Source of the DNA: Escherichia coli
GTDB lineage: Bacteria > Pseudomonadota > Gammaproteobacteria > Enterobacterales > Enterobacteriaceae
Direction: 5' to 3' (one strand)
DNA: 64,000 bases
Assembly: GCF_013122565.1 (NCBI RefSeq)
Contig: NZ_CP053258.1
The notes beneath the pieces were generated by a model. That model ran no database searches and had not been told where the DNA came from. It saw nothing but the letters and a program-made list of their open reading frames with translations. A program made the translations under genes and the position numbers. Positions 1 through 64,000 of this stretch are shown here, piece after piece (positions within the stretch are counted from its first letter, which is position 1; each line of letters opens with the position of its first letter).

Positions 1-981
1 CCTGTAGACTGGGCCAGTTTTACCATTGGCGGCGGTACGCCACTGCTGCTTAATGTCGGGCAACTGTCGCGATTGTTTCGCGGGGTGTTTGACGAATTAC
101 AGGTCGATGCGCAGATTTTTAAGGCCATTGAAACATCGCCTTCCGATACCTCTGCCGAAAAAGTCGCGTTGTTGCGCCAGCTTGCGGTAAACCGTGTCAG
201 TATTGGTGTTCAGAGTTTTAACGATCTGGAACTTGCCACATTACACCGCCGCCATAGCACTAAAAATGCCCATCGGGCGCTGGAGCTACTGCGCACGGGT
301 AATTTCCCGATACTCAATATTGATATTATTTACGGTATTCCCGGTCAAACAGCCGCAAGTTTATTGGCGTCGCTTAATCAGGCATTAGATTATCAACCTG
401 ACGAACTGTTTCTGTACCCACTGTATAACATGCCTCGCCAGCCGGATATGTATAGCCTCTATATTGAAGCCCGCGATCGCTTATTGCATGAAGGTTATAC
501 GCAAACGTCAATGCGCCGTTTTGTGCGGGTGAATAATGATTCGGCGGTTGAAAGTTGTGGCTTTGAAAATTCGCTGGCGCTTGGCGCGGGCGGGCGCAGT
601 TACCTGGGCAATTTACATTACTGCACGCCGTGGTCGCAAAACCAGCCTGCATCGCGACAAATTGTCGCGGATTTTATCGCCCGACAAGATAAAACCCTTA
701 TTAACCACGGCTATGTGCTTTCACAAGCAGAAATGAAGCGGCGTTTTGTTATCAAGAATCTCTTTTTCTATAAAGGGCTTTCGTTACGTGATTATCAGCG
801 CCAGTTCTCCTCTGAGGTATTAAGCGATTTTCCCCTGCTGGGCGATTTTATCAAACAAGATTATTGCCACCAGCAGGATAATCGCATTCTGCTCACCGCG
901 CAGGGTTTGGCGCTTTCGGACCAGCTTGGCCCGCTGTTTATTTCCCCGGAAGTTCGCAGGCTGGAGACGCATAAACGATGA
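1..981 (+). CDS. HemN-like radical SAM family protein, 5'-truncated by window edge
   Basis: Reading frame is open from nt 1 (the listed ORF start at 73 is a TTG inside a longer frame); GGGTP motif at nt 31-45 and HemN-type region (VNRVSIGVQSF); the CxxxCxxC cluster would lie upstream of the window; ATGA overlap with next gene. Confidence 0.75.
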   Translation, partial: PVDWASFTIGGGTPLLLNVGQLSRLFRGVFDELQVDAQIFKAIETSPSDTSAEKVALLRQLAVNRVSIGVQSFNDLELATLHRRHSTKNAHRALELLRTGNFPILNIDIIYGIPGQTAASLLASLNQALDYQPDELFLYPLYNMPRQPDMYSLYIEARDRLLHEGYTQTSMRRFVRVNNDSAVESCGFENSLALGAGGRSYLGNLHYCTPWSQNQPASRQIVADFIARQDKTLINHGYVLSQAEMKRRFVIKNLFFYKGLSLRDYQRQFSSEVLSDFPLLGDFIKQDYCHQQDNRILLTAQGLALSDQLGPLFISPEVRRLETHKR

Positions 982-1832
982 CGCTCAAGCAGATCCAGAC
1001 GCTGATTTATCGCGGCGAGATAAAGTCGTGTAATTATCGCTGTGGCTATTGTCCGTTTCATAAACAAGACCGCAATGATAAGCAGCAGGATGAAGCGGCA
1101 TTATGGCGCATGGTTGAGCATTTACCGGCGCTGGGTTCACCGTTAAATGTGTTGATTACACCCTACGGCGAAGCATTGCGTTATCGGTATTATATGGCGG
1201 CGATGGCGGAAATAAGCCGTTATTCCCATGTCCAGGCGGTGGGTATTCAGACCAACGCCTCGTTTAATTTATCCTCGTTGATAGCGACTTTTCAGCACTC
1301 TCAGGGCGATTTAGCAAAGCTGCGGCTGTGGTGTTCATTTCATCCTTCCCAGGTCAGTAAAGAAGTTTTCCTTAAACAGATACTGGCAATTAAGGACGCG
1401 GGGATTAATTGTTCTGTGGGGGCCGTCGCCAACGTAACCGACTACGACACATTCCAGTGGTTACGCGCGCATCTTCCTTCCGATATCTATTTCTGGCTAA
1501 ACGCCAATGAGCGCGATAAAAGGCCCACCAGCGACGAAAGAAATAGCCAGTTTCAGTTGCTGGACCCGCTTTATCCTTTGGAAACCAGCCTCTGGCCTGC
1601 CAATGTTGCGTTTTGTCTCGGCGGCAAAAAGAGCGTGTTTATGAATGCCGAAGGCGATCTCTTCGCCTGTAATATCAGCAAAATTAAAATCGGCAATTTA
1701 TATCAGCAGCAACTTTCATCTCCAGCCTGTATGGCCAGGCACTGCCACTGTTATCTGGCTTATCATCTGCGTCAGGATATCCCGGCCCTCTCACAATTTG
1801 ATGCTGAACGCTGTTTTCGGATCTTCCCTTAA
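978..1832 (+). CDS. Radical SAM protein with N-terminal CxxxCxxC (CNYRCGYC) and Cys-rich C-terminal region (SPASM/twitch-like)
   Basis: ORF translation: SCNYRCGYCPF near N-terminus; C-terminal CNISKIKIGNL...CMARHCHC; 4-nt overlap upstream and 1-nt overlap (TAATG) downstream indicate operon. Confidence 0.7.
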   Translation: MTLKQIQTLIYRGEIKSCNYRCGYCPFHKQDRNDKQQDEAALWRMVEHLPALGSPLNVLITPYGEALRYRYYMAAMAEISRYSHVQAVGIQTNASFNLSSLIATFQHSQGDLAKLRLWCSFHPSQVSKEVFLKQILAIKDAGINCSVGAVANVTDYDTFQWLRAHLPSDIYFWLNANERDKRPTSDERNSQFQLLDPLYPLETSLWPANVAFCLGGKKSVFMNAEGDLFACNISKIKIGNLYQQQLSSPACMARHCHCYLAYHLRQDIPALSQFDAERCFRIFP

Positions 1833-2530
1833 TGATCTGCCGGTTAATCGCGCTCGATTTAGATGGCACATTGCTGAACAGCAAGAAGATGATTTCCCCT
1901 GCGTCGGTTTCGGCACTGCAAAGCGCACAACAGGCAGGCGTGAAGATTATTCTCGCCACCGGGCGTTCGCACAGCGAAGCCCTGCCTTATTACCAGCAAT
2001 TGCAGTTAACCGGGCCGATGATTTGCTGTAACGGCAGCTATCTTTATCATCCGTATCAGCGGCAAATAGTGAATCCGCAACCGCTTAATATTCAGCAGGT
2101 GGAGAAACTGCGAGCATGGTTTTCACTACACTCACTCCAGCCAATTTTGTATACCCACGATGAGTTAACTTTGCAGATAAGCCTGGTACATCGCAAGGCT
2201 TCGTTATTGCGCCAGGCTGAGGAATTTGCCCGGCAAGAATTATCGCTGGCCTGTAGCTGGTCCTGGCATCATCAACTGGATATTACACAGGCGGGGTGTG
2301 AGAAAGGCAAAAGTCTGGCCTGGTATGCACAGCAGCAAAATATCGCTCTGGATGAAATCATCGCCTTTGGCGATAACGATAATGATGCGGGGATGTTGCA
2401 GATGGTAGGGAAAGGTATTGCGATGGGCAATGGTAGCTTTCTGGCAAAAGCCAGCTCTAACTGCGTTATCGGTCACAACAACACTGACGCGATTGCGGAT
2501 TTTCTTTATGCGCAGGGGGTCAGTTCATGA
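1832..2530 (+). CDS. HAD-superfamily hydrolase, Cof-like (HAD-IIB) phosphatase
   Basis: N-terminal DLDGTLL motif, internal GDNDNDAGM motif typical of Cof/YigL-type phosphatases; translationally coupled to the upstream radical SAM gene. Confidence 0.8.
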   Translation: MICRLIALDLDGTLLNSKKMISPASVSALQSAQQAGVKIILATGRSHSEALPYYQQLQLTGPMICCNGSYLYHPYQRQIVNPQPLNIQQVEKLRAWFSLHSLQPILYTHDELTLQISLVHRKASLLRQAEEFARQELSLACSWSWHHQLDITQAGCEKGKSLAWYAQQQNIALDEIIAFGDNDNDAGMLQMVGKGIAMGNGSFLAKASSNCVIGHNNTDAIADFLYAQGVSS

Positions 2531-2554
2531 CGCATCTTATCAGGTCTACAAAAG

Positions 2555-2587
2555 CAAAAAACCTGCCATCGCTGGCAGGTTTTTTAT
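2555..2587. terminator. Bidirectional intrinsic terminator between the HAD gene and typA
   Basis: GC hairpin acctgccatcgctggcaggt flanked by A-run on one side and T-run on the other. Confidence 0.7.
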
Positions 2588-2602
2588 GACTAAAAAACGA
2601 AA

Positions 2603-4426
2603 TTAATCGTCTTTCGGTGCGCGGTTAGCGCGACGACGATCGTTTTCCGTCAGGTGACGTTTACGAATACGGATAGAGGTCGGAGTCACTTCTACCAGTT
2701 CGTCATCATCGATGAACTCCAGAGCTTGTTCCAGAGTCATGCGGATAGGCGGAACCAGAACAACGGCTTCGTCAGTACCGGAAGCACGCATGTTGGTCAG
2801 TTTCTTACCGGTCAGGCAGTTTACAGTCAGGTCGTTAGAGCGGCTATGAATACCGATAATCTGACCTTCGTAAACTTCTGCACCGTGACCGAGGAACAGC
2901 TTACCGCGATCCTGCAGACCGAACAGCGCGAACGCGACCGCTTTACCCTGACCGTTAGAGATCAGTACGCCGTTCTGACGCTGACCCACTTCACCCGGAC
3001 GTACGTCGTCGTAGTGGCTGAAGGTGGAGTACAGCAGACCAGTACCGGAAGTCATGGTCATGAACTCAGAACGGAAGCCAATCAGACCACGGCTTGGGAT
3101 CACGTAGTCGAGACGTACGCGGCCTTTACCGTCTGGATTCATGTTTTTCAGGTCGCCTTTACGTTCGCCCAGCGCCTGCATTACAGAACCCTGATGCTGT
3201 TCTTCAACGTCCAGAGTCACGTTTTCATACGGCTCTTGTTTACGACCGTCGATTTCACGGAAGATAACTTTCGGACGGGATACCGCCAGTTCGAAACCTT
3301 CACGACGCATGTTTTCGATCAGAACAGACAGGTGCAGTTCGCCACGACCAGAAACGCGGAACGCATCGGCGTCTTCGGTTTCTTCTACGCGCAGCGCAAC
3401 GTTGTGTACCAGTTCTTTGTTCAGACGATCCAGGATCTGACGAGACGTTACGAACTTACCTTCTTTACCGCAGAACGGCGAGGTGTTAACGCAGAAGAAC
3501 ATAGAAACGGTCGGCTCATCAACGGAGAGTGCCGGCAGCGCTTCAACGTTTTGCGTGTCGCAAACGGTGTCAGAAATGTTCAGTTCGCCCAGGCCCGTGA
3601 TCGCCACGATATCGCCAGCTTCCGCCAGGTCGGTTTCGATACGTTCCAGACCGAGGTGGCCCAGCACTTTACCGACTTTCGCGTTACGGGTTTTGCCTTC
3701 GCTATCGATGATAGTGACCTGCTGGTTCGGCTTCACTTTACCGCGCTTGATGCGGCCAATGCCGATAACGCCAACATAGCTGTTGTAATCGAGCTGAGAA
3801 ATCTGCATCTGGAACGGACCGTCAAGGTCAACGTCCGGCGCAGGAACGTGATCAACAATCGCCTGATACAGCGGGGTCATGTCTTCAGCCATATCTTCGT
3901 GGTCCAGACCCGCGATACCGTTCAGCGCAGAAGCGTAAACGATCGGGAAGTCCAGCTGCTCGTCGGTCGCGTCGAGGTTAACGAACAGGTCGAATACCTG
4001 ATCCACAACCCAGTCAGGACGCGCGCCAGGGCGGTCAACTTTGTTGATAACAACAATCGGCTTCAGGCCGTAAGCAAACGCTTTTTTGGTTACGAAGCGC
4101 GTTTGCGGCATCGGGCCGTCAAATGCGTCAACCACCAGCAGCACTGAGTCTACCATGGACATTACACGTTCAACTTCACCACCGAAGTCGGCGTGCCCCG
4201 GGGTATCAACGATGTTGATACGGTAATCATTCCATTTGATAGCGGTGTTTTTCGCGAGGATGGTAATCCCACGCTCTTTCTCCAAATCGTTGGAGTCCAT
4301 CACGCGCTCTTGGGTTTCGGCACGAGAGTCGAACGTACCGGATTGTTGGAGCAGCTTGTCTACCAGGGTGGTTTTACCATGGTCTACGTGCGCGATGATG
4401 GCGATATTACGCAATTTTTCGATCAC
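2603..4426 (-). CDS. typA: Ribosome-dependent translational GTPase BipA/TypA
   Basis: 607-aa ORF, N-terminus [26 protein letters not shown] with G1-G4 GTPase motifs; divergent from glnA as in E. coli. Confidence 0.95.
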
Positions 4427-4574
4427 AACTTTGCCTCAGGCATTAGAAATAGCGCGTTATTGTACACGGATTAATCGCACTACAAAACAGGATCACAAAC
4501 ATCCTCCGCAAACAAGTATTGCAGAGTCCCTTTGTGATCGCTTTCACGGAGCATAAAAAGGGTTATCCAAAGGT

Positions 4575-4650
4575 CATTGCACCAATATGGTGCTTAATGT
4601 TTCCATTGAAGCACTATATTGGTGCAACATTCACATCATGGTGCAGCCCT
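4575..4650 (+). promoter_or_regulatory. NtrC (NRI) enhancer sites upstream of glnA
   Basis: Repeated TGCACCA-N-TGGTGCA-type dyads (tgcaccaatatggtgc; tggtgcaacattcacatcatggtgca). Confidence 0.7.
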
Positions 4651-4698
4651 TTTGCACGATGTTAAGCATGATAACGCCTTTTAGGGGCAATTTAAAAG

Positions 4699-4716
4699 TT
4701 GGCACAGTTTTCGCTT
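4699..4716 (+). promoter_or_regulatory. sigma54 promoter (glnAp2), TGGCAC-N5-TCGCT
   Basis: ttggcacagttttcgct matches -24 GG / -12 GC spacing, about 85 nt upstream of glnA ATG. Confidence 0.75.
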
Positions 4717-4798
4717 TATCTTTTTTACGGCGACACGGCCAAAATAATTGCAGATTTCGTTACCACGACGACAATGACCAATCCAGGAGAGTTAAAGT

Positions 4799-6208
4799 AT
4801 GTCCGCTGAACACGTACTGACGATGCTGAACGAGCACGAAGTGAAGTTTGTTGATTTGCGCTTCACCGATACCAAAGGTAAAGAACAGCACGTCACTATC
4901 CCTGCTCATCAGGTGAATGCTGAATTCTTCGAAGAAGGCAAAATGTTTGACGGCTCCTCGATTGGCGGCTGGAAAGGCATTAACGAATCCGACATGGTGC
5001 TGATGCCAGACGCATCCACCGCAGTGATTGACCCGTTCTTCGCCGACTCTACCCTGATTATCCGTTGCGACATCCTTGAACCTGGCACCCTGCAAGGCTA
5101 TGACCGTGACCCGCGCTCTATTGCGAAGCGCGCCGAAGATTACCTGCGTTCCACTGGCATTGCCGACACCGTACTGTTCGGGCCAGAACCTGAATTCTTC
5201 CTGTTCGATGACATCCGTTTCGGATCATCTATCTCCGGTTCTCACGTTGCTATCGACGATATCGAAGGCGCATGGAACTCCTCCACCCAATATGAAGGTG
5301 GTAACAAAGGTCACCGTCCGGCAGTGAAAGGCGGTTACTTCCCGGTGCCACCTGTAGACTCTGCTCAGGATATTCGTTCTGAAATGTGTCTGGTGATGGA
5401 ACAGATGGGTCTGGTGGTTGAAGCCCATCACCACGAAGTAGCGACTGCTGGTCAGAACGAAGTGGCTACCCGCTTCAATACCATGACCAAAAAAGCTGAC
5501 GAAATTCAGATCTACAAATATGTTGTGCACAACGTGGCGCACCGCTTCGGTAAAACCGCGACCTTTATGCCAAAACCGATGTTCGGTGATAACGGCTCCG
5601 GTATGCACTGCCACATGTCGCTGTCTAAAAACGGCGTTAACCTGTTCGCGGGTGACAAATATGCAGGTCTGTCTGAGCAGGCGCTGTACTACATTGGCGG
5701 CGTAATCAAACACGCTAAAGCGATTAACGCCCTGGCAAACCCGACCACCAACTCTTACAAGCGTCTGGTCCCGGGCTACGAAGCACCGGTAATGCTGGCT
5801 TACTCTGCGCGTAACCGTTCTGCGTCTATCCGTATTCCGGTGGTTTCTTCTCCGAAAGCACGTCGTATCGAAGTACGTTTCCCGGATCCGGCGGCTAACC
5901 CGTACCTGTGCTTTGCTGCCCTGCTGATGGCCGGTCTTGATGGTATCAAGAACAAGATCCATCCGGGCGAAGCCATGGACAAAAACCTGTATGACCTGCC
6001 GCCAGAAGAAGCGAAAGAGATCCCACAAGTTGCAGGCTCTCTGGAAGAAGCACTGAACGAGCTGGATCTGGACCGCGAGTTCCTGAAAGCCGGTGGCGTG
6101 TTCACGGATGAAGCGATCGATGCGTACATCGCTCTGCGTCGCGAAGAAGATGACCGCGTGCGTATGACTCCGCATCCGGTAGAGTTTGAGCTGTACTACA
6201 GCGTCTAA
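4799..6208 (+). CDS. glnA: Glutamine synthetase
   Basis: 469-aa [34 protein letters not shown], classic GS type I. Confidence 0.97.
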
Positions 6209-6278
6209 GTGTTTTAGTTGCCGTGGAAACTTTTCGCCTGTCTCTGGCAGGCCTGGGATCGGTGGCAAGCACATTACG

Positions 6279-6340
6279 CCGGATGCGACGCAAATGCGTC
6301 TTATCCGGCCTACACGGTGATGATGTGGTAGGCCGGAGCA
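6279..6340. repeat. REP (repetitive extragenic palindromic) element pair
   Basis: gccggatgcgacg...cttatccggcctac ... gtaggccgga motif. Confidence 0.8.
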
Positions 6341-6379
6341 GGTGAGTCGCTCTCCAACGTGAAGTTTGTCAGCTATCTG

Positions 6380-6407
6380 TAGCCCATCTCTGCATGGGCT
6401 TTTTTCT
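6380..6407 (+). terminator. Intrinsic terminator downstream of glnA
   Basis: agcccatctctgcatgggct hairpin followed by TTTTTT. Confidence 0.75.
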
Positions 6408-6493
6408 CCGTCAATTCTCTGATGCTTCGCGCTTTTTATCCGTAAAAAGCTATAATGCACTAAAATGGTGCAACCTGTTCAGGAGACTGCTTT

Positions 6494-7543
6494 ATGGCAA
6501 CAGGCACGCAGCCCGATGCTGGGCAGATCCTCAACTCGCTGATTAACAGTATTTTGTTAATCGATGACAACCTGGCGATCCATTACGCCAACCCCGCCGC
6601 GCAACAACTGCTCGCCCAAAGCTCCCGCAAATTGTTTGGTACACCGTTACCGGAACTGTTGAGCTACTTCTCATTAAATATCGAGCTGATGCAAGAAAGT
6701 CTGGAGGCGGGGCAAGGTTTTACCGATAACGAAGTGACGCTGGTCATCGACGGGCGCTCGCATATCCTTTCTGTGACGGCCCAGCGTATGCCGGACGGCA
6801 TGATCCTGCTGGAGATGGCGCCGATGGATAACCAGCGCCGCTTAAGCCAGGAACAGCTACAACATGCTCAACAAGTTGCTGCCCGTGATTTAGTGCGTGG
6901 CCTGGCACATGAGATTAAAAATCCGCTTGGCGGTTTACGTGGCGCGGCGCAGCTTCTCAGCAAAGCATTACCTGACCCTTCACTGCTGGAATATACCAAA
7001 GTGATTATCGAACAGGCGGACCGGCTGCGAAATCTGGTCGACCGTCTGTTGGGGCCGCAACTACCCGGTACGCGCGTTACCGAAAGTATTCACAAAGTGG
7101 CTGAACGCGTGGTGACGCTGGTGTCGATGGAACTGCCGGACAACGTGCGGTTGATTCGTGATTACGACCCCAGCCTGCCGGAACTGGCGCACGACCCGGA
7201 TCAAATTGAACAGGTCTTGCTGAATATTGTGCGCAATGCGCTACAGGCGCTGGGGCCTGAAGGCGGTGAAATCATTCTGCGGACCCGCACCGCGTTTCAA
7301 CTGACCTTACACGGCGAGCGCTATCGGCTGGCGGCGCGGATTGATGTGGAAGACAACGGGCCGGGCATTCCGCCTCATTTGCAGGATACGCTGTTTTACC
7401 CGATGGTCAGCGGCCGCGAAGGTGGCACCGGGCTTGGCTTATCCATCGCCCGTAATTTGATTGATCAGCATTCAGGCAAAATTGAATTTACCAGTTGGCC
7501 AGGTCATACCGAGTTCTCGGTTTACCTGCCTATCAGGAAATAA
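6494..7543 (+). CDS. glnL: Nitrogen regulation sensor histidine kinase NtrB (NRII)
   Basis: 349-aa ORF with H-box ([11 protein letters not shown]) and ATPase G-boxes; follows glnA. Confidence 0.95.
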
Positions 7544-7554
7544 AGGTGACGTTT

Positions 7555-8964
7555 ATGCAACGAGGGATAGTCTGGGTAGTCGATGACGATAGTTCCATCC
7601 GTTGGGTGCTTGAACGTGCGCTCGCTGGAGCGGGTTTAACCTGTACGACATTTGAGAACGGCGCGGAGGTACTGGAGGCGCTGGCGAGCAAAACGCCGGA
7701 TGTGCTGCTTTCAGATATCCGTATGCCGGGAATGGACGGGCTGGCACTGCTCAAGCAGATTAAACAGCGCCATCCGATGCTTCCGGTCATCATTATGACC
7801 GCACATTCCGATCTGGATGCTGCCGTCAGCGCCTATCAACAAGGGGCGTTTGATTATCTGCCCAAACCGTTTGATATCGACGAAGCCGTGGCGCTGGTTG
7901 AGCGCGCCATCAGTCATTACCAGGAACAGCAGCAGCCGCGTAATGTTCAGCTTAATGGCCCAACGACCGATATCATCGGCGAAGCGCCAGCCATGCAGGA
8001 CGTGTTCCGTATTATCGGTCGGCTTTCGCGTTCTTCTATTAGCGTGCTGATTAACGGCGAATCCGGCACCGGTAAAGAACTGGTCGCTCATGCCCTGCAT
8101 CGCCACAGTCCGCGAGCCAAAGCGCCGTTTATCGCGCTGAATATGGCGGCTATCCCGAAAGATTTGATCGAATCAGAACTGTTTGGTCACGAGAAAGGCG
8201 CATTTACCGGCGCGAATACCATTCGTCAGGGGCGTTTTGAACAGGCTGATGGCGGTACATTATTTCTCGATGAAATTGGCGATATGCCGCTGGATGTGCA
8301 GACGCGTTTGCTGCGCGTGCTGGCAGACGGTCAGTTTTACCGCGTTGGCGGCTATGCGCCGGTGAAAGTGGATGTGCGGATTATCGCTGCCACTCACCAG
8401 AATCTCGAACAGCGGGTGCAGGAAGGTAAGTTCCGTGAGGATCTGTTCCACCGCCTGAACGTTATCCGCGTTCATCTGCCGCCGCTGCGCGAACGTCGGG
8501 AAGATATTCCCCGTCTGGCGCGCCATTTTTTACAGGTTGCCGCGCGCGAACTGGGCGTAGAAGCGAAGTTGCTGCATCCGGAAACCGAAGCTGCTCTGAC
8601 GCGTCTGGCGTGGCCAGGCAACGTGCGCCAGCTGGAAAACACCTGCCGCTGGCTAACAGTGATGGCCGCCGGGCAGGAAGTGTTGATTCAGGATTTGCCC
8701 GGCGAACTGTTTGAATCAACGGTTGCGGAGAGTACTTCGCAAATGCAACCGGACAGTTGGGCGACACTTTTAGCGCAGTGGGCAGACAGAGCGCTGCGTT
8801 CCGGTCATCAAAACCTGCTTTCCGAAGCGCAGCCTGAGCTGGAGCGGACATTATTGACGACCGCGTTGCGACATACACAGGGGCATAAACAGGAAGCGGC
8901 GCGGCTACTCGGCTGGGGCCGCAACACCCTGACGCGTAAGTTAAAAGAGCTAGGGATGGAGTGA
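7555..8964 (+). CDS. glnG: Nitrogen regulation response regulator NtrC (NRI), sigma54 activator
   Basis: Starts [12 protein letters not shown] (receiver domain), AAA+ GESGTGKE and GAFTGA motifs, C-terminal HTH; start chosen at ATG 7555 with RBS aaggtga rather than the longer ORF start. Confidence 0.95.
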
Positions 8965-9074
8965 TTCAGGCTTGTGTGTAAAGATTGATTATTGAGCGCA
9001 AATTGCTGGTATTTTGCGCTTTACTGTTCCGATAAGTTCAGTATGATCTTGCCCGGAAAACGGGGAGAGTCATT

Positions 9075-9185
9075 ATGCTGGAATCAATAATTAATCTGGT
9101 ATCGAGTGGCGCAGTTGACAGCCACACACCGCAAACTGCTGTTGCTGCCGTGCTGTGTGCCGCGATGATTGGGCTGTTTAGTTGA
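9075..9185 (+). CDS. yshB: Small protein YshB (36 aa)
   Basis: ATG with ggggagag RBS; MLESIINLVSSGAVDSHTPQTAVAAVLCAAMIGLFS, position between glnG and hemN. Confidence 0.6.
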   Translation: MLESIINLVSSGAVDSHTPQTAVAAVLCAAMIGLFS

Positions 9186-9189
9186 AGCT

Positions 9190-9300
<111 letters not shown>

Positions 9301-9384
9301 ACAAAAGCAATAATTTCAACAGGTTTTGTTGACCAGCGCATCAGGCAACCTTGTTCTCAGCACATTGATAGCGCCATTCACTAT

Positions 9385-10758
9385 TTAAATCACCCGAGAG
9401 AACTGCTGCATCCGCGCTTTCTGGCGCAGATAGGTATCAAAGCACATGCAAATGTTGCGGATCAGCAAGCGACCTTTCGCCGTCACCTGTATTCCCTTCT
9501 CATCCACATCCACCAGCCCATCTTTTGCTAATGGGGCGAGCAGCTTGAGATCTTCCGCAAAGTAATCAGCGAAGTGCAAATCCCACTGTTTCTCAATAGG
9601 GGCGTAATCCAGACGGAAGTTGCAGATGAGCGACTTAATCACATCGCGGCGAATACAGTCATCACGCGTTAGCGCAATACCACGCCACAGCGCGTTGCCT
9701 TGTTCATCCACTTGCTGATAGTACTGCTTCAACTCTTTCTGGTTCTGCGCGTAGCAGTCGCCAATCATGCTGATGGCGGAAACGCCCATCCCCAGCAGAT
9801 CGGTATCGCCCTGAGTGGTGTAGCCCTGGAAGTTACGATGCAGCACGCCTTCACGCTGGGCCACCGCCAGCTCGTCATCCGGACGGGCAAAGTGATCCAT
9901 ACCGATAAACTGATAGCCCGATTGCGTCAGGAAGGCGATGGTTTCCTGCAGGATATCGAGTTTTTGCTGCGGACTCGGCAGGTCAGCATCTTTGATTTTG
10001 CGCTGAGCAGCAAAAATGGTCGGCAGATGCGCATAGTTAAAGACGCTCAGACGGTCAGGGTTTAGCTCCGCCACGCGTTTCAGGGTAAAGGCGAAACTTT
10101 CCGGCGTCTGTTTCGGCAGGCCGTAAATCAGGTCGATGTTGGTGGAGGTAAAGCCAATCTCACGCGCATGGTTAAGCAGCGCAAAGATAAACTCTTCATC
10201 CTGCTCGCGGTTAACCAGACGTTGCACTTCTTTGTTGAAGTCCTGCACGCCCATACTCAGGCGATTAAAGCCCTCGGCGCGTAAATGATCGAGTACATCC
10301 AGTTCGATTTCCCGCGGATCGACTTCGATCGAAATCTCCGCATCGGCATTGAACTGGAAGTTTTCGCGCAGCAGCTTCATCAGGCGGCTGATTTGCGCTT
10401 TATTAAGATACGTCGGCGTTCCGCCGCCCCAGTGCAGCTGGCTGACGTGACGCCCGGCGAACAGCGGTGCACGATGGACGATTTCTTGCTCCAGCGCGTC
10501 CAGATACTGATCGGCCTTGTGCTGCTGGCGAGTAACAATCTTATTACAACCGCAGAAGTAACAAAGCTTATGGCAGAACGGGATATGTACGTAGAGAGAT
10601 AATGGACGCTCAGGATAGCGCGCCACGGCTTGTAAAAACGCCTGTTCGCCGAAGTCTTCTGAAAACTCCAGCGCGGTCGGGTACGAGGTGTATCGTGGCC
10701 CGGAATAGTTATATTTCTGGATCAGGGCCAGATCCCAGTCGATTTGCTGTACAGACAT
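9385..10758 (-). CDS. hemN: Oxygen-independent coproporphyrinogen III oxidase (radical SAM)
   Basis: ORF with CHKLCYFCGC motif and WGGGTPTYL; start trimmed to MSVQQIDWDL. Confidence 0.93.
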   Translation of the reverse strand: MSVQQIDWDLALIQKYNYSGPRYTSYPTALEFSEDFGEQAFLQAVARYPERPLSLYVHIPFCHKLCYFCGCNKIVTRQQHKADQYLDALEQEIVHRAPLFAGRHVSQLHWGGGTPTYLNKAQISRLMKLLRENFQFNADAEISIEVDPREIELDVLDHLRAEGFNRLSMGVQDFNKEVQRLVNREQDEEFIFALLNHAREIGFTSTNIDLIYGLPKQTPESFAFTLKRVAELNPDRLSVFNYAHLPTIFAAQRKIKDADLPSPQQKLDILQETIAFLTQSGYQFIGMDHFARPDDELAVAQREGVLHRNFQGYTTQGDTDLLGMGVSAISMIGDCYAQNQKELKQYYQQVDEQGNALWRGIALTRDDCIRRDVIKSLICNFRLDYAPIEKQWDLHFADYFAEDLKLLAPLAKDGLVDVDEKGIQVTAKGRLLIRNICMCFDTYLRQKARMQQFSRVI

Positions 10759-10946
10759 GCTCACTCCTTCCGATGGCGTCTCTGGCGGCTACGGCGTACC
10801 GGCGGATGCCCGTTTCGGGTCATCAGCCGGTTGCGCAGCCACTTTTGTCGCCGCGACAACCGCTGTAGTTTAACGAATAACCACACCAGATAACATATAA
10901 CCGGAAGGGTTATCAGCAGAACGGGAAGGCCCACGGCGGAAATCCG

Positions 10947-11456
10947 TTAGTTACCCCGCAGCAGACGCATCATGTCTTCTTGCTTCTCGTCTTCTTCCTC
11001 TTCTTCGTCATCGTCATAAGAGAGGCCGAGTTTCTGCATCAACTCATCAATACGATCCAGTTTAGCATCCACCCAGGATTGCTCTTCGGCGCTCAGGGTT
11101 TCGCCTGCTTCCAGACGTTCCAGCAGCGCATCCAGACGCTCATCCGTTTCCAGTAATTCCAACTCCGCCTGCGGTGAAAGCATAGGTTTCTCACTCTTCG
11201 GTTTGTGCTGTTTGGTGACTTTTTCAGTCACGCCCAATGGAATAGGGGTTTTGCTGCCAATACGTGGATCTTTCGGTGCGTTCTGGCCTTTGCTGCCTGA
11301 CGTGGTGTTACCGCCCGCTGCGCGGCTGCCCGGCGCATGACCACGACGTTTTTTCTGACGCTTACGGTCACGAGCTTCCTGATCCAGCTCCTCGCGTGTT
11401 TTTCGACGCGCTTTTGCATGACCTTTGCTGCGTGAGTTTGAAGATGATGGTTTCAT
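10947..11456 (-). CDS. yihI: Der GTPase-activating protein YihI
   Basis: Highly basic N-terminus, acidic C-terminal tail [14 protein letters not shown]; start set at internal MKPSSSNSR. Confidence 0.85.
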
Positions 11457-11524
11457 AATGGTTCGTCTTTTAGCCGTTTTATTCAGTATAGATTTGCGGC
11501 GGAATCTAACAGAAAGCAAGCAAA

Positions 11525-11789
11525 GAAAAAAGGCGACAGATTACTCTGTCGCCTTTTTTCCTGACTCATAACCCTTAACGGGTCTTACAATCCTTGCAGG
11601 CCGCCAACACACCCTGTTTTTCCATTAGCCGGAACAATCCGTGTTGATTCCATTTCCGTTTAATTACGTCTCCGGACGTTTGTCTTCCTGACAATCCTCT
11701 GTCTTCGCCTCCTGGCGCTCCTGACCCTCATCCTGAGTCATTGTTCCTGTTAGCGTCCTCGCTCTATGGGTGCTACTTTACGCCTTTGC
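11525..11789 (-). ncRNA. csrC: CsrC small RNA (CsrA-sequestering)
   Basis: Reverse complement reads ATAGAGCGAGGACGCTAACAGGAACAATGACTCAGGATGAGGGTCAGGAGCG... with many GGA motifs, ending in the hairpin aaggcgacagagtaatctgtcgcc + U-run; sits between engB and yihI. Confidence 0.85.
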
Positions 11790-12037
11790 TTTAAACAAAC
11801 AATCAACCGCCATCAGCATTTGCACATTTTCAGAGTTTTATATAAAAGCAATTAGCTGATTTATATAGCTTATTTGATATGGATCGCAGAATTTTCTCTG
11901 CTATTTCGCATAAAGACTATCGGCAATGTCTCACAAAGCGTATGGCTTTTACTTACAACGCTCACGCCGAAAAATCCGCCTTTTATTATGGTTCAGGTAT
12001 AATCGCCACAAAGCTTTGACTGACGGAGACGACCGCT

Positions 12038-12670
12038 TTGACTAATTTGAATTATCAACAGACGCATTTTGTGATGAGTGCGCCAGATATTCGCCACCTA
12101 CCTTCCGATACCGGAATTGAAGTGGCTTTTGCAGGCCGTTCCAACGCAGGTAAATCCAGCGCGCTGAACACGCTGACTAACCAGAAAAGCCTGGCTCGTA
12201 CCTCAAAAACCCCTGGACGCACCCAGCTTATCAACCTGTTTGAAGTGGCTGACGGCAAGCGTCTGGTTGACTTGCCTGGGTACGGTTATGCGGAAGTCCC
12301 GGAAGAGATGAAGCGCAAATGGCAGCGCGCGCTCGGCGAATACCTCGAAAAACGTCAGAGCCTGCAAGGTCTGGTGGTGCTAATGGATATTCGCCATCCG
12401 CTGAAAGATTTGGATCAGCAGATGATTGAGTGGGCGGTAGACAGCAATATCGCCGTTCTGGTGCTGCTGACCAAAGCGGACAAACTGGCAAGCGGCGCAC
12501 GTAAAGCGCAATTGAATATGGTGCGTGAAGCGGTGCTGGCGTTTAACGGTGATGTGCAGGTTGAAACGTTTTCTTCGCTGAAGAAACAAGGCGTGGACAA
12601 GCTGCGGCAGAAACTGGATACCTGGTTTAGCGAGATGCAGCCTGTAGAAGAAACGCAGGACGGCGAATAA
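12038..12670 (+). CDS. engB: Ribosome biogenesis GTPase EngB/YihA
   Basis: 210-aa ORF with [10 protein letters not shown]-loop; TTG start codon at 12038. Confidence 0.9.
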
Positions 12671-12689
12671 TTTTCTTGCCTTAAAGCTT

Positions 12690-12772
12690 GTGCCGGATGT
12701 GGCGTATCCGGCCCGTAAATTCAATAGATTACAATTCTACCGTTGGCCTGATAAACATGGCGCATCAGGCAT
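12690..12772. repeat. REP elements
   Basis: gccggatgtggcgtatccggc ... ggcctgataaacatggcgcatcaggc. Confidence 0.7.
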
Positions 12773-12795
12773 TACGGACTTTTTCTTTCGCCCAA

Positions 12796-12904
12796 TAAAA
12801 AACGCCCCAGTCATTACTGACTGGGGCGGCTAAAATATTCAGCCAAATCCGATTACGTGAAGTAAAAGGTCTGAAAGATAGAACATCTTACCTCTGTACC
12901 CTAC
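12796..12904 (-). ncRNA. spf: Spot 42 small RNA
   Basis: Reverse complement reads GTAGGGTACAGAGGTAAGATGTTCTATCTTTCAGACC...GCCGCCCCAGTCAGTAATGACTGGGGCGTTTTTTATT, matching Spot 42 and its terminator; located between polA and engB. Confidence 0.9.
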
Positions 12905-13051
12905 GCGACTAACTTTACTCTTTTTTGTTCAGTTCAGAAAGCACTTTTTGTAATTTTTTTTCAGTTGTTGCATAGGAATTTCTAATAGCCATCACAAAAC
13001 GTGACAGCTTATGTTGCTTACTTACGAAAAAAGGGCATGTTCAGGCGAATC

Positions 13052-15838
13052 TTAGTGCGCCTGATCCCAGTTTTCGCCACTCCCCACTTCCACCAGCAAC
13101 GGCACATCCAGACGGGTACAGTTTTCCATCAGTTGATGAATCTGCTTCGCGACGGCATCGACATCATCTTTATGAACTTCAAATACCAGTTCATCGTGTA
13201 CCTGCATGATCATACGCACACGCGGTTGCTCAGCCTGTAACCACGCATCAACGGCAATCATCGCCCGTTTGATAATGTCGGCGGCGGTTCCCTGCATTGG
13301 CGCGTTAATAGCTGCACGTTCAGCCGCTGCACGACGAGCACCATTGCTGGATTTGATATCCGGCAGATACAGACGGCGTCCGTCCAGCGTTTCAACGTAG
13401 CCCTGCTCTTTCGCCTGAGCACGGGTGCGTTCCATATACTCCAGCACGCCAGGGTAGCGTTCGAAGTAAAGGTCCATGTACTTCTGCGCTTCTTTACGTG
13501 GAATGTTCAATTGCCGCGCCAGACCGAAAGCACTCATGCCATAAATCAGACCAAAGTTGATCGCTTTCGCGCTACGGCGTTGCTCGCTGGTGACGGTTTC
13601 CAGTGGCAAACCAAACACTTCTGCCGCCGTTGCCCGGTGGATATCTTTTCCTTCCGCGAATGCGGTCAGCAAGCCTTTGTCACGCGAGAGATGCGCCATA
13701 ATGCGCAGTTCAATCTGCGAGTAGTCCGCTGAGACAATCACATAATCCTCTGGCGCAATAAACGCCTGGCGGATACGACGACCTTCTTCGTTACGCACCG
13801 GAATGTTTTGCAGGTTAGGATCGGTTGACGATAAACGTCCCGTTGCAGTTACTGCCTGGTGATAAGAGGTATGCACACGCCCGGTTTTCGGGTTGATCAT
13901 CAGCGGCAGCTTGTCGGTGTAAGTCGACTTCAGCTTCGCCAGACCACGATACTCCAGAATCACTTTTGGCAACGGATAGTCCAGCGCCAGTTCTTCCAGT
14001 ACCTCTTCCGACGTTGACGGCGCGCCACCCGGCGTTTTCTTCAGCGGTTTAATGCCCTGTTTTTCAAACAGAATGGTTTGTAACTGCTTGGTGGAAGAAA
14101 GGTTAAATTCTTCACCTGCAATTTCATGCGCTTTCTTTTCCAGCTCAGCAAGACGAAGGGTGAGCTCTTCAGAATGATTGTGCAGCACTTTCGGATCGAT
14201 CTTCACACCGTTACGTTCAATGCGTGAAAGCACCGGCACCAGCGGCATTTCGATATTCTCGAAGACGTTCAACGGCCCTTTGTGTTTTTGCAGATCCGGC
14301 CACATTTTCAGATGCAACTGCAAGGTGACATCCGCATCTTCGGCGGCGTAACGTCCGGCCTCTTCGAGGGCAATCTGGTTAAAGGTCAGTTGATTTTTGC
14401 CTTTACCCGCAATCTCTTCAAAAGTGATGGTTTTGTGCTTCAACCAACGTTCCGCGAGGCTGTCCATATCGTGACGCCCGGCAACGCTATTGAGAATGTA
14501 GGACTCCAGCATGGTATCAAACGCAATCCCACGCAGCTCAATGCCGTAATTCGCCAGAATACCGCGGTCGTATTTCAGGTTTTGCCCGACCTTCAGCGCC
14601 TTTTCATTTTCCAGCAGCGGTTTTAGCAACTCGAGTGCACGCTCGCGAGAGATTTGATCGGGCGCATCAAGATAATCATGAGCAACCGGAATATATGCCG
14701 CTACGCCTGGCTCGATAGCAAAAGAAAGCCCGACCAGGTTAGCAGAGATGTTATCGAGGCTGTCGGTTTCGGTATCAAATGCAAATACCGGCGCTTTTTC
14801 CAGCTTCGCAATCCACGCTTTCAGTGTTTCTTCATCAAGGATGGTGACGTAGTTGTCATAAGAAATCACCGTTGCCGTCACTTCTGGCGCTTCGTCTGCA
14901 ACACTGGTTTCCTGCGGTCTGGCTGCGGGTTTCGCCCCTTTAGCCTGTAACCATTTGCCCGCTTCGACATCAGCAGTCCAGCGTTTGAACTCATACTTTT
15001 TGAACAGCCCCAACAACTCTTCCGCCGCCGGTTGCTGCACTTCCAGTTGTTCACAGGTCAGCTCCAGTTCAACGTCGGTTTTAATCGTCGCCAGCTGGTA
15101 TGAGAGATAAGCAACTTCTTTGTTTTGCTCGAGCTTCGCTGCCATTGTTTTCGCGCCACGGAAGCTCAACCCAGCAATTTTTTCTGGCTCGGCATACAGC
15201 GTATCCAGTCCGCCAAGACCTTGCAGCAATGCCTGCGCGGTTTTTTCACCGACGCCCGGTACGCCAGGGATGTTATCAGAGGAGTCACCCATCAGCGCCA
15301 GGAAGTCGATGATCAGTTCAGGCGGCACGCCGTACTTATTCACCACCTCTTCCGGTCCGAGGATGGTATTCGTCATGGTATTGATAAGCGTAATATTTGG
15401 CGTCACCAGCTGCGCCATATCTTTATCGCCAGTGCTGATCAGCACCGGACGCCCAGCTTTTTCGGCTTCGCGCGCCAGAGTACCGATAACGTCGTCCGCT
15501 TCTACGCCAGAAACCGCCAGCAGCGGCAGTCCCATCGCTTTAACCATCGCGTGCAGAGGTTCGATTTGTGCTCGCAGATCGTCCGGCATTGGCGGGCGAT
15601 GTGATTTGTAATGTTCAAACAGTTCATCACGAAAGGTTTTTCCCTTGGCGTCAAAGACCACCGCTGCATGCGTCGGTTTATATTGCATGATCAGACTGCG
15701 CAGCATGTTGAGGACACCATACATCGCACCGGTAGGCTCGCCTGCGCTGTTAGTCAGCGGGGGAAACGCGTGATATGCGCGATAAAGATAAGATGAACCA
15801 TCTACAAGGATAAGTGGATTTTGGGGGATCTGAACCAT
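13052..15838 (-). CDS. polA: DNA polymerase I
   Basis: 928-aa [28 protein letters not shown]...; 5'-3' exo, 3'-5' exo and polymerase domains. Confidence 0.97.
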
Positions 15839-15960
15839 AATGTCCGTGCCTGTTTATCAGTTTATGGGTAAAGGATGCCACAGACAGGATGAAAACATGA
15901 GTTTTTCGCCGCTTTTCGTGAAAATCTTTTGTAGATCTTCTGGATCGCTCGCAAATCGTC

Positions 15961-15969
15961 ATGTGGATA
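15961..15969 (-). promoter_or_regulatory. DnaA box (TTATCCACA) in polA upstream region
   Basis: tgtggataa on + strand is a perfect reverse-complement DnaA box; a second near-consensus box (tgtggatag) lies near 16101. Confidence 0.5.
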
Positions 15970-16201
15970 ACTTTGTGCATAAATTATTTACATCGCTTTT
16001 AATTTATTATCATGCTTTTTACAGCATGATGTTTGTCTTTGTTTTTCATGTAGTTAAAAATAAAGCCATCCCTAATAATTGAGATAATGGGATTTTTTCT
16101 AATGTGGATAGATATGAATTATTTTTCTCCTTAAGGATCATCCGTTATTTGGGGCGTTTTCTGCTAAAATCTGCGCCTTGCGCTTCTTTAGCGCACTGTC
16201 T

Positions 16202-17134
16202 ATGGCTAACCTTTTGAATAAATTCATTATGACGAGAATACTCGCTGCGATAACCCTTTTGCTGAGTATCGTATTGACCATTTTGGTCACTATTTTTTGC
16301 TCCGTCCCGATCATCATTGCCGGGATTGTAAAACTATTGCTACCTGTGCCAGTCATTTGGCGAAAGGTTTCGCGTTTTTGTGATTTTATGATGTATTGCT
16401 GGTGCGAAGGTCTGGCGGTATTACTGCATCTGAACCCACACCTGCAATGGGAAGTTCACGGGCTGGAAGGGTTAAGTAAGAAGAACTGGTATCTGCTTAT
16501 TTGTAACCACCGTAGTTGGGCAGATATTGTCGTACTGTGCGTGCTGTTTCGTAAGCACATTCCGATGAATAAATATTTCCTCAAGCAGCAACTGGCCTGG
16601 GTGCCTTTTCTTGGCCTGGCGTGCTGGGCGCTGGATATGCCGTTTATGAAGCGTTATTCCCGCGCTTATTTATTACGTCATCCGGAGCGACGTGGTAAAG
16701 ATGTCGAAACCACTCGGCGTTCTTGTGAAAAGTTTCGCCTGCATCCCACCACAATTGTCAATTTCGTTGAAGGCTCCCGTTTCACGCAAGAAAAACATCT
16801 ACAAACCCACTCCACTTTTCAAAACTTGTTGCCACCAAAGGCGGCAGGCATTGCGATGGCGCTAAATGTACTGGGTAAACAATTCGATAAACTTCTTAAT
16901 GTTACGCTGTGTTATCCGGACAATAACCGTCAGCCGTTCTTCGATATGTTAAGCGGTAAACTGACGCGAATTGTCGTACATGTGGATTTGCAGCCTATTT
17001 CCGATGAGTTACATGGCGACTACATCAATGACAAAAGCTTTAAGCGCCATTTTCAGCAATGGCTGAACTCACTGTGGCAGGAAAAAGACCGGCTTCTGAC
17101 GTCGTTGATGTCATCACAGCGGCAGGACAAGTAA
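16202..17134 (+). CDS. yihG: Acyltransferase (1-acyl-sn-glycerol-3-phosphate acyltransferase family) YihG
   Basis: NHRSWADI acyltransferase motif, N-terminal TM segment; start set at MANLLNKF. Confidence 0.85.
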
Positions 17135-17140
17135 ATTTTG

Positions 17141-17172
17141 CTCGCCTCTGAATGAGCAGAGGCGAGTGAGTA
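17141..17172. terminator. Bidirectional terminator between convergent yihG and yihF
   Basis: ctcgcctctg-aatgag-cagaggcgag hairpin flanked by T/A runs. Confidence 0.65.
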
Positions 17173-17174
17173 TT

Positions 17175-18605
17175 TTAATGAACAAAACGTCCGGCACGAG
17201 ACATAAATTCTTCTTCGCTCATCTCCTGTCCGTTAAAAACAACTTTACCCGGTGTATAACGCAGTTGCAGCGAGGCGGTATTGTTGTCAATCGTGATTAA
17301 CTGAAACATCTGACCTAAGGTCATCATCCCGCTGATTTGTTTATCAGCCTGCTTTTGCGCTTTTTCCGCATCCATTCCTTCAGATAAATTAAGCTGTTTT
17401 GCGATTTCTGTGACGACATTAAGCGGTAACTTCACATCAAAATTGAGCGATTTGATATCTTTGTTTGTGGATGATGAAGATTTGGCTGGGTCGGCAATAC
17501 TGATATCCAGATTGGCATTTAGTTCGCCGAGTGCGTTCTTCCATCTTACCGGTTGTTTAATGGTCGGCTCACTTTGTTGTAATAACGGTAAATACTCTTT
17601 GAACAATGCAGCATTCACTTCTTGCAGAGCAACTTCATCGTTTGCTAACTCAGGGTGTGCAGCAAGCTGCTTCTGCATCGCAATGTTATAATGGATGATA
17701 AATTGGCGCACTGCTGAGGGATCAATAGATTCAGCAATCAATGACCACTCACCACTACCGAGTTGCTGATTCCCTTTTGTTAACTTATCAAGTTCGTAGG
17801 TCAGATTGACATTGATATAATCTTTGTCTTTAACGCGATCCAGCCTGGTTTTTGCAACGAAAGCATCGATTTGGGCAACGTCTTCCCCCTGATTGATAAT
17901 ATTAACCTGATTAAATTTCGACTCGCTTTCACCAACCGGAAATTTCTTTTCTTCTAATCGTGTCAGAGAATCAATGGTAAAACTTTTTGCCGTTACTTTG
18001 TTCATTGGTGATAATTGCAGAACAATATCTTCGACTTTGCCTTCAATATCCAGGTTAGACAATGAACTACCATCACCATTAAAAGTAAACTGGCCTTCAC
18101 CAAAGGAAAACTTTCCATACTCTGCAGGGGCAACATCTAATGTCGTGGAGAAGGAGCCACCAAACGCGAATCGCAATGTTGCTTCCACGGGCGATTTATT
18201 TTTCGCGGCAATAAATAGCGGTTGTGTCAGTTCATTATTCACTAAGCTCACTTTTGCCGCTGCCAGTGCTGGGATGACATTACCATGCATTAACATTGTG
18301 ATGGGCAACGGACCGTGCTCAACATCCACATCAAATGCAACTTTCTGGCCTGGCTTGATATTGAGATCGGGTGCACCGTTATCAAATGAAATTTGCATTT
18401 GAAAATGGGAATTAAAAAAGCCTTTGTCAAAGTTTTTATAACTTAACGTCATATCGTAGGCATGTTCACCTTTCTTTTTAGCATCGTTAAAATCTTTAAT
18501 AAATTTTTCGACACCAGGCTGAATTTGCGTACCTGTGTACCATGTGCCACCACCCCAGATTACGGCTAACGCAACAATAACACCTGTAGCTGACTTACGT
18601 ATCAT
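17175..18605 (-). CDS. yihF: DUF945-family exported protein YihF
   Basis: ORF with signal-anchor-like N-terminus; start set at MIRKSATGVIVALAV. Confidence 0.8.
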   Translation of the reverse strand: MIRKSATGVIVALAVIWGGGTWYTGTQIQPGVEKFIKDFNDAKKKGEHAYDMTLSYKNFDKGFFNSHFQMQISFDNGAPDLNIKPGQKVAFDVDVEHGPLPITMLMHGNVIPALAAAKVSLVNNELTQPLFIAAKNKSPVEATLRFAFGGSFSTTLDVAPAEYGKFSFGEGQFTFNGDGSSLSNLDIEGKVEDIVLQLSPMNKVTAKSFTIDSLTRLEEKKFPVGESESKFNQVNIINQGEDVAQIDAFVAKTRLDRVKDKDYINVNLTYELDKLTKGNQQLGSGEWSLIAESIDPSAVRQFIIHYNIAMQKQLAAHPELANDEVALQEVNAALFKEYLPLLQQSEPTIKQPVRWKNALGELNANLDISIADPAKSSSSTNKDIKSLNFDVKLPLNVVTEIAKQLNLSEGMDAEKAQKQADKQISGMMTLGQMFQLITIDNNTASLQLRYTPGKVVFNGQEMSEEEFMSRAGRFVH

Positions 18606-18713
18606 ATAAATATTCCCTGATAAAACAGCAAAACTTTGAATATCCACTTATGCTGAAATAATGTCCAGCGGCAGGATGCATTATCAGAATGTATTTATAT
18701 TTATTAAATAATA

Positions 18714-18743
18714 AAAAAAGCCCGTGAATATTCACGGGCTTTA
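18714..18743 (-). terminator. Intrinsic terminator downstream of dsbA
   Basis: aaagcccgtgaatattcacgggcttttttt on the minus strand. Confidence 0.75.
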
Positions 18744-18759
18744 TGTAATTTACATTGAA

Positions 18760-19386
18760 TTATTTTTTCTCGGACAGATATTTCACTGTATCAGCATACT
18801 GCTGAACAAAAACATCCATATTGCTGGTATCCATACCCTGCGGATTCAGCTGATATTTACCGTTAACAAACATCGCCGGAACACCACGCAATTGCACGTC
18901 AGCTGCAGCTTTTTCCTGCTGAGCGACCAGAGATTTCACCACGAAGCTGTTCCACGCCGCGTCGTACTCTTCACCTTTAATACCTGCGTTGATAAATACA
19001 TCGCGGATATCAGAAGCAGAACGAATGGTCTGGGTTTTCTGTACGCCTTCAAACAGCGGAACAGTGACTTTGTCTTCCACGCCCAGCGCCATCGCCACAG
19101 CCCATGCCTGAGTCAGATCTTTGCCCAGGTCACCACCCATGAAGTTGACGTGGTATTTAGTCATCTTCACGCCTTCCGGCAGTTTTTTCTTCACATTATC
19201 AGAAATATGCAGAACTTCTTCAAACTGATAGCAGTGCGGGCAGAAGAAAGAGAAAAACTCCAGCACTTGCGGCGCGCCAGCTACCGGTTTTTCCAGGGTA
19301 GTGTACTGTTTACCATCTTCATACTGCGCCGCCGATGTGCTAAACGCTAAAACTAAACCAGCCAGCGCCAGCCAAATCTTTTTCAT
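18760..19386 (-). CDS. dsbA: Periplasmic thiol:disulfide oxidoreductase DsbA
   Basis: 208-aa ORF with signal peptide and CPHC active site. Confidence 0.97.
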
Positions 19387-19402
19387 GATCTACTCTCTCC
19401 GA

Positions 19403-20389
19403 TTAATACATAGGTGTTAATTGCAAAGGGGGTTCTTGTAGAACTTTTGCCTGTTCTATAAAAGTCGCCGTCTGTCGTAGCCAGTAATCTTCCCCGGTTA
19501 ACCACGGGAAATTTTTCGGGAACGCGGGATCAGCCCAACGCCGTATTAGCCAGGCAAGATAATAAACCAAACGCATGGCGCGTAAAGGTTCAATCAGTCC
19601 GATTTCAGCGGTGTCGAACTCGCTAAATTCTTCATAAGCTTCAATAATAGTTTCCAGTTGCATCCGCTGCTCGGCTTTATCGCCATTGAGCAACATCCAC
19701 AAATCCTGAATAGCTGGACCATTACGTGCATCATCCAGATCAACAAACATTGGACCATCGCGCCAGAGAATATTCCCGGCGTGGCAGTCTCCATGTAGCC
19801 GCAGAACGGTGAAATCTTCCCGCCAGTGTGCTGTAACGGCGGCGATCAGCTCATCTGTCGCTTTCAGGAATGCCGCTTTCAACCCGGAAGGTATCAGTGT
19901 AGCGTCCTCAAACAGCTTGCGTGGCTCAATGAGATATTCATTCAGACCGATGGTCGGGCGATGGATAAAAAGCTGTTTGCGCCCCGTCTGGTGCATACGC
20001 CCTAAATAACGCCCAACCGCTTCCATCTGATCGATATTATCAGCTTCGAACTGGCGACCACCGACGCTGGGAAAAACAGCGAAATAAAATCCCTGATGAT
20101 TCAATAAAGTCTGACCGTTAAAAGCCACAGGTGCTGCAACCGGAACTTCATCATTTACCAGCTGCAACGCAAATTGATGTTCTTCGAGGATTTGATCGGC
20201 TGTCCAACGTTCAGGACGATAAAATTTGACGACAAAACGTCGACGATCTTCGTCCTGAAATTGATAGACACGGTTTTCATAGCTGTTAAGCGGGGTAAGA
20301 CCGGAATCCACCCGGATCCCATGCTCAAACAGAGCGTCCATGATGGTATCCGGGTGTAGTGTCTGGAAAGTAAAAGCGCTGTTGTTCAT
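19403..20389 (-). CDS. srkA: Stress response Ser/Thr kinase SrkA (YihE)
   Basis: 328-aa ORF with kinase-like HGDCHAGNIL and DLDD motifs; immediately upstream of dsbA. Confidence 0.9.
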   Translation of the reverse strand: MNNSAFTFQTLHPDTIMDALFEHGIRVDSGLTPLNSYENRVYQFQDEDRRRFVVKFYRPERWTADQILEEHQFALQLVNDEVPVAAPVAFNGQTLLNHQGFYFAVFPSVGGRQFEADNIDQMEAVGRYLGRMHQTGRKQLFIHRPTIGLNEYLIEPRKLFEDATLIPSGLKAAFLKATDELIAAVTAHWREDFTVLRLHGDCHAGNILWRDGPMFVDLDDARNGPAIQDLWMLLNGDKAEQRMQLETIIEAYEEFSEFDTAEIGLIEPLRAMRLVYYLAWLIRRWADPAFPKNFPWLTGEDYWLRQTATFIEQAKVLQEPPLQLTPMY

Positions 20390-20465
20390 CCTATCATCCG
20401 GAAAACATTACGAATGATGAAGGATATCATTTCACGATGATTTTGGTGGCGCCGCTTACAAGCTT

Positions 20466-20735
20466 TTACTCTTTAATTACGCCGCGAGCGCGTAACAGCG
20501 CCGTTTTGAAGTCTTCTTCATAATCTTTCTGCAAACCCGGGATCACCGCATCTTTCGCGGAATCACGCATTTTCAGGTGATAGATCAGAATGTCATCCGT
20601 CAAATCCGCCAGTTCGCCGTCAAAACCTGACTCTTTCGCCAGTTTCTGCAAAAATTGCAACAGGTTAAGGTCTGGCTCTTTTTGCCAGGCTGGCTGGAGG
20701 AGTTCAATAACTTCATTCAGACGTTTACATTTCAT
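20466..20735 (-). CDS. yihD: DUF1040 protein YihD
   Basis: Start set at [23 protein letters not shown]; 89 aa. Confidence 0.85.
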
Positions 20736-20804
20736 AGTGATGCTCCTTACTCTTGAGACAGACACGTTAGCAGGGTCAATCCCACAATAAAAGAGGCGAT
20801 ATCG

Positions 20805-21389
20805 GTGAATCTGATGACGACGATAACAGGCGTTGTGCTGGCGGGCGGTAAAGCCAGACGAATGGGCGGCGTAGATAAAGGATTGCTGGAATTAAATGGC
20901 AAACCGCTGTGGCAACATGTCGCTGACGCGCTTATGACGCAGCTCTCTCACGTCGTGGTTAATGCTAATCGTCATCAGGAAATCTATCAGGCAAGCGGTC
21001 TGAAAGTGATTGAAGATTCACTGGCGGATTACCCAGGCCCTCTGGCAGGAATGCTTTCAGTAATGCAGCAGGAAGCTGGTGAGTGGTTTTTGTTTTGTCC
21101 GTGCGATACGCCTTACATTCCCCATGATTTAGCCGCCCGGCTTAATCATCAGCGCAAAGATGCGCCTGTCGTGTGGGTCCATGACGGTGAACGCGATCAC
21201 CCGACTATTGCTCTGGTAAACCGCGCTATTGAGCCTTTGTTGCAGGAATATTTGCAAACCGGAGAACGACGGGTAATGGCATTCTTGCGTCTGGCTGGCG
21301 GGCATGCGGTTGATTTCAGCGATCATAAAGATGCATTTGTTAACGTGAATACGCCAGAGGAGCTTGCCCGATGGCAGGAAAAACGATGA
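20805..21389 (+). CDS. mobA: Molybdenum cofactor guanylyltransferase MobA
   Basis: 194-aa [20 protein letters not shown] nucleotide-binding motif. Confidence 0.93.
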
Positions 21390-21898
21390 TACCGTTGCTC
21401 GCCTTTGCTGCGTGGAGTGGCACCGGAAAAACTACGCTTTTGAAAAAACTGATCCCGGCATTATGCACCAGAGGGATCCGTCCGGGGCTGATTAAGCATA
21501 CGCACCATGATATGGATGTTGATAAGCCAGGCAAAGATAGCTATGAGCTGCGCAAGGCTGGCGCGGCACAAACCATCGTTGCCAGCCAGCAACGATGGGC
21601 CTTGATGACGGAAACACCAGACGAAGAAGAGCTGGATCTACATTTTCTCGCCAGTCGAATGGATACCTCAAAGCTGGATTTGATTCTGGTCGAAGGGTTT
21701 AAGCATGAAGAGATCGCAAAGATTGTGCTGTTTCGCGATAGAGCCGGGCATCGACCGGAAGAATTAGTGATAGACAGGCATGTTATTGCTGTAGCCAGTG
21801 ATGTGCCGCTTAATCTTGATGTCGCGTTACTGGATATTAATGATGTTGAGGGGCTGGCTGATTTTGTGGTGGAGTGGATGCAAAAGCAGGACGGATAA
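21371..21898 (+). CDS. mobB: Molybdopterin-guanine dinucleotide biosynthesis adapter MobB
   Basis: 175-aa ORF with Walker A GTGKTT; overlaps mobA 3' end. Confidence 0.92.
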
Positions 21899-21904
21899 GC
21901 AAGA

Positions 21905-21950
21905 GTAGGCTGGATAAGACGCGCCAGCGTCGCATCCGGCATTTTTTTCT
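21905..21950. repeat. REP element
   Basis: ggctggataagacgcgccagcgtcgcatccggc. Confidence 0.7.
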
Positions 21951-21954
21951 GCGC

Positions 21955-21990
21955 CAATGCAAAAAGGCCATCCGTCAGGATGGCCTTTCG
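21955..21990 (-). terminator. rrn operon terminator downstream of 5S rRNA
   Basis: aaaggccatcctgacggatggccttttt hairpin on the minus strand. Confidence 0.8.
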
Positions 21991-21999
21991 CTTAATTTG

Positions 22000-22119
22000 A
22001 TGCCTGGCAGTTCCCTACTCTCGCATGGGGAGACCCCACACTACCATCGGCGCTACGGCGTTTCACTTCTGAGTTCGGCATGGGGTCAGGTGGGACCACC
22101 GCGCTACGGCCGCCAGGCA
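22000..22119 (-). rRNA. rrfA: 5S ribosomal RNA
   Basis: Reverse complement matches TGCCTGGCGGCCGTAGCGCGGTGGTCCCACCTGACCCCATGCCGAACTCAG...GGGAACTGCCAGGCAT. Confidence 0.97.
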
Positions 22120-22211
22120 AATTCTGTTTTATCAGACCGCTTCTGCGTTCTGATTTAATCTGGATCAGGCTGAAAATCTTCTCTCATCCGCCAAAACAGC
22201 TTCGGCGTTGT

Positions 22212-25115
<2,904 letters not shown>

Positions 25116-25289
25116 TCACAACCCGAAGATGTTTCACTTCAGAGTTGCGAAAATTTGAGAGACTCACGAACAACTTTCGTTGTTCAGTGTTTCAATTTTC
25201 AGCTTGATCCAGATTTTTAAAGAGCAAAACTTCGCAGTGAACCTTTGCAGGTACACTCTGAAGTATTTTTTATTTAATCACTACAGAGA

Positions 25290-25365
25290 TGGTGGAGCTA
25301 TGCGGGATCGAACCGCAGACCTCCTGCGTGCAAAGCAGGCGCTCTCCCAGCTGAGCTATAGCCCC
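25290..25365 (-). tRNA. alaT: tRNA-Ala (anticodon UGC), rrn spacer
   Basis: rc = GGGGCTATAGCTCAGCTGGGAGAGCGCCTGCTTTGCACGCAGGAGGTCTGCGGTTCGATCCCGCATAGCTCCACCA. Confidence 0.97.
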
Positions 25366-25407
25366 ATAACATGTAGTTAAAACCTCTTCAAATTTGCGGT
25401 GCAAATT

Positions 25408-25484
<77 letters not shown>

Positions 25485-25552
25485 GTAGAGGTTTTACTGC
25501 TCATTTTCATCAGACAATCTGTGTGAGCACTGCAAAGTACAGTTCTTTAAGG

Positions 25553-27094
<1,542 letters not shown>

Positions 27095-27264
27095 AAAAGT
27101 TTGATGCTCAAAGAATTAAACTTCGTAATGAATTACGTGTTCACTCTTGAGACTTGGTATTCATTTTTCGTCTTGCGACGTTAAGAATCCGTATCTTCGA
27201 GTGCCCACACAGATTGTCTGATAAATTGTTAAAGAGCAGTGCCGCTTCGCTTTTTCTCAGCGGC

Positions 27265-27305
27265 GCGGGGTGTGCATAATACGCTTTCCCGCTACAGAGT
27301 CAAGC
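27265..27305 (-). promoter_or_regulatory. rrn P2 promoter
   Basis: Minus strand TTGACT ... TATTATG with downstream GC-rich discriminator (cacaccccgcgccgc). Confidence 0.7.
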
Positions 27306-27379
27306 ATTTTTTTGCTTTTCTCTGTTGAGATTCTCAGGAGAACCCCGCTGACCCGGCGGCGTGTTTGCCGTTGTTCCGT

Positions 27380-27470
27380 GTCAGTGGTGGCGCATTATAG
27401 GGAGTTATTCCGGCCTGACAAGAGGAAATTTAAAATAATTTTCTGACCGCGCATTTTTTATTCTTTATGC
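27380..27470 (-). promoter_or_regulatory. rrn P1 promoter with AT-rich UP element/Fis region
   Basis: Minus strand TTGTCAGGCCGGAATAACTCCCTATAATGCGCCACCACTG, the canonical rrn P1 core, with AT-rich upstream tract. Confidence 0.8.
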
Positions 27471-28016
27471 TTATTTCAGCGTCGGTTTGTCGGTTAAATG
27501 GGCGATTTCTCGGGCGAAATTTGCCACCTGCTCCCAATCGGTATAGACAACTTCTTTGCGCGTATCCGTTTCACCGCCTGACATCTTCATAATTAGCTTG
27601 ATCATAAAACGATCGTACCAGCGATAACGTGGGTAACGCAGCGCCCCGGCAATGACCGCGCAGCGATCGGGACGCCATTGCGAGTTCATCAGAAACTTCC
27701 GCGCGTAGCTGTTGGTCTGTGGAGTACGCTTCTCCGGTTTGCGCGCCACCAGGTTTACGGAATAAAAGGCGCTCGGCATCGAATTCAGTCGCGTCGCATG
27801 TTTTTTGACAAATTCCTGGAACGCAGAGTGGTAGTGACCATAGCGAATAGAAGCACCAATGACCACACGGTCATAATTTTCCCATTGTGGTTCTTCAATG
27901 CGGTGCACATTGGCGACATCCGTCTGGATCCCCAGTTCTTTCAGTTCCGAAGCCAGGTAGGAGGCAATCTCGCGCGTTTGTCCGTCCCTTGTTGAGAAAA
28001 GAATTAATGTTTTCAC
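27471..28016 (-). CDS. hemG: Protoporphyrinogen IX dehydrogenase (menaquinone-dependent), flavodoxin-like
   Basis: 181-aa [25 protein letters not shown], flavodoxin fold with long-chain insert. Confidence 0.93.
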
Positions 28017-28027
28017 GTATTACTCCA

Positions 28028-29479
28028 TCATTCACGCCAGAAAGTCGGGGTAAAGAGCACCAGCAATGTAAAGACCTCGAGACGACCAAACAGCATGTTG
28101 GCAATCAGGATCCATTTAGCCACCGGGTTCATACTGGTAAAGTTATCAGCAACCACGCCAAGCCCTGGCCCCAGGTTATTCAATGTCGCAACAACTGAGG
28201 CAAAGGCAGAAAAGTCATCCACGCCCGTGGCGATAATCGCCAGCATACTGACAATAAACACCAATGCATAGGCGGAGAAAAATCCCCAAACGGCTTCGAG
28301 GATACGTTCCGGCAGTGCGCGATTCCCCAGCTTAATGCTATAGACGGCGTTCGGATGCACCAGTCGTTTCAGCTCACGGTTCCCCTGCTTAAACAGCAGC
28401 AGGATGCGGATCACTTTCAGGCCACCGCCCGTTGACCCGGCACAACCGCCGATAAAAGCTGAACATAAAAGCAGTACCGGCAAAAAGAGCGGCCAGCGGG
28501 CAATGCTGTCAGTCGTAAACCCGGCGGTTGTCGCCATCGACACCACCTGGAAAAACGCCTGGTTAATTGTCATCAGCGCCGAACTGTAGACATTATGAAA
28601 CCACAGTACGAGGGTACAAATAATCACCAGCGTAAACTGTACGCCGATAAACATGCGAAATTCCGGATCGCGCCAATAAACCTTCAGACTACGCCCACTT
28701 AATAGTGAAAAGTGCAGACCGTAGTTACAGCCGGAGATCAGCAGAAAGATAGCAATGATAGTGTTAATTGTCGGGCTGTCGAAATAACCGATACTGGCAT
28801 CATGTGTCGAGAAGCCGCCAATAGCGATAGTCGCAAAGCTATGGCCGATGGCATCAAAGGCATCCATTCCGGCAAACCACAACGCCAGCGCACAGGCGAC
28901 GGTCAGCAAGACATAAATCAACCACAGGGTTTTCGCCGTTTCCGCAATTCGCGGGCGCATTTTGTTATCTTTCAGCGGGCCGGGCATTTCTGCGCGATAG
29001 AGCTGCATCCCACCCACGCCGAGGATAGGCAGTATCGCAACCGCTAACACGATGATCCCCATCCCGCCAAACCATTGCAGCATCTGGCGATAAAAGAGGA
29101 TGGCGTGAGGGAGCGAATCCAGCCCCACCAGCGTAGTGGCCCCGGTGGTGGTCAGGCCAGAGAAAGATTCAAAAAACGCATCGGTAATCGTGAGGTTCGG
29201 GCTTTCCGAGAAGATAAAAGGGAGCGCACCGACGCTACCCAGCACGGTCCAGAACAGCACCACTATCAGAAACCCCTCACGGGATTTAAGTTCGCCTTTC
29301 TCTTTGCGGTTCGGCCACCACAGCATAGAGCCAATGGCGAGGGCGACAAAAAAGGTCTGGGTAAAAGCGCGGCCCGCTCCATCCCGGTAGATGAGTGCTA
29401 CCAGCCCAGGGATAATCATGGTCCCTGAAAATAAGATGACCAGTAGTCCAACGATTCGGGTAATGGCGCGAAAATGCAT
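28028..29479 (-). CDS. trkH: Trk system potassium uptake protein TrkH
   Basis: 483-aa polytopic membrane ORF with repeated GF/GG selectivity-like motifs. Confidence 0.93.
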   Translation of the reverse strand: MHFRAITRIVGLLVILFSGTMIIPGLVALIYRDGAGRAFTQTFFVALAIGSMLWWPNRKEKGELKSREGFLIVVLFWTVLGSVGALPFIFSESPNLTITDAFFESFSGLTTTGATTLVGLDSLPHAILFYRQMLQWFGGMGIIVLAVAILPILGVGGMQLYRAEMPGPLKDNKMRPRIAETAKTLWLIYVLLTVACALALWFAGMDAFDAIGHSFATIAIGGFSTHDASIGYFDSPTINTIIAIFLLISGCNYGLHFSLLSGRSLKVYWRDPEFRMFIGVQFTLVIICTLVLWFHNVYSSALMTINQAFFQVVSMATTAGFTTDSIARWPLFLPVLLLCSAFIGGCAGSTGGGLKVIRILLLFKQGNRELKRLVHPNAVYSIKLGNRALPERILEAVWGFFSAYALVFIVSMLAIIATGVDDFSAFASVVATLNNLGPGLGVVADNFTSMNPVAKWILIANMLFGRLEVFTLLVLFTPTFWRE

Positions 29480-29517
29480 CTCTGCCGCTTCCTTAGTTCT
29501 GCAAAACGAAGTGGGGA

Positions 29518-30132
29518 TTATTCTTCAATCGCTAACAATTGCAATGAACCACGGCTAAAATCCGCCAGCTTTGCGGAAAATTCAGCCACTTTCGCCGCCG
29601 GAAGCGCCACCCGCAGCAGAACGAATGCCTGATAATCACTGTTGATAATTTTGCCGTCACACTGCCCCAGCAACGCTTCAATGCCGGTTAACTGATGATA
29701 TTCACATTGCAAAGTATATTCGGTTAATGGCGTCTTGCGTTGGGTCGTTAGCTGGCGCAGCGCCTGATTCACGCCGCCGCCATACGCTTTCACTAACCCA
29801 CCGGTGCCAAGCAATATGCCGCCGTAGTAGCGCACTACCACAGCGGTAATTTCCCCAACGCCGCTGCCCATTAGCTGGGCGAGCATCGGTTTACCTGCCG
29901 TTCCCGCCGGCTCCCCATCGTCAGAGAAACCCAGCTGTTGTGAATCATCCGGCGCACCCGCCACCCACGCCACGCAATGGTGCCGGGCATCGGGGTGTTC
30001 TGCCCGTACCGATTCAACAAACGCTTTCGCCGCCTCAACGCCATCGGTATGCGCCAACATCGTTATGAAGCGGCTCTTTTTGATCTCTTCAACGACCGTG
30101 ACCGGTGCCGCAGGAATTAACCAGCTTTCCAT
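29518..30132 (-). CDS. yigZ: IMPACT-family protein YigZ
   Basis: ORF with UPF0029/IMPACT N-domain; start set at [10 protein letters not shown]; abuts pepQ. Confidence 0.85.
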   Translation of the reverse strand: MESWLIPAAPVTVVEEIKKSRFITMLAHTDGVEAAKAFVESVRAEHPDARHHCVAWVAGAPDDSQQLGFSDDGEPAGTAGKPMLAQLMGSGVGEITAVVVRYYGGILLGTGGLVKAYGGGVNQALRQLTTQRKTPLTEYTLQCEYHQLTGIEALLGQCDGKIINSDYQAFVLLRVALPAAKVAEFSAKLADFSRGSLQLLAIEE

Positions 30133-31463
30133 CACGCCAGTTTCAGATCCCGGGTCATGTTTTCCACGTTGTTTTCGTGGATCACCACGTTGTCTTCGAT
30201 ACGAATGCCGCCGAACGGTTTCAGTGCTTCAATTTTCTGCCAGTTGAAGTGCTTGCTGAACTGCCCTTCACGCCACGGTGCCAGCAGCGATTCAATGAAG
30301 TAAATACCCGGTTCGATGGTTAACACCATGCCCGGCTGGAGAATACGGGTGCAGCGCAGGTACGGATATTTTGCCGGTGCCGCGAGGTGCGTACCGCTAT
30401 CATCTTGCATAAAGCCAGCTACGTCATGCACCTGCAGGCCCAGCGGATGGCCGATACCGTGCGGCATAAACGGTCCGGTGAGATCGTTTTCGACCATCGC
30501 TTCTTCACTCATATCGGTGATGATTTGATGTTTACGCAGCAATTTGGCGATGCGCTGATGGAACTGGATGTGGTAATCCACATAGCTGACGCCTGCTTTC
30601 ATGGTGGCGATCAGCGCCAGTTGTTCATCATTTACGTCTTTCACCAGCTGTGCGTAGTCGTTGTCACTTTTTGCCGACCAGGTACGAGTCAGGTCAGCCG
30701 CATAGCCGTTATATTCGGCCCCGGCATCCAGCAGGAAGCTGCGCATCTCTTCCGGTGCCTGATGATCCAGTTTGGTATAATGCAGTACCGCAGCGTGTTC
30801 ATTAAGCGCCACAATGTTGCTGTAAGGTACGTCGGTATCACGATGACCGGTCGCGGTCAGATAAGCAATGTTGATATCGAACTCGCTCATGCCAGAACGG
30901 AACGCTTCTTCTGCCGCGCGATGACCGTTGACCGCCATTTTCTGCGCTTCACGCATACAGGCCAGTTCGTACTCGGTTTTGAAGGAGCGATAGTAATGCA
31001 GGTAGTCGATCACCCCTTTCGGGTTGATGTTGCTGGCCTCAATACCCAGTTGCAGCGCACGTTCCGGCACCGGACCGATATAACCGATATTGCCGCGCGC
31101 AGCAGGCAGCAGGCTACCAATGCCATCGGCTTTCGGCAGCGCGATCACTTCCACATCTTCAGTCCAGAAGGAGTTCGGCAGCGGTTCGACGTTGTGCCAG
31201 TAATCAACCGGCAGATAAAACCACAGTTTCGGCTTGTTCACGCCATCCACCAGCAACCAGCAGTTTGGCACCTGAGTTACCGGCACCCATGCTTTGAATT
31301 GCGGGTTCACTTTAAACGGATAGGGATGATCGTCGAGAAAAACGTTGAACAGTTCGCCGGAGTGAATAAGTAACGCATCCAGCTTGAAGCGCGCCAGCGC
31401 ATCGCGAGTCCGTTCCTGTAAGGTAGCTATATGATTTTTATAGAGTGAGGCCAGTGATTCCAT
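30132..31463 (-). CDS. pepQ: Xaa-Pro dipeptidase (prolidase), M24B metallopeptidase
   Basis: 443-aa [29 protein letters not shown] with [13 protein letters not shown] metal-binding motif. Confidence 0.95.
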
Positions 31464-31610
31464 TTTTTACCCTTCTGTTTTTTTGACCTTAAGTCTCCGC
31501 ATCTTAGCACATCGTTCATCCAGAGCGTGATTTCTGCCGAGCGTGATCAGATCGGCATTTCTTTAATCTTTTGTTTGCATATTTTTAACACAAAATACAC
31601 ACTTCGACTC

Positions 31611-31627
31611 ATCTGGTACGACCAGAT
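31611..31627 (+). promoter_or_regulatory. FadR operator in fadB promoter
   Basis: atctggtacgaccagat palindrome about 30 nt upstream of fadB start. Confidence 0.7.
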
Positions 31628-31652
31628 CACCTTGCGGATTCAGGAGACTGAC

Positions 31653-33842
31653 ATGCTTTACAAAGGCGACACCCTGTACCTTGACTGGCTGGAAGATGGC
31701 ATTGCCGAACTGGTATTTGATGCCCCAGGTTCAGTTAATAAACTCGACACTGCGACCGTCGCCAGCCTCGGCGAGGCCATCGGCGTGCTGGAACAGCAAT
31801 CAGATCTAAAAGGGCTGCTGCTGCGTTCGAACAAAGCAGCCTTTATCGTCGGTGCTGATATCACCGAATTTTTGTCCCTGTTCCTCGTTCCTGAAGAACA
31901 GTTAAGCCAGTGGCTGCATTTTGCCAATAGCGTGTTTAATCGCCTGGAAGATCTGCCGGTGCCGACCATTGCTGCCGTCAACGGCTATGCGCTGGGCGGT
32001 GGCTGCGAATGCGTGCTGGCGACCGATTATCGTCTGGCGACGCCGGATCTGCGCATCGGTCTGCCGGAAACCAAACTGGGCATCATGCCGGGCTTTGGCG
32101 GTTCTGTACGTATGCCACGTATGCTGGGCGCTGACAGTGCGCTGGAAATCATTGCCGCCGGTAAAGATGTCGGCGCGGATCAGGCGCTGAAAATCGGTCT
32201 GGTGGATGGTGTAGTCAAAGCAGAAAAACTGGTTGAAGGGGCGATGGCGATTTTACGCCAGGCCATTAACGGCGACCTCGACTGGAAAGCAAAACGTCAG
32301 CCGAAGCTGGAACCGCTAAAACTGAGCAAGATTGAAGCCACCATGAGCTTCACCATCGCTAAAGGGATGGTCGCACAAACGGCGGGGAAACATTATCCGG
32401 CCCCCATCACCGCAGTAAAAACCATTGAAGCTGCGGCCCGTTTTGGTCGTGAAGAAGCATTAAACCTGGAAAACAAAAGTTTTGTCCCGCTGGCGCACAC
32501 CAACGAAGCCCGCGCACTGGTCGGCATCTTCCTTAACGATCAATATGTAAAAGGCAAAGCGAAGAAACTCACCAAAGACGTTGAAACCCCGAAACAGGCC
32601 GCTGTGCTGGGCGCAGGCATTATGGGCGGCGGCATCGCTTACCAGTCTGCATGGAAAGGCGTGCCGGTTGTCATGAAAGATATCAACGACAAGTCGTTAA
32701 CCCTCGGCATGACCGAAGCCGCGAAACTGCTGAACAAGCAGCTTGAACGCGGCAAGATCGATGGTCTGAAACTGGCTGGCGTGATCTCCACGATCCACCC
32801 AACGCTCGATTACGCCGGATTTGACCGCGTGGATGTTGTAGTAGAAGCGGTTGTTGAAAACCCGAAAGTGAAAAAAGCCGTACTGGCAGAAACCGAGCAG
32901 AAAGTACGCCCGGATACCGTGCTGGCGTCTAACACTTCAACCATTCCTATCAGCGAACTGGCCAACGCGCTGGAACGTCCGGAAAACTTCTGCGGGATGC
33001 ACTTCTTTAACCCGGTCCACCGAATGCCGTTGGTGGAAATTATTCGCGGCGAGAAAAGCTCCGACGAAACCATCGCGAAAGTCGTCGCCTGGGCGAGCAA
33101 GATGGGCAAAACGCCGATTGTGGTTAACGACTGCCCCGGCTTCTTCGTCAACCGTGTGCTGTTCCCGTATTTCGCCGGTTTCAGCCAGCTGCTGCGCGAC
33201 GGCGCGGATTTCCGCAAGATCGACAAAGTGATGGAAAAACAGTTTGGCTGGCCGATGGGTCCGGCATATCTGCTGGACGTTGTGGGCATTGACACCGCGC
33301 ATCACGCTCAGGCAGTCATGGCAGCAGGCTTCCCGCAGCGGATGCAGAAAGATTATCGCGATGCCATCGACGCGCTGTTTGATGCCAACCGCTTTGGTCA
33401 GAAGAACGGCCTCGGTTTCTGGCGTTATAAAGAAGACAGCAAAGGTAAGCCGAAGAAAGAAGAAGACGCCGCTGTTGACGACCTGCTGGCAGAAGTGAGC
33501 CAGCCGAAGCGCGATTTCAGCGAAGAAGAGATTATCGCCCGCATGATGATCCCGATGGTCAACGAAGTGGTGCGCTGTCTGGAAGAAGGCATTATCGCCA
33601 CTCCGGCAGAAGCGGATATGGCGCTGGTCTACGGCCTGGGCTTCCCTCCGTTCCACGGCGGCGCGTTCCGCTGGCTGGACACCCTCGGCAGCGCAAAATA
33701 CCTCGATATGGCACAGCAATATCAGCACCTCGGCCCGCTATACGAAGTGCCGGAAGGTCTGCGTAATAAAGCACGTCATAACGAACCGTACTATCCCCCG
33801 GTTGAGCCAGCCCGTCCGGTTGGCGACCTGAAAACGGCTTAA
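31653..33842 (+). CDS. fadB: Fatty acid oxidation complex alpha subunit (enoyl-CoA hydratase / 3-hydroxyacyl-CoA dehydrogenase)
   Basis: Start set at [20 protein letters not shown] (729 aa); crotonase and NAD-binding [10 protein letters not shown] motifs. Confidence 0.95.
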
Positions 33843-35015
<1,173 letters not shown>

Positions 35016-35017
35016 GC

Positions 35018-35220
<203 letters not shown>

Positions 35221-35266
35221 GTCATAGATCTAAATGCCACTGAATAACAGTTTAGTTGCCGTTCTT

Positions 35267-35292
35267 CCCGCCTGTCAGGGGCGGGTTTTTTA
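35267..35292 (+). terminator. Intrinsic terminator (fadBA operon end)
   Basis: cccgcctgtcaggggcggg hairpin followed by TTTTTT. Confidence 0.65.
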
Positions 35293-35296
35293 TATC

Positions 35297-35998
35297 TCAG
35301 ATAAATGCAAACGCATCGCCAAACAGGCGATCTTCCCGCGCATTACGCTCACTGCAAAACAGGTCACGAGCAATTTTCGCCATCTCAAAACGTCCGGCAA
35401 TATAGATATCATGCTCTGCCAGCGTACCGTGATCCTGCAATACCGCCGTTAACACGGTGCCAGTACGCCCACGCCAGCCCGCTTCCGGTTGTTCAACCAC
35501 CGGCACCACTTGCAGACCAGGGTGCTTTAACGAAAGCGCCTCAAGCTCGCAGAGATCATACAGATGCTGCTCTTCACGCCCGCCCCAGTAAATGGTGATA
35601 TCACGGTTTGGGTTACGCGCCAACGCTGTCAGCAAAATCGAGCGGGCATAAGAGAACCCGGTGCCGCCCGCAATCAAAATCATCGGACGCTCTTCATCAT
35701 CGCGCAGCCACGCTTCTCCGTGGGGAATATCGACCACGATTTGATGATCTTTGAGGATGCGGTCCATGACTGCTTTCGCGTAAAGGTTGATTTCAGAAGC
35801 GCCAATATGCAGCTCGATAAACCCTTTTTCATCCGGCGTCGAGGCCATTGAGAACGGACGTTTGTCGCGCTCATCCATCACTACCATCAAATACTGACCA
35901 GCACGAAAAGAAAAGGCCGCGTCTGGCACGATGCGGACACGATATACGGTATCCGTGATAGCTTCTACCGAGGTCACTTTACAGCTTAAGGTTGTCAT
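35297..35998 (-). CDS. fre: NAD(P)H-flavin reductase
   Basis: Start set at [21 protein letters not shown] (233 aa); FNR-like RPFSMAS flavin motif. Confidence 0.93.
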
Positions 35999-36043
35999 GC
36001 GCTTTCTCTGTCGGATCGATAAATAGGGCAAAACAAACGCGCA

Positions 36044-37537
36044 TCAGGCGCTTTTACCGTTGTTAAAAATAGCCAGTTCATCCCAGATGGCGTCAATATG
36101 CGCGACAACATCTGGATCTTTTTTGATGGGACGCCCCCATTCACGCTGGGTTTCCCCCGGCCATTTATTCGTGGCATCCAGCCCCATTTTTGAACCCAGC
36201 CCGGAGACAGGCGAGGCAAAATCCAGATAATCAATAGGCGTATTTTCTACCAGAACAGTATCCCGCGCCGGGTCCATACGGGTGGTAATCGCCCAAATCA
36301 CATCGTTCCAGTCGCGTGCGTTGACGTCATCATCGCAAACGATCACAAATTTAGTGTACATAAACTGGCGTAAGAACGACCAGACGCCCATCATGACGCG
36401 CTTCGCGTGTCCGGCGTACTGCTTTTTGATTGTCACTACCGCCAGGCGATAAGAACAGCCTTCCGGCGGCAGGTAGAAATCGACAATTTCCGGGAACTGT
36501 TTTTGCAGAATCGGCACGAACACTTCGTTCAACGCCACGCCCAGCACTGCCGGTTCATCTGGTGGACGGCCGGTATAAGTGGAGTGATAAATCGCATCTT
36601 CACGCTGGGTAATATGCGTCACGGTAAATACCGGGAAACTATCGACTTCGTTATAGTAACCGGTGTGGTCGCCATACGGCCCTTCCGGCGCAGTTTCGCC
36701 TTGTTCGATATACCCTTCCAGCACAATCTCCGCACTGGCGGGCACTTCAAGGTCATTGGAAATACACTTCACCACTTCGGTCTTGGTGCCACGTAGCAAT
36801 CCGGCAAACGCATACTCTGAAAGCGTATCCGGAACGGGAGTGACTGCACCGAGAATCGTGGCGGGATCGGCACCCAGCGCCACAGAAACCGGGAAACGTT
36901 CGCCCGGATGCGCCGCACACCACTCCTGATAATCCAGCGCGCCGCCGCGATGCGACAGCCAGCGCATAATCAGTTTGTTTTTACCAATCAGCTGCTGGCG
37001 ATAAATGCCCAGATTCTGCCGCTCTTTATGCGGGCCGCGCGTCACGGTCAGCCCCCAGGTAATCAGCGGCGCGGCATCTTCCGGCCAGCAGGTCATAATG
37101 GGAATGCGATTGAGATCGACGTCATCGCCAGAGACGATTTTTTGTTGGCAAGGCGCACCACGCAGCCGCTTTGTCGGCATGTTCAATACTTGCTTAAACT
37201 GCGGCAGTTTATCAAACAGGTCGCGGAAACCTTTTGGCGGCTCCGGCTCTTTCAGAAACGCCAATAATTTACCAACTTCACGCAGCGCCGAAACATCTTC
37301 CTGCCCCATGCCCATCGCCACGCGCTTTGGCGTACCGAACAGGTTGCACAGCACCGGCATTGAGTAGCCTTTAGGGTTTTCGAACAACAGCGCAGGCCCA
37401 CCGGCACGCAAAGTGCGGTCAGCAATTTCAGTGATTTCCAGATGCGGATCCACCGGGAGCGTGATACGTTTTAGCTCACCCTGCTGTTCAAGCAGCGTCA
37501 GGAAGTCGCGTAAATCGTTATATTTCATGGCGTCCAT
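36044..37537 (-). CDS. ubiD: 3-octaprenyl-4-hydroxybenzoate decarboxylase (prFMN-dependent)
   Basis: 497-aa [28 protein letters not shown]. Confidence 0.95.
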
Positions 37538-37658
37538 TGTAGCCTCTTAATCTACGCCCATTATACGGCGTTCATCTTTGCGATGCTGTAAATTTGTTAA
37601 ATTAGCGTGAACTCTGACGGTATAACGCAAACCGGGGAATATAATTAACTTAGCGTAA

Positions 37659-38971
<1,313 letters not shown>

Positions 38972-39012
38972 CCTGAACTCCATATGACAACCGCCCTGAC
39001 GGGCGGTTGAAT

Positions 39013-39789
39013 TTATTCTTCAGTTTTTTCGCTTTCTGCTTCAGCGTCGTTTTCCTCTTCCCGATTTCGCCCTTTACCAACGTAAAAGCGTGAGAAGAAG
39101 ACACCGATTTCAAACAGGCAGTACATCGGGATCGCTAACAGCGTTTGCGAGAAGACATCTGGCGGCGTCAGCAGCATCCCGACAACGAATGCGCCAACCA
39201 GCACATACGGGCGTTTTTTGCGTAAATCCTCTGGCGAAGTAATCCCCATCCAGCACAACAGCACAATTGCCACCGGCACTTCAAAGGAGACACCAAACGC
39301 CATAAACAACGCCATAACGAAGCTTAAATAGCTGGCGATGTCGGTGGATACCTGTACCCCTTCCGGCGCGGTATTGGCAAGGAAGCCAAATGCCAGCGGA
39401 AAGACCACAAAGTAGGCGAACGCCATGCCGATATAAAAAAGCAGAGAGCTGGAAACCAGCAGCGGCACCACCAGGCGACGTTCATGCTTATACAGCGCTG
39501 GGGCGATAAACGCCCACACCTGATAGAGAATCACCGGCGCTGACAGAATCAGCGACACCATAAAGGTCAGCTTGATCGGCGTAAAGAACGGCGAGGCCAC
39601 GTCGGTGGCGATCATCGTTGAACCTTGCGGCAACTGCTTGATCAATGGCGCGGATACCAGGTGATAGATGTCATTGGCGAAATAGACCAGACACAGGAAT
39701 ATCACGATCACCGCGATAATGCAGTTCAGCAGACGCTTACGCAGCTCAATCAGATGCGTGATAAGCGGTTGAGTATCTTCTACAGACAT
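39013..39789 (-). CDS. tatC: Twin-arginine translocase subunit TatC
   Basis: 258-aa six-[26 protein letters not shown]. Confidence 0.96.
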
Positions 39790-39791
39790 GT

Positions 39792-40307
39792 TTACGGTTT
39801 ATCACTCGACGAAGGGGAAGGTGCAGCGGTTTTCGGTTCAGCGTCCGCAGCAGGTTTTACCACCGGCTCTGGCGTGGTTTCTGGCTTCTGTTCCGGCGAA
39901 CTGGCCTGCGTTTGTGCAGCGGCAGGCGTTACGCCCTCATGCGCAGCTTCATTGTCTTTCACCACCGAGTTATGGATGGTGTGCGCTTCATCGCTCGCCT
40001 TTTCAGGATCGTTTGCAACGTAGGAACGCTTCATCGACTCCGCGGCCTGGCGTAGTTCATCCATCGACGCTTTCAGTTCGGGCGTCAGGTTAGTGAGGCT
40101 CGCCTTTTCAACCTTTTTCAGACTGTCCTGAAACTCCTGGAGTTTTAACTCCTGGGTCAGTTCGTTCTGCACCGTTGTCGCCAGTGAACGCAACGCGCGA
40201 ATCCAGCCCGCTACCGTTTTTACCGCCACAGGCAGTCGTTGCGGCCCCAGAACGACGAGGCCGATGATGAACACCAATAGCAGTTCGCTAAAACCGATAT
40301 CAAACAC
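39792..40307 (-). CDS. tatB: Twin-arginine translocase subunit TatB
   Basis: 171-aa [29 protein letters not shown]. Confidence 0.96.
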
Positions 40308-40310
40308 GGA

Positions 40311-40580
40311 TTACACCTGCTCTTTATCGTGGCGCTTCGCGTCTTCTGTTTTAGCCTGTTCCTGATTCGTATCCGCCTGCTTATCGGCGATAGTTTTCGC
40401 AGTAAAATCAGCATCCTGACTGGTTTTATCCTGCTTTGGTTCATCATCGCTCATTGCTTTTTTAAAGCCTTTGATCGACGCACCAAGATCGGAACCGATG
40501 GAGCCGAGCTTTTTGGTGCCAAAAAGCAGTACAACGATGACGGCAATAATCAATAACTGCCAAATACTGATACCACCCAT
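40311..40580 (-). CDS. tatA: Twin-arginine translocase subunit TatA
   Basis: Start set at [27 protein letters not shown] (89 aa). Confidence 0.95.
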
Positions 40581-40658
40581 ACATGTTCCTCTGTGGTAGA
40601 TGATGATTAAACAAGGCCGCATTATACGTTACACGGCCCGCCTTGAGCGATGAAAAAA

Positions 40659-42901
<2,243 letters not shown>

Positions 42902-42914
42902 TTCCGGTCTCCTG

Positions 42915-43670
42915 TCAGAACTTATAACCACGATGCAGCGCCACAACCCCTGCCGTCAGATTGTAGTAGTCGACACTTTCGAATCCGGCATCCTGCATCA
43001 TGGCTTTCAGGGTATCCTGATCGGGATGCATACGGATGGATTCTGCCAGATAACGGTAGCTGTCGGCGTCGTTCGCGACCAGTGAGCCAATACGCGGCAG
43101 CACATGGAAGGAGTATGCATCATAGGCTTTGCTCAGCGGCTCGATAATTGGCTTCGAGAACTCAAGCACCAGCAGGCGGCCGCCGGGTTTCAGCACGCGA
43201 TACATTGAACGCAGTGCTTTATCTTTGTCGGTGACGTTACGCAGACCAAACGAAATGGTGATGCAATCAAAGGTGTTATCCGGGAACGGCAGCGCCTCAG
43301 CGTTCGCCTGAACATACTCAACGTTGCCAATCACACCGATATTACGCAGCTTCTCGCGGCCCATTTTGAGCATGGATTCATTGATATCAGCAAGGACCAC
43401 TTTGCCAGTTTCTCCGACCAGGCGGGAGAATTTTGCTGTCAGGTCGCCGGTGCCACCAGCCAGATCCAGCACGGTCTGCCCACGGCGTACGCCGCTGCAA
43501 TCAATCGTGAATCGCTTCCACAAACGATGAATACCGAATGACATCAAATCATTCATGACATCGTATTTCGATGCCACGGAATGGAAAACGTGGGCGACCA
43601 TATCCGCTTTTTGTTCCTTCGCGACGGTCTGAAAACCAAAGTGCGTCGTTTCTTGTGACTTATCCACCAT
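42915..43670 (-). CDS. ubiE: Ubiquinone/menaquinone C-methyltransferase
   Basis: 251-aa ORF with SAM-binding [10 protein letters not shown] motif. Confidence 0.96.
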
Positions 43671-43764
43671 CTCAATGCCTGCTCATCAAAAAATTGTTCC
43701 AGAAGTGTAACAGATTGGGCGTCGATGCCCTAGATTTCTACCCGGCTTAACTACCCCCAATGGG

Positions 43765-45192
43765 CTAGCGCGACTGCTGATTATATTCATCATCGCGTTG
43801 ATAAGCTTCATCATTCGGCTGCTCCGGAACCGACCGAAGTCGATACTCTTCATCCTGGCTCACCGCCTGTTCAGCCAAATCCGGATTAATCTCGCGTTTA
43901 ATTTCTACTCCTAAACCGCGAAACGCTTCTGCCTGCGCCAGCACATTTCCGCGACCTGAAGAGAGTTTTTTCATTGCCTGGCGGTAGTTATCCTGCGCTT
44001 TGTCGAGACTTTGACCAATCGCTGACATGTCATCGACGAACAAACGCATCTTGTCGTACAGCTTGCTGGCACGATCGGCGATTTGCTGGGCGTTGCGGCT
44101 TTGATGCTCATAACGCCACAGGTTGGCGATAGTGCGCAGCGCCACCAGCAGCGTAGTCGGGCTAACCAGCATGATATTGTTTTTCAACGCTTCGGTGATC
44201 AGCTCCGGCTGGCGGTCAAGCGCCAGTAAAAAAGCGGGTTCAACGGGAATAAACATCAGCACGTAATCCAGGGTTCGCAGCCCCGGCAGCTGTTGATAAT
44301 CTTTGCGTCCCAGCAAACGGATATGGTTACGCACCGACGCGATATGTTCCTGTAGCGCGCTTTCGCGGGTGTAGTCGTCTTCGGCGTTAAAATAGCGTTC
44401 ATAGGCGACCAGCGTCATTTTGGCGTCGATCACCACATCTTTTCCCTGCGGCAGCCGCACGATGACATCCGGCTGCATCCGCGAGCGGGCGTCATTTTCG
44501 ATGCTGACCTGGGTTTCATATTCATACCCTTCACGCAGACCGGAAGCCTCCAGCACCCGCGTCAATACTACCTCGCCCCAGTTGCCCTGGGTTTTATTGT
44601 CGCCTTTCAGCGCGCGCGTCAGGTTGATCGCTTCCTGGGCCATTTGCGCGTTGAGCTGCTGGAGATTGCGAATTTCGTGGGTCAGGGTATGGCGTTCTTG
44701 TGCTTCTTTACCAAAGCTGTCCTGAACCTGACGGCGGAAACCGTCCAGTTGTTCACGTAGCGGCGACAACAGGCTGTTCAGGCTCTGACGGTTTTGCTCA
44801 TCAACCCGGCGATTGCTGTGCTCAAAAATACGGTTGGCGAGGTTTTCAAACTGCTCACTGAGGCGCTGCTCGCTGTTAATCATCTGGCGAATTTTATCGT
44901 CAGCATGTTGCTGTGCGGCTTCCATCCGCGTGGTTACTTCACGCAGATCGGCCTCCAGAGAGGTGTTAATACTTTGCAGGCTGCGCACTTCGTTATTGAG
45001 TAACTCGCACTCTGCACGCCAGTGCTCGCTTAGGGTAATTTGTTGTTTTGCCGCGCTTAACTCCGCGACCATCTCTTCACGTTCAGCTAATTGCTCGGCT
45101 TTTTGCTGCGCATGTTGATAACTGGCAAACAGCCAGCCAATTGCCACACCCACCAACGCAATAACTGCGTAAACCATGATTGAGAAATCCAC
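43765..45192 (-). CDS. rmuC: DNA recombination protein RmuC
   Basis: 475-aa ORF with N-terminal TM, long coiled coil, RmuC C-terminal domain. Confidence 0.92.
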   Translation of the reverse strand: MDFSIMVYAVIALVGVAIGWLFASYQHAQQKAEQLAEREEMVAELSAAKQQITLSEHWRAECELLNNEVRSLQSINTSLEADLREVTTRMEAAQQHADDKIRQMINSEQRLSEQFENLANRIFEHSNRRVDEQNRQSLNSLLSPLREQLDGFRRQVQDSFGKEAQERHTLTHEIRNLQQLNAQMAQEAINLTRALKGDNKTQGNWGEVVLTRVLEASGLREGYEYETQVSIENDARSRMQPDVIVRLPQGKDVVIDAKMTLVAYERYFNAEDDYTRESALQEHIASVRNHIRLLGRKDYQQLPGLRTLDYVLMFIPVEPAFLLALDRQPELITEALKNNIMLVSPTTLLVALRTIANLWRYEHQSRNAQQIADRASKLYDKMRLFVDDMSAIGQSLDKAQDNYRQAMKKLSSGRGNVLAQAEAFRGLGVEIKREINPDLAEQAVSQDEEYRLRSVPEQPNDEAYQRDDEYNQQSR

Positions 45193-45283
45193 AACGCCTC
45201 CTGACGCAACAACTTACCCGCACAAAATAGAATTGTGCTGTACAAACGTCCAGTTGGAAAGGCATTTCCTGCGAGGTGCTACG

Positions 45284-45316
45284 CAAAAATACAAAAGGCC
45301 GAACGCGTCGGCCTTC
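45284..45316 (-). terminator. Intrinsic terminator downstream of udp
   Basis: aaggccgacgcgttcggcctttt-gtattttt on the minus strand. Confidence 0.65.
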
Positions 45317-45332
45317 AGACAGGAGAAGAGAA

Positions 45333-46094
45333 TTACAGCAGACGACGCGCCGCTTCCACCACGATTTTCACCGCTTGGCTTTCAGTTTGTTTCATCGTCT
45401 CAGCATTCGGGATCTCTTGCTGGGTGCGGTTAACGATAACACCCGCTACCATACCGGCACGCAGGCCCTGAGTTGCACACATGGTCAGCAGGGTTGCAGA
45501 TTCCATTTCATAGTTCATTACGCCCATCGCCTGCCACTCTTCCATAGAACCTTTAAAGTGACGAACTACGCGACCAGAGTAAGTATCGTAACGTTCCTGA
45601 CCTGGGTAGAAGGTATCAGAAGAAGCTGTCACGCCAACGTGAGTTGTCGCGCCAATGGATTTCGCAGCTTCAACCAGCGCAGTCGTACATTCGAAATCAG
45701 CGACAGCCGGGAATTCCAGCGGTGCGAAGTGCAGGCTCGCGCCATCCAGACGGACAGACGCCGTGGTAACCAGGACATCACCCACATTAATATGCGGCTG
45801 AATAGCGCCCGTTGTACCGATACGCAGGAAGGTGCGAATGCCCAGCTGTGCCAGCTCTTCAACAGCAATAGAGGTAGAAGGGCCACCGATACCGGTAGAG
45901 CAGACAATAACAGGTTTACCATCCAGCTCTGCACGCCAGGTGGTGAATTCGCGGTGAGATGCCAGCTTAACCGGCTTATCCATCAGCGCGGCGATCTTTT
46001 CCACACGATCCGGGTCGCCAGGGACGATGGCAAGCGTAGCCCCTTGTAAATCGTTTTTAGTGAGGCCGAGATGAAAAACATCAGACTTGGACAT
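45333..46094 (-). CDS. udp: Uridine phosphorylase
   Basis: Start set at [30 protein letters not shown] (253 aa). Confidence 0.96.
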
Positions 46095-46355
46095 ATACAA
46101 CTCCTCTGTGAATCGGTTTAGTCAGAAGAAGCAAAAAGACACTTTACCGAAGGGTTTAACATTTTTTCGTGATACTCATCACCATGACGCAAATGCGTTG
46201 CATAAATTTACCCACCAAAAGTGATGCAAATCACATAAATCACTCTTCATTCTGCAGGACTGCATAAAAGATGAGCCGATTCAGGCAATGTGATTTGTTG
46301 CATGCTGACTATAGTTAACATTGCGCAACATTTTTATAAGGGTACGGAGAATACC

Positions 46356-47171
46356 ATGGCAACAACACAACAATCTGGATTTGCACCTGCTGCATCGCCT
46401 CTCGCTTCGACCATCGTTCAGACCCCGGACGACGCGATTGTGGCAGGCTTCACCTCTATCCCTTCACAAGGGGATAACATGCCTGCTTACCAGGCAAGAC
46501 CAAAGCAAAGCGATGGCCCACTGCCAGTGGTCATTGTAGTGCAGGAAATTTTTGGCGTGCATGAACATATCCGCGACATTTGTCGCCGTCTGGCGCTGGA
46601 GGGGTATCTGGCTATCGCACCTGAACTTTACTTCCGCGAAGGCGATCCGAATGATTTTGCCGATATCCCCACGTTGCTTAGCGGTCTGGTAGCAAAAGTG
46701 CCTGACTCGCAGGTGCTGGCCGATCTCGATCATGTCGCCAGTTGGGCTTCCCGCAACGGCGGCGATGCTCATCATTTAATGATCACCGGATTCTGCTGGG
46801 GTGGACGTATCACGTGGTTGTATGCCGCGCATAATCCACAGCTAAAAGCCGCAGTGGCGTGGTATGGCAAACTGACGGGCGATAAGTCGCTGAATTCACC
46901 GAAACAACCTGTTGATATCGCAACCGATCTTAACGCGCCGGTTCTCGGCTTATATGGTGGTCAGGATAACAGCATTCCGCAGGAGAGCGTTGAAACCATG
47001 CGCCAGGCGCTGCGGGCTGCTAATGCGAAAGCAGAGATTATCGTGTACCCGGATGCCGGGCATGCATTCAACGCTGATTATCGCCCGAGCTATCATGCCG
47101 AATCTGCAAAAGATGGCTGGCAACGAATGCTGGAATGGTTCAGGCAGTATGGTGGGAAGAAGTCACTGTAA
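46356..47171 (+). CDS. ysgA: Dienelactone hydrolase family protein
   Basis: Start set at [11 protein letters not shown] (271 aa); alpha/beta hydrolase with GFCWGG nucleophile elbow. Confidence 0.85.
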
Positions 47172-47210
47172 TGATAAAAGGCCGGGTGGCGTTGCCACCC
47201 GGTTCGGATT

Positions 47211-49472
47211 TTACCCCCGACGCAAATTCTGCGCCGCCTGCACCATGTTCGCCAGTGCCGCGCGGGTTTCTGGCCAGCCGCGCGTTTTCAGGCCACAGTC
47301 CGGGTTGACCCACAGGCGCTCTGCCGGAATGCGTTTTGCCGCTTTCTTCAGCAAGGCTTCAATCCATTCCACGCTCGGTACGTTTGGCGAGTGAATGTCA
47401 TAGACGCCTGGACCGATTTCATTCGGATAATCAAACTCTTCGAACGACTCCAGCAACTCCATGTCAGAACGCGAGGTTTCGATGGTGATGACGTCTGCGT
47501 CCAGCGCCGCAATCGAATCCATGATGTCGTTGAACTCGCAATAACACATGTGGGTGTGGATTTGTGTGTCATCTTTCGCCACGGCGGCGTTGATACGGAA
47601 GGCCTCTACGCCCCACTGGAGATAGGCATCCCAGTCGCTACGACGCAGCGGTAAACCTTCGCGCAGCGCCGGTTCATCAATCTGGATGATGCCAATTCCT
47701 GCGGCTTCCAGGTCCGCCACTTCATCACGCAGCGCCAGCGCAATTTGTTTGGCGATGGTTTCACGGCTGACATCTTCACGCGGGAACGACCAGCAGAGAA
47801 TGGTCACCGGGCCAGTCAGCATCCCTTTCACCGGTTTATCAGTCAGAGATTGCGCATACTTCGCCCACTCCACGGTAATCGGTGCCGGGCGGCTAACGTC
47901 ACCAATGACAATCGGTGGCTTCACGCAGCGGGAACCGTAGCTCTGTACCCAACCGTTTTGCGTAAAGACAAAACCGTCGAGGTGCTCGCCAAAGTATTCC
48001 ACCATGTCATTACGCTCAGCCTCGCCATGAACCAGCACATCCAGTCCCAAACGTTCCTGCTCAACAATGGCCTGCTTGATATGTTCCGCAATGCCCGTGC
48101 GGTAGTTGTTAGCGTCGAGATTACCCTTTTTGAAATCCAGACGCAGGGTACGAATTTCCGTAGTTTGCGGGAAAGAACCAATCGTGGTGGTCGGCCATGC
48201 TGGGAGTTTAAAACGCGCACGCTGGGCTTCAGCACGCACTTCATAGACATTCGCACGCTGACTGTCCTGAGCGGTGATCGCTGCCAGACGCTTTTCCACC
48301 GCCGGATTATGTACGCGGGTTGAGTGACGACGCGCCTGAATCGGGGCGCTCCACTCTGCCAGAGCTGCCGTGTCACCACTGTTCAGCGCATCGCGCAGCA
48401 GTGCCAGTTCATGGCATTTTTGTAGGGCGAAGGCAAACCAGCTTTTCACTTCTGCATCAAGACGCGTTTCCACGCTCAGGTCGATGGGGCTGTGCAACAG
48501 TGAGCAGGAAGATGCCACCCACAAATCGCGTTTGCCGACAATGTCCTTAATTTGCGCATATTTCTCGGTAAGATCGGCGCGCCAGACGTTACGACCATTG
48601 ATCAGACCCGCAGACAGCAACCAGTCAGAAGGCAGGCGCTTGTGCAGTTCAGCAACGTCATCTTTACCATGTACAAGGTCCACATGCAGCCCCTGAACAG
48701 GCAGCGCAGTAATCGTGTCGAGGTTTGGCGTTACGCCTTCAAAATAAGTGGTCAGCAGCAGTTTCACCTGGCCCTGGAGCGCGTCGTAAGCGGGTTTGTA
48801 TGCGTCCAGCCACGCCTGCGGTAGTTCCAGTACCAGCGCGGGTTCGTCGATCTGTACCCACTCAATGCCGCGTTTTGCCAGTTCTGCCAGCACTTGCTGA
48901 TAAACCGGCAGAATGTCGTTCAGCAGGCTCAGGCGGTCAAATTGTTCACCTTTCACTTTCCCCAGCCACAGCCAGGTAACCGGCCCCAGCAGCACAGGTT
49001 TCACCTTGTGGCCCAGCGCCAGCGCCTCGTCCACTTCGTCCAGCAGCTGCGTCCAGGTCAGTTTGAACTGTTGGCCTTTAACGAACTCCGGCACCATGTA
49101 GTGATAGTTGGTGTTAAACCATTTGGTCATTTCCGCTGCCGCCGCAGGTTCGCCAGTCGGCGCACGTCCACGACCAATACGGAACAGGGTGTCGATATCT
49201 ACCGAACCATCTTTGTTCTGATGACGCGCCGGAACGTTACCCAGCAGCAGACTGGTGGTCAGTACATGATCGTACCAGGCAAAATCGCCCACCGGCAGCA
49301 GGTCGATACCCGCTTGCTTTTGTTGATCCCAGTGACGAGCACGCAATTCACGCCCTACCGCCAGCAGTTCTTCACGCGTGGAGTTCCCCGCCCAATAACT
49401 CTCTTGCGCTTTTTTCAGCTCGCGACGCAGGCCAACGCGAGGGAAACCGAGGGTGTGATTAAGAATTGTCAT
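47211..49472 (-). CDS. metE: Cobalamin-independent methionine synthase
   Basis: 753-aa [32 protein letters not shown]. Confidence 0.97.
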
Positions 49473-49577
49473 TATATGCCCCTTATGGAATTTTTAGTAT
49501 TTAGCCGTCCAGATGTTTACACATCCATAATTGGCGGTTACTGTATATTCCTCAAGCGCAAATTATTCATGCCGAAG

Positions 49578-49590
49578 TGAAGGACTTTCA
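49578..49590 (+). promoter_or_regulatory. MetR-type binding site (TGAA-N5-TTCA) overlapping metR start
   Basis: tgaaggactttca in the metE-metR divergent intergenic region. Confidence 0.5.
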
Positions 49591-50543
49591 TGATCGAAGT
49601 AAAACACCTGAAAACGCTACAAGCGTTGCGGAACTGCGGCTCGCTCGCAGCCGCTGCGGCGACGTTGCATCAGACGCAATCCGCCCTGTCTCACCAGTTT
49701 AGCGATCTGGAACAACGCCTTGGCTTCCGGCTATTTGTGCGTAAGAGCCAGCCGCTTCGCTTTACACCGCAGGGAGAAATCCTGTTGCAACTGGCAAACC
49801 AGGTGCTGCCGCAAATCAGCCAGGCACTGCAAGCCTGCAATGAACCGCAGCAGACGCGTCTGCGCATTGCCATTGAGTGCCATAGCTGTATTCAGTGGCT
49901 GACGCCCGCGTTAGAAAATTTCCATAAGAACTGGCCGCAGGTAGAGATGGATTTTAAATCGGGCGTGACGTTTGACCCGCAGCCTGCGTTGCAACAGGGC
50001 GAGCTGGATCTGGTGATGACCTCCGATATCCTGCCGCGCAGTGGCCTGCATTATTCGCCGATGTTCGACTATGAAGTGCGTCTGGTGTTAGCACCTGATC
50101 ATCCACTGGCGGTGAAAACGCGAATCACGCCGGAAGATCTCGCCAGCGAGACGCTGTTGATTTATCCGGTGCAGCGTAGCCGACTGGATGTCTGGCGGCA
50201 TTTTCTTCAGCCGGCAGGCGTCAGCCCGTCACTGAAAAGCGTCGATAACACCTTATTGTTGATTCAGATGGTTGCCGCGCGGATGGGTATTGCCGCGCTA
50301 CCGCATTGGGTAGTAGAGAGTTTTGAGCGCCAGGGTCTGGTGGTGACCAAAACCCTGGGCGAAGGCTTGTGGAGCCGACTGTACGCCGCCGTGCGCGATG
50401 GCGAGCAGCGTCAGCCGATTACAGAAGCATTTATTCGCTCAGCGCGCAATCACGCCTGCGATCATCTGCCGTTTGTGAAGAGCGCGGAGCGACCCACTTA
50501 CGATGCACCCACAGTGAGGCCAGGATCACCAGCGCGCCTGTAA
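49590..50543 (+). CDS. metR: LysR-family transcriptional activator MetR
   Basis: 317-aa [39 protein letters not shown] (HTH) + LysR substrate domain. Confidence 0.96.
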
Positions 50544-51330
50544 TAAACGTTGGCCAGTGCGGCTGTTGGTGCCAGATAGCCAGGTTTACCAGCAGCCCTG
50601 CCGGAACGTGCATATTATTCATAATGCCCAGCGTTCCGGCGTCTACTTGGGTTGCGCCGTAGTTCCACATAAAGTAGCCAATCCCGGAAGCCACCACGCC
50701 AAGAAACACCAGAATGCCCCATTGCAACGTGGTTTGCGGCATTTTCTGCGCATTTCCCAGCAAGAACCATGCAATTACCGCCACCAGGAACGCGCCAAGA
50801 TAGAACCACGCAAAGGCGTTATGCTGCGGCATCGGGCGAGTTTCCATCAGGCGTTTGTAACCCACCATGCCGATGGCAAAAGTGATATTGGAGAGTTGCA
50901 CCAGCAACAAGCCAGTCCAGAAATGGTCGGTGACCTGATCATAGCGAATAATCCCGGCACCAATCACCGCCAGCAAGGCGCTAAAAGCATAGCCCCAGCG
51001 CAGACGGCGCTTACTCATGATGTCATAAATCAGCGTGATGTAGAGCGGCGTCAGCACGGTGAACAGCAGCAGCTCGGAAACCGTCAGGTAGAGATAGGCG
51101 CGGAAACTCAGCATATACATCACGCCAAGCTGCATCGCGCCCACCAGCATATACAGGCCGACCGTTTTCAGGCTATTGCCACGGGTACGCAGAAACGGCA
51201 GAAAAACGAGTGCCGCCAGGCCAACGCGCACCAGCACGGCAAAATAGCTATCGACGTGCCCCGCAAGGTACTCGCCATAAAAACTAAAGGAGAAGGCCCA
51301 CAAAATCGTGGTGATGATAAGTAGCGCCAC
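50431..51330 (-). CDS. yigM: EamA/DMT-family inner membrane transporter YigM (biotin transporter BioP)
   Basis: 299-aa ten-[29 protein letters not shown]; 3' end overlaps the metR 3' end by 113 nt. Confidence 0.85.
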
Positions 51331-51405
51331 AATGGAAAACTCTTTGATTAACGAGTATCCATTGTAGCGAAGTATCAGGTTGACAACTGACCAAATAAAG
51401 AACGA

Positions 51406-52206
51406 TTACGATAAATAGAGTTTACGCAGATAATGCGGCACCGCGTCGTCGGCATTAGTACCAATCACTTCCAGCTCGGGATGAAGGTCTTTCAGACGCT
51501 GGTGCGCACTGCCCATAATGCAGCCTTTCCCCGCCATCGACAGCATTTCGGCATCGTTCATCCCGTCACCAAACGCAATACAATCCTTCAGGCTGTAGCC
51601 CAGTTTCTTCGCCACCGCTTCCAGCGCATGGCCTTTTGAAACGCCGCCCGCCATCACTTCCAGACAGGTTAAGGTAGAGAAACTGACGTTGACGCGATCG
51701 CCCCAACGAGCGTTAATCGCCTGCTCCAGCGGCAGCAGTTGTTCATGGGAATCGCAGGTGAAGAACACTTTGCTGACGCCTTCCGGCTCCAGTAATCCAG
51801 GCTCATACAGCGCATATTTGAACACCGCTTCTTTAAAAAAGCGCATCTCTTCCGGGCGATGGCGATTCATAAACCATTCGTCGTCGCGATAAACGTTAGT
51901 AATGATGTCCGGATTGTCGTTGACTACGCCAAACAGATCGCTGGCAATGTCGCGATCCAGGTTATGAGCAAAAATCAGATTACCATCCAGATCGTGAACG
52001 CGCGCACCATTGGAGGTAATCATGTAAGACTTAATCTCCAGATTATCGCGAATTTGCCCCACATCAACGTGGTGACGACCGGTCGCAAACACAAAGTTGA
52101 TGCCGCGCGCGGTGAGCAGCTTCAGGGTTTCTTTGGCGTAAGGGGATAACGTATGGTCGGGAGAAAGTAACGTGCCATCTAAATCAGACGCAACAACCTG
52201 GTACAT
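51406..52206 (-). CDS. yigL: HAD-IIB (Cof-like) sugar/pyridoxal phosphate phosphatase YigL
   Basis: Start set at MYQVVASDLDGTLLSPDHTL (266 aa); GDGMNDAEML motif. Confidence 0.9.
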   Translation of the reverse strand: MYQVVASDLDGTLLSPDHTLSPYAKETLKLLTARGINFVFATGRHHVDVGQIRDNLEIKSYMITSNGARVHDLDGNLIFAHNLDRDIASDLFGVVNDNPDIITNVYRDDEWFMNRHRPEEMRFFKEAVFKYALYEPGLLEPEGVSKVFFTCDSHEQLLPLEQAINARWGDRVNVSFSTLTCLEVMAGGVSKGHALEAVAKKLGYSLKDCIAFGDGMNDAEMLSMAGKGCIMGSAHQRLKDLHPELEVIGTNADDAVPHYLRKLYLS

Positions 52207-52213
52207 AAGAAAT

Positions 52214-53236
52214 TTAAACCTCTGTAGAGCGGTTTCCGCTGGGTGAGTTATGCCTGTTGAAAAAATCAACGATGGCGTGGAGCGCGACTGAGCGCATTGC
52301 GTCCTTTTCAAAAAGGATCTCATGGTAAGCACCTTTAATTACCAACGGCCGTCCTCCTTCGACAGGATGGCCCGCGGCGGTGCGGAGTTCACAAAAACGG
52401 TCATGCATGCGGTTATCCACCACGCGTTCCTCTTCAGCCTGCAAGAGAAGCGTTGGCGTGGCGTCATCACCCGCACCGGCTAACACCTGTTCGCCAGCCA
52501 GAATACTTTCGCGTACCCAATGGTAGGTCGGCCCACCGACGCGAATCGTTGGGTCATCAGCATAGAAGCGTAAGTTACGTCGATATCGCTGTCTGCTGTG
52601 GGTCAGTACGTTGATAGCAAACGGCAACGCGCGCCAGCGCCCGGTGCCTATTGCATAGCCATCACGGAAACGTGGATGCGCTTCGGCCCAGTTGAGGATC
52701 TGCCGTGCCATAAATGACGGCATACGAATCACGATCCCAAACATTGGCGCAGTTAGCGCAATGGCGTCACATACACCTGGATGGCGTTGCAGAAATAATG
52801 TGGAGATCGCACCGCCCATCGAGTGCGCCAGTATATAGCGTTTACGCCACGGACCGGGCTGAACCTCCTGTTGCCAGAATGCCGCCAGATCATCAACATA
52901 ATCATTAAAGCGATTAACATGCCCGAGATGCGGATCGGCTAACAGGCGACCGGAACGTCCCTGCCCGCGATGGTCGATGATTAAGACATCAAACCCCAAA
53001 TGGAACAGGTCGTAGGCCAGTTCCGCATATTTTACGTAGCTCTCAATACGCCCCGGGCAGATGACTACCACCCGGTCATGGTGCTGTGCGCGAAAACGGA
53101 CAAAGCGCACCGGAATGTCATCCACACCAGTAAATTCTGCTTCATCACGCTGACGCCAGAAATCAGTCAGCGGTCCCATGGTAAAAGCAGCAAACGCGTT
53201 TTCTCTTGTTTCCCAGTCTTTTTGCTGCTGAAACAT
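52214..53236 (-). CDS. pldB: Lysophospholipase L2
   Basis: 340-aa ORF with alpha/beta hydrolase GHSMGG nucleophile motif. Confidence 0.95.
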   Translation of the reverse strand: MFQQQKDWETRENAFAAFTMGPLTDFWRQRDEAEFTGVDDIPVRFVRFRAQHHDRVVVICPGRIESYVKYAELAYDLFHLGFDVLIIDHRGQGRSGRLLADPHLGHVNRFNDYVDDLAAFWQQEVQPGPWRKRYILAHSMGGAISTLFLQRHPGVCDAIALTAPMFGIVIRMPSFMARQILNWAEAHPRFRDGYAIGTGRWRALPFAINVLTHSRQRYRRNLRFYADDPTIRVGGPTYHWVRESILAGEQVLAGAGDDATPTLLLQAEEERVVDNRMHDRFCELRTAAGHPVEGGRPLVIKGAYHEILFEKDAMRSVALHAIVDFFNRHNSPSGNRSTEV

Positions 53237-53346
53237 CGGGTAATCTGCCTCTTAAACCACGTAAAATCGTTTTTTTAAGCGTGCCTGACACAACGCTGCG
53301 ACAGTAGCGTATTGTGGCACAAAAATAGACACACCGGGAGTTCATC

Positions 53347-53967
53347 ATGACCTTAGAATGGTGGTTTGCCTACCTGCTGACATCGATCATTTTAAGCCTG
53401 TCGCCAGGCTCTGGCGCAATCAACACCATGACCACCTCGCTCAACCACGGTTATCGCGGCGCGGTGGCGTCTATTGCTGGGCTTCAGACCGGACTGGCGA
53501 TTCATATTGTGCTGGTTGGCGTGGGGTTGGGGACGCTATTTTCCCGCTCAGTGATTGCGTTTGAAGTGTTGAAGTGGGCGGGCGCAGCTTATCTGATTTG
53601 GCTTGGGATCCAGCAGTGGCGCGCCGCTGGCGCAATTGATCTTAAATCGCTGGCCTCTACTCAATCGCGTCGACATTTGTTCCAGCGCGCAGTGTTTGTG
53701 AATCTTACCAATCCCAAAAGTATTGTGTTTCTGGCGGCGCTATTTCCGCAATTCATCATGCCGCAGCAGCCACAACTGATGCAGTATATCGTGCTCGGCG
53801 TCACCACTATTGTGGTCGATATTATTGTGATGATCGGTTACGCCACCCTTGCTCAACGGATTGCTCTATGGATTAAAGGACCAAAGCAGATGAAGGCGCT
53901 GAATAAGATTTTCGGCTCGTTGTTTATGCTGGTGGGAGCGCTGTTAGCATCGGCGAGGCATGCGTGA
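53347..53967 (+). CDS. rhtB: Homoserine/homoserine lactone efflux protein (LysE/RhtB family)
   Basis: 206-aa [30 protein letters not shown]. Confidence 0.93.
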
Positions 53968-53976
53968 AAAATAATG

Positions 53977-54005
53977 TCGGATGCGGCGTAAACGCCTTAT
54001 CCGAC
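53977..54005. repeat. REP element
   Basis: tcggatgcggcgtaaacgccttatccgac between convergent rhtB and rhtC. Confidence 0.7.
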
Positions 54006-54028
54006 TTACTCTGATGACGCGTCTGGCA

Positions 54029-54649
54029 TCAACGCGAAATAATCAAATGAATGCCAAATCCGGCAAATAACGCCCCGGCAAAACCATCAATCCACTTCGC
54101 CAGACGTTGATAACCACGGCGCATTTGCGGCAGGGCAAACAGGCTGGCAACGACGGTAAACCACGCCAGTGTTTCGACAATAATCAACGCGAAAATGCCC
54201 CAGCGCTCGGTGGTGCCGACGTTATCGCCGACAAACAGCGAGAATACCGAACCAAAGTAGATAATCGCTTTCGGATTGGCGAGATTAGTCAGTAAACCTT
54301 TCAGGAAACTGCGCCCGCTTTTCGCCAGCTCGACCTGTGGCGCAGGTGCAGAAACAGCCTCTTTTTTCAGAGCACCACGCAGCATCTGATAACCCATCCA
54401 GCAGAGATACAGGCCACCGCCCACCATAATCAGCGTATGCAGCCAGGCCATTTTTTCGATAATCAAATGCAGGCCAAGCAACGCAATCCCAGCCCAAACC
54501 ATTACGCCGCAGGTAATGCCCAGCACGCCCATCATCGCTTCTTTACGGGAACGACTGACAGCGGTCTGAGAGACAAAAAAGAAATCGGGACCGGGGCTCA
54601 TAAGCGCCACAATGTGCACCATGGCGACGGTGAGGAATAACATCAACAT
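54029..54649 (-). CDS. rhtC: Threonine efflux protein (LysE/RhtB family)
   Basis: 206-aa ORF MLMLFLTVAMVHIVALMSPGPDFFFV. Confidence 0.93.
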   Translation of the reverse strand: MLMLFLTVAMVHIVALMSPGPDFFFVSQTAVSRSRKEAMMGVLGITCGVMVWAGIALLGLHLIIEKMAWLHTLIMVGGGLYLCWMGYQMLRGALKKEAVSAPAPQVELAKSGRSFLKGLLTNLANPKAIIYFGSVFSLFVGDNVGTTERWGIFALIIVETLAWFTVVASLFALPQMRRGYQRLAKWIDGFAGALFAGFGIHLIISR

Positions 54650-54712
54650 ACATTAGACTCGCGGGGGAAACGTTTACGGAGTCTTCATCCTGGCACTTTT
54701 TTATCCTGCTGA

Positions 54713-56542
54713 CTACTCTTCGTCATCGCCATCAACATGTGCACGAATCAGCGCCATAAACGGTTTGCCAAAGCGTTCCAGCTTGCGCATCCCAACGCCG
54801 TTAACGCTGAGCATTTCGCTGGCAGTGATCGGCATCTGTTCAGCCATCTCAATCAAGGTCGCGTCGTTAAACACCACGTACGGCGGGACATTGCTTTCAT
54901 CGGCAATCGATTTACGCAGTTTGCGTAATTTGGCGAACAGTTTGCGATCGTAGTTGCCGCCGAAGGATTTCTGCATCGCTTTCGGTTTGAGCGCCACGAT
55001 ACGTGGCACGGCAAGTTGCAAAGAGGATTCGCCGCGCAGCACCGGACGCGCAGCCTCTGTCAGTTGTAGGGCAGAATGCTGGGCAATATTTTGCGTCACC
55101 AGGCCGAGGTGAATCAGCTGGCGGATCACGCTCACCCAATGTTCATGGCTTTTATCACGGCCCATGCCATAGACTTTCAGTTTGTCATGACCATAGTCGC
55201 GGATACGCTGGTTATTAGCGCCACGAATCACTTCCACCACATAACCCATCCCAAACCGCTGATTCACCCGACCAATGGTGGAAAGGGCAATCTGTGCATC
55301 GGTTGAACCATCGTACTGTTTCGGCGGATCGAGGCAAATATCGCAGTTCCCGCACGGCTCCTGCCGCCCTTCGCCAAAATAGTTCAGCAATACCAGACGA
55401 CGGCAAGTTTGCGCTTCGGCAAAAGCGCCCATCGCATTGAGTTTATGACGTTCGATATCCTGCAACTGCCCCTGCGGCTTCTCTTCCAGGCAACGGCGCA
55501 GCCACGCCATATCCGCCGGATCGTAAAACAGCATCGCTTCCGCGGGCAGGCCATCACGCCCGGCGCGTCCGGTTTCCTGATAATAGGATTCGATATTGCG
55601 CGGAATGTCAAAATGCACCACGAAGCGGACGTTAGGTTTGTTGATGCCCATGCCGAACGCCACCGTCGCCACCACAATTTGCAGGTCATCGCGCTGGAAT
55701 TTCTCCTGCACGTCGGCGCGAATATTATTTTCCAGCCCGGCATGATAGGCCGCCGCGCTGATACCCTTGCTTTGCAGACGCGCGGCGGTGTCTTCTACTT
55801 TCGCCCGACTGTTGCAGTAAATAATCCCCGACTTACCGCGTTGTTCCTGCACGTAGCGCATCAGCTGATCGAGAGGTTTGAACTTCTCCATCAGCATGTA
55901 GCGAATATTCGGACGGTCAAAACTGCTAATTTGAATCAGCGGATCGTTCAGCCCCAGCAGGCGCACGATATCCTGGCGCGTGGTGTCGTCGGCTGTGGCG
56001 GTCAGCGCCATAAACGGCAGCGTCGGGAACCGCTGGCGCAACTGACCGAGCGCGGCATATTCCGGGCGGAAATCGTGGCCCCATTGGGAGATACAGTGCG
56101 CTTCATCAACGGCTAATAACACCGGATTCCAGTGCGCCAGATGCTCAAGAAAGTTATCCAGCATCAGGCGTTCCGGCGCGATATACAGTAAGCGAATTTG
56201 CCCGGTGCGACAGCCTGTCATCACGTCAAGTTGCTGCTCGCGGGTTTGCGTCGAGTTAAGGCACGCCGCCGCCACGCCGTTGGCTTGCAGTTGATCCACC
56301 TGATCTTTCATCAACGAAATCAGCGGTGAAACAACCACAGTAAGGCCGTTTAGCAATAAGGCAGGAATTTGATAGCAAAGGGATTTTCCGCCACCAGTGG
56401 GCATGACAACCAGGCAATCGCGACCGGAAAGCACAGTGTCGATAATTTCTTCCTGGCCGGGGCGAAACTGTTGGTAGCCAAAGGTTTCTTGTAAAACCTG
56501 TTTAGCTCCGGACTCCAGATTCAACACTTCCGCCTGCGCCAC
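54713..56542 (-). CDS. recQ: ATP-dependent DNA helicase RecQ
   Basis: DEAH helicase core ([25 protein letters not shown]), RQC zinc cluster CGNCDIC and HRDC domain; GTG start (alternative GTG two codons upstream at 56548). Confidence 0.96.
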
Positions 56543-56557
56543 ATTCACCCCGATTGC

Positions 56558-56591
56558 CTGAAATAAAAACAGGCGCTATTTTCAGCGCCTG
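56558..56591 (-). terminator. Intrinsic terminator immediately upstream of recQ (ends the pldA / orphan-ORF transcript)
   Basis: Minus strand cagcgcctg... caggcgct-gaaaat-agcgcctg followed by TTTTTATTT, about 15 nt before the recQ GTG. Confidence 0.7.
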
Positions 56592-56611
56592 CGCGAGAAA
56601 CTGCAATGCTT

Positions 56612-57070
56612 TTAGTCTCTGAGAGGGTAATCCTGGATACTGGATTCCAGATTTGTCAGGATCAAAGCGACATCGGCATCCGCCAAACGAAACTCCGCCT
56701 GCCATATATTCTCTGACGTATGAAACGTAGGGCATAGCCCGCAAGCCAGTATCACATTGATAATAATGACATCACCGGAATACCCTGTGTATTCGAACTC
56801 CAGGCATGGCTCGGTAAATTCCAGATTTTTCTCTGGGTAGCCATCGGGAGAAGGGCGCTGCAACAATGTGGTAAACCACCTATGAAGCTTTGTTAAGTCA
56901 TATGTCCCTATTGCCGGATCTATCTTTTCAAACCGCTGATTTCCCTGCGTCACGCCCACTTTGAGGAATAACCAGTTACCATCCCAGAAATTACTGGTAT
57001 CAGGATACTGATACCCCATAACATCCAGCGTCAAAGTAACGGCCAGCTCACTATTGCTTAACGTAATCAT
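56612..57070 (-). CDS. Hypothetical 152-aa cytoplasmic protein, no recognisable family
   Basis: Uninterrupted ORF filling nearly all of the 570-bp pldA-recQ spacer; no TM segments or signal peptide evident; weak SD; not a gene I can place in the K-12 gene order. Confidence 0.55.
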   Translation of the reverse strand: MITLSNSELAVTLTLDVMGYQYPDTSNFWDGNWLFLKVGVTQGNQRFEKIDPAIGTYDLTKLHRWFTTLLQRPSPDGYPEKNLEFTEPCLEFEYTGYSGDVIIINVILACGLCPTFHTSENIWQAEFRLADADVALILTNLESSIQDYPLRD

Positions 57071-57118
57071 AGCATTTGATTTTTAAACAAAAATTAGGTG
57101 CTGGCACTCTACCATGCA

Positions 57119-57988
57119 TTAAAACAGGTCGTTTAGCATAACTCCCACACCGACGCGGGTCTGGTTAAAGTTATAGTCGATGAGCGATTCGCCGTAACCG
57201 CTGTAGACCTGGGTATAAAGACGTACATGTTTGGTGATCGGGTAACTTAAGCCTAACTCCGCGCCGCCGTAGCCGGTGTTCCAGTTGTACTGTCCTTTCG
57301 CACTGAGCACCGCATCACCGAGGTGATAGCCGATTTTAAGCTGGTAGTAACCCATATATTTGGTGATATCCGGGTTATCGTCAGTATTACCCACCACATA
57401 CCACGGCTTCACTTCTACCAGCCAGTTACCGTTTTCTGCCATCAGGCGAGTATAAAGGCGGTTCCAGCTGCGGGAGGTCGGGTCTGAACGCCCGTTAGAG
57501 TCGTGGTTATACCCCATCTCTACATCGCGCAACGTCCAGCCTGCAAAACGGTAATCGGTGGCAAAACCGAGGAACAATTGCGGTTCGTAGTTGGTTTCAC
57601 GAAACGGTGAAGACTCTTCGCTATTGGACAGTTGCCACCAGGATTTTTGCGTATAAGACGCACCCAACACCGAGTTCGGGCCTAAAATCCCACGCCACAG
57701 CGGAAATGCCAGGCTCAACTGAAACTTTACTTCATCCTTACGCGCATTTTCCGCCCAGTCGTAACTGGCAATAGCTTCTTTATTCAGATCGCTGGTTTGT
57801 GTGTAGATGAGGTAGTTGGTGTCATAAGGATAGAGCGTGAACGGATTGTCATGCTCCTGCAGCATATTGGCGATAATACTGCCACGCACCGCTGGCGCGT
57901 CATGCACCTCTTTCACCGTTGCCTCTTGTGCATATACTGCCATAGGCAACATAAACACCGGCAACAACCAGCCCTGCAGAGTCCGCAT
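57119..57988 (-). CDS. pldA: Outer membrane phospholipase A
   Basis: 289-aa ORF with signal peptide and beta-barrel alternating pattern, C-terminal ...VGVMLNDLF. Confidence 0.95.
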   Translation of the reverse strand: MRTLQGWLLPVFMLPMAVYAQEATVKEVHDAPAVRGSIIANMLQEHDNPFTLYPYDTNYLIYTQTSDLNKEAIASYDWAENARKDEVKFQLSLAFPLWRGILGPNSVLGASYTQKSWWQLSNSEESSPFRETNYEPQLFLGFATDYRFAGWTLRDVEMGYNHDSNGRSDPTSRSWNRLYTRLMAENGNWLVEVKPWYVVGNTDDNPDITKYMGYYQLKIGYHLGDAVLSAKGQYNWNTGYGGAELGLSYPITKHVRLYTQVYSGYGESLIDYNFNQTRVGVGVMLNDLF

Positions 57989-58152
57989 CGATCGTGTTCT
58001 CCGTAACGAATTATTGATAAGGTGAATATTTTTCTGCGGGCTATTTTACATACTTAACTCCATAGCCGTTAGTTATCCCTTCCTAAAGTAGAAACCAACA
58101 ACAAAGAAGCATAAAATCAACATTTCATTAACCAATGAAGTGTAAGGATGAT

Positions 58153-58620
58153 ATGTCTGCCGTACTGACCGCTGAACAAGCCCTGAAATTAGTGGGTGAG
58201 ATGTTTGTTTATCACATGCCATTTAACCGCGCATTGGGGATGGAACTGGAGCGTTACGAAAAAGAGTTCGCACAGCTGGCCTTTAAAAATCAGCCAATGA
58301 TGGTGGGCAACTGGGCGCAAAGCATTTTGCACGGCGGGGTCATTGCGTCGGCGCTGGATGTCGCCGCCGGTCTGGTGTGCGTGGGAAGTACCTTAACCCG
58401 CCACGAAACCATCAGTGAAGATGAACTACGCCAGCGACTATCGCGGATGGGGACCATTGATCTTCGCGTCGATTATCTGCGCCCAGGCAGAGGCGAGCGT
58501 TTTACTGCTACCAGTAGCCTGTTGCGTGCAGGCAATAAAGTCGCCGTCGCCCGCGTTGAATTACACAATGAAGAACAGCTTTATATTGCCAGTGCCACCG
58601 CCACCTATATGGTAGGTTGA
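58153..58620 (+). CDS. yigI: Hotdog-fold (4HBT/PaaI-type) thioesterase YigI
   Basis: Start set at [17 protein letters not shown] (155 aa). Confidence 0.88.
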
Positions 58621-58671
58621 TAACGTAAAAGCAGGTAAACTGCTGTTACCAATTAAAAATGAGTATTCCCG

Positions 58672-59559
58672 ATGGATGCAAAACAAACGCGGCAGGGCGT
58701 ATTACTCGCTCTTGCCGCTTATTTTATTTGGGGTATTGCGCCAGCGTACTTCAAGCTGATTTACTACGTGCCCGCCGATGAGATCCTGACGCATCGCGTG
58801 ATCTGGTCGTTTTTCTTTATGGTGGTGCTGATGAGCATTTGCCGCCAGTGGTCCTATTTAAAAACGCTGATTCAGACGCCACAGAAAATTTTTATGCTGG
58901 CAGTCTCTGCCGTGCTGATTGGTGGCAACTGGCTACTGTTTATCTGGGCGGTGAACAATCACCATATGCTGGAAGCGAGCCTTGGTTACTTTATTAACCC
59001 GCTGGTGAACATTGTGCTGGGGATGATTTTCCTCGGCGAGCGATTCCGCCGGATGCAATGGCTGGCGGTGATTCTGGCGATATGTGGCGTGTTGGTCCAG
59101 CTGTGGACTTTTGGTTCGCTACCTATTATCGCGCTGGGGCTGGCATTTAGTTTTGCCTTCTACGGCCTGGTGCGCAAGAAGATTGCGGTAGAAGCACAAA
59201 CCGGCATGTTAATTGAAACCATGTGGCTGCTGCCCGTGGCAGCGATTTACCTGTTTGCTATTGCCGACAGCTCAACCAGCCATATGGGGCAAAACCCGAT
59301 GTCGCTGAATTTACTGCTGATCGCCGCCGGTATTGTCACTACCGTACCGCTGTTGTGTTTTACTGCAGCTGCGACACGCCTGCGTCTCTCAACGTTAGGC
59401 TTTTTCCAGTATATTGGCCCGACGCTGATGTTTCTGCTGGCTGTGACGTTTTATGGTGAAAAACCGGGTGCCGATAAGATGGTGACTTTCGCCTTTATTT
59501 GGGTGGCGCTGGCAATTTTTGTGATGGATGCGATTTATACGCAGCGTAGAAAAAGTTAG
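58672..59559 (+). CDS. rarD: EamA/DMT-family transporter RarD
   Basis: 295-aa ten-TM ORF MDAKQTRQGVLLALAAYFIWGIAPAYFK. Confidence 0.93.
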   Translation: MDAKQTRQGVLLALAAYFIWGIAPAYFKLIYYVPADEILTHRVIWSFFFMVVLMSICRQWSYLKTLIQTPQKIFMLAVSAVLIGGNWLLFIWAVNNHHMLEASLGYFINPLVNIVLGMIFLGERFRRMQWLAVILAICGVLVQLWTFGSLPIIALGLAFSFAFYGLVRKKIAVEAQTGMLIETMWLLPVAAIYLFAIADSSTSHMGQNPMSLNLLLIAAGIVTTVPLLCFTAAATRLRLSTLGFFQYIGPTLMFLLAVTFYGEKPGADKMVTFAFIWVALAIFVMDAIYTQRRKS

Positions 59560-59605
59560 GCATTAACATGGGTAGGCCATTTAAAAAGCCTACCCACTGA
59601 CTTAT

Positions 59606-59923
59606 CTATCTTTTTTTGAAAAAAATTAAGATAAGAAAAAGTACGATATTTGTTACAGGAAATACACCCAAAACTCCCCAGTACTTACTCCATCCTAGAG
59701 ACATTGTATATCTACCAAGGATTTGACAAAACCCAAAACTTAACCCTATACCTATACTTCTTAAATTTAATGTCGTAGTCAGGCTTAAAATAAATAGAAC
59801 AAGGATGGTAATAGCCCACCACAATAACCACGCCTTAACAAAATCAGATTTTTTGCTGTAAGGTTCTTTACCCAAGAACAACTGCCAAAAATTACCATTT
59901 TCCATATAGAAACCATTCACCAA
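59606..59923 (-). CDS. Small AT-rich inner membrane protein (two or three TM helices)
   Basis: 105-aa ORF in strongly AT-rich DNA; hydrophobic segments WLLWWAITILVLFILSL and VLGVFPVTNIVLFLILIFF; may correspond to one of the K-12 yigF/yigG small membrane genes. Confidence 0.5.
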   Translation of the reverse strand: MVNGFYMENGNFWQLFLGKEPYSKKSDFVKAWLLWWAITILVLFILSLTTTLNLRSIGIGLSFGFCQILGRYTMSLGWSKYWGVLGVFPVTNIVLFLILIFFKKR

Positions 59924-60109
59924 AAGTATTATTCATGGAAACAAATATTATTTAATTATATTTAGTCCCCCTCAATAAAAACTTACACACTCTAAATTAC
60001 TACTGTATAGTTATCAATACAAAGGCTGTCATATTGCATGGATATAACAAGCATATGCTCTAAATAATGTATATACACTTAAACCAATCATATACTAAAC
60101 AATATAAAA

Positions 60110-60496
60110 ATGTTTAAACCATCTATTAAAAATATGTTTTACCCATCCACACTTGAGCGTTTATCACGTTTGCAGTTCATAATTTACACATTAATATCAT
60201 GGACAATATTAATAACTTTGAATGATATCAACCTGGCTTTGAGTTTCATTCTGGTCATCACTAATACGTATGTGAATATCAATATCGGAGCTAAAAGAAT
60301 AAGAGATACTGGATGTAAGGCAATCTACTTCGTATTGATTTCATTGGGTTTGACACTTTTTTCTATTATCTCTGCAGCAATTGAAGGGGTGAGATGTGAT
60401 TCATTAAGCGTCCAACTGAACGTGGCATGGATAGTATTCACAACAATTATGTTATCTGCGATTCCCTCGGCTAAAATGTCGCTGTCAGCACACTAA
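60110..60496 (+). CDS. Small AT-rich inner membrane protein, DUF805-like (IGAKRIRDTG motif)
   Basis: 128-aa ORF with three hydrophobic segments and an R-x-R-D-x-G motif reminiscent of DUF805 proteins; divergent from the preceding ORF. Confidence 0.55.
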   Translation: MFKPSIKNMFYPSTLERLSRLQFIIYTLISWTILITLNDINLALSFILVITNTYVNINIGAKRIRDTGCKAIYFVLISLGLTLFSIISAAIEGVRCDSLSVQLNVAWIVFTTIMLSAIPSAKMSLSAH

Positions 60497-60520
60497 CTTA
60501 CTCACAGCGACATCGTATAG

Positions 60521-61471
60521 TTACAGCCAGTTCTTCCGCTTAAAGTACAGATACGGTGCCAGGCCCGCGAGGATCATAAAGATAATCGCGCCTGGGTAGC
60601 CGAAGCTCCACTTCAGTTCTGGCATAAACTCAAAGTTCATCCCGTAGCTGGAAGCAACCAGCGTTGGCGGCAGGAACACGACGGATACCACCGAGAAAAT
60701 TTTGATGATGCGGTTCTGCTCGATGTTGATAAAACCCATTGCCGCCTGCATCAGGAAGTTCACCTTCTGGAACAGGGATTCGTTATGCGGCAGCAGGGAT
60801 TCGATATCTCGCAGGATTTCACGCGCCTGCTCCAGTTGACCACCCGGTAAACGCGCCTTACGCACCAGGAAGTTGAGCGCACGCTGGGTATCCATCAGAC
60901 ACAGGCGCACTTTCCAGCCGATATCTTCCAGTTCCGCCAGCGTGGAGAGCGCCTCGTCGTACTCATCGCCCTGATGCCCTTCCATAATCACCCGACTCAA
61001 CTGCTCCAGGTCGCTATAGATATTTTCAATTTCATCTGCCAACTGTTCGATTTTGGTTTCGAACAGATCCAGCAGCAGCTCGTAGGCGTTACCGTCTACC
61101 ATCGACTGGCTACGAGCACGCATACGATACAGACGAAAAGCGGGCAGTTCACGCTCACGCAGAGTAAACAGACGACCATCACGGATGGTAAATGCCACAG
61201 TGGAGTTACCGGCGTGATCTTCCGCATCTTCAAAGAAGAAGAAGGAGTGAATATGCAGGCCGTCGTCGTCTTCAAAGAAACGTGCCGATGCTTCGATGTC
61301 TTCCAGTTCCGGGCGGGTTGCCAGGCTCTGGCCAAGTTCAGATTGTACGCGCAGTCGCTCGTCGTCGTCCGGTTCGACAAGATCAATCCATACTGCATTT
61401 ACAAGGGGTTGTGACTCTTCGACTTCCAGCCGGGTCAGTCGGTTATTTTCCAGTTGAAATGCGCTCAGCAT
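60521..61471 (-). CDS. corA: Magnesium/cobalt transport protein CorA
   Basis: Start set at [16 protein letters not shown] (316 aa); C-terminal YGMNF motif and two TM helices. Confidence 0.96.
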
Positions 61472-61840
61472 GACCGGGACTCCCAATGCTTAAAATATCG
61501 GACAGTTCGGTGGGCACACAGAAACAAATTGGGTTTCAGACCATTAAACAGCCTGACTCAGCGCGACGGGAAAAATTGAGGTCGCTGACAACCGCTAAGG
61601 CTATCAGCAAAAAGGGATAGCCTTAGGAGTTGATCCTGGATGACAGGATAGTGAGCCAGTATCTACTGGGTGTGTCCAAGGCGAATGTCCTCTTAGAGTG
61701 ATCGTGCGCGCATGTTACGCCAGCAAAATTTTGCCGTCAACACGCAACAGAACACCACAGAACAATAGTTGAACTTCGCGCTTTTTGGTACTCGTCAAGG
61801 TCGCTAACAGGATAAAAAAATCCCACATCCAGGACCTATA

Positions 61841-62605
61841 ATGGCGCATCGGCTACTCATTGGTAAAGGAATGATCACCTTGAATCTCAAACGGATTTTT
61901 CTCGCCCTCACCTTACTTCCCTTGTTTGCTGTTGCCGCTGATGATTGCGCACTCTCAGATCCGACGCTGACCGTACAGGCGTATACCGTTAATCCTCAAA
62001 CAGAGCGGGTGAAAATGTACTGGCAAAAAGCCAATGGCGAAGCGTGGGGAACGTTACATGCTCTGCTGGCGGAGATGAATAGTCAGGGTCAGGTGCAGAT
62101 GGTGATGAACGGCGGCATCTATGATGAAAGCTATGCGCCACTCGGTTTGTACATCGAAAACGGTCAGCAGAAGGTGGCGTTAAATCTCGCTTCAGGTGAA
62201 GGGAATTTCTTTATCCGTCCTGGCGGCGTGTTTTATGTCGCGGGAGATAAAGTCGGCATCGTTCGTCTGGATGCCTTTAAAACCAGTAAAGAGATTCAGT
62301 TTGCGGTGCAGTCAGGGCCAATGTTGATGGAAAACGGCGTAATTAATCCGCGTATTCATCCCAACGTCGCCTCACGCAAAATTCGTAACGGTGTTGGGAT
62401 TAATAAACATGGGAACGCCGTGTTTTTGTTGAGCCAGCAGGCGACAAATTTTTATGATTTTGCCTGTTATGCCAAAGCGAAACTGAACGTTGAGCAGTTG
62501 CTTTACCTTGATGGCACGATTTCACATATGTATGTGAAAGGAGGCGAGATCCCCTGGCAGCGTCATCCTTTTGTCACCATGATTGCCGTCGAGCGGAAAG
62601 GTTAG
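61841..62605 (+). CDS. yigE: DUF2233-family exported protein YigE
   Basis: 254-aa ORF with signal peptide (LALTLLPLFAVAADDCAL). Confidence 0.85.
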   Translation: MAHRLLIGKGMITLNLKRIFLALTLLPLFAVAADDCALSDPTLTVQAYTVNPQTERVKMYWQKANGEAWGTLHALLAEMNSQGQVQMVMNGGIYDESYAPLGLYIENGQQKVALNLASGEGNFFIRPGGVFYVAGDKVGIVRLDAFKTSKEIQFAVQSGPMLMENGVINPRIHPNVASRKIRNGVGINKHGNAVFLLSQQATNFYDFACYAKAKLNVEQLLYLDGTISHMYVKGGEIPWQRHPFVTMIAVERKG

Positions 62606-62640
62606 AATGATAGTTTTGTGTCAGATACTAAATATGGTGC

Positions 62641-62676
62641 TGATGCCGGATGCGACGTAAACGCCTTATCCGGCCT
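62641..62676. repeat. REP element
   Basis: tgccggatgcgacgtaaacgccttatccggcctac. Confidence 0.75.
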
Positions 62677-62750
62677 ACATGACGTTGCAATTTATTGAAT
62701 CTGAATGATTTTTAGGCCAAATAAGGTGTGCAGCACCGCATCCGGCAACG

Positions 62751-64000
62751 TTACACCGCCTCCAGCCGGGCGTAAGCCGCCACCAGCCATTTGATTCCCT
62801 GGCCCTGGAATGCCACCTGCAAACGGCTATGTTCACCGCTGCCTTCCATATTGACGATGGTGCCTTCACCAAACTTAGCGTGGCGTACGCGCTGGCCGAG
62901 CTTGTAGCCGCTGTCGTTCTCGACCATCGGCGTACCCATACGCTGATGGCTGACCGGGCGGCTTACCGTAGCGCGTAAACGCACCTCTTCCACACACTCT
63001 TCCGGCAGCTCGCCGATAAAGCGCGACGGGCGATGGTAAACCTCTTTACCATACAGACGGCGAGTTTCCGCGTAGGTCAGCGTCAGTTTCTGCATCGCGC
63101 GGGTTACGCCAACGTAGGCCAGACGGCGTTCTTCTTCCAGACGTCCGCCTTCATCCAGCGACATCTGGCTTGGGAACATGCCCTCTTCCATACCGACAAT
63201 AAACACCTGCGGAAACTCCAGACCTTTCGCCGAGTGTAGCGTCATCAACTGCACCGCATCCTGCCAGGTATCCGCCTGCCCTTCACCTGCTTCCAGCGCC
63301 GCATGGGAGAGGAACGCCTGCAGCGGCATTAAATCTTCGTCTTCTTCGTTGTAGCTGAACTGGCGCGTTGCCGTCACCAGTTCCTCTAAGTTTTCGATAC
63401 GCGTCTGACCTTTTTCGCCCTTCTCCTGCTCGTACATGGTGCGCAGGCCGGAGTCTTTAATTACCCGGTCAGTCTGTACATGCAGCGGCATATCGGCAGT
63501 TTCCTGCGCTAAGGCGTCGATTAATTCCATAAACCGCTGTAAGGCGCTGGCAGCACGTCCGGCGAGGGCTTTTTCCTGCAACAGTTCACGACATGCCTGC
63601 CAGAGTGTTAACTGGCGATCGCGCGATGTCTGACGTACCACGTCCAGCGTCCGGTCACCAATACCCCGCGTTGGCGTATTCACCACACGCTCAAACGCCG
63701 CGTCATCATTACGGTTGGCAATCAGGCGCAGATACGAGAGCGCATCTTTGATTTCCTGGCGTTCGAAGAAGCGCATCCCGCCGTAAATACGGTACGGCAT
63801 ACTCGCCTGCAACAGTGCCTCTTCCAGCACACGCGACTGGGCGTTGCTGCGGTAGAGAATGGCGCACTCGGCAAGCGCCCCGCCGTTGTCCTGCCAGGTT
63901 TTGATGCGGTTAACCACAAAACGCGCTTCGTCGAGTTCGTTAAAAGCGCAATAGAGGGAAATAGGCTCACCGTCCGCGCCATCGGTCCACAATTTTTTAC
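62751..64000 (-). CDS. uvrD: DNA helicase II UvrD, C-terminal ~416 codons (5' end beyond window)
   Basis: ORF running off the right edge; helicase motifs IV-VI region (VGVTRAMQKLTLTYAETRRLYG) and C-terminal ...QGIKWLVAAYARLEAV. Confidence 0.93.
   Translation of the reverse strand, partial: KKLWTDGADGEPISLYCAFNELDEARFVVNRIKTWQDNGGALAECAILYRSNAQSRVLEEALLQASMPYRIYGGMRFFERQEIKDALSYLRLIANRNDDAAFERVVNTPTRGIGDRTLDVVRQTSRDRQLTLWQACRELLQEKALAGRAASALQRFMELIDALAQETADMPLHVQTDRVIKDSGLRTMYEQEKGEKGQTRIENLEELVTATRQFSYNEEDEDLMPLQAFLSHAALEAGEGQADTWQDAVQLMTLHSAKGLEFPQVFIVGMEEGMFPSQMSLDEGGRLEEERRLAYVGVTRAMQKLTLTYAETRRLYGKEVYHRPSRFIGELPEECVEEVRLRATVSRPVSHQRMGTPMVENDSGYKLGQRVRHAKFGEGTIVNMEGSGEHSRLQVAFQGQGIKWLVAAYARLEAV

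What the first reader, a model, noticed from the sequence alone, without database searches (positions are those of the whole stretch)
1..2590. Uncharacterised radical SAM x2 + HAD phosphatase operon next to typA, replacing the K-12 neighbour
Three tightly coupled genes (ATGA and TAATG overlaps) encode a HemN-like radical SAM protein (truncated by the window edge), a second radical SAM enzyme with a Cys-rich SPASM/twitch-like C-terminus, and a Cof-type HAD hydrolase. They converge on typA and share its bidirectional terminator. In the K-12 order I remember, typA is followed by yihL-yihM-yihN, so this is a different, probably accessory, gene set at a known variable junction. From memory, similar genes next to bipA in Salmonella carry locus-tag-only family names (STM4011/STM4012-type), meaning no function is assigned. 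Two radical SAM enzymes plus a phosphatase suggest synthesis or tailoring of a small molecule or modified peptide/nucleotide. Most of the locus lies left of the window.
Basis: partly seen in the sequence, partly recalled or inferred. Interest (0 to 1): 0.75.

Follow-up and report, generated by a model that had tools for sequence, protein, structure and literature searches.

The report
Orphan radical-SAM cassette beside typA
The three genes are the last half of a six-gene accessory cassette, present in about 3% of E. coli, in Salmonella and in hundreds of gut anaerobes, whose function is undetermined; comparative evidence suggests it chemically modifies the invariant C-terminal end of its own leucine-rich-repeat protein.

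Summary
Window 1-2590 holds three overlapping genes: the last 326 codons of an STM4012-family HemN-like radical SAM protein, an STM4011-family radical SAM protein with a Cys-rich twitch/SPASM-like C-terminus, and a Cof-type HAD-IIB hydrolase. They converge on typA across one hairpin. K-12 carries yihL-yihM-yihN at this site.

In the nearest complete E. coli genome these genes are the 3' half of a six-gene cassette: STM4015 (LRR protein), STM4014 (RimK-like ATP-grasp), STM4013 (sulfatase-fold hydrolase with a Thr nucleophile), STM4012, STM4011, HAD. The five-gene core keeps this order in Clostridia, Bacteroidota and Enterobacteriaceae, with unrelated flanks and no conserved transporter, regulator, peptidase or small ORF.

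Three further findings:
- STM4011 is fused to a HAD domain in 54 of 80 genome loci.
- ATP-grasp/STM4013 fusions exist.
- Every STM4015 homologue examined ends exactly in -Thr-Glu-COOH.

No paper assigns a function.

Best model, inferred only: the ligase acts on the terminal Glu of STM4015, and the radical SAM enzymes and phosphoesterases make or tailor the attached group. It is a catalogued but uncharacterised system.

The parts
1..981 (+). 3' part (326 codons) of an STM4012-family HemN-like radical SAM gene. About 86 N-terminal codons, including CxxxCxxC, lie left of the window.
   Evidence: NF006067, 368.7 bits. The full-length 412-aa homologue is annotated in L001. A profile of the family aligns to HemN 1OLT over its full length (4e-55), but the HemN fourth Cys is replaced by an invariant Leu.
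978..1832 (+). STM4011-family radical SAM gene (284 aa): CNYRCGYC cluster motif plus a twitch/SPASM-like C-terminal Cys motif.
1832..2530 (+). Cof-type HAD-IIB hydrolase gene (232 aa) with a shortened cap domain.
   Evidence: TIGR00099 186.7 bits against a 137 cut-off. The nearest equivalog is pyridoxal phosphatase PRK10530 (219 bits, below its 274 cut-off), matched in two stretches that skip about 28 profile positions. DLDGT and GDNDND motifs are present. Homologues of gene 2 are fused to a HAD-IIB domain in 54 of 80 genome loci.
2555..2586 (.). Hairpin with flanking A-run and T-run, between the convergent stop codons of the HAD gene (2530) and typA (2603). Likely a bidirectional intrinsic terminator and the right edge of the cassette.
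   Evidence: The piece 2556-2600 is conserved in E. coli genomes that lack the cassette, including K-12.
2603..4426 (-). typA (bipA). A core flanking gene that marks the variable junction; it is not part of the cassette.

Best explanation
The three window genes are the distal half of one self-contained, horizontally spread six-gene pathway. The order is STM4015 (LRR protein), STM4014 (RimK-type ATP-grasp ligase), STM4013 (alkaline-phosphatase/sulfatase-fold enzyme with a Thr nucleophile), STM4012 (HemN-like radical SAM), STM4011 (twitch/SPASM-like radical SAM), then a HAD-IIB phosphatase.

Shown:
- The gene set, its order and its distribution across phyla.
- The STM4011-HAD and ATP-grasp-STM4013 fusions.
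- The strictly invariant free C-terminus ...[M/L]-[L/I/F/V]-Thr-Glu-COOH of the LRR protein.

Inferred mechanism:
- The pathway is centred on that C-terminus. The LRR domain serves as the docking platform, playing the role that a leader peptide or carrier protein plays in other systems.
- The ATP-grasp ligase activates a carboxylate of the terminal Glu as an acyl phosphate and joins it to an amine. RimK does this on ribosomal protein S6 and LysX does it on LysW.
- The module STM4013 - STM4012 - STM4011 - HAD either makes the phosphorylated small-molecule partner or tailors the tethered group. The steps would be phosphodiester or phosphomonoester cleavage by STM4013, radical C-H chemistry (methylation, cross-link, dehydrogenation or decarboxylation) by the two radical SAM enzymes, and a final dephosphorylation by the HAD enzyme encoded in the window.
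- No peptidase or exporter travels with the cassette, so the end product is more likely a modified cytoplasmic protein than a released compound.

The exact chemistry is not resolved.
For: One pathway:
- L-G-A-N-R(H) is colinear in 60 of 69 species-representative genome loci that have enough upstream sequence.
- These loci come from Lachnospiraceae, Eubacterium, Hungatella, Peptococcaceae, Oscillospiraceae, Bacteroides, Parabacteroides, Phocaeicola and Superficieibacter. E. coli has the same order.
- The flanks are unrelated between loci.

Fusions:
- STM4011-HAD in 54 of 80 genome loci, mostly with an intact DxDGT motif.
- ATP-grasp-STM4013 fusions: P0198 (17 member sequences) and P0289.

C-terminus of STM4015:
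- 77 of 77 locus-encoded homologues and 120 of 120 best database clusters end in -TE with nothing after it.
- No other ORF among 5635 in the 87 loci ends [ML][LIVFM]TE.
- A tandem L-L fusion (P0065, 18 members) keeps the tail only on the last copy, where it is a free end.
- One locus has two tandem STM4015 genes, both with the tail, next to single-copy enzymes.
- L and G stay adjacent even where the cassette is rearranged (L030, L055).

Ligase:
- The best characterised relatives of STM4014 are MptN, the RimK family, LysX and CofF (E 8e-10 to 4e-7). By established biochemistry (own knowledge), all four ligate onto a terminal glutamyl-type carboxylate.
- The ATP-grasp Lys and the D-x12-E-x-N metal motif are invariant.

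STM4013:
- Pfam Sulfatase matches 29 of 29 members.
- LD[ST]LR, T-[YW]-P-S-H in place of the sulfatase C-x-P-S-R, and SDHG are conserved.

STM4011:
- The fold sits in the SPASM/twitch clade.
- It has no N-terminal RRE-like extension; the cluster motif starts at residue 18.

No conserved small ORF, transporter, regulator or peptidase was found.
Against: - There is no direct evidence of any covalent modification. Everything mechanistic is inference from conservation and family resemblance.
- STM4014 scores far below the curated cut-offs of RimK, LysX and MptN. Against solved structures it finds only marginal ATP-grasp hits.
- Cof-type HAD-IIB enzymes normally act on small phosphorylated metabolites. 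The nearest folds of STM4011 include enzymes with nucleoside or nucleotide substrates: BlsE, MoaA, viperin and DesII. This fits a small-molecule step at least as well as a protein step.
- Some genomes show only STM4012 + STM4011-HAD (L052, L054), or STM4011-HAD alone (L017, L028), or lack STM4015 within the contig (L068, L074).
- In the AF2 model much of the acidic/aromatic tail packs against the LRR body (pLDDT 85-95). Only about the last 7 residues are coil.
- One metagenomic protein (P0281, a single contig) reads through from STM4015 into STM4014, which would bury the terminus. It is probably a stop-codon error.
- The enterobacterial HAD is only about 24% identical to the fused HAD domains, so orthology of that step is not established.
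Confidence: 0.4

Rival explanations
1. Small-molecule or cofactor pathway. The five enzymes convert a phosphorylated metabolite (a nucleotide, nucleotide-sugar or pterin/deazaflavin-like compound) into a modified product. The ATP-grasp adds a glutamate-type tail, as MptN and CofF do. The LRR protein is only a scaffold, chaperone, regulator or binding protein for the product, and its conserved C-terminus serves binding rather than chemistry.
For: - The nearest characterised ATP-grasp relatives include the cofactor-tailing ligases MptN and CofF.
- Two phosphoesterases are present: a Thr-nucleophile AP-fold enzyme and a Cof-type HAD.
- The STM4011-HAD fusion points to a small phosphoester intermediate.
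- Partial gene sets without the LRR gene exist.
- STM4011 has no RRE domain.
Against: - This reading does not explain why the LRR protein ends in exactly -TE in every one of about 200 sequences, or why a tandem fusion keeps the tail only on the free end.
- The LRR and ligase genes stay adjacent through rearrangements.
- No transporter, and no conserved link to any known cofactor pathway, is present.
- The STM4014 scores are far below the MptN and CofF cut-offs.
Confidence: 0.3
2. Conflict or anti-phage system. A viperin-like radical SAM enzyme makes a modified nucleotide, the HAD and AP-fold enzymes process it, and the LRR protein (with a WGR domain in Bacteroidota) acts as sensor.
For: - There are weak matches of STM4011 to prokaryotic viperin models (NCBIfam E 0.006; PADLOC pVip E 0.009).
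- The fold of the LRR protein resembles NLR/TIR1-type receptors.
- An N-terminal WGR domain is present in 5 of 29 STM4015 homologues.
- The cassette is accessory and patchily distributed, with low G+C in its 5' half.
Against: - No PADLOC model matches at a meaningful score for any of the six proteins.
- The viperin scores are 13-16 bits against a cut-off of 180.
- STM4011 has a conserved auxiliary-cluster Cys motif that viperins lack.
- The flanks are housekeeping genes (gyrBA, glyA-like, typA) rather than defence islands.
- There is no STAND NTPase or nuclease effector.
Confidence: 0.07
3. Anaerobic tetrapyrrole (heme) processing. STM4012 acts like HemN, ChuW or HemW, and STM4011 acts like AhbD or NirJ, on porphyrin propionate side chains.
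For: - STM4012 aligns with HemN over its whole length, including the N-terminal Y-x-Y-P region and the C-terminal domain (4e-55).
- The carriers are gut anaerobes, many of which depend on heme.
Against: - STM4012 scores 89, 108, 76 and 73 bits against cut-offs of 325 (HemN), 205 (HemW), 321 (HemZ) and 400 (HutW).
- The fourth Cys of the HemN CxxxCxxCxC motif is an invariant Leu.
- A genuine hemN lies in the same window at 9385-10764.
- No AhbD or NirJ family appears among the STM4011 hits.
- An ATP-grasp, an AP-fold enzyme, a HAD and an LRR protein have no role in known heme pathways.
Confidence: 0.06
4. Sulfatase plus anaerobic sulfatase-maturating enzyme pair. STM4011 would convert a Cys or Ser of STM4013 to formylglycine.
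For: - STM4013 matches Pfam Sulfatase (7e-16).
- In E. coli and Salmonella the cassette adjoins the sulfoquinovose (yih) genes.
Against: - The position of the formylglycine precursor in C/S-x-P-x-R is an invariant Thr (T-[YW]-P-S-H) in all 29 aligned homologues. This is the type of nucleophile found in NPP and phosphoethanolamine-transferase enzymes.
- STM4013 is about 280 aa and lacks the C-terminal sulfatase subdomain.
- No anSME family model hits STM4011.
- The yih neighbourhood is not conserved outside Enterobacteriaceae.
Confidence: 0.02

Closest known systems
Amino-group carrier protein systems (LysW with LysX/ArgX) and RimK with ribosomal protein S6
   Same: A RimK-family ATP-grasp ligase is encoded next to a protein whose strictly conserved, acidic C-terminus ends in Glu. 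In the known systems the ligase joins an amine to a carboxylate of that terminal Glu, and further enzymes then work on the tethered group.
   Different: - The candidate carrier is a folded 281-aa LRR protein ending M-L-T-E, not a 54-aa zinc-ribbon protein ending EDWGE.
- STM4014 is far below the LysX and RimK cut-offs.
- The partner enzymes are two radical SAM proteins and two phosphoesterases, rather than a kinase, reductase, aminotransferase and releasing hydrolase.
- No release enzyme is present.
SPASM/twitch radical SAM maturases and tailoring enzymes (SkfB, anSME, PqqE, SuiB; BlsE, BtrN, MoaA)
   Different: - Sequence identity is only 12-16%.
- The Pfam SPASM hit is marginal (E 0.017).
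- There is no RRE or leader-binding domain.
- It is fused to, or followed by, a HAD-IIB phosphatase, which none of these enzymes has.
- It meets no curated equivalog model other than its own NF038073.
HemN and HemN-like class C radical SAM enzymes (HemN 1OLT, NocN/NosN, ChuW/HutW, HemW)
   Same: STM4012 shares the whole HemN architecture: the Y/H residues before the cluster motif, GGGTP, the conserved Glu/Arg positions and the C-terminal domain.
   Different: It lacks the fourth Cys of HemN, fails every curated HemN, HemW, HemZ and HutW cut-off, and sits in a non-heme gene context.
EF-P beta-lysylation (EpmA/EpmB/EpmC), as an analogy of logic only
   Same: A radical SAM enzyme prepares a small amine, and a dedicated ligase then attaches it to one specific residue of one specific protein encoded nearby. 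This would reconcile the small-molecule flavour of STM4011-HAD with the conserved protein terminus.
   Different: The families differ (aminomutase and aaRS paralogue against twitch/HemN-like radical SAM and ATP-grasp). The acceptor would be a C-terminal Glu, not a Lys side chain. This comparison rests on my own knowledge and was not tested here.
PDB 2RA8 (Bacteroides fragilis Q64V53, structural genomics)
   Same: It is a solved member of the STM4015 family: 44% identity, TM 0.86 over the E. coli model, E 1e-23.
   Different: It is longer (351 residues; Bacteroidota forms carry an N-terminal WGR domain). It was deposited without a function, and no paper in the searchable library mentions it.

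Membership tests
NCBIfam NF038073, STM4011 family radical SAM | Whole-protein score at or above the curated cut-off of 200 bits | tested here: met
   Window 978-1829 scores 301.1 bits.
NCBIfam NF006067, STM4012 family radical SAM | Whole-protein score at or above the curated cut-off of 380 bits | tested here: inconclusive
   The window fragment (326 of about 412 aa) scores 368.7 bits, matching profile positions 88-424 of 427. The full-length homologue in L001 carries this name in RefSeq.
Cof-type HAD-IIB hydrolase (TIGR00099) | Score at or above 137 bits, and catalytic motifs DxDGT and GDxxxD | tested here: met
   186.7 bits. DLDGT at residues 9-13 and GDNDND at 180-185.
Pyridoxal phosphatase YbhA equivalog (NF007821) | Score at or above 274 bits | tested here: not met
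   219.3 bits in two stretches, with about 28 cap-domain positions missing.
HemN, oxygen-independent coproporphyrinogen III oxidase | TIGR00538 score at or above 325 bits | tested here: not met
   89.4 bits. The window copy is truncated, but the match region is covered.
HemN, oxygen-independent coproporphyrinogen III oxidase | Fourth cysteine of the CxxxCxxCxC motif | tested here: not met
   The family has C49-x3-C53-x2-C56-N-L58, with an invariant Leu where HemN has Cys. This was tested on homologues because the motif lies outside the window.
HemW / HutW (ChuW) / HemZ | Curated equivalog cut-offs of 205, 400 and 321 bits | tested here: not met
   108.2, 73.3 and 76.1 bits.
SPASM/twitch radical SAM enzymes | CxxxCxxC core plus a C-terminal Cys-rich auxiliary-cluster domain (Cx9-15Gx4C ...) | tested here: met
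RiPP maturation system (radical SAM maturase plus precursor peptide) | A short precursor-peptide gene next to the maturase | tested here: not met
   No small ORF (15-70 aa) is conserved beyond 3 closely related loci, either upstream, downstream or inside the cassette.
RiPP maturation system (radical SAM maturase plus precursor peptide) | RRE/PqqD-like leader-recognition domain, plus a protease or exporter | tested here: not met
   STM4011 starts its cluster motif at residue 18, leaving no room for an RRE. No peptidase or transporter family is conserved in the flanks.
LysW/LysX amino-group carrier protein system | A small carrier protein ending in EDWGE | tested here: not met
   The candidate carrier is a 275-407 aa LRR protein ending [M/L]-[L/I/F/V]-T-E. 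Only the terminal Glu and the upstream acidic/aromatic patch resemble LysW.
LysW/LysX amino-group carrier protein system | A LysX/ArgX equivalog ligase, and LysZ/Y/J/K-type partner enzymes | tested here: not met
   TIGR02144 scores 30.3 bits against a 275.6 cut-off. No kinase, reductase, aminotransferase or M20 hydrolase is in the cassette.
Formylglycine-dependent sulfatase with anSME | C/S-x-P-x-R motif in the sulfatase-fold protein | tested here: not met
   T-[YW]-P-S-H, with Thr invariant in 29 of 29 homologues.
Prokaryotic viperin (pVip) defence | NF038283 score at or above 180 bits, or a PADLOC pVip match | tested here: not met
   15.7 bits and 13.4 bits.
ATP-grasp carboxylate-amine ligases (superfamily) | ATP-grasp fold signatures: a conserved Lys and the D...E-x-N Mg-binding motif | tested here: met
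   Pfam ATPgrasp_YheCD (1e-4), ATPgrasp_ST and TTL. RimK family 2.4e-9 and MptN 7.9e-10. Invariant K138, D284, E297 and N299. This gene lies left of the window and was tested on L001 and its homologues.

The most novel reading that the evidence does not exclude
The cassette would be a previously undescribed kind of protein-templated radical SAM pathway. A folded LRR protein presents its own invariant C-terminal Thr-Glu. An ATP-grasp ligase primes that terminus. Two radical SAM enzymes plus two phosphoesterases then build a new C-terminal modification on it, either a protein-bound cofactor or warhead, or a small molecule assembled on a protein scaffold. The system is present in over 500 gut-associated species representatives, including E. 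coli LF82 and Salmonella.
Probability: 0.3. Interest if true: 0.85.

Novelty: new variant of a known kind. Interest (0 to 1): 0.62.

Why it matters
Two radical SAM enzymes of unknown reaction sit in the two best-studied enteric bacteria, Salmonella LT2 and pathogenic E. coli such as LF82 and ST648. Their relatives turned up in at least 518 matching stretches among 100,044 species-representative genomes, and among the 80 loci read these were mostly gut Clostridia and Bacteroidota. No paper in the searchable library assigns them a function.

The comparative results turn a locus-tag-only annotation into a sharp hypothesis that can be tested in genetically tractable hosts: look at the last two residues of STM4015. 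If a C-terminal modification is found, it would add a new enzyme-substrate logic, with an LRR domain acting as a built-in 'leader', to radical SAM and ATP-grasp biochemistry. It would also define a new post-translational modification in gut bacteria.

If instead a diffusible product is found, it would be a new microbiome metabolite.

For genome annotation, the result shows that the Cof-type HAD next to typA belongs to this cassette and is not a generic sugar phosphatase.

Tried and rejected
1. Literature. Six full-text searches used STM4010-4015, SEN3800, the NCBIfam names and accessions, 2RA8/Q64V53, and combinations of radical SAM, ATP-grasp, LRR, HemN-like and C-terminal Glu. A seventh searched amidoligase, ATP-grasp and peptide-tagging terms. 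The only mentions are a sigma-54 ChIP site inside STM4013 and a positive-selection table entry for STM4015. A graspetide phylogenomics paper does not cover this family.

2. Defence-system models (PADLOC) gave nothing meaningful for any of the six proteins.

3. The sulfatase/anSME maturation idea was rejected because the nucleophile position is an invariant Thr.

4. Search for further conserved neighbours. All-against-all clustering of 2373 flanking ORFs gave only generic families (histidine kinase/response regulator, ABC, MATE) in 20 loci at most. Genes occasionally inserted between STM4013 and STM4012 differ from locus to locus and look unrelated to the cassette; they were read by eye, not searched.

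5. Search for a precursor peptide. No small ORF is conserved beyond near-identical genomes.

6. Sequence searches of solved structures with STM4014 and STM4011 were nearly uninformative. Only fold comparison placed STM4011.

7. The unusually long STM4011-HAD protein of L068 was checked for an informative extra domain; none was found.

8. The fold neighbours of STM4011 mix peptide-, protein- and nucleotide-acting enzymes. They could not decide between the two leading models.


Full report
**1. What is in the window**

Positions 1-2590 carry three same-strand reading frames with overlapping boundaries:
- An open frame from the window edge to 981.
- 978-1832 (284 aa), overlapping the first at an ATGA (978-981).
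- 1832-2530 (232 aa), overlapping the second at a TAATG (1830-1834).

typA runs towards them on the other strand (2603-4426). A single 14-pair hairpin at 2555-2586, flanked by an A-run and a T-run, lies between the two stop codons.

NCBIfam assigns the three products as follows:
- STM4012 family radical SAM: 368.7 bits, just under the 380 cut-off because about 86 N-terminal codons are missing.
- STM4011 family radical SAM: 301 bits against a cut-off of 200.
- Cof-type HAD-IIB hydrolases: 187 bits against a cut-off of 137.

The first protein scores far below the curated cut-offs for HemN, HemW, HemZ and HutW. The third is nearest to pyridoxal phosphatase YbhA but below its cut-off, and about 28 cap-domain positions are absent.

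**2. Genomic status in E. coli**

- Only 157 of 5426 complete E. coli genomes contain these genes, always once and on the chromosome.
- The alleles fall into groups at 96.8%, about 94% (including LF82 and ST648) and about 92.7% identity to the window.
- In strain MCJCHV-1 the genes are the last three of a six-gene block between ompL and typA: STM4015 family protein, STM4014 family protein, STM4013/SEN3800 family hydrolase, STM4012, STM4011, Cof-type HAD.
- K-12 MG1655 has yihL-yihM-yihN at the same junction, on the opposite strand.
- The 5' half of the cassette has 40-45% G+C, against 52-54% in the flanks.

**3. The other three proteins (tested on the MCJCHV-1 locus, L001)**

*STM4014* is an ATP-grasp enzyme.
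- Its best characterised relatives are MptN, the RimK family, LysX and CofF (E 8e-10 to 4e-7, all far below the family cut-offs).
- Pfam gives YheC/D, ATPgrasp_ST and TTL at weak scores.
- The nucleotide-binding Lys and the D-x12-E-x-N metal motif are invariant in 29 homologues.

*STM4013* is a minimal (about 280 aa) alkaline-phosphatase/sulfatase-fold protein.
- Pfam Sulfatase matches 29 of 29 members.
- It has the metal ligands LD[ST]LR and SDHG.
- It has T-[YW]-P-S-H where sulfatases have C-x-P-S-R.
- The nucleophile is therefore Thr, as in nucleotide pyrophosphatases/phosphodiesterases and phosphoethanolamine transferases (own knowledge of those families). No formylglycine maturation is needed.

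*STM4015* gives only faint LRR hits by sequence.
- Its AlphaFold model (pLDDT 93.4) is an LRR solenoid.
- Its best structural match is PDB 2RA8, a function-less structural-genomics entry from Bacteroides fragilis (44% identity, TM 0.86).
- The next matches are TIR1, COI1, NLRC4 and RanGAP-type repeats.
- Five of 29 homologues, the long Bacteroidota forms, carry an N-terminal WGR domain.

**4. The cassette across bacteria**

The best 80 loci come from Lachnospiraceae, Eubacterium, Hungatella, Peptococcaceae, Oscillospiraceae, Bacteroides, Parabacteroides, Phocaeicola, Tannerellaceae and Superficieibacter.

The six families were mapped onto all ORFs of these loci:
- 60 of the 69 loci with enough upstream sequence have the colinear order STM4015 - STM4014 - STM4013 - STM4012 - STM4011.
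- The exceptions are one swap (G-L-A-N-R), one inversion of the L-G pair as a unit, and a few partial sets (N+RH, or RH alone).

The flanks differ completely between lineages (gyrBA, a glyA-like gene, ABC transporters, typA). Clustering of 2373 flanking ORFs gave no conserved extra gene. No conserved small ORF was found either.

The cassette is thus a self-contained module that has moved between phyla of gut bacteria.

**5. Links between the parts**

- STM4011 is fused at its C-terminus to a HAD-IIB domain in 54 of 80 genome loci. It is followed by a separate HAD gene in Enterobacteriaceae. No HAD was detected in 23 loci.
- Most fused domains keep DxDGT (36 of 52) or DxEGT (10 of 52).
- The enterobacterial HAD is only about 24% identical to the fused domains. 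The step is conserved by position and subfamily, not demonstrably by descent.
- Fusions of the ATP-grasp with STM4013 also exist: P0198 (17 member sequences) and P0289.

These fusions, together with the synteny, make it very likely that all six products act in one pathway. They also show that the window's HAD belongs to that pathway.

**6. The invariant C-terminus**

- All 77 STM4015 homologues encoded in the loci end in [M/L]-[L/I/F/V]-Thr-Glu followed directly by the stop codon. The consensus tail is E-[E/D]-[Y/W]-[D/N]-G-E-[I/V]-[Y/W]-x-[Y/N]-[P/A]-M-L-T-E.
- The 120 best clusters of this family in a 5.8-billion-protein collection also all end in TE. The two sets overlap.
- No other ORF among 5635 in the loci has such an ending.
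- A tandem duplication fused into one protein (P0065, 18 member sequences) has lost the tail on the internal copy and keeps it only at the free end.
- One locus has two tandem STM4015 genes, both with the tail, beside single-copy enzymes.
- The single contrary case, a read-through into STM4014 on one metagenomic contig, looks like a stop-codon error.

A strictly conserved free C-terminal Glu next to a RimK-type ligase is the arrangement of S6 with RimK and of LysW with LysX. In those systems the ligase acts on a carboxylate of the terminal Glu (established biochemistry, own knowledge).

**7. The two radical SAM enzymes**

*STM4011*
- It has C18-x3-C22-x2-C25 and a conserved C213-x12-G-x4-C231 ... 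C251-x4-C256-x-C258 motif.
- This is the SPASM/twitch clade, whose members act on peptides, proteins, nucleotides or nucleotide-sugars. The fold does not settle the substrate class.
- It has no room for an N-terminal leader-recognition domain.

*STM4012*
- It aligns with HemN over its whole length (4e-55) and with the class C methyltransferase NocN (1.7e-33).
- It has an invariant Leu in place of the fourth HemN cysteine.
- A genuine hemN lies 7 kb away in the same window.

**8. Most likely mechanism, and how sure**

Shown: one conserved six-gene (five-gene core) module, the fusions, and the invariant terminus.

Inferred: the LRR protein is the substrate or carrier, and its repeat domain is the docking platform. 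STM4014 activates the terminal Glu and ligates an amine to it. STM4013, STM4012 and STM4011-HAD either produce the phosphorylated partner or tailor the tethered group, with the HAD removing a phosphate last. Because no peptidase or exporter accompanies the cassette, a modified cytoplasmic protein is the more likely end product. I put this model at about 0.4.

The main rival, at about 0.3, is a small-molecule or cofactor pathway in which the LRR protein only binds or scaffolds. That rival is favoured by three observations:
- The Cof-type HAD.
- The nucleotide-acting fold neighbours of STM4011.
- Genomes that carry only part of the set.

Three readings are weak or rejected, for the reasons given in the rival and membership tables: a defence role, a heme role, and a sulfatase-maturation role.

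**9. Comparison with what is known, and novelty**

The families are already catalogued by NCBI under locus-tag names, and one member has a deposited structure. The existence of the genes is therefore not new. No characterised system has this composition, and seven literature searches found no functional study.

It works most like a carrier-protein or C-terminal-tagging system combined with radical SAM tailoring. It fails the defining features of LysW/LysX, of RiPP systems, of HemN/HemW/ChuW and of sulfatase/anSME pairs.

I rate it a new variant of a known kind. There is roughly a 0.3 chance that it is a genuinely new type of protein-templated radical SAM pathway.

**10. Limits**

- Only three of the six genes are in the window. 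The upstream half is inferred from the homologous E. coli locus.
- All mechanistic statements are inference.
- Complex prediction and wet-lab tests, listed under next steps, would decide between the models.

Noticed in passing
window 2600-64000: The whole window is collinear with the E. coli core: typA, glnALG, hemN, CsrC, Spot 42, polA, an rrn operon at 22002-27094, metE/fadB/ubiB/ubiD/trkH, and recQ/pldA/corA/uvrD. Its best identity to any of 5426 complete E. coli genomes is only 98.7%, 98.4% and 97.3% for successive segments. The source is probably a lineage not represented among complete genomes.
   Followed up: partly
window 1201-1600 and 1901-2200: Compared with the closest allele (MCJCHV-1), the cassette is a mosaic. 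Most of 1-2600 has 0-2 mismatches per 100 nt. The middle of STM4011 has 31 mismatches. The HAD cap region has 41 mismatches, up to 24 per 100 nt. In the HAD protein, 18 of the 20 differences fall within residues 75-113. This suggests recombination between allele groups or diversifying change in the cap.
   Followed up: partly
L001 10994-11839 and homologues (left of the window): The STM4015 family has a solved but function-less structure, PDB 2RA8. Bacteroidota members carry an N-terminal WGR domain, otherwise known from PARP-type DNA-break sensors.
   Followed up: partly
E. coli NZ_OZ546938.1 and IMT16316 (NZ_CP023815.1), hits H64 and H90: IS1 elements are inserted inside the cassette in two of the 157 carrier genomes, so the cassette is dispensable in those strains.
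   Followed up: no
Salmonella LT2 STM4013 (literature): A sigma-54 holoenzyme binding site lies inside STM4013, in antisense orientation to the ORF (PMC3844500). STM4015 appears in a list of genes with serovar-specific positive selection (PMC2784778).
   Followed up: no
L065 7473-8621, L066 7527-8564, L077 6786-8407, L034 9390-9973: In a few Clostridia, genes that differ from locus to locus are inserted between cassette genes. Read by eye rather than searched, they look like an AAA-ATPase-like protein, a repetitive Pro-rich protein, an alpha/beta hydrolase and a toxin-antitoxin-like pair. The cassette seems to tolerate insertions between STM4013 and STM4012, or before STM4011.
   Followed up: partly
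window 52001-64000: Only 96% of this segment aligns, in three pieces, to the best E. coli matches. In the best match the rarD-corA interval holds a small accessory islet: a YPO3983 family protein, DUF943 and a corA fragment. Whether the window carries the same islet was not checked.
   Followed up: no

What the first reader, a model, noticed from the sequence alone, without database searches (positions are those of the whole stretch)
6209..6407. glnA 3' UTR carrying a REP element and a strong terminator: candidate 3'UTR-derived sRNA
Roughly 200 nt follow the glnA stop before a strong intrinsic terminator (6380-6407), and the segment contains a REP pair (6279-6340). A 3'UTR-derived sRNA (GlnZ) has been described for glnA in enterobacteria. 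Here the UTR is lengthened by a REP insertion, which may alter processing or base-pairing potential.
Basis: partly seen in the sequence, partly recalled or inferred. Interest (0 to 1): 0.35.

Follow-up and report, generated by a model that had tools for sequence, protein, structure and literature searches.

The report
Known GlnZ small RNA, K-12 type
The stretch after the glutamine synthetase gene is the already characterised E. coli small regulatory RNA GlnZ, in the REP-containing form first studied in strain K-12, so the finding is correct but ordinary.

Summary
glnA ends at 6208. A 197-nt 3'UTR (6209-6405) follows, with one complete REP hairpin (6278-6313), a 10-nt inverted REP remnant (6328-6337), and an intrinsic terminator (stem 6381-6399, T-run 6400-6405).

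Window 6212-6405 is 193/194 identical to the ncRNA glnZ (b4836) annotated in E. coli K-12 MG1655. The 21-nt seed (6213-6233), the RNase E region around the stop codon and the terminator are identical. The one difference, C64U at 6275, turns a C-G pair of the long stem into U-G without changing the predicted fold.

Its processing, structure and targets (sucA, glnP, aceE) have been tested experimentally. About 29% of 5,426 complete E. coli genomes carry this type.

In 23 of the 24 enterobacterial species representatives returned by a seed scan, the seed sits directly before the terminator. Only E. albertii shares the K-12 layout.

One new side observation: the hairpin just after the seed (6236-6252) looks like a relic of the ancestral terminator.

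Verdict: already known, low interest.

The parts
4700..4715 (+). sigma-54 type promoter motif TGGCAC-N5-TCGCT upstream of glnA (glnAp2). It is the NtrC-dependent source of the glnA-GlnZ transcript.
   Evidence: Pattern match. Walling et al. showed dependence of GlnZ on NtrC and the glnA promoter in K-12.
4799..6208 (+). glnA (glutamine synthetase, 469 aa), the parental mRNA of GlnZ.
   Evidence: ORF. RefSeq annotates glnA under every E. coli match. The last 376 nt carry 7 synonymous differences from K-12 and encode the same protein.
6193..6212 (+). Region around the stop codon with the two RNase E cleavage sites. Predicted 5' ends are GlnZ213 at 6193 and GlnZ194 at 6212.
   Evidence: Positions computed from the 3' end at 6405. 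The sequence is identical to K-12. The sites were mapped and mutated in K-12 by Miyakoshi et al., and the 213, 194 and 174 nt species are in Walling et al..
6212..6405 (+). GlnZ sRNA, major 194-nt form (K-12 type / class III).
   Evidence: 193/194 identical to MG1655 ncRNA glnZ b4836.
6213..6233 (+). Seed region TTTAGTTGCCGTGGAAACTTT.
   Evidence: Identical in K-12 and O157-type UTRs. Its 16-nt core is exact in 24 enterobacterial glnA 3'UTRs. Predicted mostly unpaired, mean 0.69 against 0.31 for the body. Predicted duplexes with K-12 sucA, glnP and aceE leaders are -20.5, -18.4 and -21.1 kcal/mol.
6236..6252 (+). First hairpin GCCTGTC-TCT-GGCAGGC. The U-rich stretch before it holds the GlnZ174 end (6232). 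It is possibly a relic of the ancestral terminator hairpin.
   Evidence: Folds at -10.6 kcal/mol. The alignment with the O157-type UTR runs through it, 30/34. It is 13/20 identical to the terminator in the same register; the joint chance of similarity plus a hairpin is 3 in 127,952 genomic 24-mers.
6278..6313 (+). Complete REP element inside GlnZ.
   Evidence: Sub-threshold match to the REP-derived Rfam family naRNA4, 30.5 bits against a gathering score of 59.5.
6328..6337 (+). 10-nt inverted REP remnant that pairs with 6304-6313. It forms the tip of the long stem (about 6256-6378) that brings seed and terminator close together.
   Evidence: Inverted repeat I3 is 100% complementary. MFE fold is -78.8 kcal/mol, z = -3.4. 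RNase III probing of this stem in K-12 is in Walling et al..
6275..6275 (+). The only difference from K-12 GlnZ: T instead of C (GlnZ position 64).
   Evidence: C-G becomes U-G in the stem with the same MFE structure. The allele is absent from all 1,567 complete E. coli genomes that carry this UTR type.
6381..6405 (+). Rho-independent terminator (stem 6381-6399, U-run 6400-6405) and the 3' end of GlnZ.
   Evidence: Identical in all E. coli UTR types, and its stem is conserved in 24 species.
6451..6472 (+). Context, not part of GlnZ: glnL promoter -10 box TATAAT (6451-6456) overlapping an NtrC-type palindrome TGCACTAAAATGGTGCA (6456-6472), before glnL (6494..7543).
   Evidence: Sequence. Identical to K-12 over 129 nt downstream of GlnZ. 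The assignment rests on established knowledge of glnLp (Ueno-Nishio 1984, cited in PMC9731577).

Best explanation
This is the glnA 3'UTR-derived, Hfq-dependent small RNA GlnZ in its K-12-type (class III) form. Under nitrogen limitation, NtrC and sigma-54 drive glnA transcription, which ends at the terminator at 6381-6405. RNase E cuts on either side of the stop codon and releases mainly a 194-nt RNA (6212-6405). Its single-stranded 5' seed (6213-6233) pairs with the leaders of sucA, glnP and aceE and represses them. This shifts 2-oxoglutarate towards glutamate and glutamine synthesis. The REP-containing middle folds into a long stem that keeps seed and terminator near each other and is an RNase III substrate in vitro.

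Shown here: sequence identity with the annotated RNA, the anatomy, the predicted fold and seed complementarity. Taken from K-12 experiments in the literature: expression, processing, Hfq dependence and target repression.
For: Window 6212-6405 is 193/194 identical to MG1655 ncRNA glnZ b4836, which lies 3 nt after the glnA stop as it does here. The 21-nt seed and the terminator are identical to both K-12 and O157 types. The 16-nt seed core lies downstream of glnA in 24 species representatives of Enterobacteriaceae.

The predicted fold leaves the seed mostly unpaired and puts the REP region in a long stem. The seed pairs with K-12 leaders as follows. glnP pairs at -22..-11, matching the published site just upstream of the SD. 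aceE pairs over a stretch that includes -99, the published compensatory-mutation position. sucA pairs at -20.5 kcal/mol. Shuffled seeds reached these energies in 23, 2 and 13 of 300 trials respectively. A sigma-54 promoter motif lies upstream of glnA.

Published experiments on the essentially identical K-12 sequence cover northern blots, NtrC and PglnA dependence, RNase E site mutants, RNase III probing and compensatory mutations in sucA, glnP and aceE.
Against: Nothing in the sequence contradicts it. The limits are as follows. No expression data exist for this particular strain. The targets were taken from K-12 because sucA, glnP and aceE lie outside the window. The duplex energies are only modestly better than shuffled controls for sucA and glnP. 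Rfam has no GlnZ family, so there is no covariance-model confirmation. Three sequences gave no covariation for or against the long stem.
Confidence: 0.96

Rival explanations
1. The region is only a passive 3'UTR. On this view the REP element acts as an mRNA-stabilising or decay-blocking hairpin for glnA, and the terminator simply separates glnA from glnLG. No trans-acting RNA would be involved.
For: REP hairpins at mRNA 3' ends are known stabilisers (established knowledge). The REP here is a very stable hairpin, -23.3 kcal/mol. Deleting the terminator slightly lowered GlnA in K-12.
Against: The sequence is 193/194 identical to an RNA shown experimentally to act in trans. The 16-nt seed core is kept exactly in 24 species while the rest of the UTR is replaced wholesale, which a passive UTR would not explain. 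Partial UTR deletion (Delta-glnZ) did not change GlnA or NtrC levels in K-12.
Confidence: 0.03
2. The C64U allele, or the REP stem in this lineage, changes GlnZ processing or target range relative to K-12.
For: T6275 is absent from all 1,567 complete E. coli genomes with this UTR type. It weakens the stem by about 2 kcal/mol, -78.8 against -81.0.
Against: The change is C-G to U-G and leaves the MFE structure and the seed accessibility unchanged. It lies 40 nt from the seed and far from the RNase E sites. K-12, O157 and Salmonella forms with far larger differences all repress sucA and glnP.
Confidence: 0.03

Closest known systems
E. coli K-12 GlnZ (b4836), the K-12 type of Miyakoshi et al. 2022 and class III of Walling et al. 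2022
   Same: Same locus and 197-nt UTR. Same seed 4 nt after the stop codon, same first hairpin, same REP, same terminator. Identity is 193/194.
   Different: One base: C64U at window 6275, a wobble-preserving change in the stem. The surrounding genome is only 97.7-98.5% identical to the nearest complete E. coli genomes.
EsrF / O157-type GlnZ (class I, 85-nt UTR)
   Same: Same seed and same terminator, both identical. Same parental gene. Same targets according to Walling et al..
   Different: In the O157 type the seed lies directly before the terminator. A 38-nt segment with a small hairpin lies between stop codon and seed, and there is no REP. That 38-nt segment has no counterpart in the window's insert.
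O111-type GlnZ (230-nt UTR) and Salmonella / class II GlnZ
   Same: Seed followed by terminator, with nitrogen-limitation induction.
   Different: The extra DNA lies upstream of the seed rather than downstream. The O111-type copies seen here also lack one C in the seed tail, GGAAATTTC.
E. albertii glnA 3'UTR
   Same: It is the only other species representative among the 24 with the K-12 arrangement, including the first hairpin, the REP and the remnant.
   Different: Differs at 17 aligned columns (15 substitutions, 2 single-base insertions), all between the seed and the terminator.
Other 3'UTR-derived Hfq sRNAs released by RNase E (CpxQ, SdhX, NarS)
   Same: Same biogenesis logic: parental mRNA, RNase E cleavage, and a terminator that serves as the Hfq-binding 3' end (discussed in PMC9731577).
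   Different: Different genes, seeds and targets.

Membership tests
GlnZ sRNA (glnA 3'UTR-derived) | Lies immediately downstream of glnA on the same strand, upstream of glnLG | tested here: met
   glnA 4799..6208 (+), glnL 6494..7543 (+). MG1655 glnZ is annotated in the same place.
GlnZ sRNA (glnA 3'UTR-derived) | Conserved ~20-nt seed UUUAGUUGCCGUGGAAACUUU | tested here: met
   Present at 6213-6233 and identical to K-12 and O157 types. The 16-nt core is exact in 24 enterobacterial glnA UTRs.
GlnZ sRNA (glnA 3'UTR-derived) | Conserved Rho-independent terminator with a U-run (Hfq-binding 3' end) | tested here: met
   Stem 6381-6399 plus six Ts at 6400-6405. Identical across E. coli types.
GlnZ sRNA (glnA 3'UTR-derived) | Seed complementary to the sucA, glnP (and, in E. 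coli, aceE) leaders | tested here: met
   Duplexes of -20.5, -18.4 and -21.1 kcal/mol with K-12 leaders. The glnP and aceE sites coincide with published positions. The targets come from K-12, not from this genome.
GlnZ sRNA (glnA 3'UTR-derived) | Released from glnA mRNA by RNase E at sites flanking the stop codon | not testable with these tools
   The sequence around the stop codon (6150-6274) is identical to K-12, where the sites were mutated. Cleavage itself needs RNA data.
GlnZ sRNA (glnA 3'UTR-derived) | Induced by nitrogen limitation through NtrC and sigma-54 at the glnA promoter; Hfq-dependent | not testable with these tools
   A sigma-54 motif is present at 4700-4715. Expression was shown only for K-12, O157, O111 and Salmonella in the literature.
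K-12 type / class III GlnZ | Seed next to the stop codon, with a REP-containing insertion between seed and terminator; 197-nt UTR | tested here: met
   The seed starts 4 nt after the stop. The REP is at 6278-6313 and the UTR is 197 nt.
REP (repetitive extragenic palindromic) element | ~35-nt imperfect palindrome of the GCCGGATG...CTTATCCGGCCTAC kind, repeated in intergenic regions of the genome | tested here: met
   4 full-pattern copies in the window against 0.00 expected. 8 tail motifs against 0.04 expected. Stable hairpin.
BIME / REP pair | Two complete REPs in inverted orientation | tested here: not met
   The second unit is only a 10-nt remnant, 6328-6337. True inverted REP clusters occur elsewhere in the window, for example 9200-9302.
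Rfam naRNA4 (RF02564) | Score at or above the gathering threshold of 59.5 bits | tested here: not met
   30.5 bits on the plus strand and 26.4 on the minus strand. The match covers only the REP.

The most novel reading that the evidence does not exclude
The K-12-type GlnZ may not have arisen by a simple insertion between seed and terminator. Instead, a minimal class-I GlnZ (stop codon, 4 nt, seed, terminator hairpin) may have lost its U-run and gained a downstream extension of about 128 nt carrying the REP and a second, intact terminator copy. The old terminator hairpin would survive as the first stem-loop (6236-6252), with two compensatory pair changes, and now sits just downstream of the GlnZ174 processing end. 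That would be an example of an sRNA growing at its 3' end by terminator read-through and duplication.
Probability: 0.35. Interest if true: 0.3.

Novelty: already known. Interest (0 to 1): 0.08.

Why it matters
GlnZ matters biologically because it links nitrogen assimilation to the TCA cycle by repressing sucA, glnP and aceE. All of this is published for a sequence that differs from the window by one base. The analysis adds three small points.

- A population count: about 29% of complete E. coli genomes carry the K-12 type.
- The K-12 layout is the exception among enterobacterial species. In 23 of 24 representatives the seed abuts the terminator.
- A hint that the first hairpin is a relic terminator.

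None of these changes the understanding of the system.

Tried and rejected
- **Rfam scan at E <= 10**. There is no GlnZ family. The only hits were a sub-threshold REP-derived naRNA4 match and a chance Ysr49 match over the terminator.
- **Duplicated seed-terminator modules.** I tested whether the 5' and 3' parts of the UTR are duplicated modules as wholes. The result was not significant: score 12 against a shuffle mean of 12.7. Only the fixed-register comparison of the first hairpin with the terminator held up. The gapped local test alone gave only p of about 0.04-0.05.
- **O157 segment inside the K-12 insert.** I tested whether the O157-type 38-nt post-stop segment reappears inside the K-12 insert. 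It does not: 1887 of 5000 shuffles scored as well.
- **Covariation support for the long stem versus the local REP hairpin**, using window, K-12 and E. albertii. The result was inconclusive. There were no double-sided changes and both structures were about 98% paired.
- **Naming the source organism through exact-protein look-ups.** GlnL is the common E. coli protein. The PolA variant is rare, but contigs that carry it have other UTR types.
- **Small ORFs overlapping the UTR** (6186..6320, 6223..6345 and antisense 6102..6293). I did not pursue them. They are short, start with TTG or GTG, and lie inside a characterised non-coding RNA.

Full report
**Observation**

The window carries glnA at 4799..6208 on the plus strand, with stop codon TAA at 6206-6208. 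glnL follows at 6494..7543, then glnG.

Between stop codon and terminator lie 172 nt. The terminator has a 7-bp stem at 6381-6399 and a run of six T at 6400-6405. It is the only plus-strand terminator-like site in 5900-6800. It folds at -10.0 kcal/mol, z = -3.2.

The REP call is correct for one unit. GCCGGATGCGACGCAAATGCGTCTTATCCGGCCTAC at 6278-6313 matches a REP pattern found four times in the window against 0.00 expected. Its tail motif occurs eight times against 0.04 expected. The hairpin folds at -23.3 kcal/mol.

The "pair" is overstated. The second element is a 10-nt inverted remnant (6328-6337), perfectly complementary to 6304-6313. Outside the REP unit, the insert has no other copy in the window.

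**What it is**

RefSeq annotates an ncRNA, glnZ (b4836), in E. coli K-12 MG1655 at 4056428..4056621. It is 194 nt long and starts 3 nt after the glnA stop. Window 6212-6405 is 193/194 identical to it.

The single difference is C64U at window 6275. In the predicted fold this turns a C-G pair into U-G. The minimum-energy structure is unchanged (-78.8 against -81.0 kcal/mol) and so is seed accessibility. The 129 nt downstream of GlnZ are identical to K-12. The last 376 nt of glnA differ at 7 synonymous sites.

Rfam 15 contains nothing that matches as GlnZ. Its best hit is a sub-threshold match of the REP to the REP-derived family naRNA4, at 30.5 bits against a gathering score of 59.5.

**How it works**

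Two papers characterise this RNA in K-12.

Walling et al. (bioRxiv 10.1101/2022.04.01.486790) report the following:
- Species of 213, 194 and 174 nt ending at the terminator, with 194 nt dominant.
- Dependence on NtrC and on the glnA promoter rather than an internal promoter.
- A long double-stranded REP-containing stem that RNase III cleaves in vitro.
- Direct repression of glnP and sucA by the seed, shown with compensatory mutations.

Miyakoshi et al. (eLife 2022, PMC9731577) report the following:
- Two RNase E sites flanking the stop codon.
- Release from the mRNA is needed for sucA repression.
- aceE is an E. coli-specific target (G12C / C-99G).

In window coordinates, the published ends fall at 6193, 6212 and 6232. 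The seed is TTTAGTTGCCGTGGAAACTTT at 6213-6233. A sigma-54 motif, TGGCACAGTTTTCGCT, lies at 4700-4715 upstream of glnA.

I checked the seed against K-12 leaders, since the targets lie outside the window.

| Target | Duplex energy (kcal/mol) | Position relative to start codon | Shuffled seeds reaching this energy |
|---|---|---|---|
| sucA | -20.5 | -48..-27 | 13/300 |
| glnP | -18.4 | -22..-11 | 23/300 |
| aceE | -21.1 | stretch including -99 | 2/300 |

The glnP site matches the published site just upstream of the SD. The aceE stretch covers the published mutation position.

The predicted unpaired probability averages 0.69 for the seed and 0.31 for the body. Sequence identity, anatomy, fold and complementarity are shown here. 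Expression, processing and repression are inferred from K-12 experiments.

**The "REP-lengthened UTR" is the published K-12 type**

Miyakoshi et al. define three E. coli UTR types: K-12 (197 nt), O157 (85 nt) and O111 (230 nt). [quoted passage not shown] They argue that the stem keeps seed and terminator at a similar distance.

My alignment reproduces this. In the O157 and O111 types the seed lies directly before the terminator. In the window and in K-12 it lies 4 nt after the stop.

Of 5,426 complete E. coli genomes, 5,425 match the locus and 1,570 (29%) carry the full K-12-type UTR. A 61-nt probe specific to the insert finds 1,567. In an evenly spaced sample of 40 hits, 12 were K-12 type, 20 spanned 289 bp (O157 type), 7 spanned 434 bp (O111 type) and 1 was a deletion.

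**Cross-species check of the seed**

A scan of one genome per species (GTDB r220) for the 16-nt core TAGTTGCCGTGGAAAC returned 84 stretches. Twenty-four of them lie downstream of a glnA C-terminus in Enterobacteriaceae. The genera include Citrobacter, Enterobacter, Trabulsiella, Buttiauxella, Lelliottia, Superficieibacter, Huaxiibacter, Pseudenterobacter and E. albertii. The remainder are scattered through unrelated phyla, and I did not examine them further. The list lacks E. coli and Salmonella, so it is probably not exhaustive.

In 23 of the 24, the seed ends 22-23 nt before the T-run, with 5-215 nt between stop codon and seed. Only E. albertii has the K-12 arrangement.

The K-12 layout is a derived, Escherichia-restricted form.

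**Structure**

E. albertii differs from the window at 17 aligned columns (15 substitutions and 2 single-base insertions), all between seed and terminator. With only three sequences there are no double-sided changes. The long stem and the local REP hairpin are equally compatible. This test was inconclusive.

**Side observation: possible relic terminator**

The alignment of the O157-type UTR with the window's 5' part runs past the seed into the first hairpin, at 30/34 identity. The 20 nt after the seed are 13/20 identical, ungapped, to the terminator.

- Only 0.16% of genomic 20-mers reach 12/20.
- Only 1.4% of genomic 24-mers form a 7-bp hairpin at that offset.
- Both conditions together occur in 3 of 127,952.

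By my reading of the two stems, two pairs differ by compensatory changes (C-G to U-A, A-U to G-C). A gapped local test alone is weak, at p of about 0.04.

This suggests the K-12 type is a minimal class-I GlnZ whose terminator lost its U-run and was followed by a REP-bearing extension with a second terminator. Neither paper uses words such as duplication or remnant. This remains a hypothesis.

**Source lineage**

The first 25 kb are at best 97.7% identical to any complete E. coli genome, and the glnALG region at best 98.5%. T6275 is absent from all 1,567 K-12-type genomes.

One draft contig (L115) is 99.5% identical over 6381-21917. It carries the O111-type UTR and is only 98.5% identical upstream. 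The UTR therefore coincides with a recombination boundary. I could not name the organism.

**Verdict**

The feature is the already known GlnZ sRNA of the K-12 type, one neutral-looking base away from the reference. Interest is low.

Noticed in passing
window 6236-6252 (compare 6381-6399): The first hairpin after the GlnZ seed resembles the terminator hairpin in the same register. It is 13/20 identical, with two apparently compensatory pair changes and no U-run. This suggests a relic of the ancestral terminator. Neither GlnZ paper mentions it.
   Followed up: partly
window 1-25000 and 6275: The window is only 97.7-98.5% identical to the best of 5,426 complete E. coli genomes. Its GlnZ allele (T6275) is absent from all 1,567 genomes with this UTR type. 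The source is a poorly represented Escherichia lineage, possibly Shigella or a cryptic clade. The organism was not identified.
   Followed up: partly
window 6208-6381 versus locus L115: Draft contig L115 (GCA_052983875.1) is 99.5% identical to the window over 6381-21917. It carries the O111-type UTR and is 98.5% identical upstream. The glnA 3'UTR therefore coincides with a recombination breakpoint between alleles.
   Followed up: no
L003, L094, L097, L115 (O111-type UTRs): All O111-type UTRs seen here have GGAAATTTC instead of GGAAACTTTC at the 3' edge of the seed, a one-base deletion. The 145-bp extra segment contains a called 59-aa minus-strand ORF with no Pfam hit (L094 1223-1402).
   Followed up: no
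L010, L022, L057, L062, L074, L075, L077, L088 (glnA 3'UTRs of Citrobacter, Lelliottia, Buttiauxella, Huaxiibacter and others): In 8 of 24 species, the DNA between the glnA stop and the seed contains a sequence matching the ERIC2 primer (up to 4 mismatches). Two of these also match ERIC1R. This indicates ERIC elements inserted upstream of the seed. The GlnZ papers do not mention ERIC. B. agrestis (L086) has a REP-like tail upstream of the seed instead.
   Followed up: partly
L107 (GCA_037022705.1), glnA 3'UTR: An odd 175-nt UTR that reads like an indel-ridden mixture of K-12-type and O157-type sequence. It is probably an assembly or consensus artefact.
   Followed up: no
window 6451-6472: The glnL promoter -10 box TATAAT overlaps an NtrC-type palindrome, TGCACTAAAATGGTGCA. 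It is identical to K-12 and is the known autoregulated glnLp.
   Followed up: no
window 9200-9302, 21905-21940, 35022-35200, 62645-62746: Other REP or BIME clusters in the window. Some are true inverted REP pairs, for example downstream of glnG/yshB at 9200-9302.
   Followed up: no
L004 (E. coli AMSHJX01, NZ_CP030939.1): In this one genome glnA and most of GlnZ are missing. A truncated clsB pseudogene abuts the terminator region, and glnL is annotated as frameshifted.
   Followed up: no

Follow-up and report, generated by a model that had tools for sequence, protein, structure and literature searches.

What occupies the DNA on either side of engB (yihA), where two intergenic gaps hold no obvious protein-coding gene, is the question raised by this part of the 64-kb stretch of E. 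coli DNA analysed here (the window). An earlier note had proposed that two conserved regulatory RNAs, CsrC and Spot 42, flank engB within positions 11525-12904, and had named an Rfam covariance scan and a comparison with K-12 csrC and spf as ways of checking the proposal. Rfam 15 covariance models were run on positions 9000-16000 and then on the whole window with the curated gathering thresholds applied, and the boundaries of the sRNAs were fixed by alignment to the annotated locus of E. coli K-12 MG1655. Both families score far above gathering (277.9 bits against 61 for CsrC and 122.8 against 80 for Spot 42), and the two genes are identical to their K-12 counterparts at 245 of 246 and 111 of 111 nucleotides and are arranged as in K-12. 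The TIGR03598 equivalog matches the intervening gene at 252.2 bits (cutoff 124.45). The span is almost certainly made up of the orthologues of E. coli csrC and spf, both on the minus strand, flanking yihA/engB on the plus strand. The earlier note gave no strands, and its coordinates are close to those obtained here: the right edge is the K-12 spf +1, and the left edge lies 3 nt inside the K-12 csrC 3′ end. The features of the locus are collected in Table 1.

Table 1. Coordinates of genes, RNA elements and candidate regulatory sites at the csrC-yihA-spf locus, in window positions.
Feature	Position	Strand	Basis
hemN	9385-10758	-	K-12 alignment
yihI	10947-11456	-	NF003560, 169 bits
csrC (CsrC sRNA, 246 nt by K-12 annotation)	11522..11767	-	Rfam RF00084 and K-12 b4457 alignment
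CsrC intrinsic terminator (18-pair stem, GUAA loop, then U-run)	11523..11562	-	terminator scan
A144U, sole csrC difference from K-12	11624	-	K-12 alignment
Putative csrC -10 hexamer TAAAGT, 7 nt before +1	11775..11780	-	read from sequence
Candidate CRP-like palindrome TGCGATCCATATCAAA, 8/10 core positions	11873..11888	-	pattern search
UvrY (BarA-UvrY) binding inverted repeat TGTGAGACATTGCCGATA	11918..11935	-	exact match to footprinted sequence
TGTAAG half-site, 16 bp upstream of UvrY repeat	11952..11957	-	sequence and spacing exactly as PMC4682653
yihA/engB, ribosome-biogenesis GTPase, 210 aa, TTG start	12038..12670	+	TIGR03598
Two palindromes, presumably REP-like, in yihA-spf 3′-end spacer	12692..12770	.	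inverted-repeat search
spf (Spot 42 RNA)	12794..12904	-	Rfam RF00021 and K-12 b3864 alignment
Spot 42 intrinsic terminator (11-pair GC-rich stem, then UUUUUU)	12803..12828	-	terminator scan, Rfam, MFE fold
spfP ORF in Spot 42, 15 codons and stop, encoding MFYLSDLLLHVIGFG	12839..12886	-	identical to K-12 b4837
Single GGA of Spot 42, nt 55-57, within unpaired nt 48-60	12848..12850	-	motif count and MFE fold
Putative spf -10 hexamer TAAAGT, 7 nt before +1	12912..12917	-	read from sequence
Candidate CRP-like palindrome TGTGATGGCTATTAGA, 8/10 core positions, -77..-92 of spf	12981..12996	-	pattern search
polA	13052-15838	-	K-12 alignment

The CsrC match (RF00084, 11514-11767, minus strand, E=1.3e-88) covers positions 1-255 of the 255-position model and overruns the K-12 3′ boundary by 8 nt. 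With the best of overlapping same-clan matches kept, the match at this locus is CsrC. The gene is 99.6% identical to K-12 b4457, and its one difference, A144U, falls on the final nucleotide of a hairpin loop of the Rfam consensus, directly 5′ of a GGA. A 60-mer with this allele occurs identically in 2515 of 5422 complete E. coli genomes (~46%), so A144U is a common, ordinary polymorphism. The gene is intergenic: yihI starts at 11456 and yihA at 12038, and csrC lies in the 581 bp that separate them. Homologues of csrC always adjoin yihA and yihI (PMC1488887), and the matches to NF003560 and TIGR03598 identify the same two neighbors here.

Sequence criteria for sRNAs that regulate CsrA have been set out by Kulkarni et al. 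(2006, PMC1488887) as an intergenic position, richness in AGGA/ARGGA, a rho-independent terminator, GGA in loops or free regions, and an upstream site of the UvrY/GacA type, and all five are present in csrC of the window. The terminators that had been read at the ends of both sRNAs were recovered independently by the terminator scan, with 18 base pairs in CsrC and 11 in Spot 42 and a T-run after each. The CsrC hairpin is also part of the Rfam consensus and of the MFE fold, which has an energy of -87.7 kcal/mol (z = -6.98; 0/200 shuffles as stable). The multiple GGA motifs ascribed to CsrC number 14, in agreement with the count tabulated for CsrC in PMC10729762; the window-wide density predicts ~3.1, and csrC is the highest-scoring 246-nt GGA stretch in the 64 kb on either strand. 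Against dinucleotide shuffles (8.85 +/- 1.96) the enrichment in plain GGA is only moderate; the AGGA count is more telling, with 9 copies compared to 2.85 +/- 1.52 in shuffles and only 1 shuffle in 2000 reaching 9. There is one AAGGA besides the nine AGGA in the 246 nt. When placed on the Rfam consensus structure, six GGA motifs fall in hairpin loops, five in single-stranded linkers and three in paired or partly paired positions, leaving 11/14 unpaired, and in the MFE fold, too, most of them lie in loops or are unpaired.

The region upstream of csrC retains the known elements of its activation. The UvrY site of E. coli csrC was mapped by DNase I footprinting (Zere et al. 2015, PMC4682653), and the same 18-nt repeat is found here at -151..-168 of csrC. 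Five substitutions distinguish the csrC-yihA control region from K-12, all between -50 and -115 and outside both the UvrY repeat and the -10 hexamer. The CRP-like candidate at -106..-121 contains two differences from K-12, at 11878 and 11882, which fall in the spacer of the palindrome, outside its half-sites. According to Pannuri 2016, as cited in PMC7591399, cAMP-CRP competes with UvrY and represses E. coli csrC directly. As a separate observation on this spacer, an IS3-family (IS2-like) element of ~1.33 kb lies between csrC and yihA in six clinical E. coli (EC12, EC15, EC18, XH989, XH987 and W137). The element occupies 820-2147 of the EC12 locus, equivalent to window 11911-11918, right at the edge of the 18-nt UvrY repeat that faces csrC, and would shift the UvrY site ~1.3 kb from the csrC promoter. 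The window does not contain this IS3-family element.

On the other side of yihA, the Spot_42 match (RF00021, 12796-12914, minus strand, E=4e-25) covers positions 1-115 of the 115-position model, beginning 10 nt upstream of the K-12 5′ end and leaving out the last 2 nt of the K-12 gene. In the MFE fold, at -40.6 kcal/mol (z = -5.08; 0/200 shuffles as stable), Spot 42 has the three-hairpin architecture with unpaired regions and terminator: a 5′ hairpin of nt 1-47 is followed by unpaired nt 48-60, a hairpin of nt 61-77, the terminator hairpin of nt 78-101 and the U-run. CsrA protection of Spot 42 starts at nt 55 (PMC10729762), and the single GGA of the RNA coincides with this published contact site. 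The sRNA label of the earlier note needs qualification in one respect, since Spot 42 is not purely non-coding. Its spfP ORF is intact, with GAGGUAAG preceding the AUG as a Shine-Dalgarno sequence, and both the Shine-Dalgarno and the AUG are enclosed in the 5′ hairpin. The 15-aa SpfP protein made from Spot 42 binds CRP (PMC8916003). Spot 42 itself is described as CRP-repressed, with a predicted CRP site upstream, and as acting by Hfq-dependent base pairing (PMC8916003). The polA-spf spacer, 146 bp in K-12, is identical in the window save for an extra C at 13035. This base lies 131 nt upstream of the spf +1, near the polA stop codon, and the 130 bp closest to the start are those of K-12. Because the spacer is the same apart from this one C, the K-12 promoter and CRP elements, whichever of them act, are retained.

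The two promoter regions resemble each other. In both, a GTAAAGT -10-like context is followed by 7 nt to the +1, and a CRP-like palindrome lies upstream; the matching hexamers and palindromes may reflect either coincidence or shared regulation. The K-12 promoters are weak matches to consensus and TAAAGT is the -10 in both, so assignment of the promoters rests on identity with K-12. The search for CRP sites used the core TGTGA-N6-TCACA and returned only matches with two mismatches, one upstream of each RNA. By a rough calculation assuming uniform base composition, such a match is expected ~0.06-0.1 times per spacer. The palindromes are candidate CRP sites and not findings.

The identity, boundaries, structure, motifs, terminators, UvrY site and synteny of the two RNA genes are direct observations on the window, and they also delimit how much of the intergenic DNA the RNAs account for. 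The order hemN-yihI-csrC-yihA-spf-polA is that of K-12, with the window reverse-complemented; yihA is divergent from csrC and convergent with spf, and spf lies downstream of polA, as in K-12. The earlier note had held that the sRNAs explain the ORF-free space, and this is correct for part of it. In the yihI-yihA gap csrC fills 246 of 581 bp (42%); the other parts are the 270-bp divergent control region and 65 bp that separate the csrC 3′ end from the yihI start codon. In the 381-bp yihA-polA gap spf fills 111 bp (29%), and the rest consists of a 123-bp spacer with two palindromes and ~147 bp of promoter DNA. The remainder of the ORF-free space is regulatory DNA and REP-like palindromes rather than sRNA. 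The palindromes have the form GCCGGAT..ATCCGGC at 12692-12712 and GCCTGAT..ATCAGGC at 12746-12770. They are classed as REP-like by the REP consensus, and neither attains an Rfam gathering score.

Of the 5426 complete E. coli genomes, 5422-5425 carry the locus. Across the four flanking genes 67/5292 sites differ from K-12, nearly all of them synonymously: the YihA, YihI and HemN proteins are identical to those of K-12, PolA has 2 substitutions, and yihA carries 7 synonymous nucleotide differences. At 4-fold degenerate sites of these genes 40/855 differ (4.7%), compared to 1/357 sites (0.28%) in the two sRNAs together (Fisher p = 1.3e-5). This comparison points to nucleotide-level constraint on the sRNAs that is visible against the 4-fold sites. 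Compared with the remaining intergenic DNA at the locus, the sRNAs are not significantly less divergent (1/357 vs 11/793, p = 0.12).

Could the csrC region instead be a decayed protein-coding gene? RefSeq/PGAP implies as much, since in several E. coli genomes it places within csrC a pseudogene, 'hypothetical protein; frameshifted; internal stop', that corresponds to window 11575-11741 on the minus strand, and ORFs of 25 and 39 aa do occur on that strand within csrC. Both ORFs are short, their frames differ, and they consist largely of GGA repeats. The full CsrC covariance model is matched at its high score with hairpins and terminator included, the curated K-12 record b4457 is an ncRNA, and the strand asymmetry of GGA at csrC (14 on the transcribed minus strand, 2 on the opposite plus strand) fits an RNA motif. 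We consider the decayed-gene reading exceedingly improbable and reject the protein-gene call as an annotation artefact in which PGAP joins the 25- and 39-codon ORFs from different frames. A protein family appears to have been seeded spuriously from the csrC RNA. It might also be argued that the Rfam matches arose by chance, or that the GGA richness is merely compositional. Motif counts alone can indeed mislead, as 17 of 2000 shuffles reach the 14 GGA of CsrC. The E-values of 1e-88 and 4e-25 across full-length models, together with near-identity to characterised K-12 genes in synteny, rule out chance matching, and we give this possibility no weight.

A different concern is that the sRNAs are inactive relics whose transcription signals have been lost in the source strain. 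A simple consensus scan of 11400-13100 for sigma-70 promoters returned 0 sites, and the five substitutions in the csrC-yihA control region and the inserted base upstream of spf could be read in the same direction. However, the K-12 promoters have the same sequences, are equally weak and fail the same scan, so its result is uninformative. The 130 bp upstream of the spf +1 are identical to K-12; no change affects the UvrY repeat, the TGTAAG half-site or the -10-like hexamers, and the csrC substitutions lie outside the UvrY repeat and the -10. With the known sites unchanged, loss of the expression signals is unlikely, and we judge it very unlikely that the genes are relics. The preferred reading of the span remains that of intact csrC and spf orthologues around yihA.

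How these RNAs would act in the source strain, including their expression, their binding to CsrA and Hfq and their regulation, we infer from published work on K-12. K-12 CsrC binds and antagonises CsrA and is turned over via CsrD and RNase E, according to the reports of Weilbacher 2003 and Leng 2016 as cited in PMC7591399. Given 99.6% identity, the same antagonism and turnover would be expected for CsrC of the window. In such a mechanism the ~246-nt RNA would present unpaired GGA/AGGA in short hairpin loops and linkers to CsrA dimers and so would titrate CsrA away from its mRNA targets. Phosphorylated UvrY of the BarA-UvrY system, bound at the 18-bp repeat ~160 bp upstream, would switch on csrC from a distance, and cAMP-CRP reportedly represses csrC in E. 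coli. Spot 42, an Hfq-dependent RNA of ~109-111 nt, would be produced when cAMP-CRP is low, as on glucose, and its unpaired regions would repress mRNAs of secondary carbon-source utilisation by base-pairing with them. The galK mRNA is among the Hfq-dependent pairing targets of Spot 42 in K-12 (PMC8916003), and the Spot 42 target genes fall outside the window. SpfP (15 aa) made from the same RNA would bind CRP and reinforce the loop, with Spot 42, SpfP and CRP together forming a feed-forward loop. With both genes intact, the source strain presumably has the standard Csr and catabolite-repression RNA circuitry.

Two broader readings of the locus can be entertained, and taken together we regard them as improbable. 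One is that the arrangement of csrC and spf around yihA is itself functional and forms a co-regulated carbon-status module of ~1.4 kb. This idea derives from the facts that both RNAs contact CsrA, that both genes are reportedly repressed by CRP, and that UvrY cross-links at both: cross-linking is strong at csrC, and spf is also in the top enrichment group (PMC4682653). The other is that CsrC is a dual-function RNA by way of the 25-codon ORF at 11664-11741 on the minus strand.

The consequences of the identification made here concern the quality of annotation, and its importance is limited to that, since csrC and spf are among the best-studied regulatory RNAs of enterobacteria. As the earlier note had anticipated, annotation based on ORFs misses both: in other E. 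coli strains, RefSeq/PGAP annotates neither. Protein-centred pipelines omit csrC and spf and even overlay a spurious pseudogene on csrC. Since both RNAs are omitted in this way, a covariance-model pass should accompany ORF calling.

Several observations from other parts of the window were made in the course of this analysis. The window is collinear with K-12 MG1655 at ~3.999-4.063 Mb, reverse-complemented, with 97.5-98.5% identity throughout. Among the top full-length matches listed from the 5426 complete E. coli genomes, identity stays at or below 99.0% across 1.7 kb and 97.8% across 21 kb, and the source may therefore be a lineage that this collection lacks, for instance Shigella or a poorly sampled E. 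coli clade. A 152-aa ORF at 56612-57070 on the minus strand matches Pfam PF24716 (WapI-like immunity protein, 77.5 bits) and sits in a 447-bp insertion beside pldA, on the recQ side, which is absent from K-12 and is complete in only 2/5426 complete E. coli genomes (96.8% identity). With no toxin gene evident beside it, the ORF looks like an orphan immunity gene. The segment 59551-60521, counterpart of K-12 yigF/yigG, does not align to K-12. This cassette, which lies between rarD and corA, is either replaced or highly divergent, and its two small hydrophobic ORFs (105 aa minus, 128 aa plus) have no Pfam match. Other Rfam matches that reach the gathering score are ES222 at 4508-4615 (-), roughly at the position of the K-12 glnA 3′-UTR sRNA GlnZ; Erse/EsrE at 42296-42547 (-), inside ubiJ; naRNA4/REP-type elements at 9222-9299 (-) and 35074-35151 (-); and StyR-44 at 25123-25222 (-), flanked by the 23S rRNA and the spacer tRNAs. 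Positions 22002-27094 (-) hold a complete rrnA-type operon with two spacer tRNAs, where K-12 rrnA has tRNA-Ile and tRNA-Ala.

In sum, csrC and spf as found here are already known and a matter of ordinary annotation, and nothing departs from the K-12 picture. The spf gene shows no difference from K-12 spf (b3864; RF00021) and spfP (b4837) within the gene, and it shares with them the hairpins, GGA, terminator and position between polA and yihA; the extra C at 13035 is the sole upstream difference. The csrC gene shares with K-12 csrC (b4457; RF00084, in clan CL00106 with CsrB-type RNAs) its terminator, its 14 GGA motifs, the flanking yihA and yihI, and the upstream UvrY inverted repeat and half-site. 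It differs by A144U and by the five substitutions in the 270-bp upstream region, none of which is in the UvrY site. The larger paralogue of CsrC, CsrB (RF00018), uses the same CsrA decoy mechanism and likewise has GGA-bearing loops, activation by UvrY and a terminal intrinsic terminator (PMC4682653, PMC1488887). Unlike CsrC, CsrB is encoded beside syd and is a longer RNA with 22 GGA (PMC10729762), and its activation needs IHF, whereas that of csrC does not (PMC4682653).

Follow-up and report, generated by a model that had tools for sequence, protein, structure and literature searches.

We identified a set of conserved elements in the divergent spacer between polA and yihG of Escherichia coli that probably constitutes a DnaA-binding regulatory region upstream of polA, serving both DnaA binding and the control of polA. 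The elements are a DnaA double box (box 1 and box 2), a putative core resembling the IHF consensus, and a distal single DnaA box, and their coordinates are listed in Table 1 together with those of the surrounding features (the window denotes the whole stretch of 64,000 nucleotides that was analysed). DnaA binding at the polA double box and the stimulation of polA by DnaA are already known, so that binding upstream of polA adds nothing new to polA biology. What is new is the distal box, the predicted IHF-like core, and the fixed spacing of 141-142 bp between the distal box and box 1, none of which is mentioned in the sources consulted on the polA site.

Table 1. Features of the polA–yihG locus, with coordinates counted from the first base of the window.
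Feature	Coordinates	Strand	Description
Spot 42 sRNA gene (spf)	12796-12914	minus	downstream of polA; Rfam 122.8 bits
polA	13052-15838	minus	coding sequence, 928 aa (open reading frames and K-12 annotation)
polA–yihG divergent intergenic region	15839-16201		363 bp, 35.8% GC
polA-proximal conserved block	15839-15901	minus	about 63 bp, about 80% majority base; TGGCAT at 15875-15880 invariant
Best conserved -10-like position toward polA	15859-15866		CATAAA/TAAACT; about 25 bp before the ATG; candidate
Two GATC sites	15934-15937, 15943-15946		9 bp apart; the first inside AGATCT (15933-15938)
Box 1, perfect DnaA box TTATCCACA	15962-15970	minus	downstream half of the double box; 132-124 bp before the polA ATG
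Box 2, DnaA box TTATGCACA	15974-15982	minus	match to TTWTNCACA; upstream half of the double box
IHF-consensus-like core TTTCATGTAGTTA	16044-16056	plus	putative; 2 mismatches to WATCAANNNNTTR; lies between the distal and double boxes
Distal single DnaA box CTATCCACA	16103-16111	minus	141 bp upstream of box 1
Putative yihG extended -10 TGCTAAAAT	16162-16170	plus	predicted start about 16177; conserved as TGnTAAAAT
yihG	16202-17134	plus	coding sequence, 310 aa; 1-acylglycerol-3-phosphate O-acyltransferase

DnaA boxes in the spacer and DnaA binding upstream of polA

The sequence-only reading had described a very AT-rich, divergent polA/yihG region of approximately 360 bp, and this description holds: GC content is 35.8% across the spacer and 26.5% in its core, as compared to 51.5% across the 64-kb window as a whole, in which just 1.5% of all 363-bp segments match the spacer in AT-richness. 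The same reading had named a perfect DnaA box and a near-consensus second box. Both are present, the latter as CTATCCACA, though the coordinates given for them were off by one base and by two bases, respectively, and box 2, which lies 3 bp from the perfect box, had been overlooked. When compared to the 9-mer TTATNCACA, box 1 has no mismatch and the distal box has one (at position 1), while box 2 fits the TTWTNCACA pattern. Box 1 and box 2 conform to the definition of a double box (TTATGCACA-aag-TTATCCACA, co-oriented, with a 3-bp spacer at 15971-15973), a pairing that is kept in 80/80 of the taxa described below. All three boxes share one orientation and point toward polA. We also observed an inverted DnaA-box-like 9-mer (TTATTTACA, 15984-15992, plus strand) that lies 1 bp from box 2 and is not conserved beyond Escherichia.

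Occupancy of the double box has been documented by a ChIP-seq study of DnaA in E. coli K-12 (Stringer, Fitzgerald and Wade 2024, PMC11317965), in which the polA peak, at 4046831, reaches 123 times the coverage of the control. The polA 'double DnaA box' in Table 1 of that study, tTTATGCACAaagTTATCCACAt, is letter-identical to the window, and a table footnote names NC_000913.2 as the reference for the peak coordinates (PMC11317965). Read in NC_000913.3 coordinates, the peak centre maps to position 15973 of the window, within the 3-bp spacer of the double box. Under what we take to be the offset of NC_000913.2, the same coordinate would fall approximately 1.8 kb inside polA. The K-12 site upstream of polA is the same locus with an identical double box, and nothing differs there; across the whole spacer, the window departs from K-12 at five positions, none of which lies within a DnaA box. 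Previous work thus shows very strong in vivo occupancy of the polA double box by DnaA, which probably binds there as a cooperative dimer. Coverage reported for other loci was 174-218 at oriC, 213 at datA, 78-213 at DARS2, and 124 at purH, with lower values at mioC (25), DARS1 (16), nrdA (14), and dnaA (5) (PMC11317965). At the purH double box, DnaA binding drops sharply when either half is mutated or when the two halves are moved apart by 1 bp; both halves and a spacing of 2-3 bp are required (PMC11317965). More generally, 13 of the 32 perfect boxes of the genome were bound in vivo, and single boxes were argued to be poorly bound (PMC11317965).

Regarding the consequences for polA, the reviews consulted all credit Quinones et al. 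(1997) with the finding that DnaA stimulates polA expression, notably in stationary phase. Together with the ChIP-seq peak on the double box, this bears out the DnaA-dependent control of polA that the sequence-only reading had cited as reported. A 2025 study of datA and DARS mutants found most proteins of the DnaA regulon to be unchanged, which suggests that DnaA may have only a small effect on polA transcription, and proposed that promoter boxes titrate DnaA as well. Neither polA nor yihG is mentioned in the supplementary data of this 2025 titration study.

Conservation and spacing of the elements across Enterobacteriaceae

A scan for the YihG protein in one genome per species recovered 80 loci, of which 79 have the divergent polA–yihG pair and represent Escherichia, Citrobacter, Salmonella, Enterobacter, Klebsiella, Raoultella, Kluyvera, Buttiauxella, Cedecea, Kosakonia, Franconibacter, Atlantibacter, Pluralibacter, and other genera. 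The divergent order was kept in 79/79 informative Enterobacteriaceae loci. The 80 distinct spacers were then aligned; they average 0.62 identity to the window, and conservation away from the invariant sites is about 50-60%. Box 1 shows no variation at any of its 9 positions in 80/80 sequences and forms the longest invariant run of the spacer. The second-longest run belongs to the distal box, in which 8/9 positions (TATCCACA) are invariant in 80/80 sequences and whose flanks are only 30-60% conserved; its position 1 is A in 56/80 taxa (ATATCCACA) and C in the other 24. Box 2 follows the pattern xTATnCACA, with CACA invariant, positions 2-4 conserved at 93-97%, and positions 1 and 5 free (position 5 being N in the consensus). 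Judging from this alignment, the distal box appears to be a real and strongly constrained element. The sequence-only reading had proposed that an absence of DnaA occupancy, or boxes not conserved among close relatives, would speak against its interpretation of the region. The outcome is the opposite on both counts, given the published 123-fold peak in K-12 and boxes that are invariant across genera.

The spacing between the elements is also constrained. The distal box and box 1 are separated by 141 bp in 34 taxa and by 142 bp in 42, the only values in the 76 taxa measured, and the box positions in all 80 sequences agree with a spacing of 141-142 bp. The intervals between the boxes show a majority-base conservation of approximately 50% and a gap fraction of 0-1%, as opposed to a gap fraction of 26% on the yihG side. 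Within the longer interval, 80/80 taxa carry an IHF-like 13-mer that departs from WATCAANNNNTTR by no more than two bases (8 perfect, 43 with one mismatch). It lies on the strand opposite to the boxes, and its offset from the distal box is constant at 55-56 bp. This core resembles the datA IHF site TATCAATAGGTTA. Approximately 7% of shuffled intervals reach the same level of match at a fixed position, and the match should be read with the caveat that a weak, AT-rich consensus such as that of IHF is being compared with a region that is itself AT-rich.

Because distances vary only toward yihG, the distal box and the IHF-like core seem to keep their register to the double box rather than to the yihG promoter, and the contrast of fixed with variable spacing argues that the distal box belongs to a DnaA module on the polA side and not to a dedicated yihG operator. 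We hypothesize that the distal box, the IHF-like core, and the double box form one nucleoprotein module, in which bending of the intervening DNA would place DnaA on the distal box next to the DnaA pair on the double box. The stabilised occupancy of DnaA might then set the activity of the polA promoter, while yihG, having a putative extended -10 promoter of its own outside the module, would be affected at most indirectly. This module is supported by the conservation of the distal box and of the IHF-like core, which matches that of the double box, and by spacers that are fixed in length and free in sequence. Several points stand against it. Only one ChIP-seq peak was called at this locus, with its centre on the double box, and the same study argues that single boxes are poorly bound (PMC11317965). 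In addition, if the -10-like element approximately 25 bp before the ATG is the polA promoter, the double box would lie approximately 120 bp upstream, which is far for a simple activator. The module is not mutually exclusive with either of the functions considered below, i.e. a datA-like role in DnaA homeostasis and the direct control of yihG.

Within E. coli, a 1.1-kb query across the region matched 5,425/5,426 complete genomes (best match 99.3%), all of which are annotated with polA and yihG. A homologue search beyond Enterobacteriaceae returned close relatives only among the matches listed, and a metagenome scan for the two-box pattern placed the polA–yihG locus in 1/80 screened loci among the matches listed. 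Enterobacterial polA–yihG loci were also observed on contigs labelled Marinobacter sp. B9-2 (with a yihG 99% identical to that of E. coli) and Chryseobacterium sp. 18061, and both assemblies are probably contaminated or mislabelled.

Comparison with datA and other DnaA-binding loci

The activity of DnaA in E. coli is controlled by a few non-coding loci (datA, DARS1, and DARS2) in which DnaA boxes occur along with IHF sites. Similar parts are present at the polA site, where DnaA binding in vivo is of about the same strength as at the datA/DARS loci and where the parts are subject to a strict length constraint across Enterobacteriaceae. It is conceivable, though we would not expect it, that the module exists mainly for DnaA homeostasis, acting as an origin-proximal site of high affinity that titrates DnaA, or through a datA/DARS-like DnaA–IHF complex that would alter the nucleotide-bound state of DnaA, with any effect on polA being secondary. 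ChIP coverage at polA (123) falls within the range of datA, DARS2, and oriC, and the fixed length and free sequence of the spacers between the boxes would suit such a complex. The window is also enriched for DnaA-box-like 9-mers, with 26 observed at up to one mismatch to TTATCCACA (positions 1-64000) as compared to 12.1 expected (sd 3.4), a number reached in 0/100 shuffles. This enrichment fits the published enrichment of DnaA boxes near the origin (PMC12371093) and the proposal that promoter boxes titrate DnaA.

The closest likeness is with datA, a locus for DnaA-ATP hydrolysis and titration whose essential core comprises box 7 and box 2 as a double box, an IHF site, and the single box 3, i.e. 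the same parts that we find, or predict, upstream of polA. In K-12 datA, TTGTAAACA-gag-TTATCCACA is followed by TATCAATAGGTTA on the opposite strand and then by TTATTCACA, which lies 162 bp from box 2. Both loci accordingly carry a double box, an IHF site (at polA, a sequence match) with its core on the opposite strand, and a single co-oriented box beyond it, and both are bound very strongly by DnaA in vivo. Conversely, the parts follow the opposite order when read along the orientation of the boxes (double box–IHF–single box at datA; single box–IHF–double box here), the spacing is 162 bp at datA as opposed to 141-142 bp, and the polA–yihG element sits in a divergent promoter region. Because of the reversed order and the different spacing, the element is datA-like in composition and would probably not qualify as a datA-type element in the strict sense.

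DARS2 (in the mutH promoter) and oriC share with the polA site their high-affinity DnaA boxes, a promoter within or adjacent to the element, and high ChIP coverage, and both are known to combine high-affinity boxes with IHF-dependent bending. They differ in the pattern of box orientation, and nucleotide exchange or DNA unwinding is known there and not here. A DARS core contains oppositely oriented DnaA boxes and promotes the release of ADP. The three conserved boxes upstream of polA are instead co-oriented, the sole inverted 9-mer being the non-conserved one beside box 2, which counts against a DARS-like function. It also counts against a mainly homeostatic role that no genetic screen cited names the polA–yihG locus as a regulator of the DnaA cycle.

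Among promoter-associated sites, nrdA and purH resemble polA in that a double box with a 3-bp spacer precedes a gene that functions in DNA or nucleotide metabolism and is bound in ChIP-seq, although coverage at nrdA is 14 as compared to 123 at polA. The purH–rrsE spacer of K-12 additionally contains a one-mismatch box, TGATTCACA, in the same orientation and 135 bp from the perfect box, which is reminiscent of the 141-142 bp found at polA. We rejected a polA-type architecture for purH, given that no IHF-like core was found along with this third box.

Drawing on these parallels, we tentatively suggest that a conserved DnaA–IHF–DnaA complex could represent a further origin-proximal control element of the datA/DARS kind, coupling the occupancy of DnaA to polA and to the lipid-dependent reactivation of DnaA, although we consider this doubtful. 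If such a complex is real, it would be a candidate for an additional player in the titration or cycling of the initiator, and its adjacency to yihG would provide a testable link between DnaA and the lipid composition of the membrane.

The yihG side and other features of the spacer

Toward yihG, the TGCTAAAAT element is the most consistent sigma-70-like position (mean score 5.3; above 4 in 56/80 taxa), and a CAGA next to TGnTAAAAT is likewise conserved. The distance from the distal box to TGnTAAAAT falls into three classes (59-62, 89-91, or 103-106 bp) owing to insertions of 30 and 44 bp in several genera, and thus varies by 30-44 bp. These distances bear on an unlikely reading, to which we give somewhat less weight than to DnaA homeostasis, in which the distal box is an operator of yihG through which DnaA switches the acyltransferase gene with replication status, in parallel to polA. 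In E. coli the distal box is centred approximately 70 bp upstream of the predicted yihG start, and its invariance in 80 taxa would be expected of an operator. An operator would keep a fixed register with its promoter. The spacing of the distal box is instead fixed to the polA-side box and ranges over 59-106 bp to the yihG -10-like element, and the distal box points toward polA, as the double box does. In addition, three distant YihG homologues (46-49% identity, from other Gammaproteobacteria in a representative search) whose genes are not divergent from polA have no strong upstream DnaA box, a small sample of three loci. We also rejected the distal box as a -10 element of yihG, since promoter scores are low and inconsistent and the bases that never vary match the DnaA consensus.

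The biology of YihG lends this operator some plausibility. YihG is a second lysophosphatidic acid acyltransferase, which introduces cis-vaccenoyl groups into phospholipids (PMC7277886). The same paper relays that overproduction of YihG suppresses hyperinitiation and its associated growth defect, presumably through DnaA-ATP levels, and the reactivation of DnaA is promoted by unsaturated acidic membrane phospholipids (PMC7277886). The suppression of hyperinitiation and the lipid-dependent reactivation of DnaA make a feedback loop between DnaA and YihG biologically plausible. A functional link between YihG and the status of DnaA therefore exists in the literature, which does not show that DnaA controls yihG, and our literature search found no report tying yihG expression to DnaA. 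A different linkage was observed in the distant gammaproteobacterium GCA_010993985.1, where polA is followed on the same strand by a cupin gene and two tandem genes for YihG-family acyltransferases, which indicates that some polA–acyltransferase linkage exists outside Enterobacteriaceae in another arrangement.

The reading of the boxes as chance matches in an AT-rich spacer is supported by the lone perfect box of the 64-kb window (box 1), which is not significant in itself because 31/100 shuffles contained at least one, and it is nonetheless virtually impossible, being already refuted by conservation and ChIP-seq: three co-oriented boxes with at most one mismatch within 363 bp have a probability of approximately 5e-5 (shuffle rate) to 5e-4 (the rate of the window itself), their invariance in 80/80 spacers of mean identity 0.62 rules out a chance origin, and their occupancy in vivo is published.

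Returning to the polA-side module, its promoter can be outlined in terms of candidates. A built-in promoter scan of the spacer reported no sigma-70 site, and a search of published start-site data found no experimental start site for polA or yihG. Besides the -10-like position in Table 1, a weaker polA promoter candidate, consisting of TTGCGA and a poor -10, is present immediately downstream of box 1. At position 15861 the window has A where K-12 has T (CATAAA here, as opposed to a CATAAT-like element), T being the majority base across genera, and the effect of this A depends on which hexamer is the real -10.

The polA-proximal block also contains a conserved motif of approximately 21 bp (consensus CTgTGGCATCCTTTA.CcATAA, at about 15860-15883) that includes the invariant TGGCAT. 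A conserved RNA structure was rejected for this block (-3.9 kcal/mol, with a covariation term of approximately 0). Since neither a sigma-70 -35/-10 pair nor a conserved RNA fold fits, the TGGCAT motif may be the binding site of a factor. An Rfam scan of positions 12000-18000 likewise returned nothing except Spot 42.

Between this block and the double box, at least two GATC sites occur within 50 bp downstream of box 1 in 69/80 taxa, and 51 taxa have the 9-bp spacing at an offset of 24-26. The AGATCT that encloses the first site was rejected as a conserved ATP-DnaA box, the GATC core alone being conserved and the flanking bases not. Based on sequence pattern, the GATC pair may point to control by Dam/SeqA or to ATP-DnaA sites. 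Lastly, a terminator-like inverted repeat with a 9-bp stem, TATCATGCTTTTTACAGCATGATG, followed by a T-rich run, was observed in the middle of the spacer (16008-16031, plus strand), and it appears to be specific to Escherichia because the stretch containing it is only 30-50% conserved across genera.

What the first reader, a model, noticed from the sequence alone, without database searches (positions are those of the whole stretch)
27175..27470. Intact rrn P1/P2 tandem promoters directly abutting hemG
The canonical rrn P1 (TTGTCA/TATAAT with GC discriminator) and P2 are present, and the UP/Fis region runs right up to the hemG stop at 27471. The operon has the Ile/Ala spacer tRNAs and is flanked by mobB and hemG, which identifies it as the rrnA-type copy. 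It is useful as an anchor and for checking assembly collapse of rrn repeats.
Basis: partly seen in the sequence, partly recalled or inferred. Interest (0 to 1): 0.15.

Follow-up and report, generated by a model that had tools for sequence, protein, structure and literature searches.

The report
Ordinary E. coli rrnA promoter region

Summary
On the minus strand, hemG ends at 27471. It is followed by Fis site I, the UP element, rrn P1 (TTGTCA, 16 bp, TATAAT, discriminator GCGCCACC, +1 at 27385), P2 (TTGACT, 16 bp, TATTAT), the boxB/boxA leader and the 5' half of the 16S processing stem. Then come 16S, tRNA-Ile, tRNA-Ala, 23S, 5S, one terminator and convergent mobB. From inside hemG to about +54 of P1 the sequence is identical to K-12 rrnA.

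Three corrections:
- The activating region probably does not stop at hemG. Only Fis site I and the UP element fit in the gap, and further candidate Fis sites lie over or inside the hemG 3' end. In K-12 rrnB, sites II and III likewise lie inside murI.
- Abutment is not special. In K-12 the upstream stop codons sit at -86 (rrnA), -82 (rrnB) and -77 (rrnH).
- "rrnA" is a positional label only. Against the K-12 copies the interior is a mosaic: rrnG-type patch before P2, rrsH-type 16S segment, rrnD-type spacer, single terminator. Other complete E. coli genomes carry the same variants at this locus, so this is allelic variation, not evidence of misassembly.

Already known; low interest.

The parts
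27471..28016 (-). hemG coding sequence (181 aa, GTG start, TAA at 27473..27471). It differs from K-12 HemG by one residue (A32T).
27469..27527 (-). Candidate further Fis sites over the hemG stop codon and inside its last ~19 codons, centred at -91, -111, -123 and -134/-135. These are inferred from a consensus score only.
   Evidence: The same scorer recovers the K-12 rrnB sites at -71, -102 and -143; those positions are recalled from the literature.
27449..27463 (-). Fis site I, GAATAAAAAATGCGC, centred at -71 of P1
   Evidence: score 11.0, reached by fewer than 0.05% of 15-mers in the window. It sits at the same position as rrnB site I.
27423..27444 (-). UP element AGAAAATTATTTTAAATTTCCT (-59..-38), identical to K-12 rrnA, rrnB and rrnC
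27385..27421 (-). rrn P1 core: -35 TTGTCA (27421..27416), 16-bp spacer, -10 TATAAT (27399..27394), discriminator GCGCCACC (27393..27386), start A at 27385
   Evidence: The start base is placed by identity with K-12 rrnB P1 (established knowledge).
27307..27330 (-). Variable patch just upstream of P2 (the P2 UP-like A-rich region). It differs from K-12 rrnA, rrnB and rrnC and matches the K-12 rrnG type.
27276..27303 (-). rrn P2 core: -35 TTGACT (27303..27298), 16-bp spacer, -10 TATTAT (27281..27276). One spacer base is A where K-12 rrnA has G; K-12 rrnC, D, E and H also have A.
27241..27264 (-). boxB-like hairpin of the antitermination leader (GCCGC...GCGGC)
   Evidence: hairpin predicted in the fold; the name comes from established knowledge of rrn leaders
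27226..27238 (-). boxA, TGCTCTTTAACAA, invariant in the window and all seven K-12 operons
27182..27226 (-). 5' strand of the 16S processing (RNase III) stem; it pairs with 25548..25505
   Evidence: duplex -59.3 kcal/mol, against -22.4 +/- 3.7 for shuffled partners
25553..27094 (-). 16S rRNA gene
25505..25548 (-). 3' strand of the 16S processing stem, at the start of the 16S-23S spacer
25408..25484 (-). tRNA-Ile (GAT)
25290..25365 (-). tRNA-Ala (TGC)
22212..25115 (-). 23S rRNA gene
22000..22119 (-). 5S rRNA gene (Rfam match 22002..22117; 120 nt by alignment with K-12)
21961..21988 (-). The only intrinsic terminator of the operon (AAAGGCCATCC-TGAC-GGATGGCCTTT plus a T run), of the K-12 rrnB T2 / rrnG type. 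The T1 module of K-12 rrnA is absent.
21371..21898 (+). mobB, convergent with the rrn operon

Best explanation
The region is the regulatory region of the rRNA operon at the rrnA chromosomal position (trkH-hemG | rrn | mobB-mobA) of an Escherichia coli-group genome.

How it works, by identity with the K-12 model promoters:
- RNA polymerase with sigma-70 starts at P1, the growth-rate-regulated major promoter. P1 is boosted by alpha-CTD contacts with the UP element and by Fis bound at -71 and further upstream. The G+C-rich discriminator and the 16-bp spacer make its open complex short-lived, which makes it sensitive to ppGpp/DksA and to the initiating NTP.
- Transcription also starts at P2, 118 bp downstream, which gives basal expression.
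- Both transcripts pass the boxB-boxA leader, which loads the Nus antitermination complex.
- The leader then pairs with the sequence after 16S to form the RNase III processing stem.

Shown here: the sequence elements, their coordinates, their identity to K-12, the operon content and the flanks. Inferred from the K-12 literature: factor binding, start sites and regulation.

The upstream activating region very probably extends into the hemG reading frame. No terminator separates hemG from P1.
For: - P1 and P2 hexamers and spacers.
- 100% identity to K-12 rrnA from inside hemG to about +54 of P1. Downstream of the patch before P2, only 2 single-base differences up to the 16S start.
- Alignment with all seven K-12 promoter regions: the -10 hexamer plus discriminator, the P2 -35 and the boxA leader are invariant.
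- rRNA and tRNA genes follow.
- Same gene order as K-12 and three other E. coli genomes.
- Present in 5425 of 5426 complete E. coli genomes, median 7 copies.
- Fis site I scores highest at exactly -71, and the scorer recovers the rrnB sites.
- Processing-stem duplex of -59.3 kcal/mol, against -22.4 for shuffles.
- Literature: tandem P1/P2 about 120 bp apart, UP element, and 3-5 Fis sites on each rrn promoter (PMC4696680; PMC5179076).
Against: - Nothing in the sequence argues against it.
- The consensus matches are not above chance on their own.
- Fis sites beyond site I are only consensus-level predictions. Scores of 8.0 or more are reached by 1.4% of all 15-mers in the window, so some of these may be chance.
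- Across four hemG sequences the 3' end is not less polymorphic than the rest: 3 differences in 150 nt against 10 in 396 nt. The comparison is underpowered.
- No expression data could be consulted for this strain.
Confidence: 0.95

Rival explanations
1. The hemG and mobB flanks are real, but the operon between them is an assembly chimera: a collapsed or swapped rrn repeat, so the interior belongs to other rrn copies of the genome.
For: Against the K-12 copies the interior is a mosaic:
- The patch before P2 and the terminator are rrnG type.
- 16S positions 1002-1038 are rrsH type.
- The spacer is rrnD type: 3 differences, against 20 to rrnA.
- The 23S is nearest rrnB and rrnG: 9 differences each, against 29 to rrnA.
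- It lacks the 2-nt insertion specific to K-12 rrlA.
The repeat is about 5.5 kb (about 27452 to about 21960), so short reads cannot span it.
Against: - Independent complete genomes carry the same variants at the hemG-mobB locus. Strain ES2 has 1 difference in 16S, 3 in the 437-nt spacer and 0 in 5S. Strain E9 has 1 difference in the 330-nt leader and the same rrsH-type 16S segment.
- Gene conversion among rrn copies is well documented, so K-12 copy signatures are not expected to transfer between strains.
- The flanks are collinear with K-12 and OW1E2 without a break.
- The promoter elements themselves are identical in rrnA, rrnB and rrnC, so the finding would stand either way.
Confidence: 0.05
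2. The promoter-like hexamers are chance consensus matches with no function.
For: The number of sites with at least 10 of 12 hexamer matches in the window (3) is below the shuffled expectation of about 9. The scan of 21500..28200 found 4 sites, against 4.4 expected.
Against: - Base-for-base identity with the experimentally characterised K-12 rrnA and rrnB P1 region, including the UP element and discriminator.
- The correct position ahead of the boxA leader and 16S.
- Conservation in essentially all E. coli genomes.
Confidence: 0.01

Closest known systems
E. coli K-12 rrnA P1-P2 regulatory region (hemG-rrsA intergenic region, b3850-b3851)
   Same: - Same flanking genes and orientation.
- hemG stop at -86 of P1 in both.
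- Identical sequence from inside hemG through Fis site I, the UP element, the P1 core and on to about +54.
- Identical P2 hexamers, boxB/boxA leader and processing-stem strand.
   Different: - A 24-bp patch upstream of P2 (27330..27307) is of the K-12 rrnG type.
- One base in the P2 spacer differs, as does one base 20 nt before 16S.
- Further downstream: an rrnD-type 437-nt spacer instead of the 446-nt type, no 2-nt insertion in 23S, and one terminator instead of T1, a 5S remnant and T2.
E. coli K-12 rrnB P1 (the model rRNA promoter) with the murI 3' end upstream
   Same: - Identical from -67 (TGCGCGGTCAG...) through the core promoter.
- Same architecture: a co-oriented upstream gene ending at -82, so that Fis sites II (-102) and III (-143) lie inside murI, as proposed here for hemG.
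   Different: - Upstream of -68 the sequences are unrelated (murI against hemG). Fis site I has a different sequence (GGTTGAATGTTGCGC against GAATAAAAAATGCGC), and the further sites are placed differently.
- rrnB has a tRNA-Glu spacer.
rrnA-position operons of other E. coli strains (ES2 NZ_CM184352.1, E9 NZ_CP104500.1)
   Same: They carry the same 'non-K-12' variants at the same locus: the rrnG-type patch (E9, ES2), the rrsH-type 16S segment (E9, ES2), the 437-nt spacer (ES2) and the single terminator (all).
   Different: None is identical. The best whole-operon match is 99.5%, and the flanking 24.6 kb is at most 98.5% identical to any of 5426 genomes.

Membership tests
Enterobacterial rrn P1-P2 tandem promoter region | Two sigma-70 promoters about 120 bp apart, upstream of a 16S gene | tested here: met
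   The -10 hexamers are 118 bp apart. The P1 start is 291 nt before 16S. The ~120-bp spacing is stated in PMC4696680.
Enterobacterial rrn P1-P2 tandem promoter region | P1 with near-consensus hexamers, a 16-bp spacer and a G+C-rich discriminator | tested here: met
   TTGTCA, 16 bp, TATAAT, GCGCCACC. Identical to K-12 rrnA, B, C and G.
Enterobacterial rrn P1-P2 tandem promoter region | A+T-rich UP element at about -40 to -60 | tested here: met
   AGAAAATTATTTTAAATTTCCT at -59..-38, identical to the K-12 rrnB UP element.
Enterobacterial rrn P1-P2 tandem promoter region | Fis binding sites upstream of the UP element (three to five per operon) | tested here: inconclusive
   Site I at -71 is a top-scoring consensus match. 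The further sites are weak consensus matches inside hemG. Binding itself cannot be tested here.
Enterobacterial rrn P1-P2 tandem promoter region | boxB-boxA antitermination leader after P2 | tested here: met
   boxA TGCTCTTTAACAA is invariant in all eight aligned sequences. The boxB hairpin is predicted.
Enterobacterial rrn P1-P2 tandem promoter region | Transcription starts at P1 and P2; regulation by ppGpp/DksA, initiating NTP, Fis and H-NS | not testable with these tools
   Inferred from sequence identity with the K-12 promoters.
rrnA (the operon at the hemG-mobB position) | Located between trkH-hemG and mobB-mobA | tested here: met
   ORFs and collinearity with K-12, E9, OW1E2 and ES2.
rrnA (the operon at the hemG-mobB position) | 16S-23S spacer with tRNA-Ile and tRNA-Ala, and no distal tRNA after 5S | tested here: met
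   This spacer type is shared with rrnD and rrnH, so it is necessary but not sufficient.
rrnA (the operon at the hemG-mobB position) | K-12 rrnA sequence signatures: 446-nt spacer subtype, 2-nt insertion in 23S, T1 plus T2 terminators | tested here: not met
   These are K-12 allele features, not features of the locus, because they also vary among other strains at the same locus.

The most novel reading that the evidence does not exclude
The last ~19 codons of hemG double as the Fis-binding upstream activator of rrnA P1. With no terminator in the 49-bp gap, trkH-hemG transcription also runs into P1. The end of a haem-biosynthesis gene and the strongest promoter class of the cell would then constrain, and possibly interfere with, each other. 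Separately, the rrnG-type patch before P2 at rrnA (seen in roughly an eighth of E. coli genomes) could change P2 strength in a copy-specific way.
Probability: 0.5. Interest if true: 0.15.

Novelty: already known. Interest (0 to 1): 0.06.

Why it matters
It matters little beyond annotation. The region is a reliable anchor. The unique sequence ends about 12-19 bp after the hemG stop, near 27452-27459, where similarity to other rrn copies begins. The repeat then runs about 5.5 kb to the terminator near 21960, so only reads longer than that can verify the copy.

The useful caution is that rrn copy identity in E. coli is positional. Sequence signatures taken from K-12 (spacer subtype, 16S and 23S variants, terminator module) do not identify the copy in another strain, because gene conversion shuffles them.

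Tried and rejected
- Two exact-pattern scans of the species-representative genome collection found nothing: the window-specific patch plus P2, and the hemG-stop-to-P1 junction. So the source genome could not be named, and conservation of the junction outside E. coli could not be shown.
- Hirvonen et al. 2001, the footprinting of Fis on all seven rrn P1 regions, is not held in the library. Fis positions for rrnA therefore rest on my own consensus scorer, calibrated on the rrnB positions I recall.
- I looked for an identical genome among 5426 complete E. coli genomes, so as to compare its other six operons.
- I tested whether the hemG 3' end is less polymorphic than the rest, as dual use would predict. 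There was no signal in four sequences.
- I looked for a terminator between hemG and P1. The scan found none and the fold showed only weak pairing.
- I rejected the chance-match reading and gave the chimera reading low weight (see the rival explanations).

Full report
**What is there**

Everything below is read on the minus strand.

Downstream of hemG, in order:
- a 15-bp Fis-consensus sequence, GAATAAAAAATGCGC (27463..27449);
- the A+T-rich UP element AGAAAATTATTTTAAATTTCCT (27444..27423);
- P1: -35 TTGTCA (27421..27416), a 16-bp spacer, -10 TATAAT (27399..27394) and discriminator GCGCCACC;
- P2: -35 TTGACT (27303..27298), a 16-bp spacer and -10 TATTAT (27281..27276);
- a boxB-like hairpin (27264..27241) and boxA TGCTCTTTAACAA (27238..27226);
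- a 45-nt stretch (27226..27182) that pairs with the sequence just after 16S (25548..25505). The duplex is -59.3 kcal/mol, against -22.4 +/- 3.7 for shuffled partners. This is the RNase III processing stem.

Rfam and ARAGORN then find the following:
- 16S at 27094..25553;
- tRNA-Ile(GAT) at 25484..25408;
- tRNA-Ala(TGC) at 25365..25290;
- 23S at 25115..22212;
- 5S at 22117..22002.

One intrinsic terminator (21988..21961), a REP element and the stop codon of convergent mobB (21898) follow.

**Is it more than chance?**

Not by hexamer matching alone. The whole window has 3 sites with at least 10 of 12 matches, against about 9 in composition-preserving shuffles. It has a single site with at least 11 of 12, which is P1, against 0.57 expected.

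The evidence is identity and context:
- From inside hemG to about +54 of P1 the window is identical to K-12 MG1655 rrnA.
- The -10 hexamer plus discriminator, the P2 -35 and the whole boxA leader are invariant across the window and all seven K-12 operons.
- A 601-nt query across the junction hits 5425 of 5426 complete E. coli genomes, with a median of seven places per genome. 5374 genomes hold one full-length, hemG-linked place.

**Which operon it is**

The gene order is the K-12 rrnA locus and is the same in strains E9, OW1E2 and ES2: yigZ-trkH-hemG | 16S-Ile-Ala-23S-5S | mobB-mobA-yihD-srkA. The window is collinear with K-12 from bipA to uvrD at 97.5-98.5% identity. The positional assignment to rrnA is therefore sound.

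First, the activating region. I place the P1 start at 27385 by identity with rrnB P1, whose start site is established knowledge. The hemG stop then ends at -86. The gap holds only the UP element (-59..-38) and one Fis site centred at -71.

I wrote a simple Fis consensus scorer. It gives its highest scores in K-12 rrnB at exactly -71, -102 and -143, which are the positions of sites I-III as I recall them from the literature. In the window it gives the maximum score (11.0) at -71; fewer than 0.05% of the window's 15-mers reach a score of 10. It gives weaker candidates at -91, -111, -123 and -134. These overlap the hemG stop codon or lie in its last ~19 codons.

Published work states that each rrn promoter has three to five Fis sites (PMC4696680). 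The activator therefore very probably extends into hemG rather than stopping at it. The weaker candidates could be chance, since 1.4% of all 15-mers reach a score of 8. The footprinting paper that would settle this is not in the library.

Second, the abutment is normal. In K-12 the upstream co-oriented stop codons end at -86 (hemG, rrnA), -82 (murI, rrnB) and -77 (gmhB, rrnH). In the model operon rrnB, Fis sites II and III likewise lie inside murI.

Third, "rrnA-type" has no meaning at the sequence level. I compared the window segment by segment with all seven K-12 operons:

| Segment | Differences from K-12 copies |
|---|---|
| 330-nt leader | 4 from rrnG, 13 from rrnA |
| 16S positions 79-93 | match rrsC and rrsD |
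| 16S positions 1002-1038 | match only rrsH |
| 437-nt spacer | 3 from rrnD, 20 from rrnA and rrnH (446 nt) |
| 23S | 9 each from rrlB and rrlG, 29 from rrlA; lacks the rrlA-specific 2-nt insertion |
| After 5S | a single T2-type terminator, as in rrnG |

K-12 rrnA, like rrnB, has an extra 168-bp module after 5S: T1 and a 5S remnant ahead of T2.

This mosaic does not argue for misassembly, because the same variants are found at the hemG-mobB locus of independent complete genomes. ES2 differs by 1 base in 16S, 3 in the spacer and 0 in 5S. E9 differs by 1 base in the leader and has the same rrsH-type 16S segment. OW1E2, E9 and ES2 all have the single terminator.

About 704 of 5432 records match the junction query at 99% or better, which in practice requires the rrnG-type patch. 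This is the familiar outcome of gene conversion among rrn copies.

**Limits**

The source genome could not be identified. No complete E. coli genome is closer than 98.5% over the 24.6 kb beside the operon. Both exact-pattern scans of the species-representative collection returned nothing.

For planning such a check: similarity to other rrn copies begins 12-19 bp after the hemG stop, at about 27452-27459. It runs to about 21960, so the repeat is about 5.5 kb.

**Other points**

No terminator lies between hemG and P1, so trkH-hemG transcripts presumably run into the promoter. This is an inference. The hemG 3' end is not visibly less polymorphic than the rest of the gene in four sequences: 3 differences in 150 nt against 10 in 396 nt. 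The comparison is underpowered. Nothing of note lies on the plus strand within 27175..27470.

**Verdict**

This is an intact, textbook rrn P1-P2 control region at the rrnA position. It is already known and of low interest. It is useful only as an anchor, and as a reminder that rrn copy identity is positional.

Noticed in passing
window 56612..57070 (-): A 152-aa ORF is inserted between recQ and pldA. Only 2 of 5426 complete E. coli genomes carry it (97.1% identity). One of them annotates it as a WapI family immunity protein, so it may be an orphan immunity gene with no toxin gene beside it.
   Followed up: partly
window 73..2530 (+): Next to bipA, where K-12 has yihL and onward, the window has two radical SAM genes (STM4012 and STM4011 families) and a Cof-type HAD hydrolase. 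The full block is present in 157 of 5426 E. coli genomes, at 96.8% identity at best.
   Followed up: partly
window 27380..52000 and the whole window: No complete E. coli genome is closer than about 98.5% over 24.6 kb. Identity to K-12 is a fairly even 97.5-98.5% along the window. hemG itself, however, differs from strain E9 by only 2 bases. The source is an E. coli-group lineage that is poorly represented among complete genomes, with local recombination.
   Followed up: partly
window 21961..22000, compared with L001 8138..8330: The window's rrnA has one terminator directly after 5S. K-12 rrnA has an extra 168-bp module (T1 plus a partial 5S copy) before the same terminator, as in rrnB. The 5S 3' end and the remnant form direct repeats that could mediate gain or loss of the module.
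   Followed up: yes
window 59551..60521: The K-12 yigG-yigF segment is replaced by unrelated sequence with two small membrane-like ORFs: 105 aa on the minus strand and 128 aa on the plus strand.
   Followed up: no
window 23S gene, positions 137, 142 and 547 of the rRNA; 16S position 474; 23S-5S spacer position 49: These bases are found in none of the seven K-12 copies. 23S has A137 and T142 where K-12 has T and A, a swap that looks like a compensatory pair change.
   Followed up: no
window 25123..25222 (-): An Rfam StyR-44 match covers the last 100 nt of the 16S-23S spacer just before 23S. This is the usual place for that family.
   Followed up: no
window 25542..25541 (spacer positions 11-12): The 3' strand of the 16S processing stem has CT where the K-12 Ile/Ala operons (rrnA, D, H) have GC. 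I did not analyse whether this changes pairing with the leader strand.
   Followed up: no

Follow-up and report, generated by a model that had tools for sequence, protein, structure and literature searches.

The metR and yigM Genes

The window, which is the whole 64,000-nt stretch of Escherichia coli DNA analysed here (contig NZ_CP053258.1 of RefSeq assembly GCF_013122565.1), carries metR and yigM as convergent neighbours. On the plus strand, the metR open reading frame (ORF) occupies positions 49590-50543 and encodes MetR, a LysR-type regulator of methionine synthesis of 317 amino acids (aa) with the C-terminus PGSPARL. Its TAA stop codon is read at 50541-50543, and a second in-frame TAA stands immediately behind it at 50544-50546 (ctg taa taa acg). 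On the minus strand, the ORF of yigM, also named bioP, spans 50431-51330 and encodes a 299-aa biotin transporter of the EamA/DMT type that ends in DCALSE. It starts with GTG at 51330 and stops with TAA, which appears as TTA on the plus strand at 50431-50433. The original prediction held that these two ORFs overlap by 113 nt at their 3′ ends and, by both the ORF list and the sequence, the shared interval of 50431-50543 is exactly 113 nt on both strands. Within it, the first codon positions of metR and yigM oppose each other, while positions 2 and 3 of metR oppose positions 3 and 2 of yigM, respectively; the wobble base of either gene faces the second codon base of its partner.

Both partners are real protein-coding genes, with recognizable Pfam domains and the names metR and bioP in RefSeq. 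In MetR, the HTH_1 domain covers residues 5-63 and the LysR_substrate domain residues 86-288. The N-terminal 92 residues are identical to the structure available as PDB entry 5fo5, and the regulatory domain of Neisseria MetR (PDB 4ab5) can be aligned with residues 87-296. YigM matches the Pfam EamA domain, with the best stretch at residues 139-275, and the function of BioP has been described (PMC5120140, PMC4049904).

The overlap is already known, both as annotation and in print. In the RefSeq record of K-12 MG1655, bioP lies at 4011076-4011975 on the plus strand and metR at 4011863-4012816 on the minus strand, with an identical overlap of 113 nt, and the RefSeq annotation of strain 730V1 has the same overlap. 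It was described by Côté et al. (2016; mBio, PMC5120140), who found that a metR deletion mutant behaves much as a yigM mutant does: it is synthetic sick or lethal with bioA and is inhibited by MAC13772, an inhibitor of BioA. The authors attributed this phenotype to the concomitant disruption of yigM through the overlap, and it shows that the yigM sequence lying within metR is needed for BioP function (PMC5120140). The constrained codons, the transcript ends and the phylogenetic extent of the overlap were not analysed in that study (PMC5120140) and are added here.

Conservation of the Overlap

The 2.1-kb region containing both genes matches 5,425 of the 5,426 complete E. coli genomes. A shorter query of 153 nt, comprising the overlap with 20 nt on each side, is found in 5,423 of the 5,426 at an identity of at least 96.7%, and both genes are annotated under all of the sampled matches to it. 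Beyond the species, a scan restricted to one genome per species yielded 80 Enterobacteriaceae loci, with YigM identities of 81-100%. In all 80, the 1,741 nt between the starts of yigM and metR can be aligned with no gap.

The overlap measures 113 nt in most of these 80 species. In species with Leu or Val at YigM residue 264, the metR stop is shifted and the gene extended by one codon; the first base of this stop pairs with the first base of YigM codon 264. Other departures also occur: metR ends five codons early in two loci (L021 and L041), yigM carries a premature stop in one (L033), and a similar truncation is seen in Salmonella YigM protein clusters of 284-285 aa.

The arrangement also extends to two other families. 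Yersinia has an overlap of 113 nt (YigM 299 aa, MetR 317 aa) and Chimaeribacter one of 116 nt (299 and 318 aa), with 98 nt in a Dickeya-like locus (299 and 312 aa) and 95 nt in Pectobacterium (299 and 311 aa). Among the full-length YigM proteins listed for the lineages with an overlap, almost all have 299 aa, and a MetR of 317 aa with a YigM of 299 aa is the rule. Across the E. coli genomes, the 80 species and these four loci, the ORF overlap is thus no product of a strain-specific frameshift or a lost stop. With both stops read directly from the sequence and the arrangement conserved, the claim that one piece of DNA encodes both C-termini, one on each strand, is confirmed, and no annotation slip is involved.

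Constraint within the 113 Nucleotides

Sequence diversity, taken as the mean pairwise difference per alignment column over the 80 species, is approximately 0.4 at codon position 3 and 0.03-0.05 at position 2 outside of the overlap. Against this background, the overlap resolves into two halves and a short core between them. In the first half (50431-50483), MetR codons 281-298, which form the conserved end of its regulatory domain, dictate the sequence, and YigM codons 283-299 with the yigM stop are their antisense. Variation accordingly falls on position 2 of YigM, equivalent to position 3 of MetR, while YigM position 3 is almost invariant. The synonymous diversity of MetR opposite the YigM tail is 0.287 compared with a background of 0.385, a marginal drop (6th percentile) that could reflect weak selection on the YigM tail.

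In the other half (50497-50543), the roles are exchanged. YigM codons 263-278, encoding the end of transmembrane helix 10, dictate the sequence, and MetR codons 303-317 with the metR stop are antisense to them. Here, variation is found at YigM position 3, which is MetR position 2, at 0.43 compared with 0.42 in the background, and opposite the MetR tail YigM shows undiminished synonymous diversity (at the 53rd percentile of the background windows).

The core of approximately 13 nt (50484-50496) places MetR A299-E300-R301-P302 opposite YigM W279-V280-A281-P282. These four MetR codons are frozen at all three codon positions, synonymous sites included, against a background diversity of 0.38 at position 3. 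Ala299 is encoded by GCG in 80/80 species, Glu300 by GAG in 75/80, Arg301 by CGA in 79/80 and Pro302 by CCC in 80/80. Moreover, MetR residue 303 varies, but only between codons beginning with A, which keeps YigM Trp279 intact.

The same partition is seen in the proteins. The amino acid diversity of MetR is 0.073 over residues 1-280, 0.056 over 281-298, 0.006 over 299-302 and 0.462 over 303-317; that of YigM is 0.125 over residues 1-262, 0.204 over 263-278, 0.030 over 279-282 and 0.315 over 283-299. Purifying selection on both frames is therefore clear only over approximately 13 nt, and in the other 100 nt a single frame at a time looks constrained. The original expectation that the overlap constrains both proteins holds for MetR 299-302 and YigM 279-282, but elsewhere in the 80 species one protein dictates and the tail of its partner varies freely.

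Stop Codons and C-Terminal Tails

Each stop codon is embedded in conserved residues of the opposite protein. The yigM stop is read from the complement of MetR Phe281-Ile282 (TTT ATT); on the yigM strand, both of the Phe codons yield a stop, TAA or TGA, provided that the next base is A. For metR, the stop complements YigM Ile263 together with the first base of residue 264 (Thr). Because the stops sit in the partner's conserved residues, the protein lengths stay constant at 317 and 299 aa and selection on the tails is not needed to explain them. Stops in the antisense frame occur at 0.047 per codon in the long ORFs of the window, so that the chance of running on past the cores is 0.49 for 15 codons and 0.44 for 17. 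The length of the overlap is thus a matter of chance read-on once the cores abut; the part that is not chance is the abutment of both cores and its conservation over three families.

The AlphaFold2 model of YigM has ten helices and a mean pLDDT of 85.8, with residues 286-299 below 50. A model of MetR built from 24 close orthologues reached a mean pLDDT of only 44 and was set aside. The MetR tail is probably disordered as well, judging by the limits of homology, given that the Pfam match ends at residue 288 and the alignment to 4ab5 at residue 296. Together, the natural truncations, the shorter tails of orthologues, the YigM model and the domain limits point to two tails that can be dispensed with and are probably disordered. 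Nothing about the YigM tail alone follows from the metR deletion phenotype, since such a deletion, presumably made to the Keio design, would take out part of YigM helix 10 as well. The YigM tail also keeps a Q-T-A-D-x-R-x-R...S-E pattern. The conservation of MetR yields this pattern automatically, and a function of the tail is conceivable.

The functional ends of the two proteins, MetR through SAERP302 and YigM through residue 282, are encoded back to back and share approximately 13 nt. Ribosomes would then read on into the antisense of the partner's conserved core, because the cores abut without a spacer or terminator. The resulting tails, MetR 303-317 and YigM 283-299, would be translated as probably disordered passengers under low constraint, and their sequences would change along with the synonymous sites of the partner.

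Transcript Ends

Neither a consensus scan, nor a scan for hairpins with a U-tract, nor folding of the two 3′ regions revealed a canonical intrinsic terminator for either gene. Downstream of the metR stop there is no hairpin with a U-tract, the local fold having a z-score of -1.4, and an Rfam scan of 49300-51600 gave no match at E ≤ 1. A hairpin followed by GTTTATT lies at approximately 50548 on the minus strand, within the yigM coding sequence. As there is no terminator between the stops, both full-length mRNAs must extend into the coding region of the partner.

Base composition offers candidate sites at which these transcripts may be terminated. Past its stop, the yigM transcript runs antisense to metR and includes a putative Rho loading region at 50313-50391 (minus strand), where C makes up 0.37-0.38 and G 0.21-0.22 of 78-nt windows. 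The metR transcript past its stop, antisense to yigM, has a putative counterpart at 50622-50760 (plus strand), with C at 0.32-0.33 and G at 0.21-0.24. Such C-rich, G-poor 3′ regions are typical of antisense RNA and, on composition, would be compatible with Rho loading.

For the yigM strand, Adams et al. (2021) reported a region of Rho termination with its best coordinate at K-12 4011704 on the plus strand (PMC7815308, supplementary file 2). This corresponds to approximately position 50702 of the window, inside yigM and 271 nt ahead of its stop. Coverage upstream and downstream was 98 and 21 without bicyclomycin (BCM) and 300 and 326 with it (p = 1.3e-12), in a call made for the yigM strand only, from cells in LB, at low coverage and with 800-nt windows that take in the 3′ third of yigM and antisense metR (PMC7815308). 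The Term-seq 3′ ends in supplementary files 1 and 3 of the same study hold no entry for metR or yigM (PMC7815308), and the SMRT-Cappable-seq supplements are likewise without one for either gene. Taken together, the two mRNAs would probably each end inside the partner gene, by Rho-dependent termination once translation stops.

Relatives without the Overlap

Outside of the lineages described above, both genes occur without an overlap. In Serratia marcescens, they are convergent with a 36-nt spacer (YigM 286 aa, MetR 314 aa). The spacer is 327 nt in Gibbsiella, where the proteins have the same lengths (286 and 314 aa), and 148 nt in Pantoea alhagi (281 and 307 aa). In two Erwinia genomes, a DUF1456 gene lies between yigM and metR, with YigM and MetR of 287 and 312 aa in one and 284 and 313 aa in the other. 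Over these five loci, YigM thus ranges from 281 to 287 aa and MetR from 307 to 314 aa, and the YigM proteins named for Erwinia, Pantoea and related genera have 281-291 aa among those listed. The orthologues are only 3-18 residues shorter than the proteins of the overlapping lineages and carry tails of their own. The YigM proteins end in WVAPKQIG, WVR and similar sequences, and the antisense tail of the E. coli type is absent from them. Two of the spacers were folded, those of Serratia and Erwinia toletana, and both form stable hairpins on the yigM strand (z = -2.1 and -3.5); by folding, a comparable element is absent from the window.

Close relatives lacking the overlap, which the original prediction had counted as evidence against itself, are therefore found at the level of families, in Serratia, Gibbsiella, Erwinia and Pantoea. 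These cases show the overlap to be dispensable, not unreal. The junction is identical in the Enterobacteriaceae, the Pectobacteriaceae and part of the Yersiniaceae, and the overlap is missing in the Erwiniaceae and in the Serratia/Gibbsiella group. The Erwiniaceae are sister to the Enterobacteriaceae, and the Yersiniaceae include Yersinia as well as Serratia. On this accepted family tree, the most economical history would be a single origin with two or more later separations. More distant YigM homologues, at 49-51% identity, do not adjoin metR and are uninformative about the ancestral junction.

A single step, tandem duplication of the overlap, would suffice to separate metR and yigM. When the 3′ end of yigM was compared with the antisense of the MetR tail of its own genome, no significant remnant of such a duplication appeared in the non-overlapping genomes (p = 0.16-0.79). 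Values for complementarity were 0.10-0.42 in the E. coli register and 0.25-0.28 in other registers, again with no significant trace. An AGVP motif in the MetR of Erwinia toletana and approximately 101 extra nt in Serratia, a figure near 113, are no more than suggestive of duplication.

Alternative Explanations

The evidence above favours, at a probability of roughly 80%, a genuine and ancient tail-to-tail overlap between two real genes, in which the tails are passengers. A different reading is that the overlap is kept as a regulatory device, a convergent excludon in which collision of polymerases, or cleavage by RNase III of a duplex of at least 113 bp, lowers expression of the partner. Such a device would tie methionine/S-adenosylmethionine (SAM) status to the uptake of biotin, a conceivable physiological link in that three steps of biotin synthesis use SAM.

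Several facts speak for this possibility: the two genes are not separated by any terminator, the arrangement is conserved over three families, and bioP-metR is listed among the 165 convergent excludons of E. coli in the ExcludonFinder catalogue of 2025, drawn from RNA-seq coverage (PMC12288877). In addition, an antisense effect has been demonstrated for a comparable tail-to-tail pair, mscL-arfA (PMC10070815). However, the supplementary tables of a p19 double-stranded RNA (dsRNA) capture study (PMC7373196) list neither metR nor yigM nor bioP, a weak negative in that their expression may have been low there. Nor did the papers searched yield a case in which expression of metR or yigM lowers that of the other. 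Of the claimed transcriptional interference or antisense pairing between the mRNAs, overlapping transcription is documented as a catalogue entry only, and a regulatory effect is conjectural.

Furthermore, Serratia, Gibbsiella, Pantoea and Erwinia hold both genes without the overlap, with a stable hairpin behind yigM in Serratia and Erwinia toletana, and since these genera manage without it, such regulation is not required. Stops and cores lock one another, so that mutations can hardly separate the genes, and this explains the conservation well enough. A regulatory device is thus unlikely to be what maintains the overlap, and its fullest form, a switch under selection that links methionine/SAM status with biotin acquisition, is quite improbable. 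If the switch were real, methionine limitation would relieve MetJ repression and raise metR transcription, which would run antisense through the last third of bioP. Transcription of bioP would in turn run antisense into metR, with biotin uptake tuned against SAM-dependent biotin synthesis, and the Serratia and Erwinia lineages would have swapped this coupling for a hairpin terminator. In a weaker version, the stops, each embedded in the other gene, would act as an evolutionary lock, and the locus would then offer a clean natural model of the persistence and resolution of antisense overlaps.

It has also to be considered whether both C-terminal tails are functional, so that all 113 nt would be truly dual coding and selected in both frames. 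The near invariance of 317 and 299 aa in the overlapping lineages is what such selection would produce, and the somewhat low synonymous diversity of MetR opposite the YigM tail (at the 6th percentile, as above) points the same way. Val296 codons that create a stop in YigM are also rarer where codon 297 starts with A (1/19 compared with 10/61), a small difference given without a significance test. Yet the invariance of length follows from the stops complementing conserved residues of the partner, and the amino acid diversity of the tails is 2.5 to 6 times the background, while the YigM synonymous sites that face the MetR tail are as free to vary as in the rest of the gene. There are natural truncations and orthologues with short tails, and the tails are either modelled with low confidence (YigM) or lie outside of the known domains. 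Functional tails throughout are accordingly very unlikely, and the passenger reading of both tails is retained.

Finally, the original prediction allowed that one of the C-terminal extensions is not translated as annotated, but nothing supports this, the stops being unambiguous and conserved. An annotation artefact, in which one gene ends earlier in vivo and its extension is a 3′-end over-call of the kind that affects many long database overlaps, might be read from the best Rho coordinate lying within yigM ahead of its stop, but is largely refuted and highly improbable, because the stops are set by the sequence alone with no earlier one in frame, 5,423 E. coli genomes and three families share the ORF ends, which are therefore no strain-specific frameshifts, orthologues beyond the overlapping lineages carry tails of comparable length past the same core motifs, and BioP function is lost on deletion of metR, so that the yigM sequence within metR is needed (PMC5120140).

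Implications for the Locus

What is added here to the published overlap is that dual constraint is limited to approximately 13 nt, that the tails are passengers whose lengths are set by conserved residues of the partner, and that the overlap is ancient yet dispensable. More generally, a long annotated coding overlap need not signify a long stretch of dual constraint, as 113 nt reduce in this case to approximately 13 shared nt and two passenger tails. In practical terms, standard whole-ORF deletions cannot remove metR and yigM/bioP independently, as shown in the literature. Such a cross-effect of deletion has been documented for metR and bioA (PMC5120140), and phenotypes assigned to metR or yigM/bioP mutants in genome-wide screens, for example those based on the Keio collection, need to be checked.

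Comparison with Known Systems

Only for the convergent orientation did Pallejà et al. (2008; PMC2478687) consider that overlaps of more than 60 bp could be genuine. The pair resembles the conserved long convergent overlaps of that study and of Rogozin et al. (2002), as cited there, in exceeding 60 bp, involving well-characterised genes and being conserved in several genomes. The overlap table of Pallejà et al. does not contain metR/yigM (PMC2478687). Their 54 candidates are for the most part conserved in very close species only (PMC2478687), whereas metR/yigM spans the Enterobacteriaceae, the Pectobacteriaceae and part of the Yersiniaceae. Misannotation by 3′-end extension, which forms group iii of that study, was considered for the pair and rejected, as 317 and 299 aa are the rule and the extension is conserved.

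Likeness to the convergent excludons lies in the 3′-overlapping transcripts of neighbouring genes, bioP-metR being itself a catalogued case (PMC12288877). In mscL-arfA, however, a 3′ untranslated region opposes a coding sequence and the regulatory effect has been measured (PMC10070815), while in metR/yigM coding sequence opposes coding sequence and the excludon is known as a catalogue entry. There is also a likeness to C-terminal overprinting, in that the YigM tail is an antisense reading of the conserved end of MetR and is absent from the non-overlapping orthologues. Unlike in the overprinted genes that have been reported, the tails of metR/yigM comprise 15-17 residues only and bear no sign of an acquired function. 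The locus opens no new kind of system. Most likely, the overlap arose by loss of a spacer and read-on to the next stop, as in other conserved long convergent overlaps, and it is of this known class that the metR/yigM pair is a member.

Reported termination near the yigM-metR junction

A region of Rho-dependent termination has been reported with its best coordinate at K-12 position 4011704 (+), which corresponds to window position about 50702 on the minus strand (PMC7815308, supplementary file 2). This published coordinate lies within the yigM/bioP open reading frame, 271 nt upstream of its stop codon. If termination does occur at this point, many bioP transcripts would stop short of the 113-nt overlap between the 3' ends of yigM and metR. 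On the opposite strand, direct reading of the sequence shows that metR is closed by two in-frame TAA codons in tandem (window 50541-50546).

The YigM C-terminus is itself subject to natural variation, with premature stops shortening the protein to 284-285 aa in an Enterobacteriaceae gut isolate (locus L033) and in two Salmonella enterica clusters (P0075 and P0076, of 42 and 66 member sequences). The stop in the gut isolate, at L033:3853-3855, arises from the MetR Val296 codon, GTC, and the AGG that follows it.

Sequence context around yigM

The 2.1 kb surrounding these genes (window 49400-51500) are only 98.9% identical to their top match among complete E. coli genomes, whereas YigM matches its counterpart in "Escherichia sp. 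E1V33" with 100% protein identity. The window may derive from a divergent Escherichia lineage.

The mechanical reading frame for yigL (window 51406-52332, minus strand) begins at a GTG, encodes 308 aa and enters the 3' end of pldB (window 52214-53236). Because the RefSeq yigL of K-12 is 801 nt in length, the true start is probably downstream of this GTG, and the apparent overlap with pldB is probably not real. Between yigL and yigM lies a spacer of 75 nt (window 51331-51405, minus strand), in which TTGTCA and TACAAT, separated by 14 nt, form a promoter-like pair of short spacing close upstream of the yigM GTG start; a consensus scan did not call this pair.

Junctions of relatives lacking the overlap

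In two Erwinia genomes without the overlap, a DUF1456 gene encoding a product of 158-160 aa separates yigM from metR and has the same orientation as metR (L088:3410-3886 and L090:3419-3901). Stable hairpins directly follow the yigM stop codon in Serratia marcescens (L087:3362-3397; -23.4 kcal/mol, z -2.1) and Erwinia toletana (L088:3365-3420; -28.5 kcal/mol, z -3.5). These spacer hairpins are possible terminators, absent from the lineages that carry the overlap.

Follow-up and report, generated by a model that had tools for sequence, protein, structure and literature searches.

A WapI-family gene in the pldA-recQ slot of Escherichia, with two divergent allele types and a deletion scar in K-12

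Introduction

The genes pldA and recQ are separated by 132 nt in Escherichia coli K-12 MG1655 and by 576 nt in the E. coli chromosome analyzed here, where the spacer holds a reading frame of 152 codons. The locus raises the questions of whether this frame is a gene, how it came to be present here and absent from K-12, and what its product might do. The DNA analyzed, called the window, is a stretch of 64,000 nt of contig NZ_CP053258.1 (assembly GCF_013122565.1), and coordinates refer to it unless another locus is named.

Layout of the locus and transcription signals

The pldA gene, the 152-codon frame and recQ lie on the same (minus) strand. The coordinates agree with a sequence-only reading that had placed a 459-nt frame 48 nt past the pldA stop. 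The features are as follows:

57119..57988, minus strand: pldA (outer-membrane phospholipase A), a 289-aa ORF, named pldA in matching E. coli records
57071..57118, minus strand: leader from the pldA stop to the ATG of the ORF, 48 nt, AU-rich (from the sequence)
56612..57070, minus strand: WapI-family gene, 152 aa plus stop, 459 nt, ATG start (ORF and Pfam PF24716)
56660..57104, minus strand: segment absent from K-12-type E. coli, a net 444-nt deletion (alignments and K-12 sequence)
56612..56659, minus strand: last 15 codons plus stop, a fossil in K-12 and essentially all E. coli
56559..56592, minus strand: intrinsic terminator (hairpin scan and fold), invariant in all aligned spacer sequences
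54713..56542, minus strand: recQ, downstream neighbor, start annotated in K-12 as GTG

The 5′ end of recQ is at 56548 if the first GTG is taken and at 56542 if the K-12-annotated start is used, and the distance from the end of the terminator to the recQ start is 10-17 nt. The terminator-like hairpin at 56592-56569, whose 10-bp stem includes 6 G-C pairs, is followed by TTTTTATTT to about 56559; the 61-nt stretch around it folds at -20.3 kcal/mol (z -2.5). The strong terminator reported earlier just before recQ, a hairpin with a U-run, was thus recovered, as was the slightly lower GC content of the ORF (0.43-0.48 vs 0.51-0.60 in the flanks).

The leader was 100% identical between the window and E. 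albertii. A promoter and terminator scan of its 48 nt returned no promoter-like site and no terminator, inspection of its sequence revealed no clear Shine-Dalgarno sequence, and it was predicted to be unstructured, with no stable fold (z +0.5). Since no promoter-like site or terminator was found between pldA and the ORF, co-transcription is the simplest reading, and pldA, the upstream neighbor, is probably the operon partner of the ORF. PldA was identical in amino-acid sequence (100%) to other E. coli alleles. In K-12-type strains, the terminator is conserved as the terminator of pldA. An Rfam search over the spacer gave sub-threshold noise and no family.

The scan also flagged as terminator-like an 8-bp hairpin within the ORF (56996-57015, minus strand, codons 19-25), which folds well (-15 kcal/mol, z -3.6). 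It was rejected as a terminator and is probably incidental, because it is part of the coding region and its conservation does not extend to the E. albertii allele.

At the other end of the spacer, the terminator 10-17 nt upstream of the recQ start (56542-56592) was conserved in all aligned Escherichia sequences. Any recQ promoter inside the 132-nt spacer of K-12 would overlie the fossil of the deleted gene.

Family membership

The frame had been described as an orphan without a recognizable motif. That description did not hold: a Pfam scan gave a full-length match to PF24716 (Immunity protein WapI-like family), its sole match (E 1.8e-21, residues 12-149 against positions 9-138 of the 138-position model), and an identical protein is present in RefSeq as WP_171460068.1, "WapI family immunity protein [Escherichia coli]". 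PGAP gives the gene of E. coli N3 the same name. The gene belongs to a known, already annotated family. An exhaustive HMM search returned about 985 homologous clusters at 50% identity, and PF24716 was present in every homologue found; the named clusters are mostly from Bacteroidota, with Bacillus, Spirochaetota and scattered Enterobacterales. Residues W33, W65, F85-x-E87-P88 and P149-x-R151 are invariant or nearly so across phyla, and the family-conserved residues are kept in the window protein. The full-length Pfam match, the roughly 985 clusters, a dN/dS of about 0.3 and a frame that is intact in all alleles seen establish that the 152-codon ORF is a genuine gene and not a chance ORF.

Further searches did not extend the assignment. 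The PDB sequence search with the 152-aa protein gave no match and NCBIfam gave noise only; the Imm42 HMM (PF15593) did not match, and the Pfam scan at E<=10 returned WapI only. Fourteen longer family members, examined by Pfam scan, contained WapI domains only, some in tandem duplicate, or carried unannotated extensions; none combined WapI with a toxin or with a different immunity domain.

Deletion of the gene in K-12-type strains

The sequence-only reading had taken the K-12 spacer to be short, correctly, and had proposed a strain-specific insertion in the window. The whole gene was found in 2 of 5,426 complete E. coli genomes (N3 and GF43, each 96.9% identical to the window). Alignment of the interval to K-12 and other E. 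coli nevertheless reversed the direction of the proposed event, revealing a 444-nt deletion there and no insertion in the window. In the K-12-type spacer, the 14-15 nt that follow the pldA stop lead straight into the last 15 codons of the gene, its stop and the terminator; what is removed is the proximal 34 nt of the leader together with codons 1-137. "Empty" E. coli sites therefore retain 48 nt of the gene. In MG1655, these read TTG GCA AAT CTG GAA TCC AGC ATC CAG GAT TAC CCT CTC AGA GAC TAA, or LANLESSIQDYPLRD followed by a stop; translation of the 15 surviving K-12 codons and stop corresponding to 56612..56659 gave ANLESSIQDYPLRD and a stop. The K-12 fossil peptide is identical to the C terminus of a 152-aa allele and carries the conserved YPxR motif of the family.

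The gene is absent from, and its last 15 codons, stop and terminator are kept in, 5,423 of the 5,426 complete genomes, the fossil having been checked by eye in K-12 and two other genomes. The first 69 nt of the query (query bases 1-69, window 56590-56658), which begin at the terminator and enter the ORF at its 3′ end, were matched in 5,425 of the 5,426 genomes, with 98.6% identity in the listed records. The window flanks were about 97-100% identical to K-12 per 200-nt bin, and for the 12.5-kb stretch from rmuC to recQ the best complete-genome match was 98.1%.

The same slot is occupied outside E. coli. E. albertii NBRC 107761 carries a 160-aa PF24716 gene between pldA and recQ, and so does a second assembly with the 160-aa type. 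The earlier suggestion of inserted cargo found no counterpart in the sequence: a search for flanking repeats detected no target-site duplication and no terminal or inverted repeats, only short repeats at chance level, and no recombinase or integrase gene was present. Because of the K-12 fossil, the synteny with E. albertii and the lack of insertion signatures, the gene is concluded to be ancestral to the pldA-recQ slot in Escherichia; the main E. coli lineage lost it by deletion.

The fossil and the corrected direction of the event are new. The familiar short pldA-recQ spacer of K-12 is a deletion scar that still encodes the C terminus of the lost gene, and this bears on how that spacer, with the pldA terminator and the region upstream of recQ, is interpreted.

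Several differences in gene content were seen nearby. N3 (10073-11742 of the retrieved locus) and GF43 (9883-11552) have extra YPO3983-family and DUF943 genes beside a corA fragment; this insertion lies between yigF and corA, and the window is without it. A Transposase_31 (Rpn-family) gene lies a few kb away, between rhtC and rhtB (locus 7103-7963), in the second assembly that carries the 160-aa type.

Two allele types and their rates of evolution

The window protein and its E. albertii counterpart were 44-50% identical in amino-acid sequence, whereas PldA and RecQ were 96-98% identical. Synonymous divergence from E. albertii was likewise higher in the gene (dS 1.68) than in the flanks (0.55-0.75), and dN/dS was about 0.3 for the gene, both within E. 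coli and against E. albertii, vs 0.00-0.03, or about 0.01, for pldA and recQ. The reading frame was intact and its length unchanged in every allele seen, so the stop codons in close relatives that would have spoken against a gene were not found. The kept frame and the dN/dS of about 0.3 therefore indicate purifying selection on the gene, far weaker than on its neighbors.

The divergent part of the gene is its body. No base differs between the window and E. albertii over the 3′ end of pldA, the leader and the first 16 codons; after codon 16 the alleles diverge abruptly, with indels, and they re-converge over the last ~15 codons and the terminator. The allele of N3 and GF43 is a recombinant of both types: it joins a body of the window type to a 3′ tail of the E. 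albertii type, which ends in IQHYPARR and the stop (N3 locus 6213-6260 against window 56612-56660). According to protein-cluster records, the 152-aa type occurs in E. coli and E. fergusonii and the 160-aa type in E. albertii, E. fergusonii and a few E. coli; no E. albertii-type allele was found in the complete E. coli genomes. On these alignments and records, the gene has two strongly divergent allele types whose ends are conserved, and each type occurs in more than one species. This dimorphism with conserved ends, common to several Escherichia species, is also new. Cassette-like dimorphism across species is expected of a gene facing a variable external opponent, and the locus offers a clean natural example of a conflict-type gene in which one core-genome slot holds two divergent, recombining allele types across Escherichia species.

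About 120 nt at the start of the gene and upstream of it (window 57001-57140, E. albertii locus 2710-2830) were 100% identical, and the surrounding genes differ by 8-15%. The block could be a recombination handle, or the leader and N terminus could be constrained.

Predicted structure and charge

The structure search suggested earlier was informative. An AlphaFold2 model built from a 98-sequence alignment had a pLDDT of 94.6 and a pTM of 0.88, with the topology ββββα-ββββα, and the top Foldseek matches in the PDB were PURA repeats and Arabidopsis WHY1. The predicted fold is thus Whirly/PUR-like, of the kind called "sPC4L" (ββββα×2). Neighbors in AFDB50 with TM scores of 0.85-0.91 included E. 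fergusonii B7LU34, proteins from Budviciaceae and Bacillus, and two proteins annotated "Immunity protein 42". A 2022 paper (PMC9424270) documents that immunity proteins use the sPC4L fold as a scaffold, two CdiI structures among them; the two chains concerned (4NTQ_B and 5FFP_A) were absent among the top Foldseek matches. The sPC4L/Whirly/PUR proteins to which the window protein can be likened are MRP1/2, Pur-alpha, Why1/2 and the CdiI chains 4NTQ_B and 5FFP_A.

With overall charge as a proxy for nucleic-acid binding, the window protein (pI 4.33, net charge -12) differs from the Whirly/PUR single-stranded nucleic-acid-binding proteins: the ββββα repeat fold is common to them and, as predicted, to the window protein, but a positive overall charge is expected of such binders and the window protein is strongly acidic. 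Acidity is a family trait (median pI 4.8; 90% of 98 members below pI 6). It suits a nuclease inhibitor, not a nucleic-acid binder. The product is predicted to be small, acidic and cytoplasmic.

Neighborhoods of homologues

In the window, the gene has no toxin gene as a neighbor, and the 64 kb contain no Rhs or CdiA gene, the largest ORF being 928 aa. Homologues were then considered in 13 other lineages, drawn from the best 150 of about 985 clusters: E. albertii, Leminorella, Gilliamella, a putative Leptospira, Cellulophaga, Pedobacter, a Methylomonas plasmid, the B. cereus group, a gerA-adjacent spore-former and four further contigs. A recognizable Rhs, CdiA or LXG toxin adjoined the homologue in 0 of the 13, and among the contexts sampled from these best 150 clusters no close homologue was beside a cognate toxin. 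This consistent absence of a neighboring toxin is new. The label "WapI family immunity protein" covers a large set of genes without a neighboring toxin.

The settings were diverse. The Leminorella homologue is placed after a Sel1-repeat gene. An AcrB-type pump precedes the homologue on a metagenome contig whose DUF1564 gene suggests Leptospira; one sampled contig has its homologue next to arfA and rplQ, and the spore-former has it beside gerA. Same-strand runs of small unannotated genes contain the homologues of Cellulophaga and Pedobacter. In Gilliamella, the order hpt-X-tamA was seen in 3 of 3 loci inspected, and the gene is syntenic across species at 52-54% identity vs 77-92% for its neighbors. 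A search that started from a Bacillus homologue returned only solitary B. cereus-group genes; copies in this group were 67-96% identical across many named species, with the slot checked in one cluster. The pldA gene was considered as a functional partner and rejected, because homologues in other genera sit elsewhere and do not adjoin it.

In Leminorella grimontii (locus 6848-8480), the homologue begins 1 nt after the 383-aa Sel1-repeat gene. The tblastn match there begins 51 nt before the first ATG, GTG or TTG, so the gene has either an unusual start codon or a damaged 5′ end.

A tblastn search of plasmids gave two weak matches only. On Methylomonas koyamae plasmid pFW12EY (7376-9322), a distant homologue lies between genes for a 5′-deoxynucleotidase (yfbR) and an ADP-ribosylglycohydrolase. 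Its surroundings also hold DUF1819 and DUF1788 genes, which we take to be BREX BrxA and BrxB, and the setting looks like a defense island.

Discussion

What the protein does must be judged from its family, its fold and the pattern of its evolution. The reading that we favor, at roughly even confidence, is that of a solitary immunity-type protein, made from the pldA transcript, that guards against an RNase toxin delivered by competitors, exists as two old allele types and has been discarded by most E. coli. The gene would be transcribed with pldA, both ending at the common terminator. Its acidic product would bind and block a toxin domain, presumably of the RNase type, which competing bacteria would inject on Rhs, CDI, T6SS or similar carriers, and the cell that carries the gene would survive a weapon that it does not itself encode.

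B. subtilis WapI neutralizes the tRNase toxin WapA (PMC3967940; PMC5566331; PMC8321402); its gene directly follows wapA, and the protein acts specifically on that toxin (PMC8321402). The window protein resembles WapI in matching the same Pfam family at full length and in being a small cytoplasmic protein of about 140-160 aa, but WapI adjoins wapA and the window gene and all sampled homologues lack a toxin neighbor. Imm42 (PF15593) was defined by its pairing with Ntox18, a toxin domain on RHS and filamentous-hemagglutinin proteins that is predicted to be a two-histidine endo-RNase (PMC3482391); the likeness to it is one of structure only, through the Imm42-annotated neighbors at TM 0.85-0.91. 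The features found at the locus (an immunity-family gene, no cognate toxin and variable presence among strains) are those of an orphan immunity gene. As in the orphan immunity and polyimmunity loci of Zhang et al. (2012; PMC3482391), the gene is without a toxin and strain-variable; unlike those loci, it is single, sits in a fixed core slot and has been syntenic since before the split of E. coli and E. albertii.

Family membership in Pfam and RefSeq, the predicted sPC4L scaffold, the Imm42 structural neighbors and the acidity fit an immunity function, and a fast-evolving core between conserved ends, a chimeric N3 allele and dispensability are typical of a conflict gene. Against this, the absence of a toxin neighbor in the window and in 13 other lineages weakens the case, as does the absence of fusions to known immunity or toxin domains. 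One chromosomal slot kept for long in Escherichia and Gilliamella is unusual for arms-race cargo, and residues invariant across phyla hint at one conserved partner rather than many toxins. The tie to B. subtilis WapI, the sole characterized member, is made through the Pfam model.

The main rival reading, which we consider rather unlikely, is that of a conserved cytoplasmic sPC4L protein with a partner other than a toxin, to which the WapI immunity label has been over-extended from one characterized member. An example would be an acidic mimic of nucleic acid, or a regulator, that binds an endogenous or phage-encoded nuclease or DNA-binding protein. The solitary state of the gene in every lineage sampled, the stable slots, the close B. 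cereus-group copies, the cross-phylum motifs and the one plasmid homologue beside ADP-ribosylglycohydrolase and BREX-like genes all speak for it. Yet almost all E. coli have dispensed with the gene at no apparent cost, neither PADLOC nor PHROGs returned a match, and both the non-synonymous evolution, about 30 times faster than that of the neighbors, and the presence of two allele types in more than one Escherichia species point to a variable opponent outside the cell. A version that takes up this last point, in which the solitary PF24716 clade consists of acidic Whirly-like nucleic-acid mimics directed against an external agent other than a toxin (such as a phage nuclease or DNA-binding protein), with balancing selection and a single deletion in E. 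coli, seems to us improbable. It would entail balancing selection that has maintained both old allele types between pldA and recQ in several Escherichia species, and the loss of the gene from most E. coli in one deletion.

The sequence-only reading had guessed at immunity or phage-defense cargo; the former agrees with the Pfam and RefSeq family, and PADLOC, PHROGs and phage genomes yielded nothing for the latter. Small size, GC content below that of the flanks and strain-variable presence are what anti-phage cargo or the antitoxin of a toxin-antitoxin pair, inserted between core genes, might display. This is nevertheless very unlikely, given that no PADLOC family was found for either Escherichia allele, that no PHROG match was meaningful, that tblastn detected no homologue in 50,697 phage records and that neither strand carries an adjacent toxin ORF; the lack of target-site duplication, inverted repeats and integrase, together with the K-12 fossil and E. 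albertii synteny, signifies deletion and not insertion. Least credible of all is a decaying relic without remaining function. Although the gene is deleted in nearly all E. coli and lacks a clear Shine-Dalgarno sequence, a relic would be at odds with the intact frame and unchanged length of every allele, a dN/dS well below 1 in both comparisons, the retained family residues and the confidently predicted fold.

Other observations on the window

Elsewhere in the window, positions 22000-27400 contain almost no ORFs of at least 120 aa, which suggests a ribosomal RNA operon.
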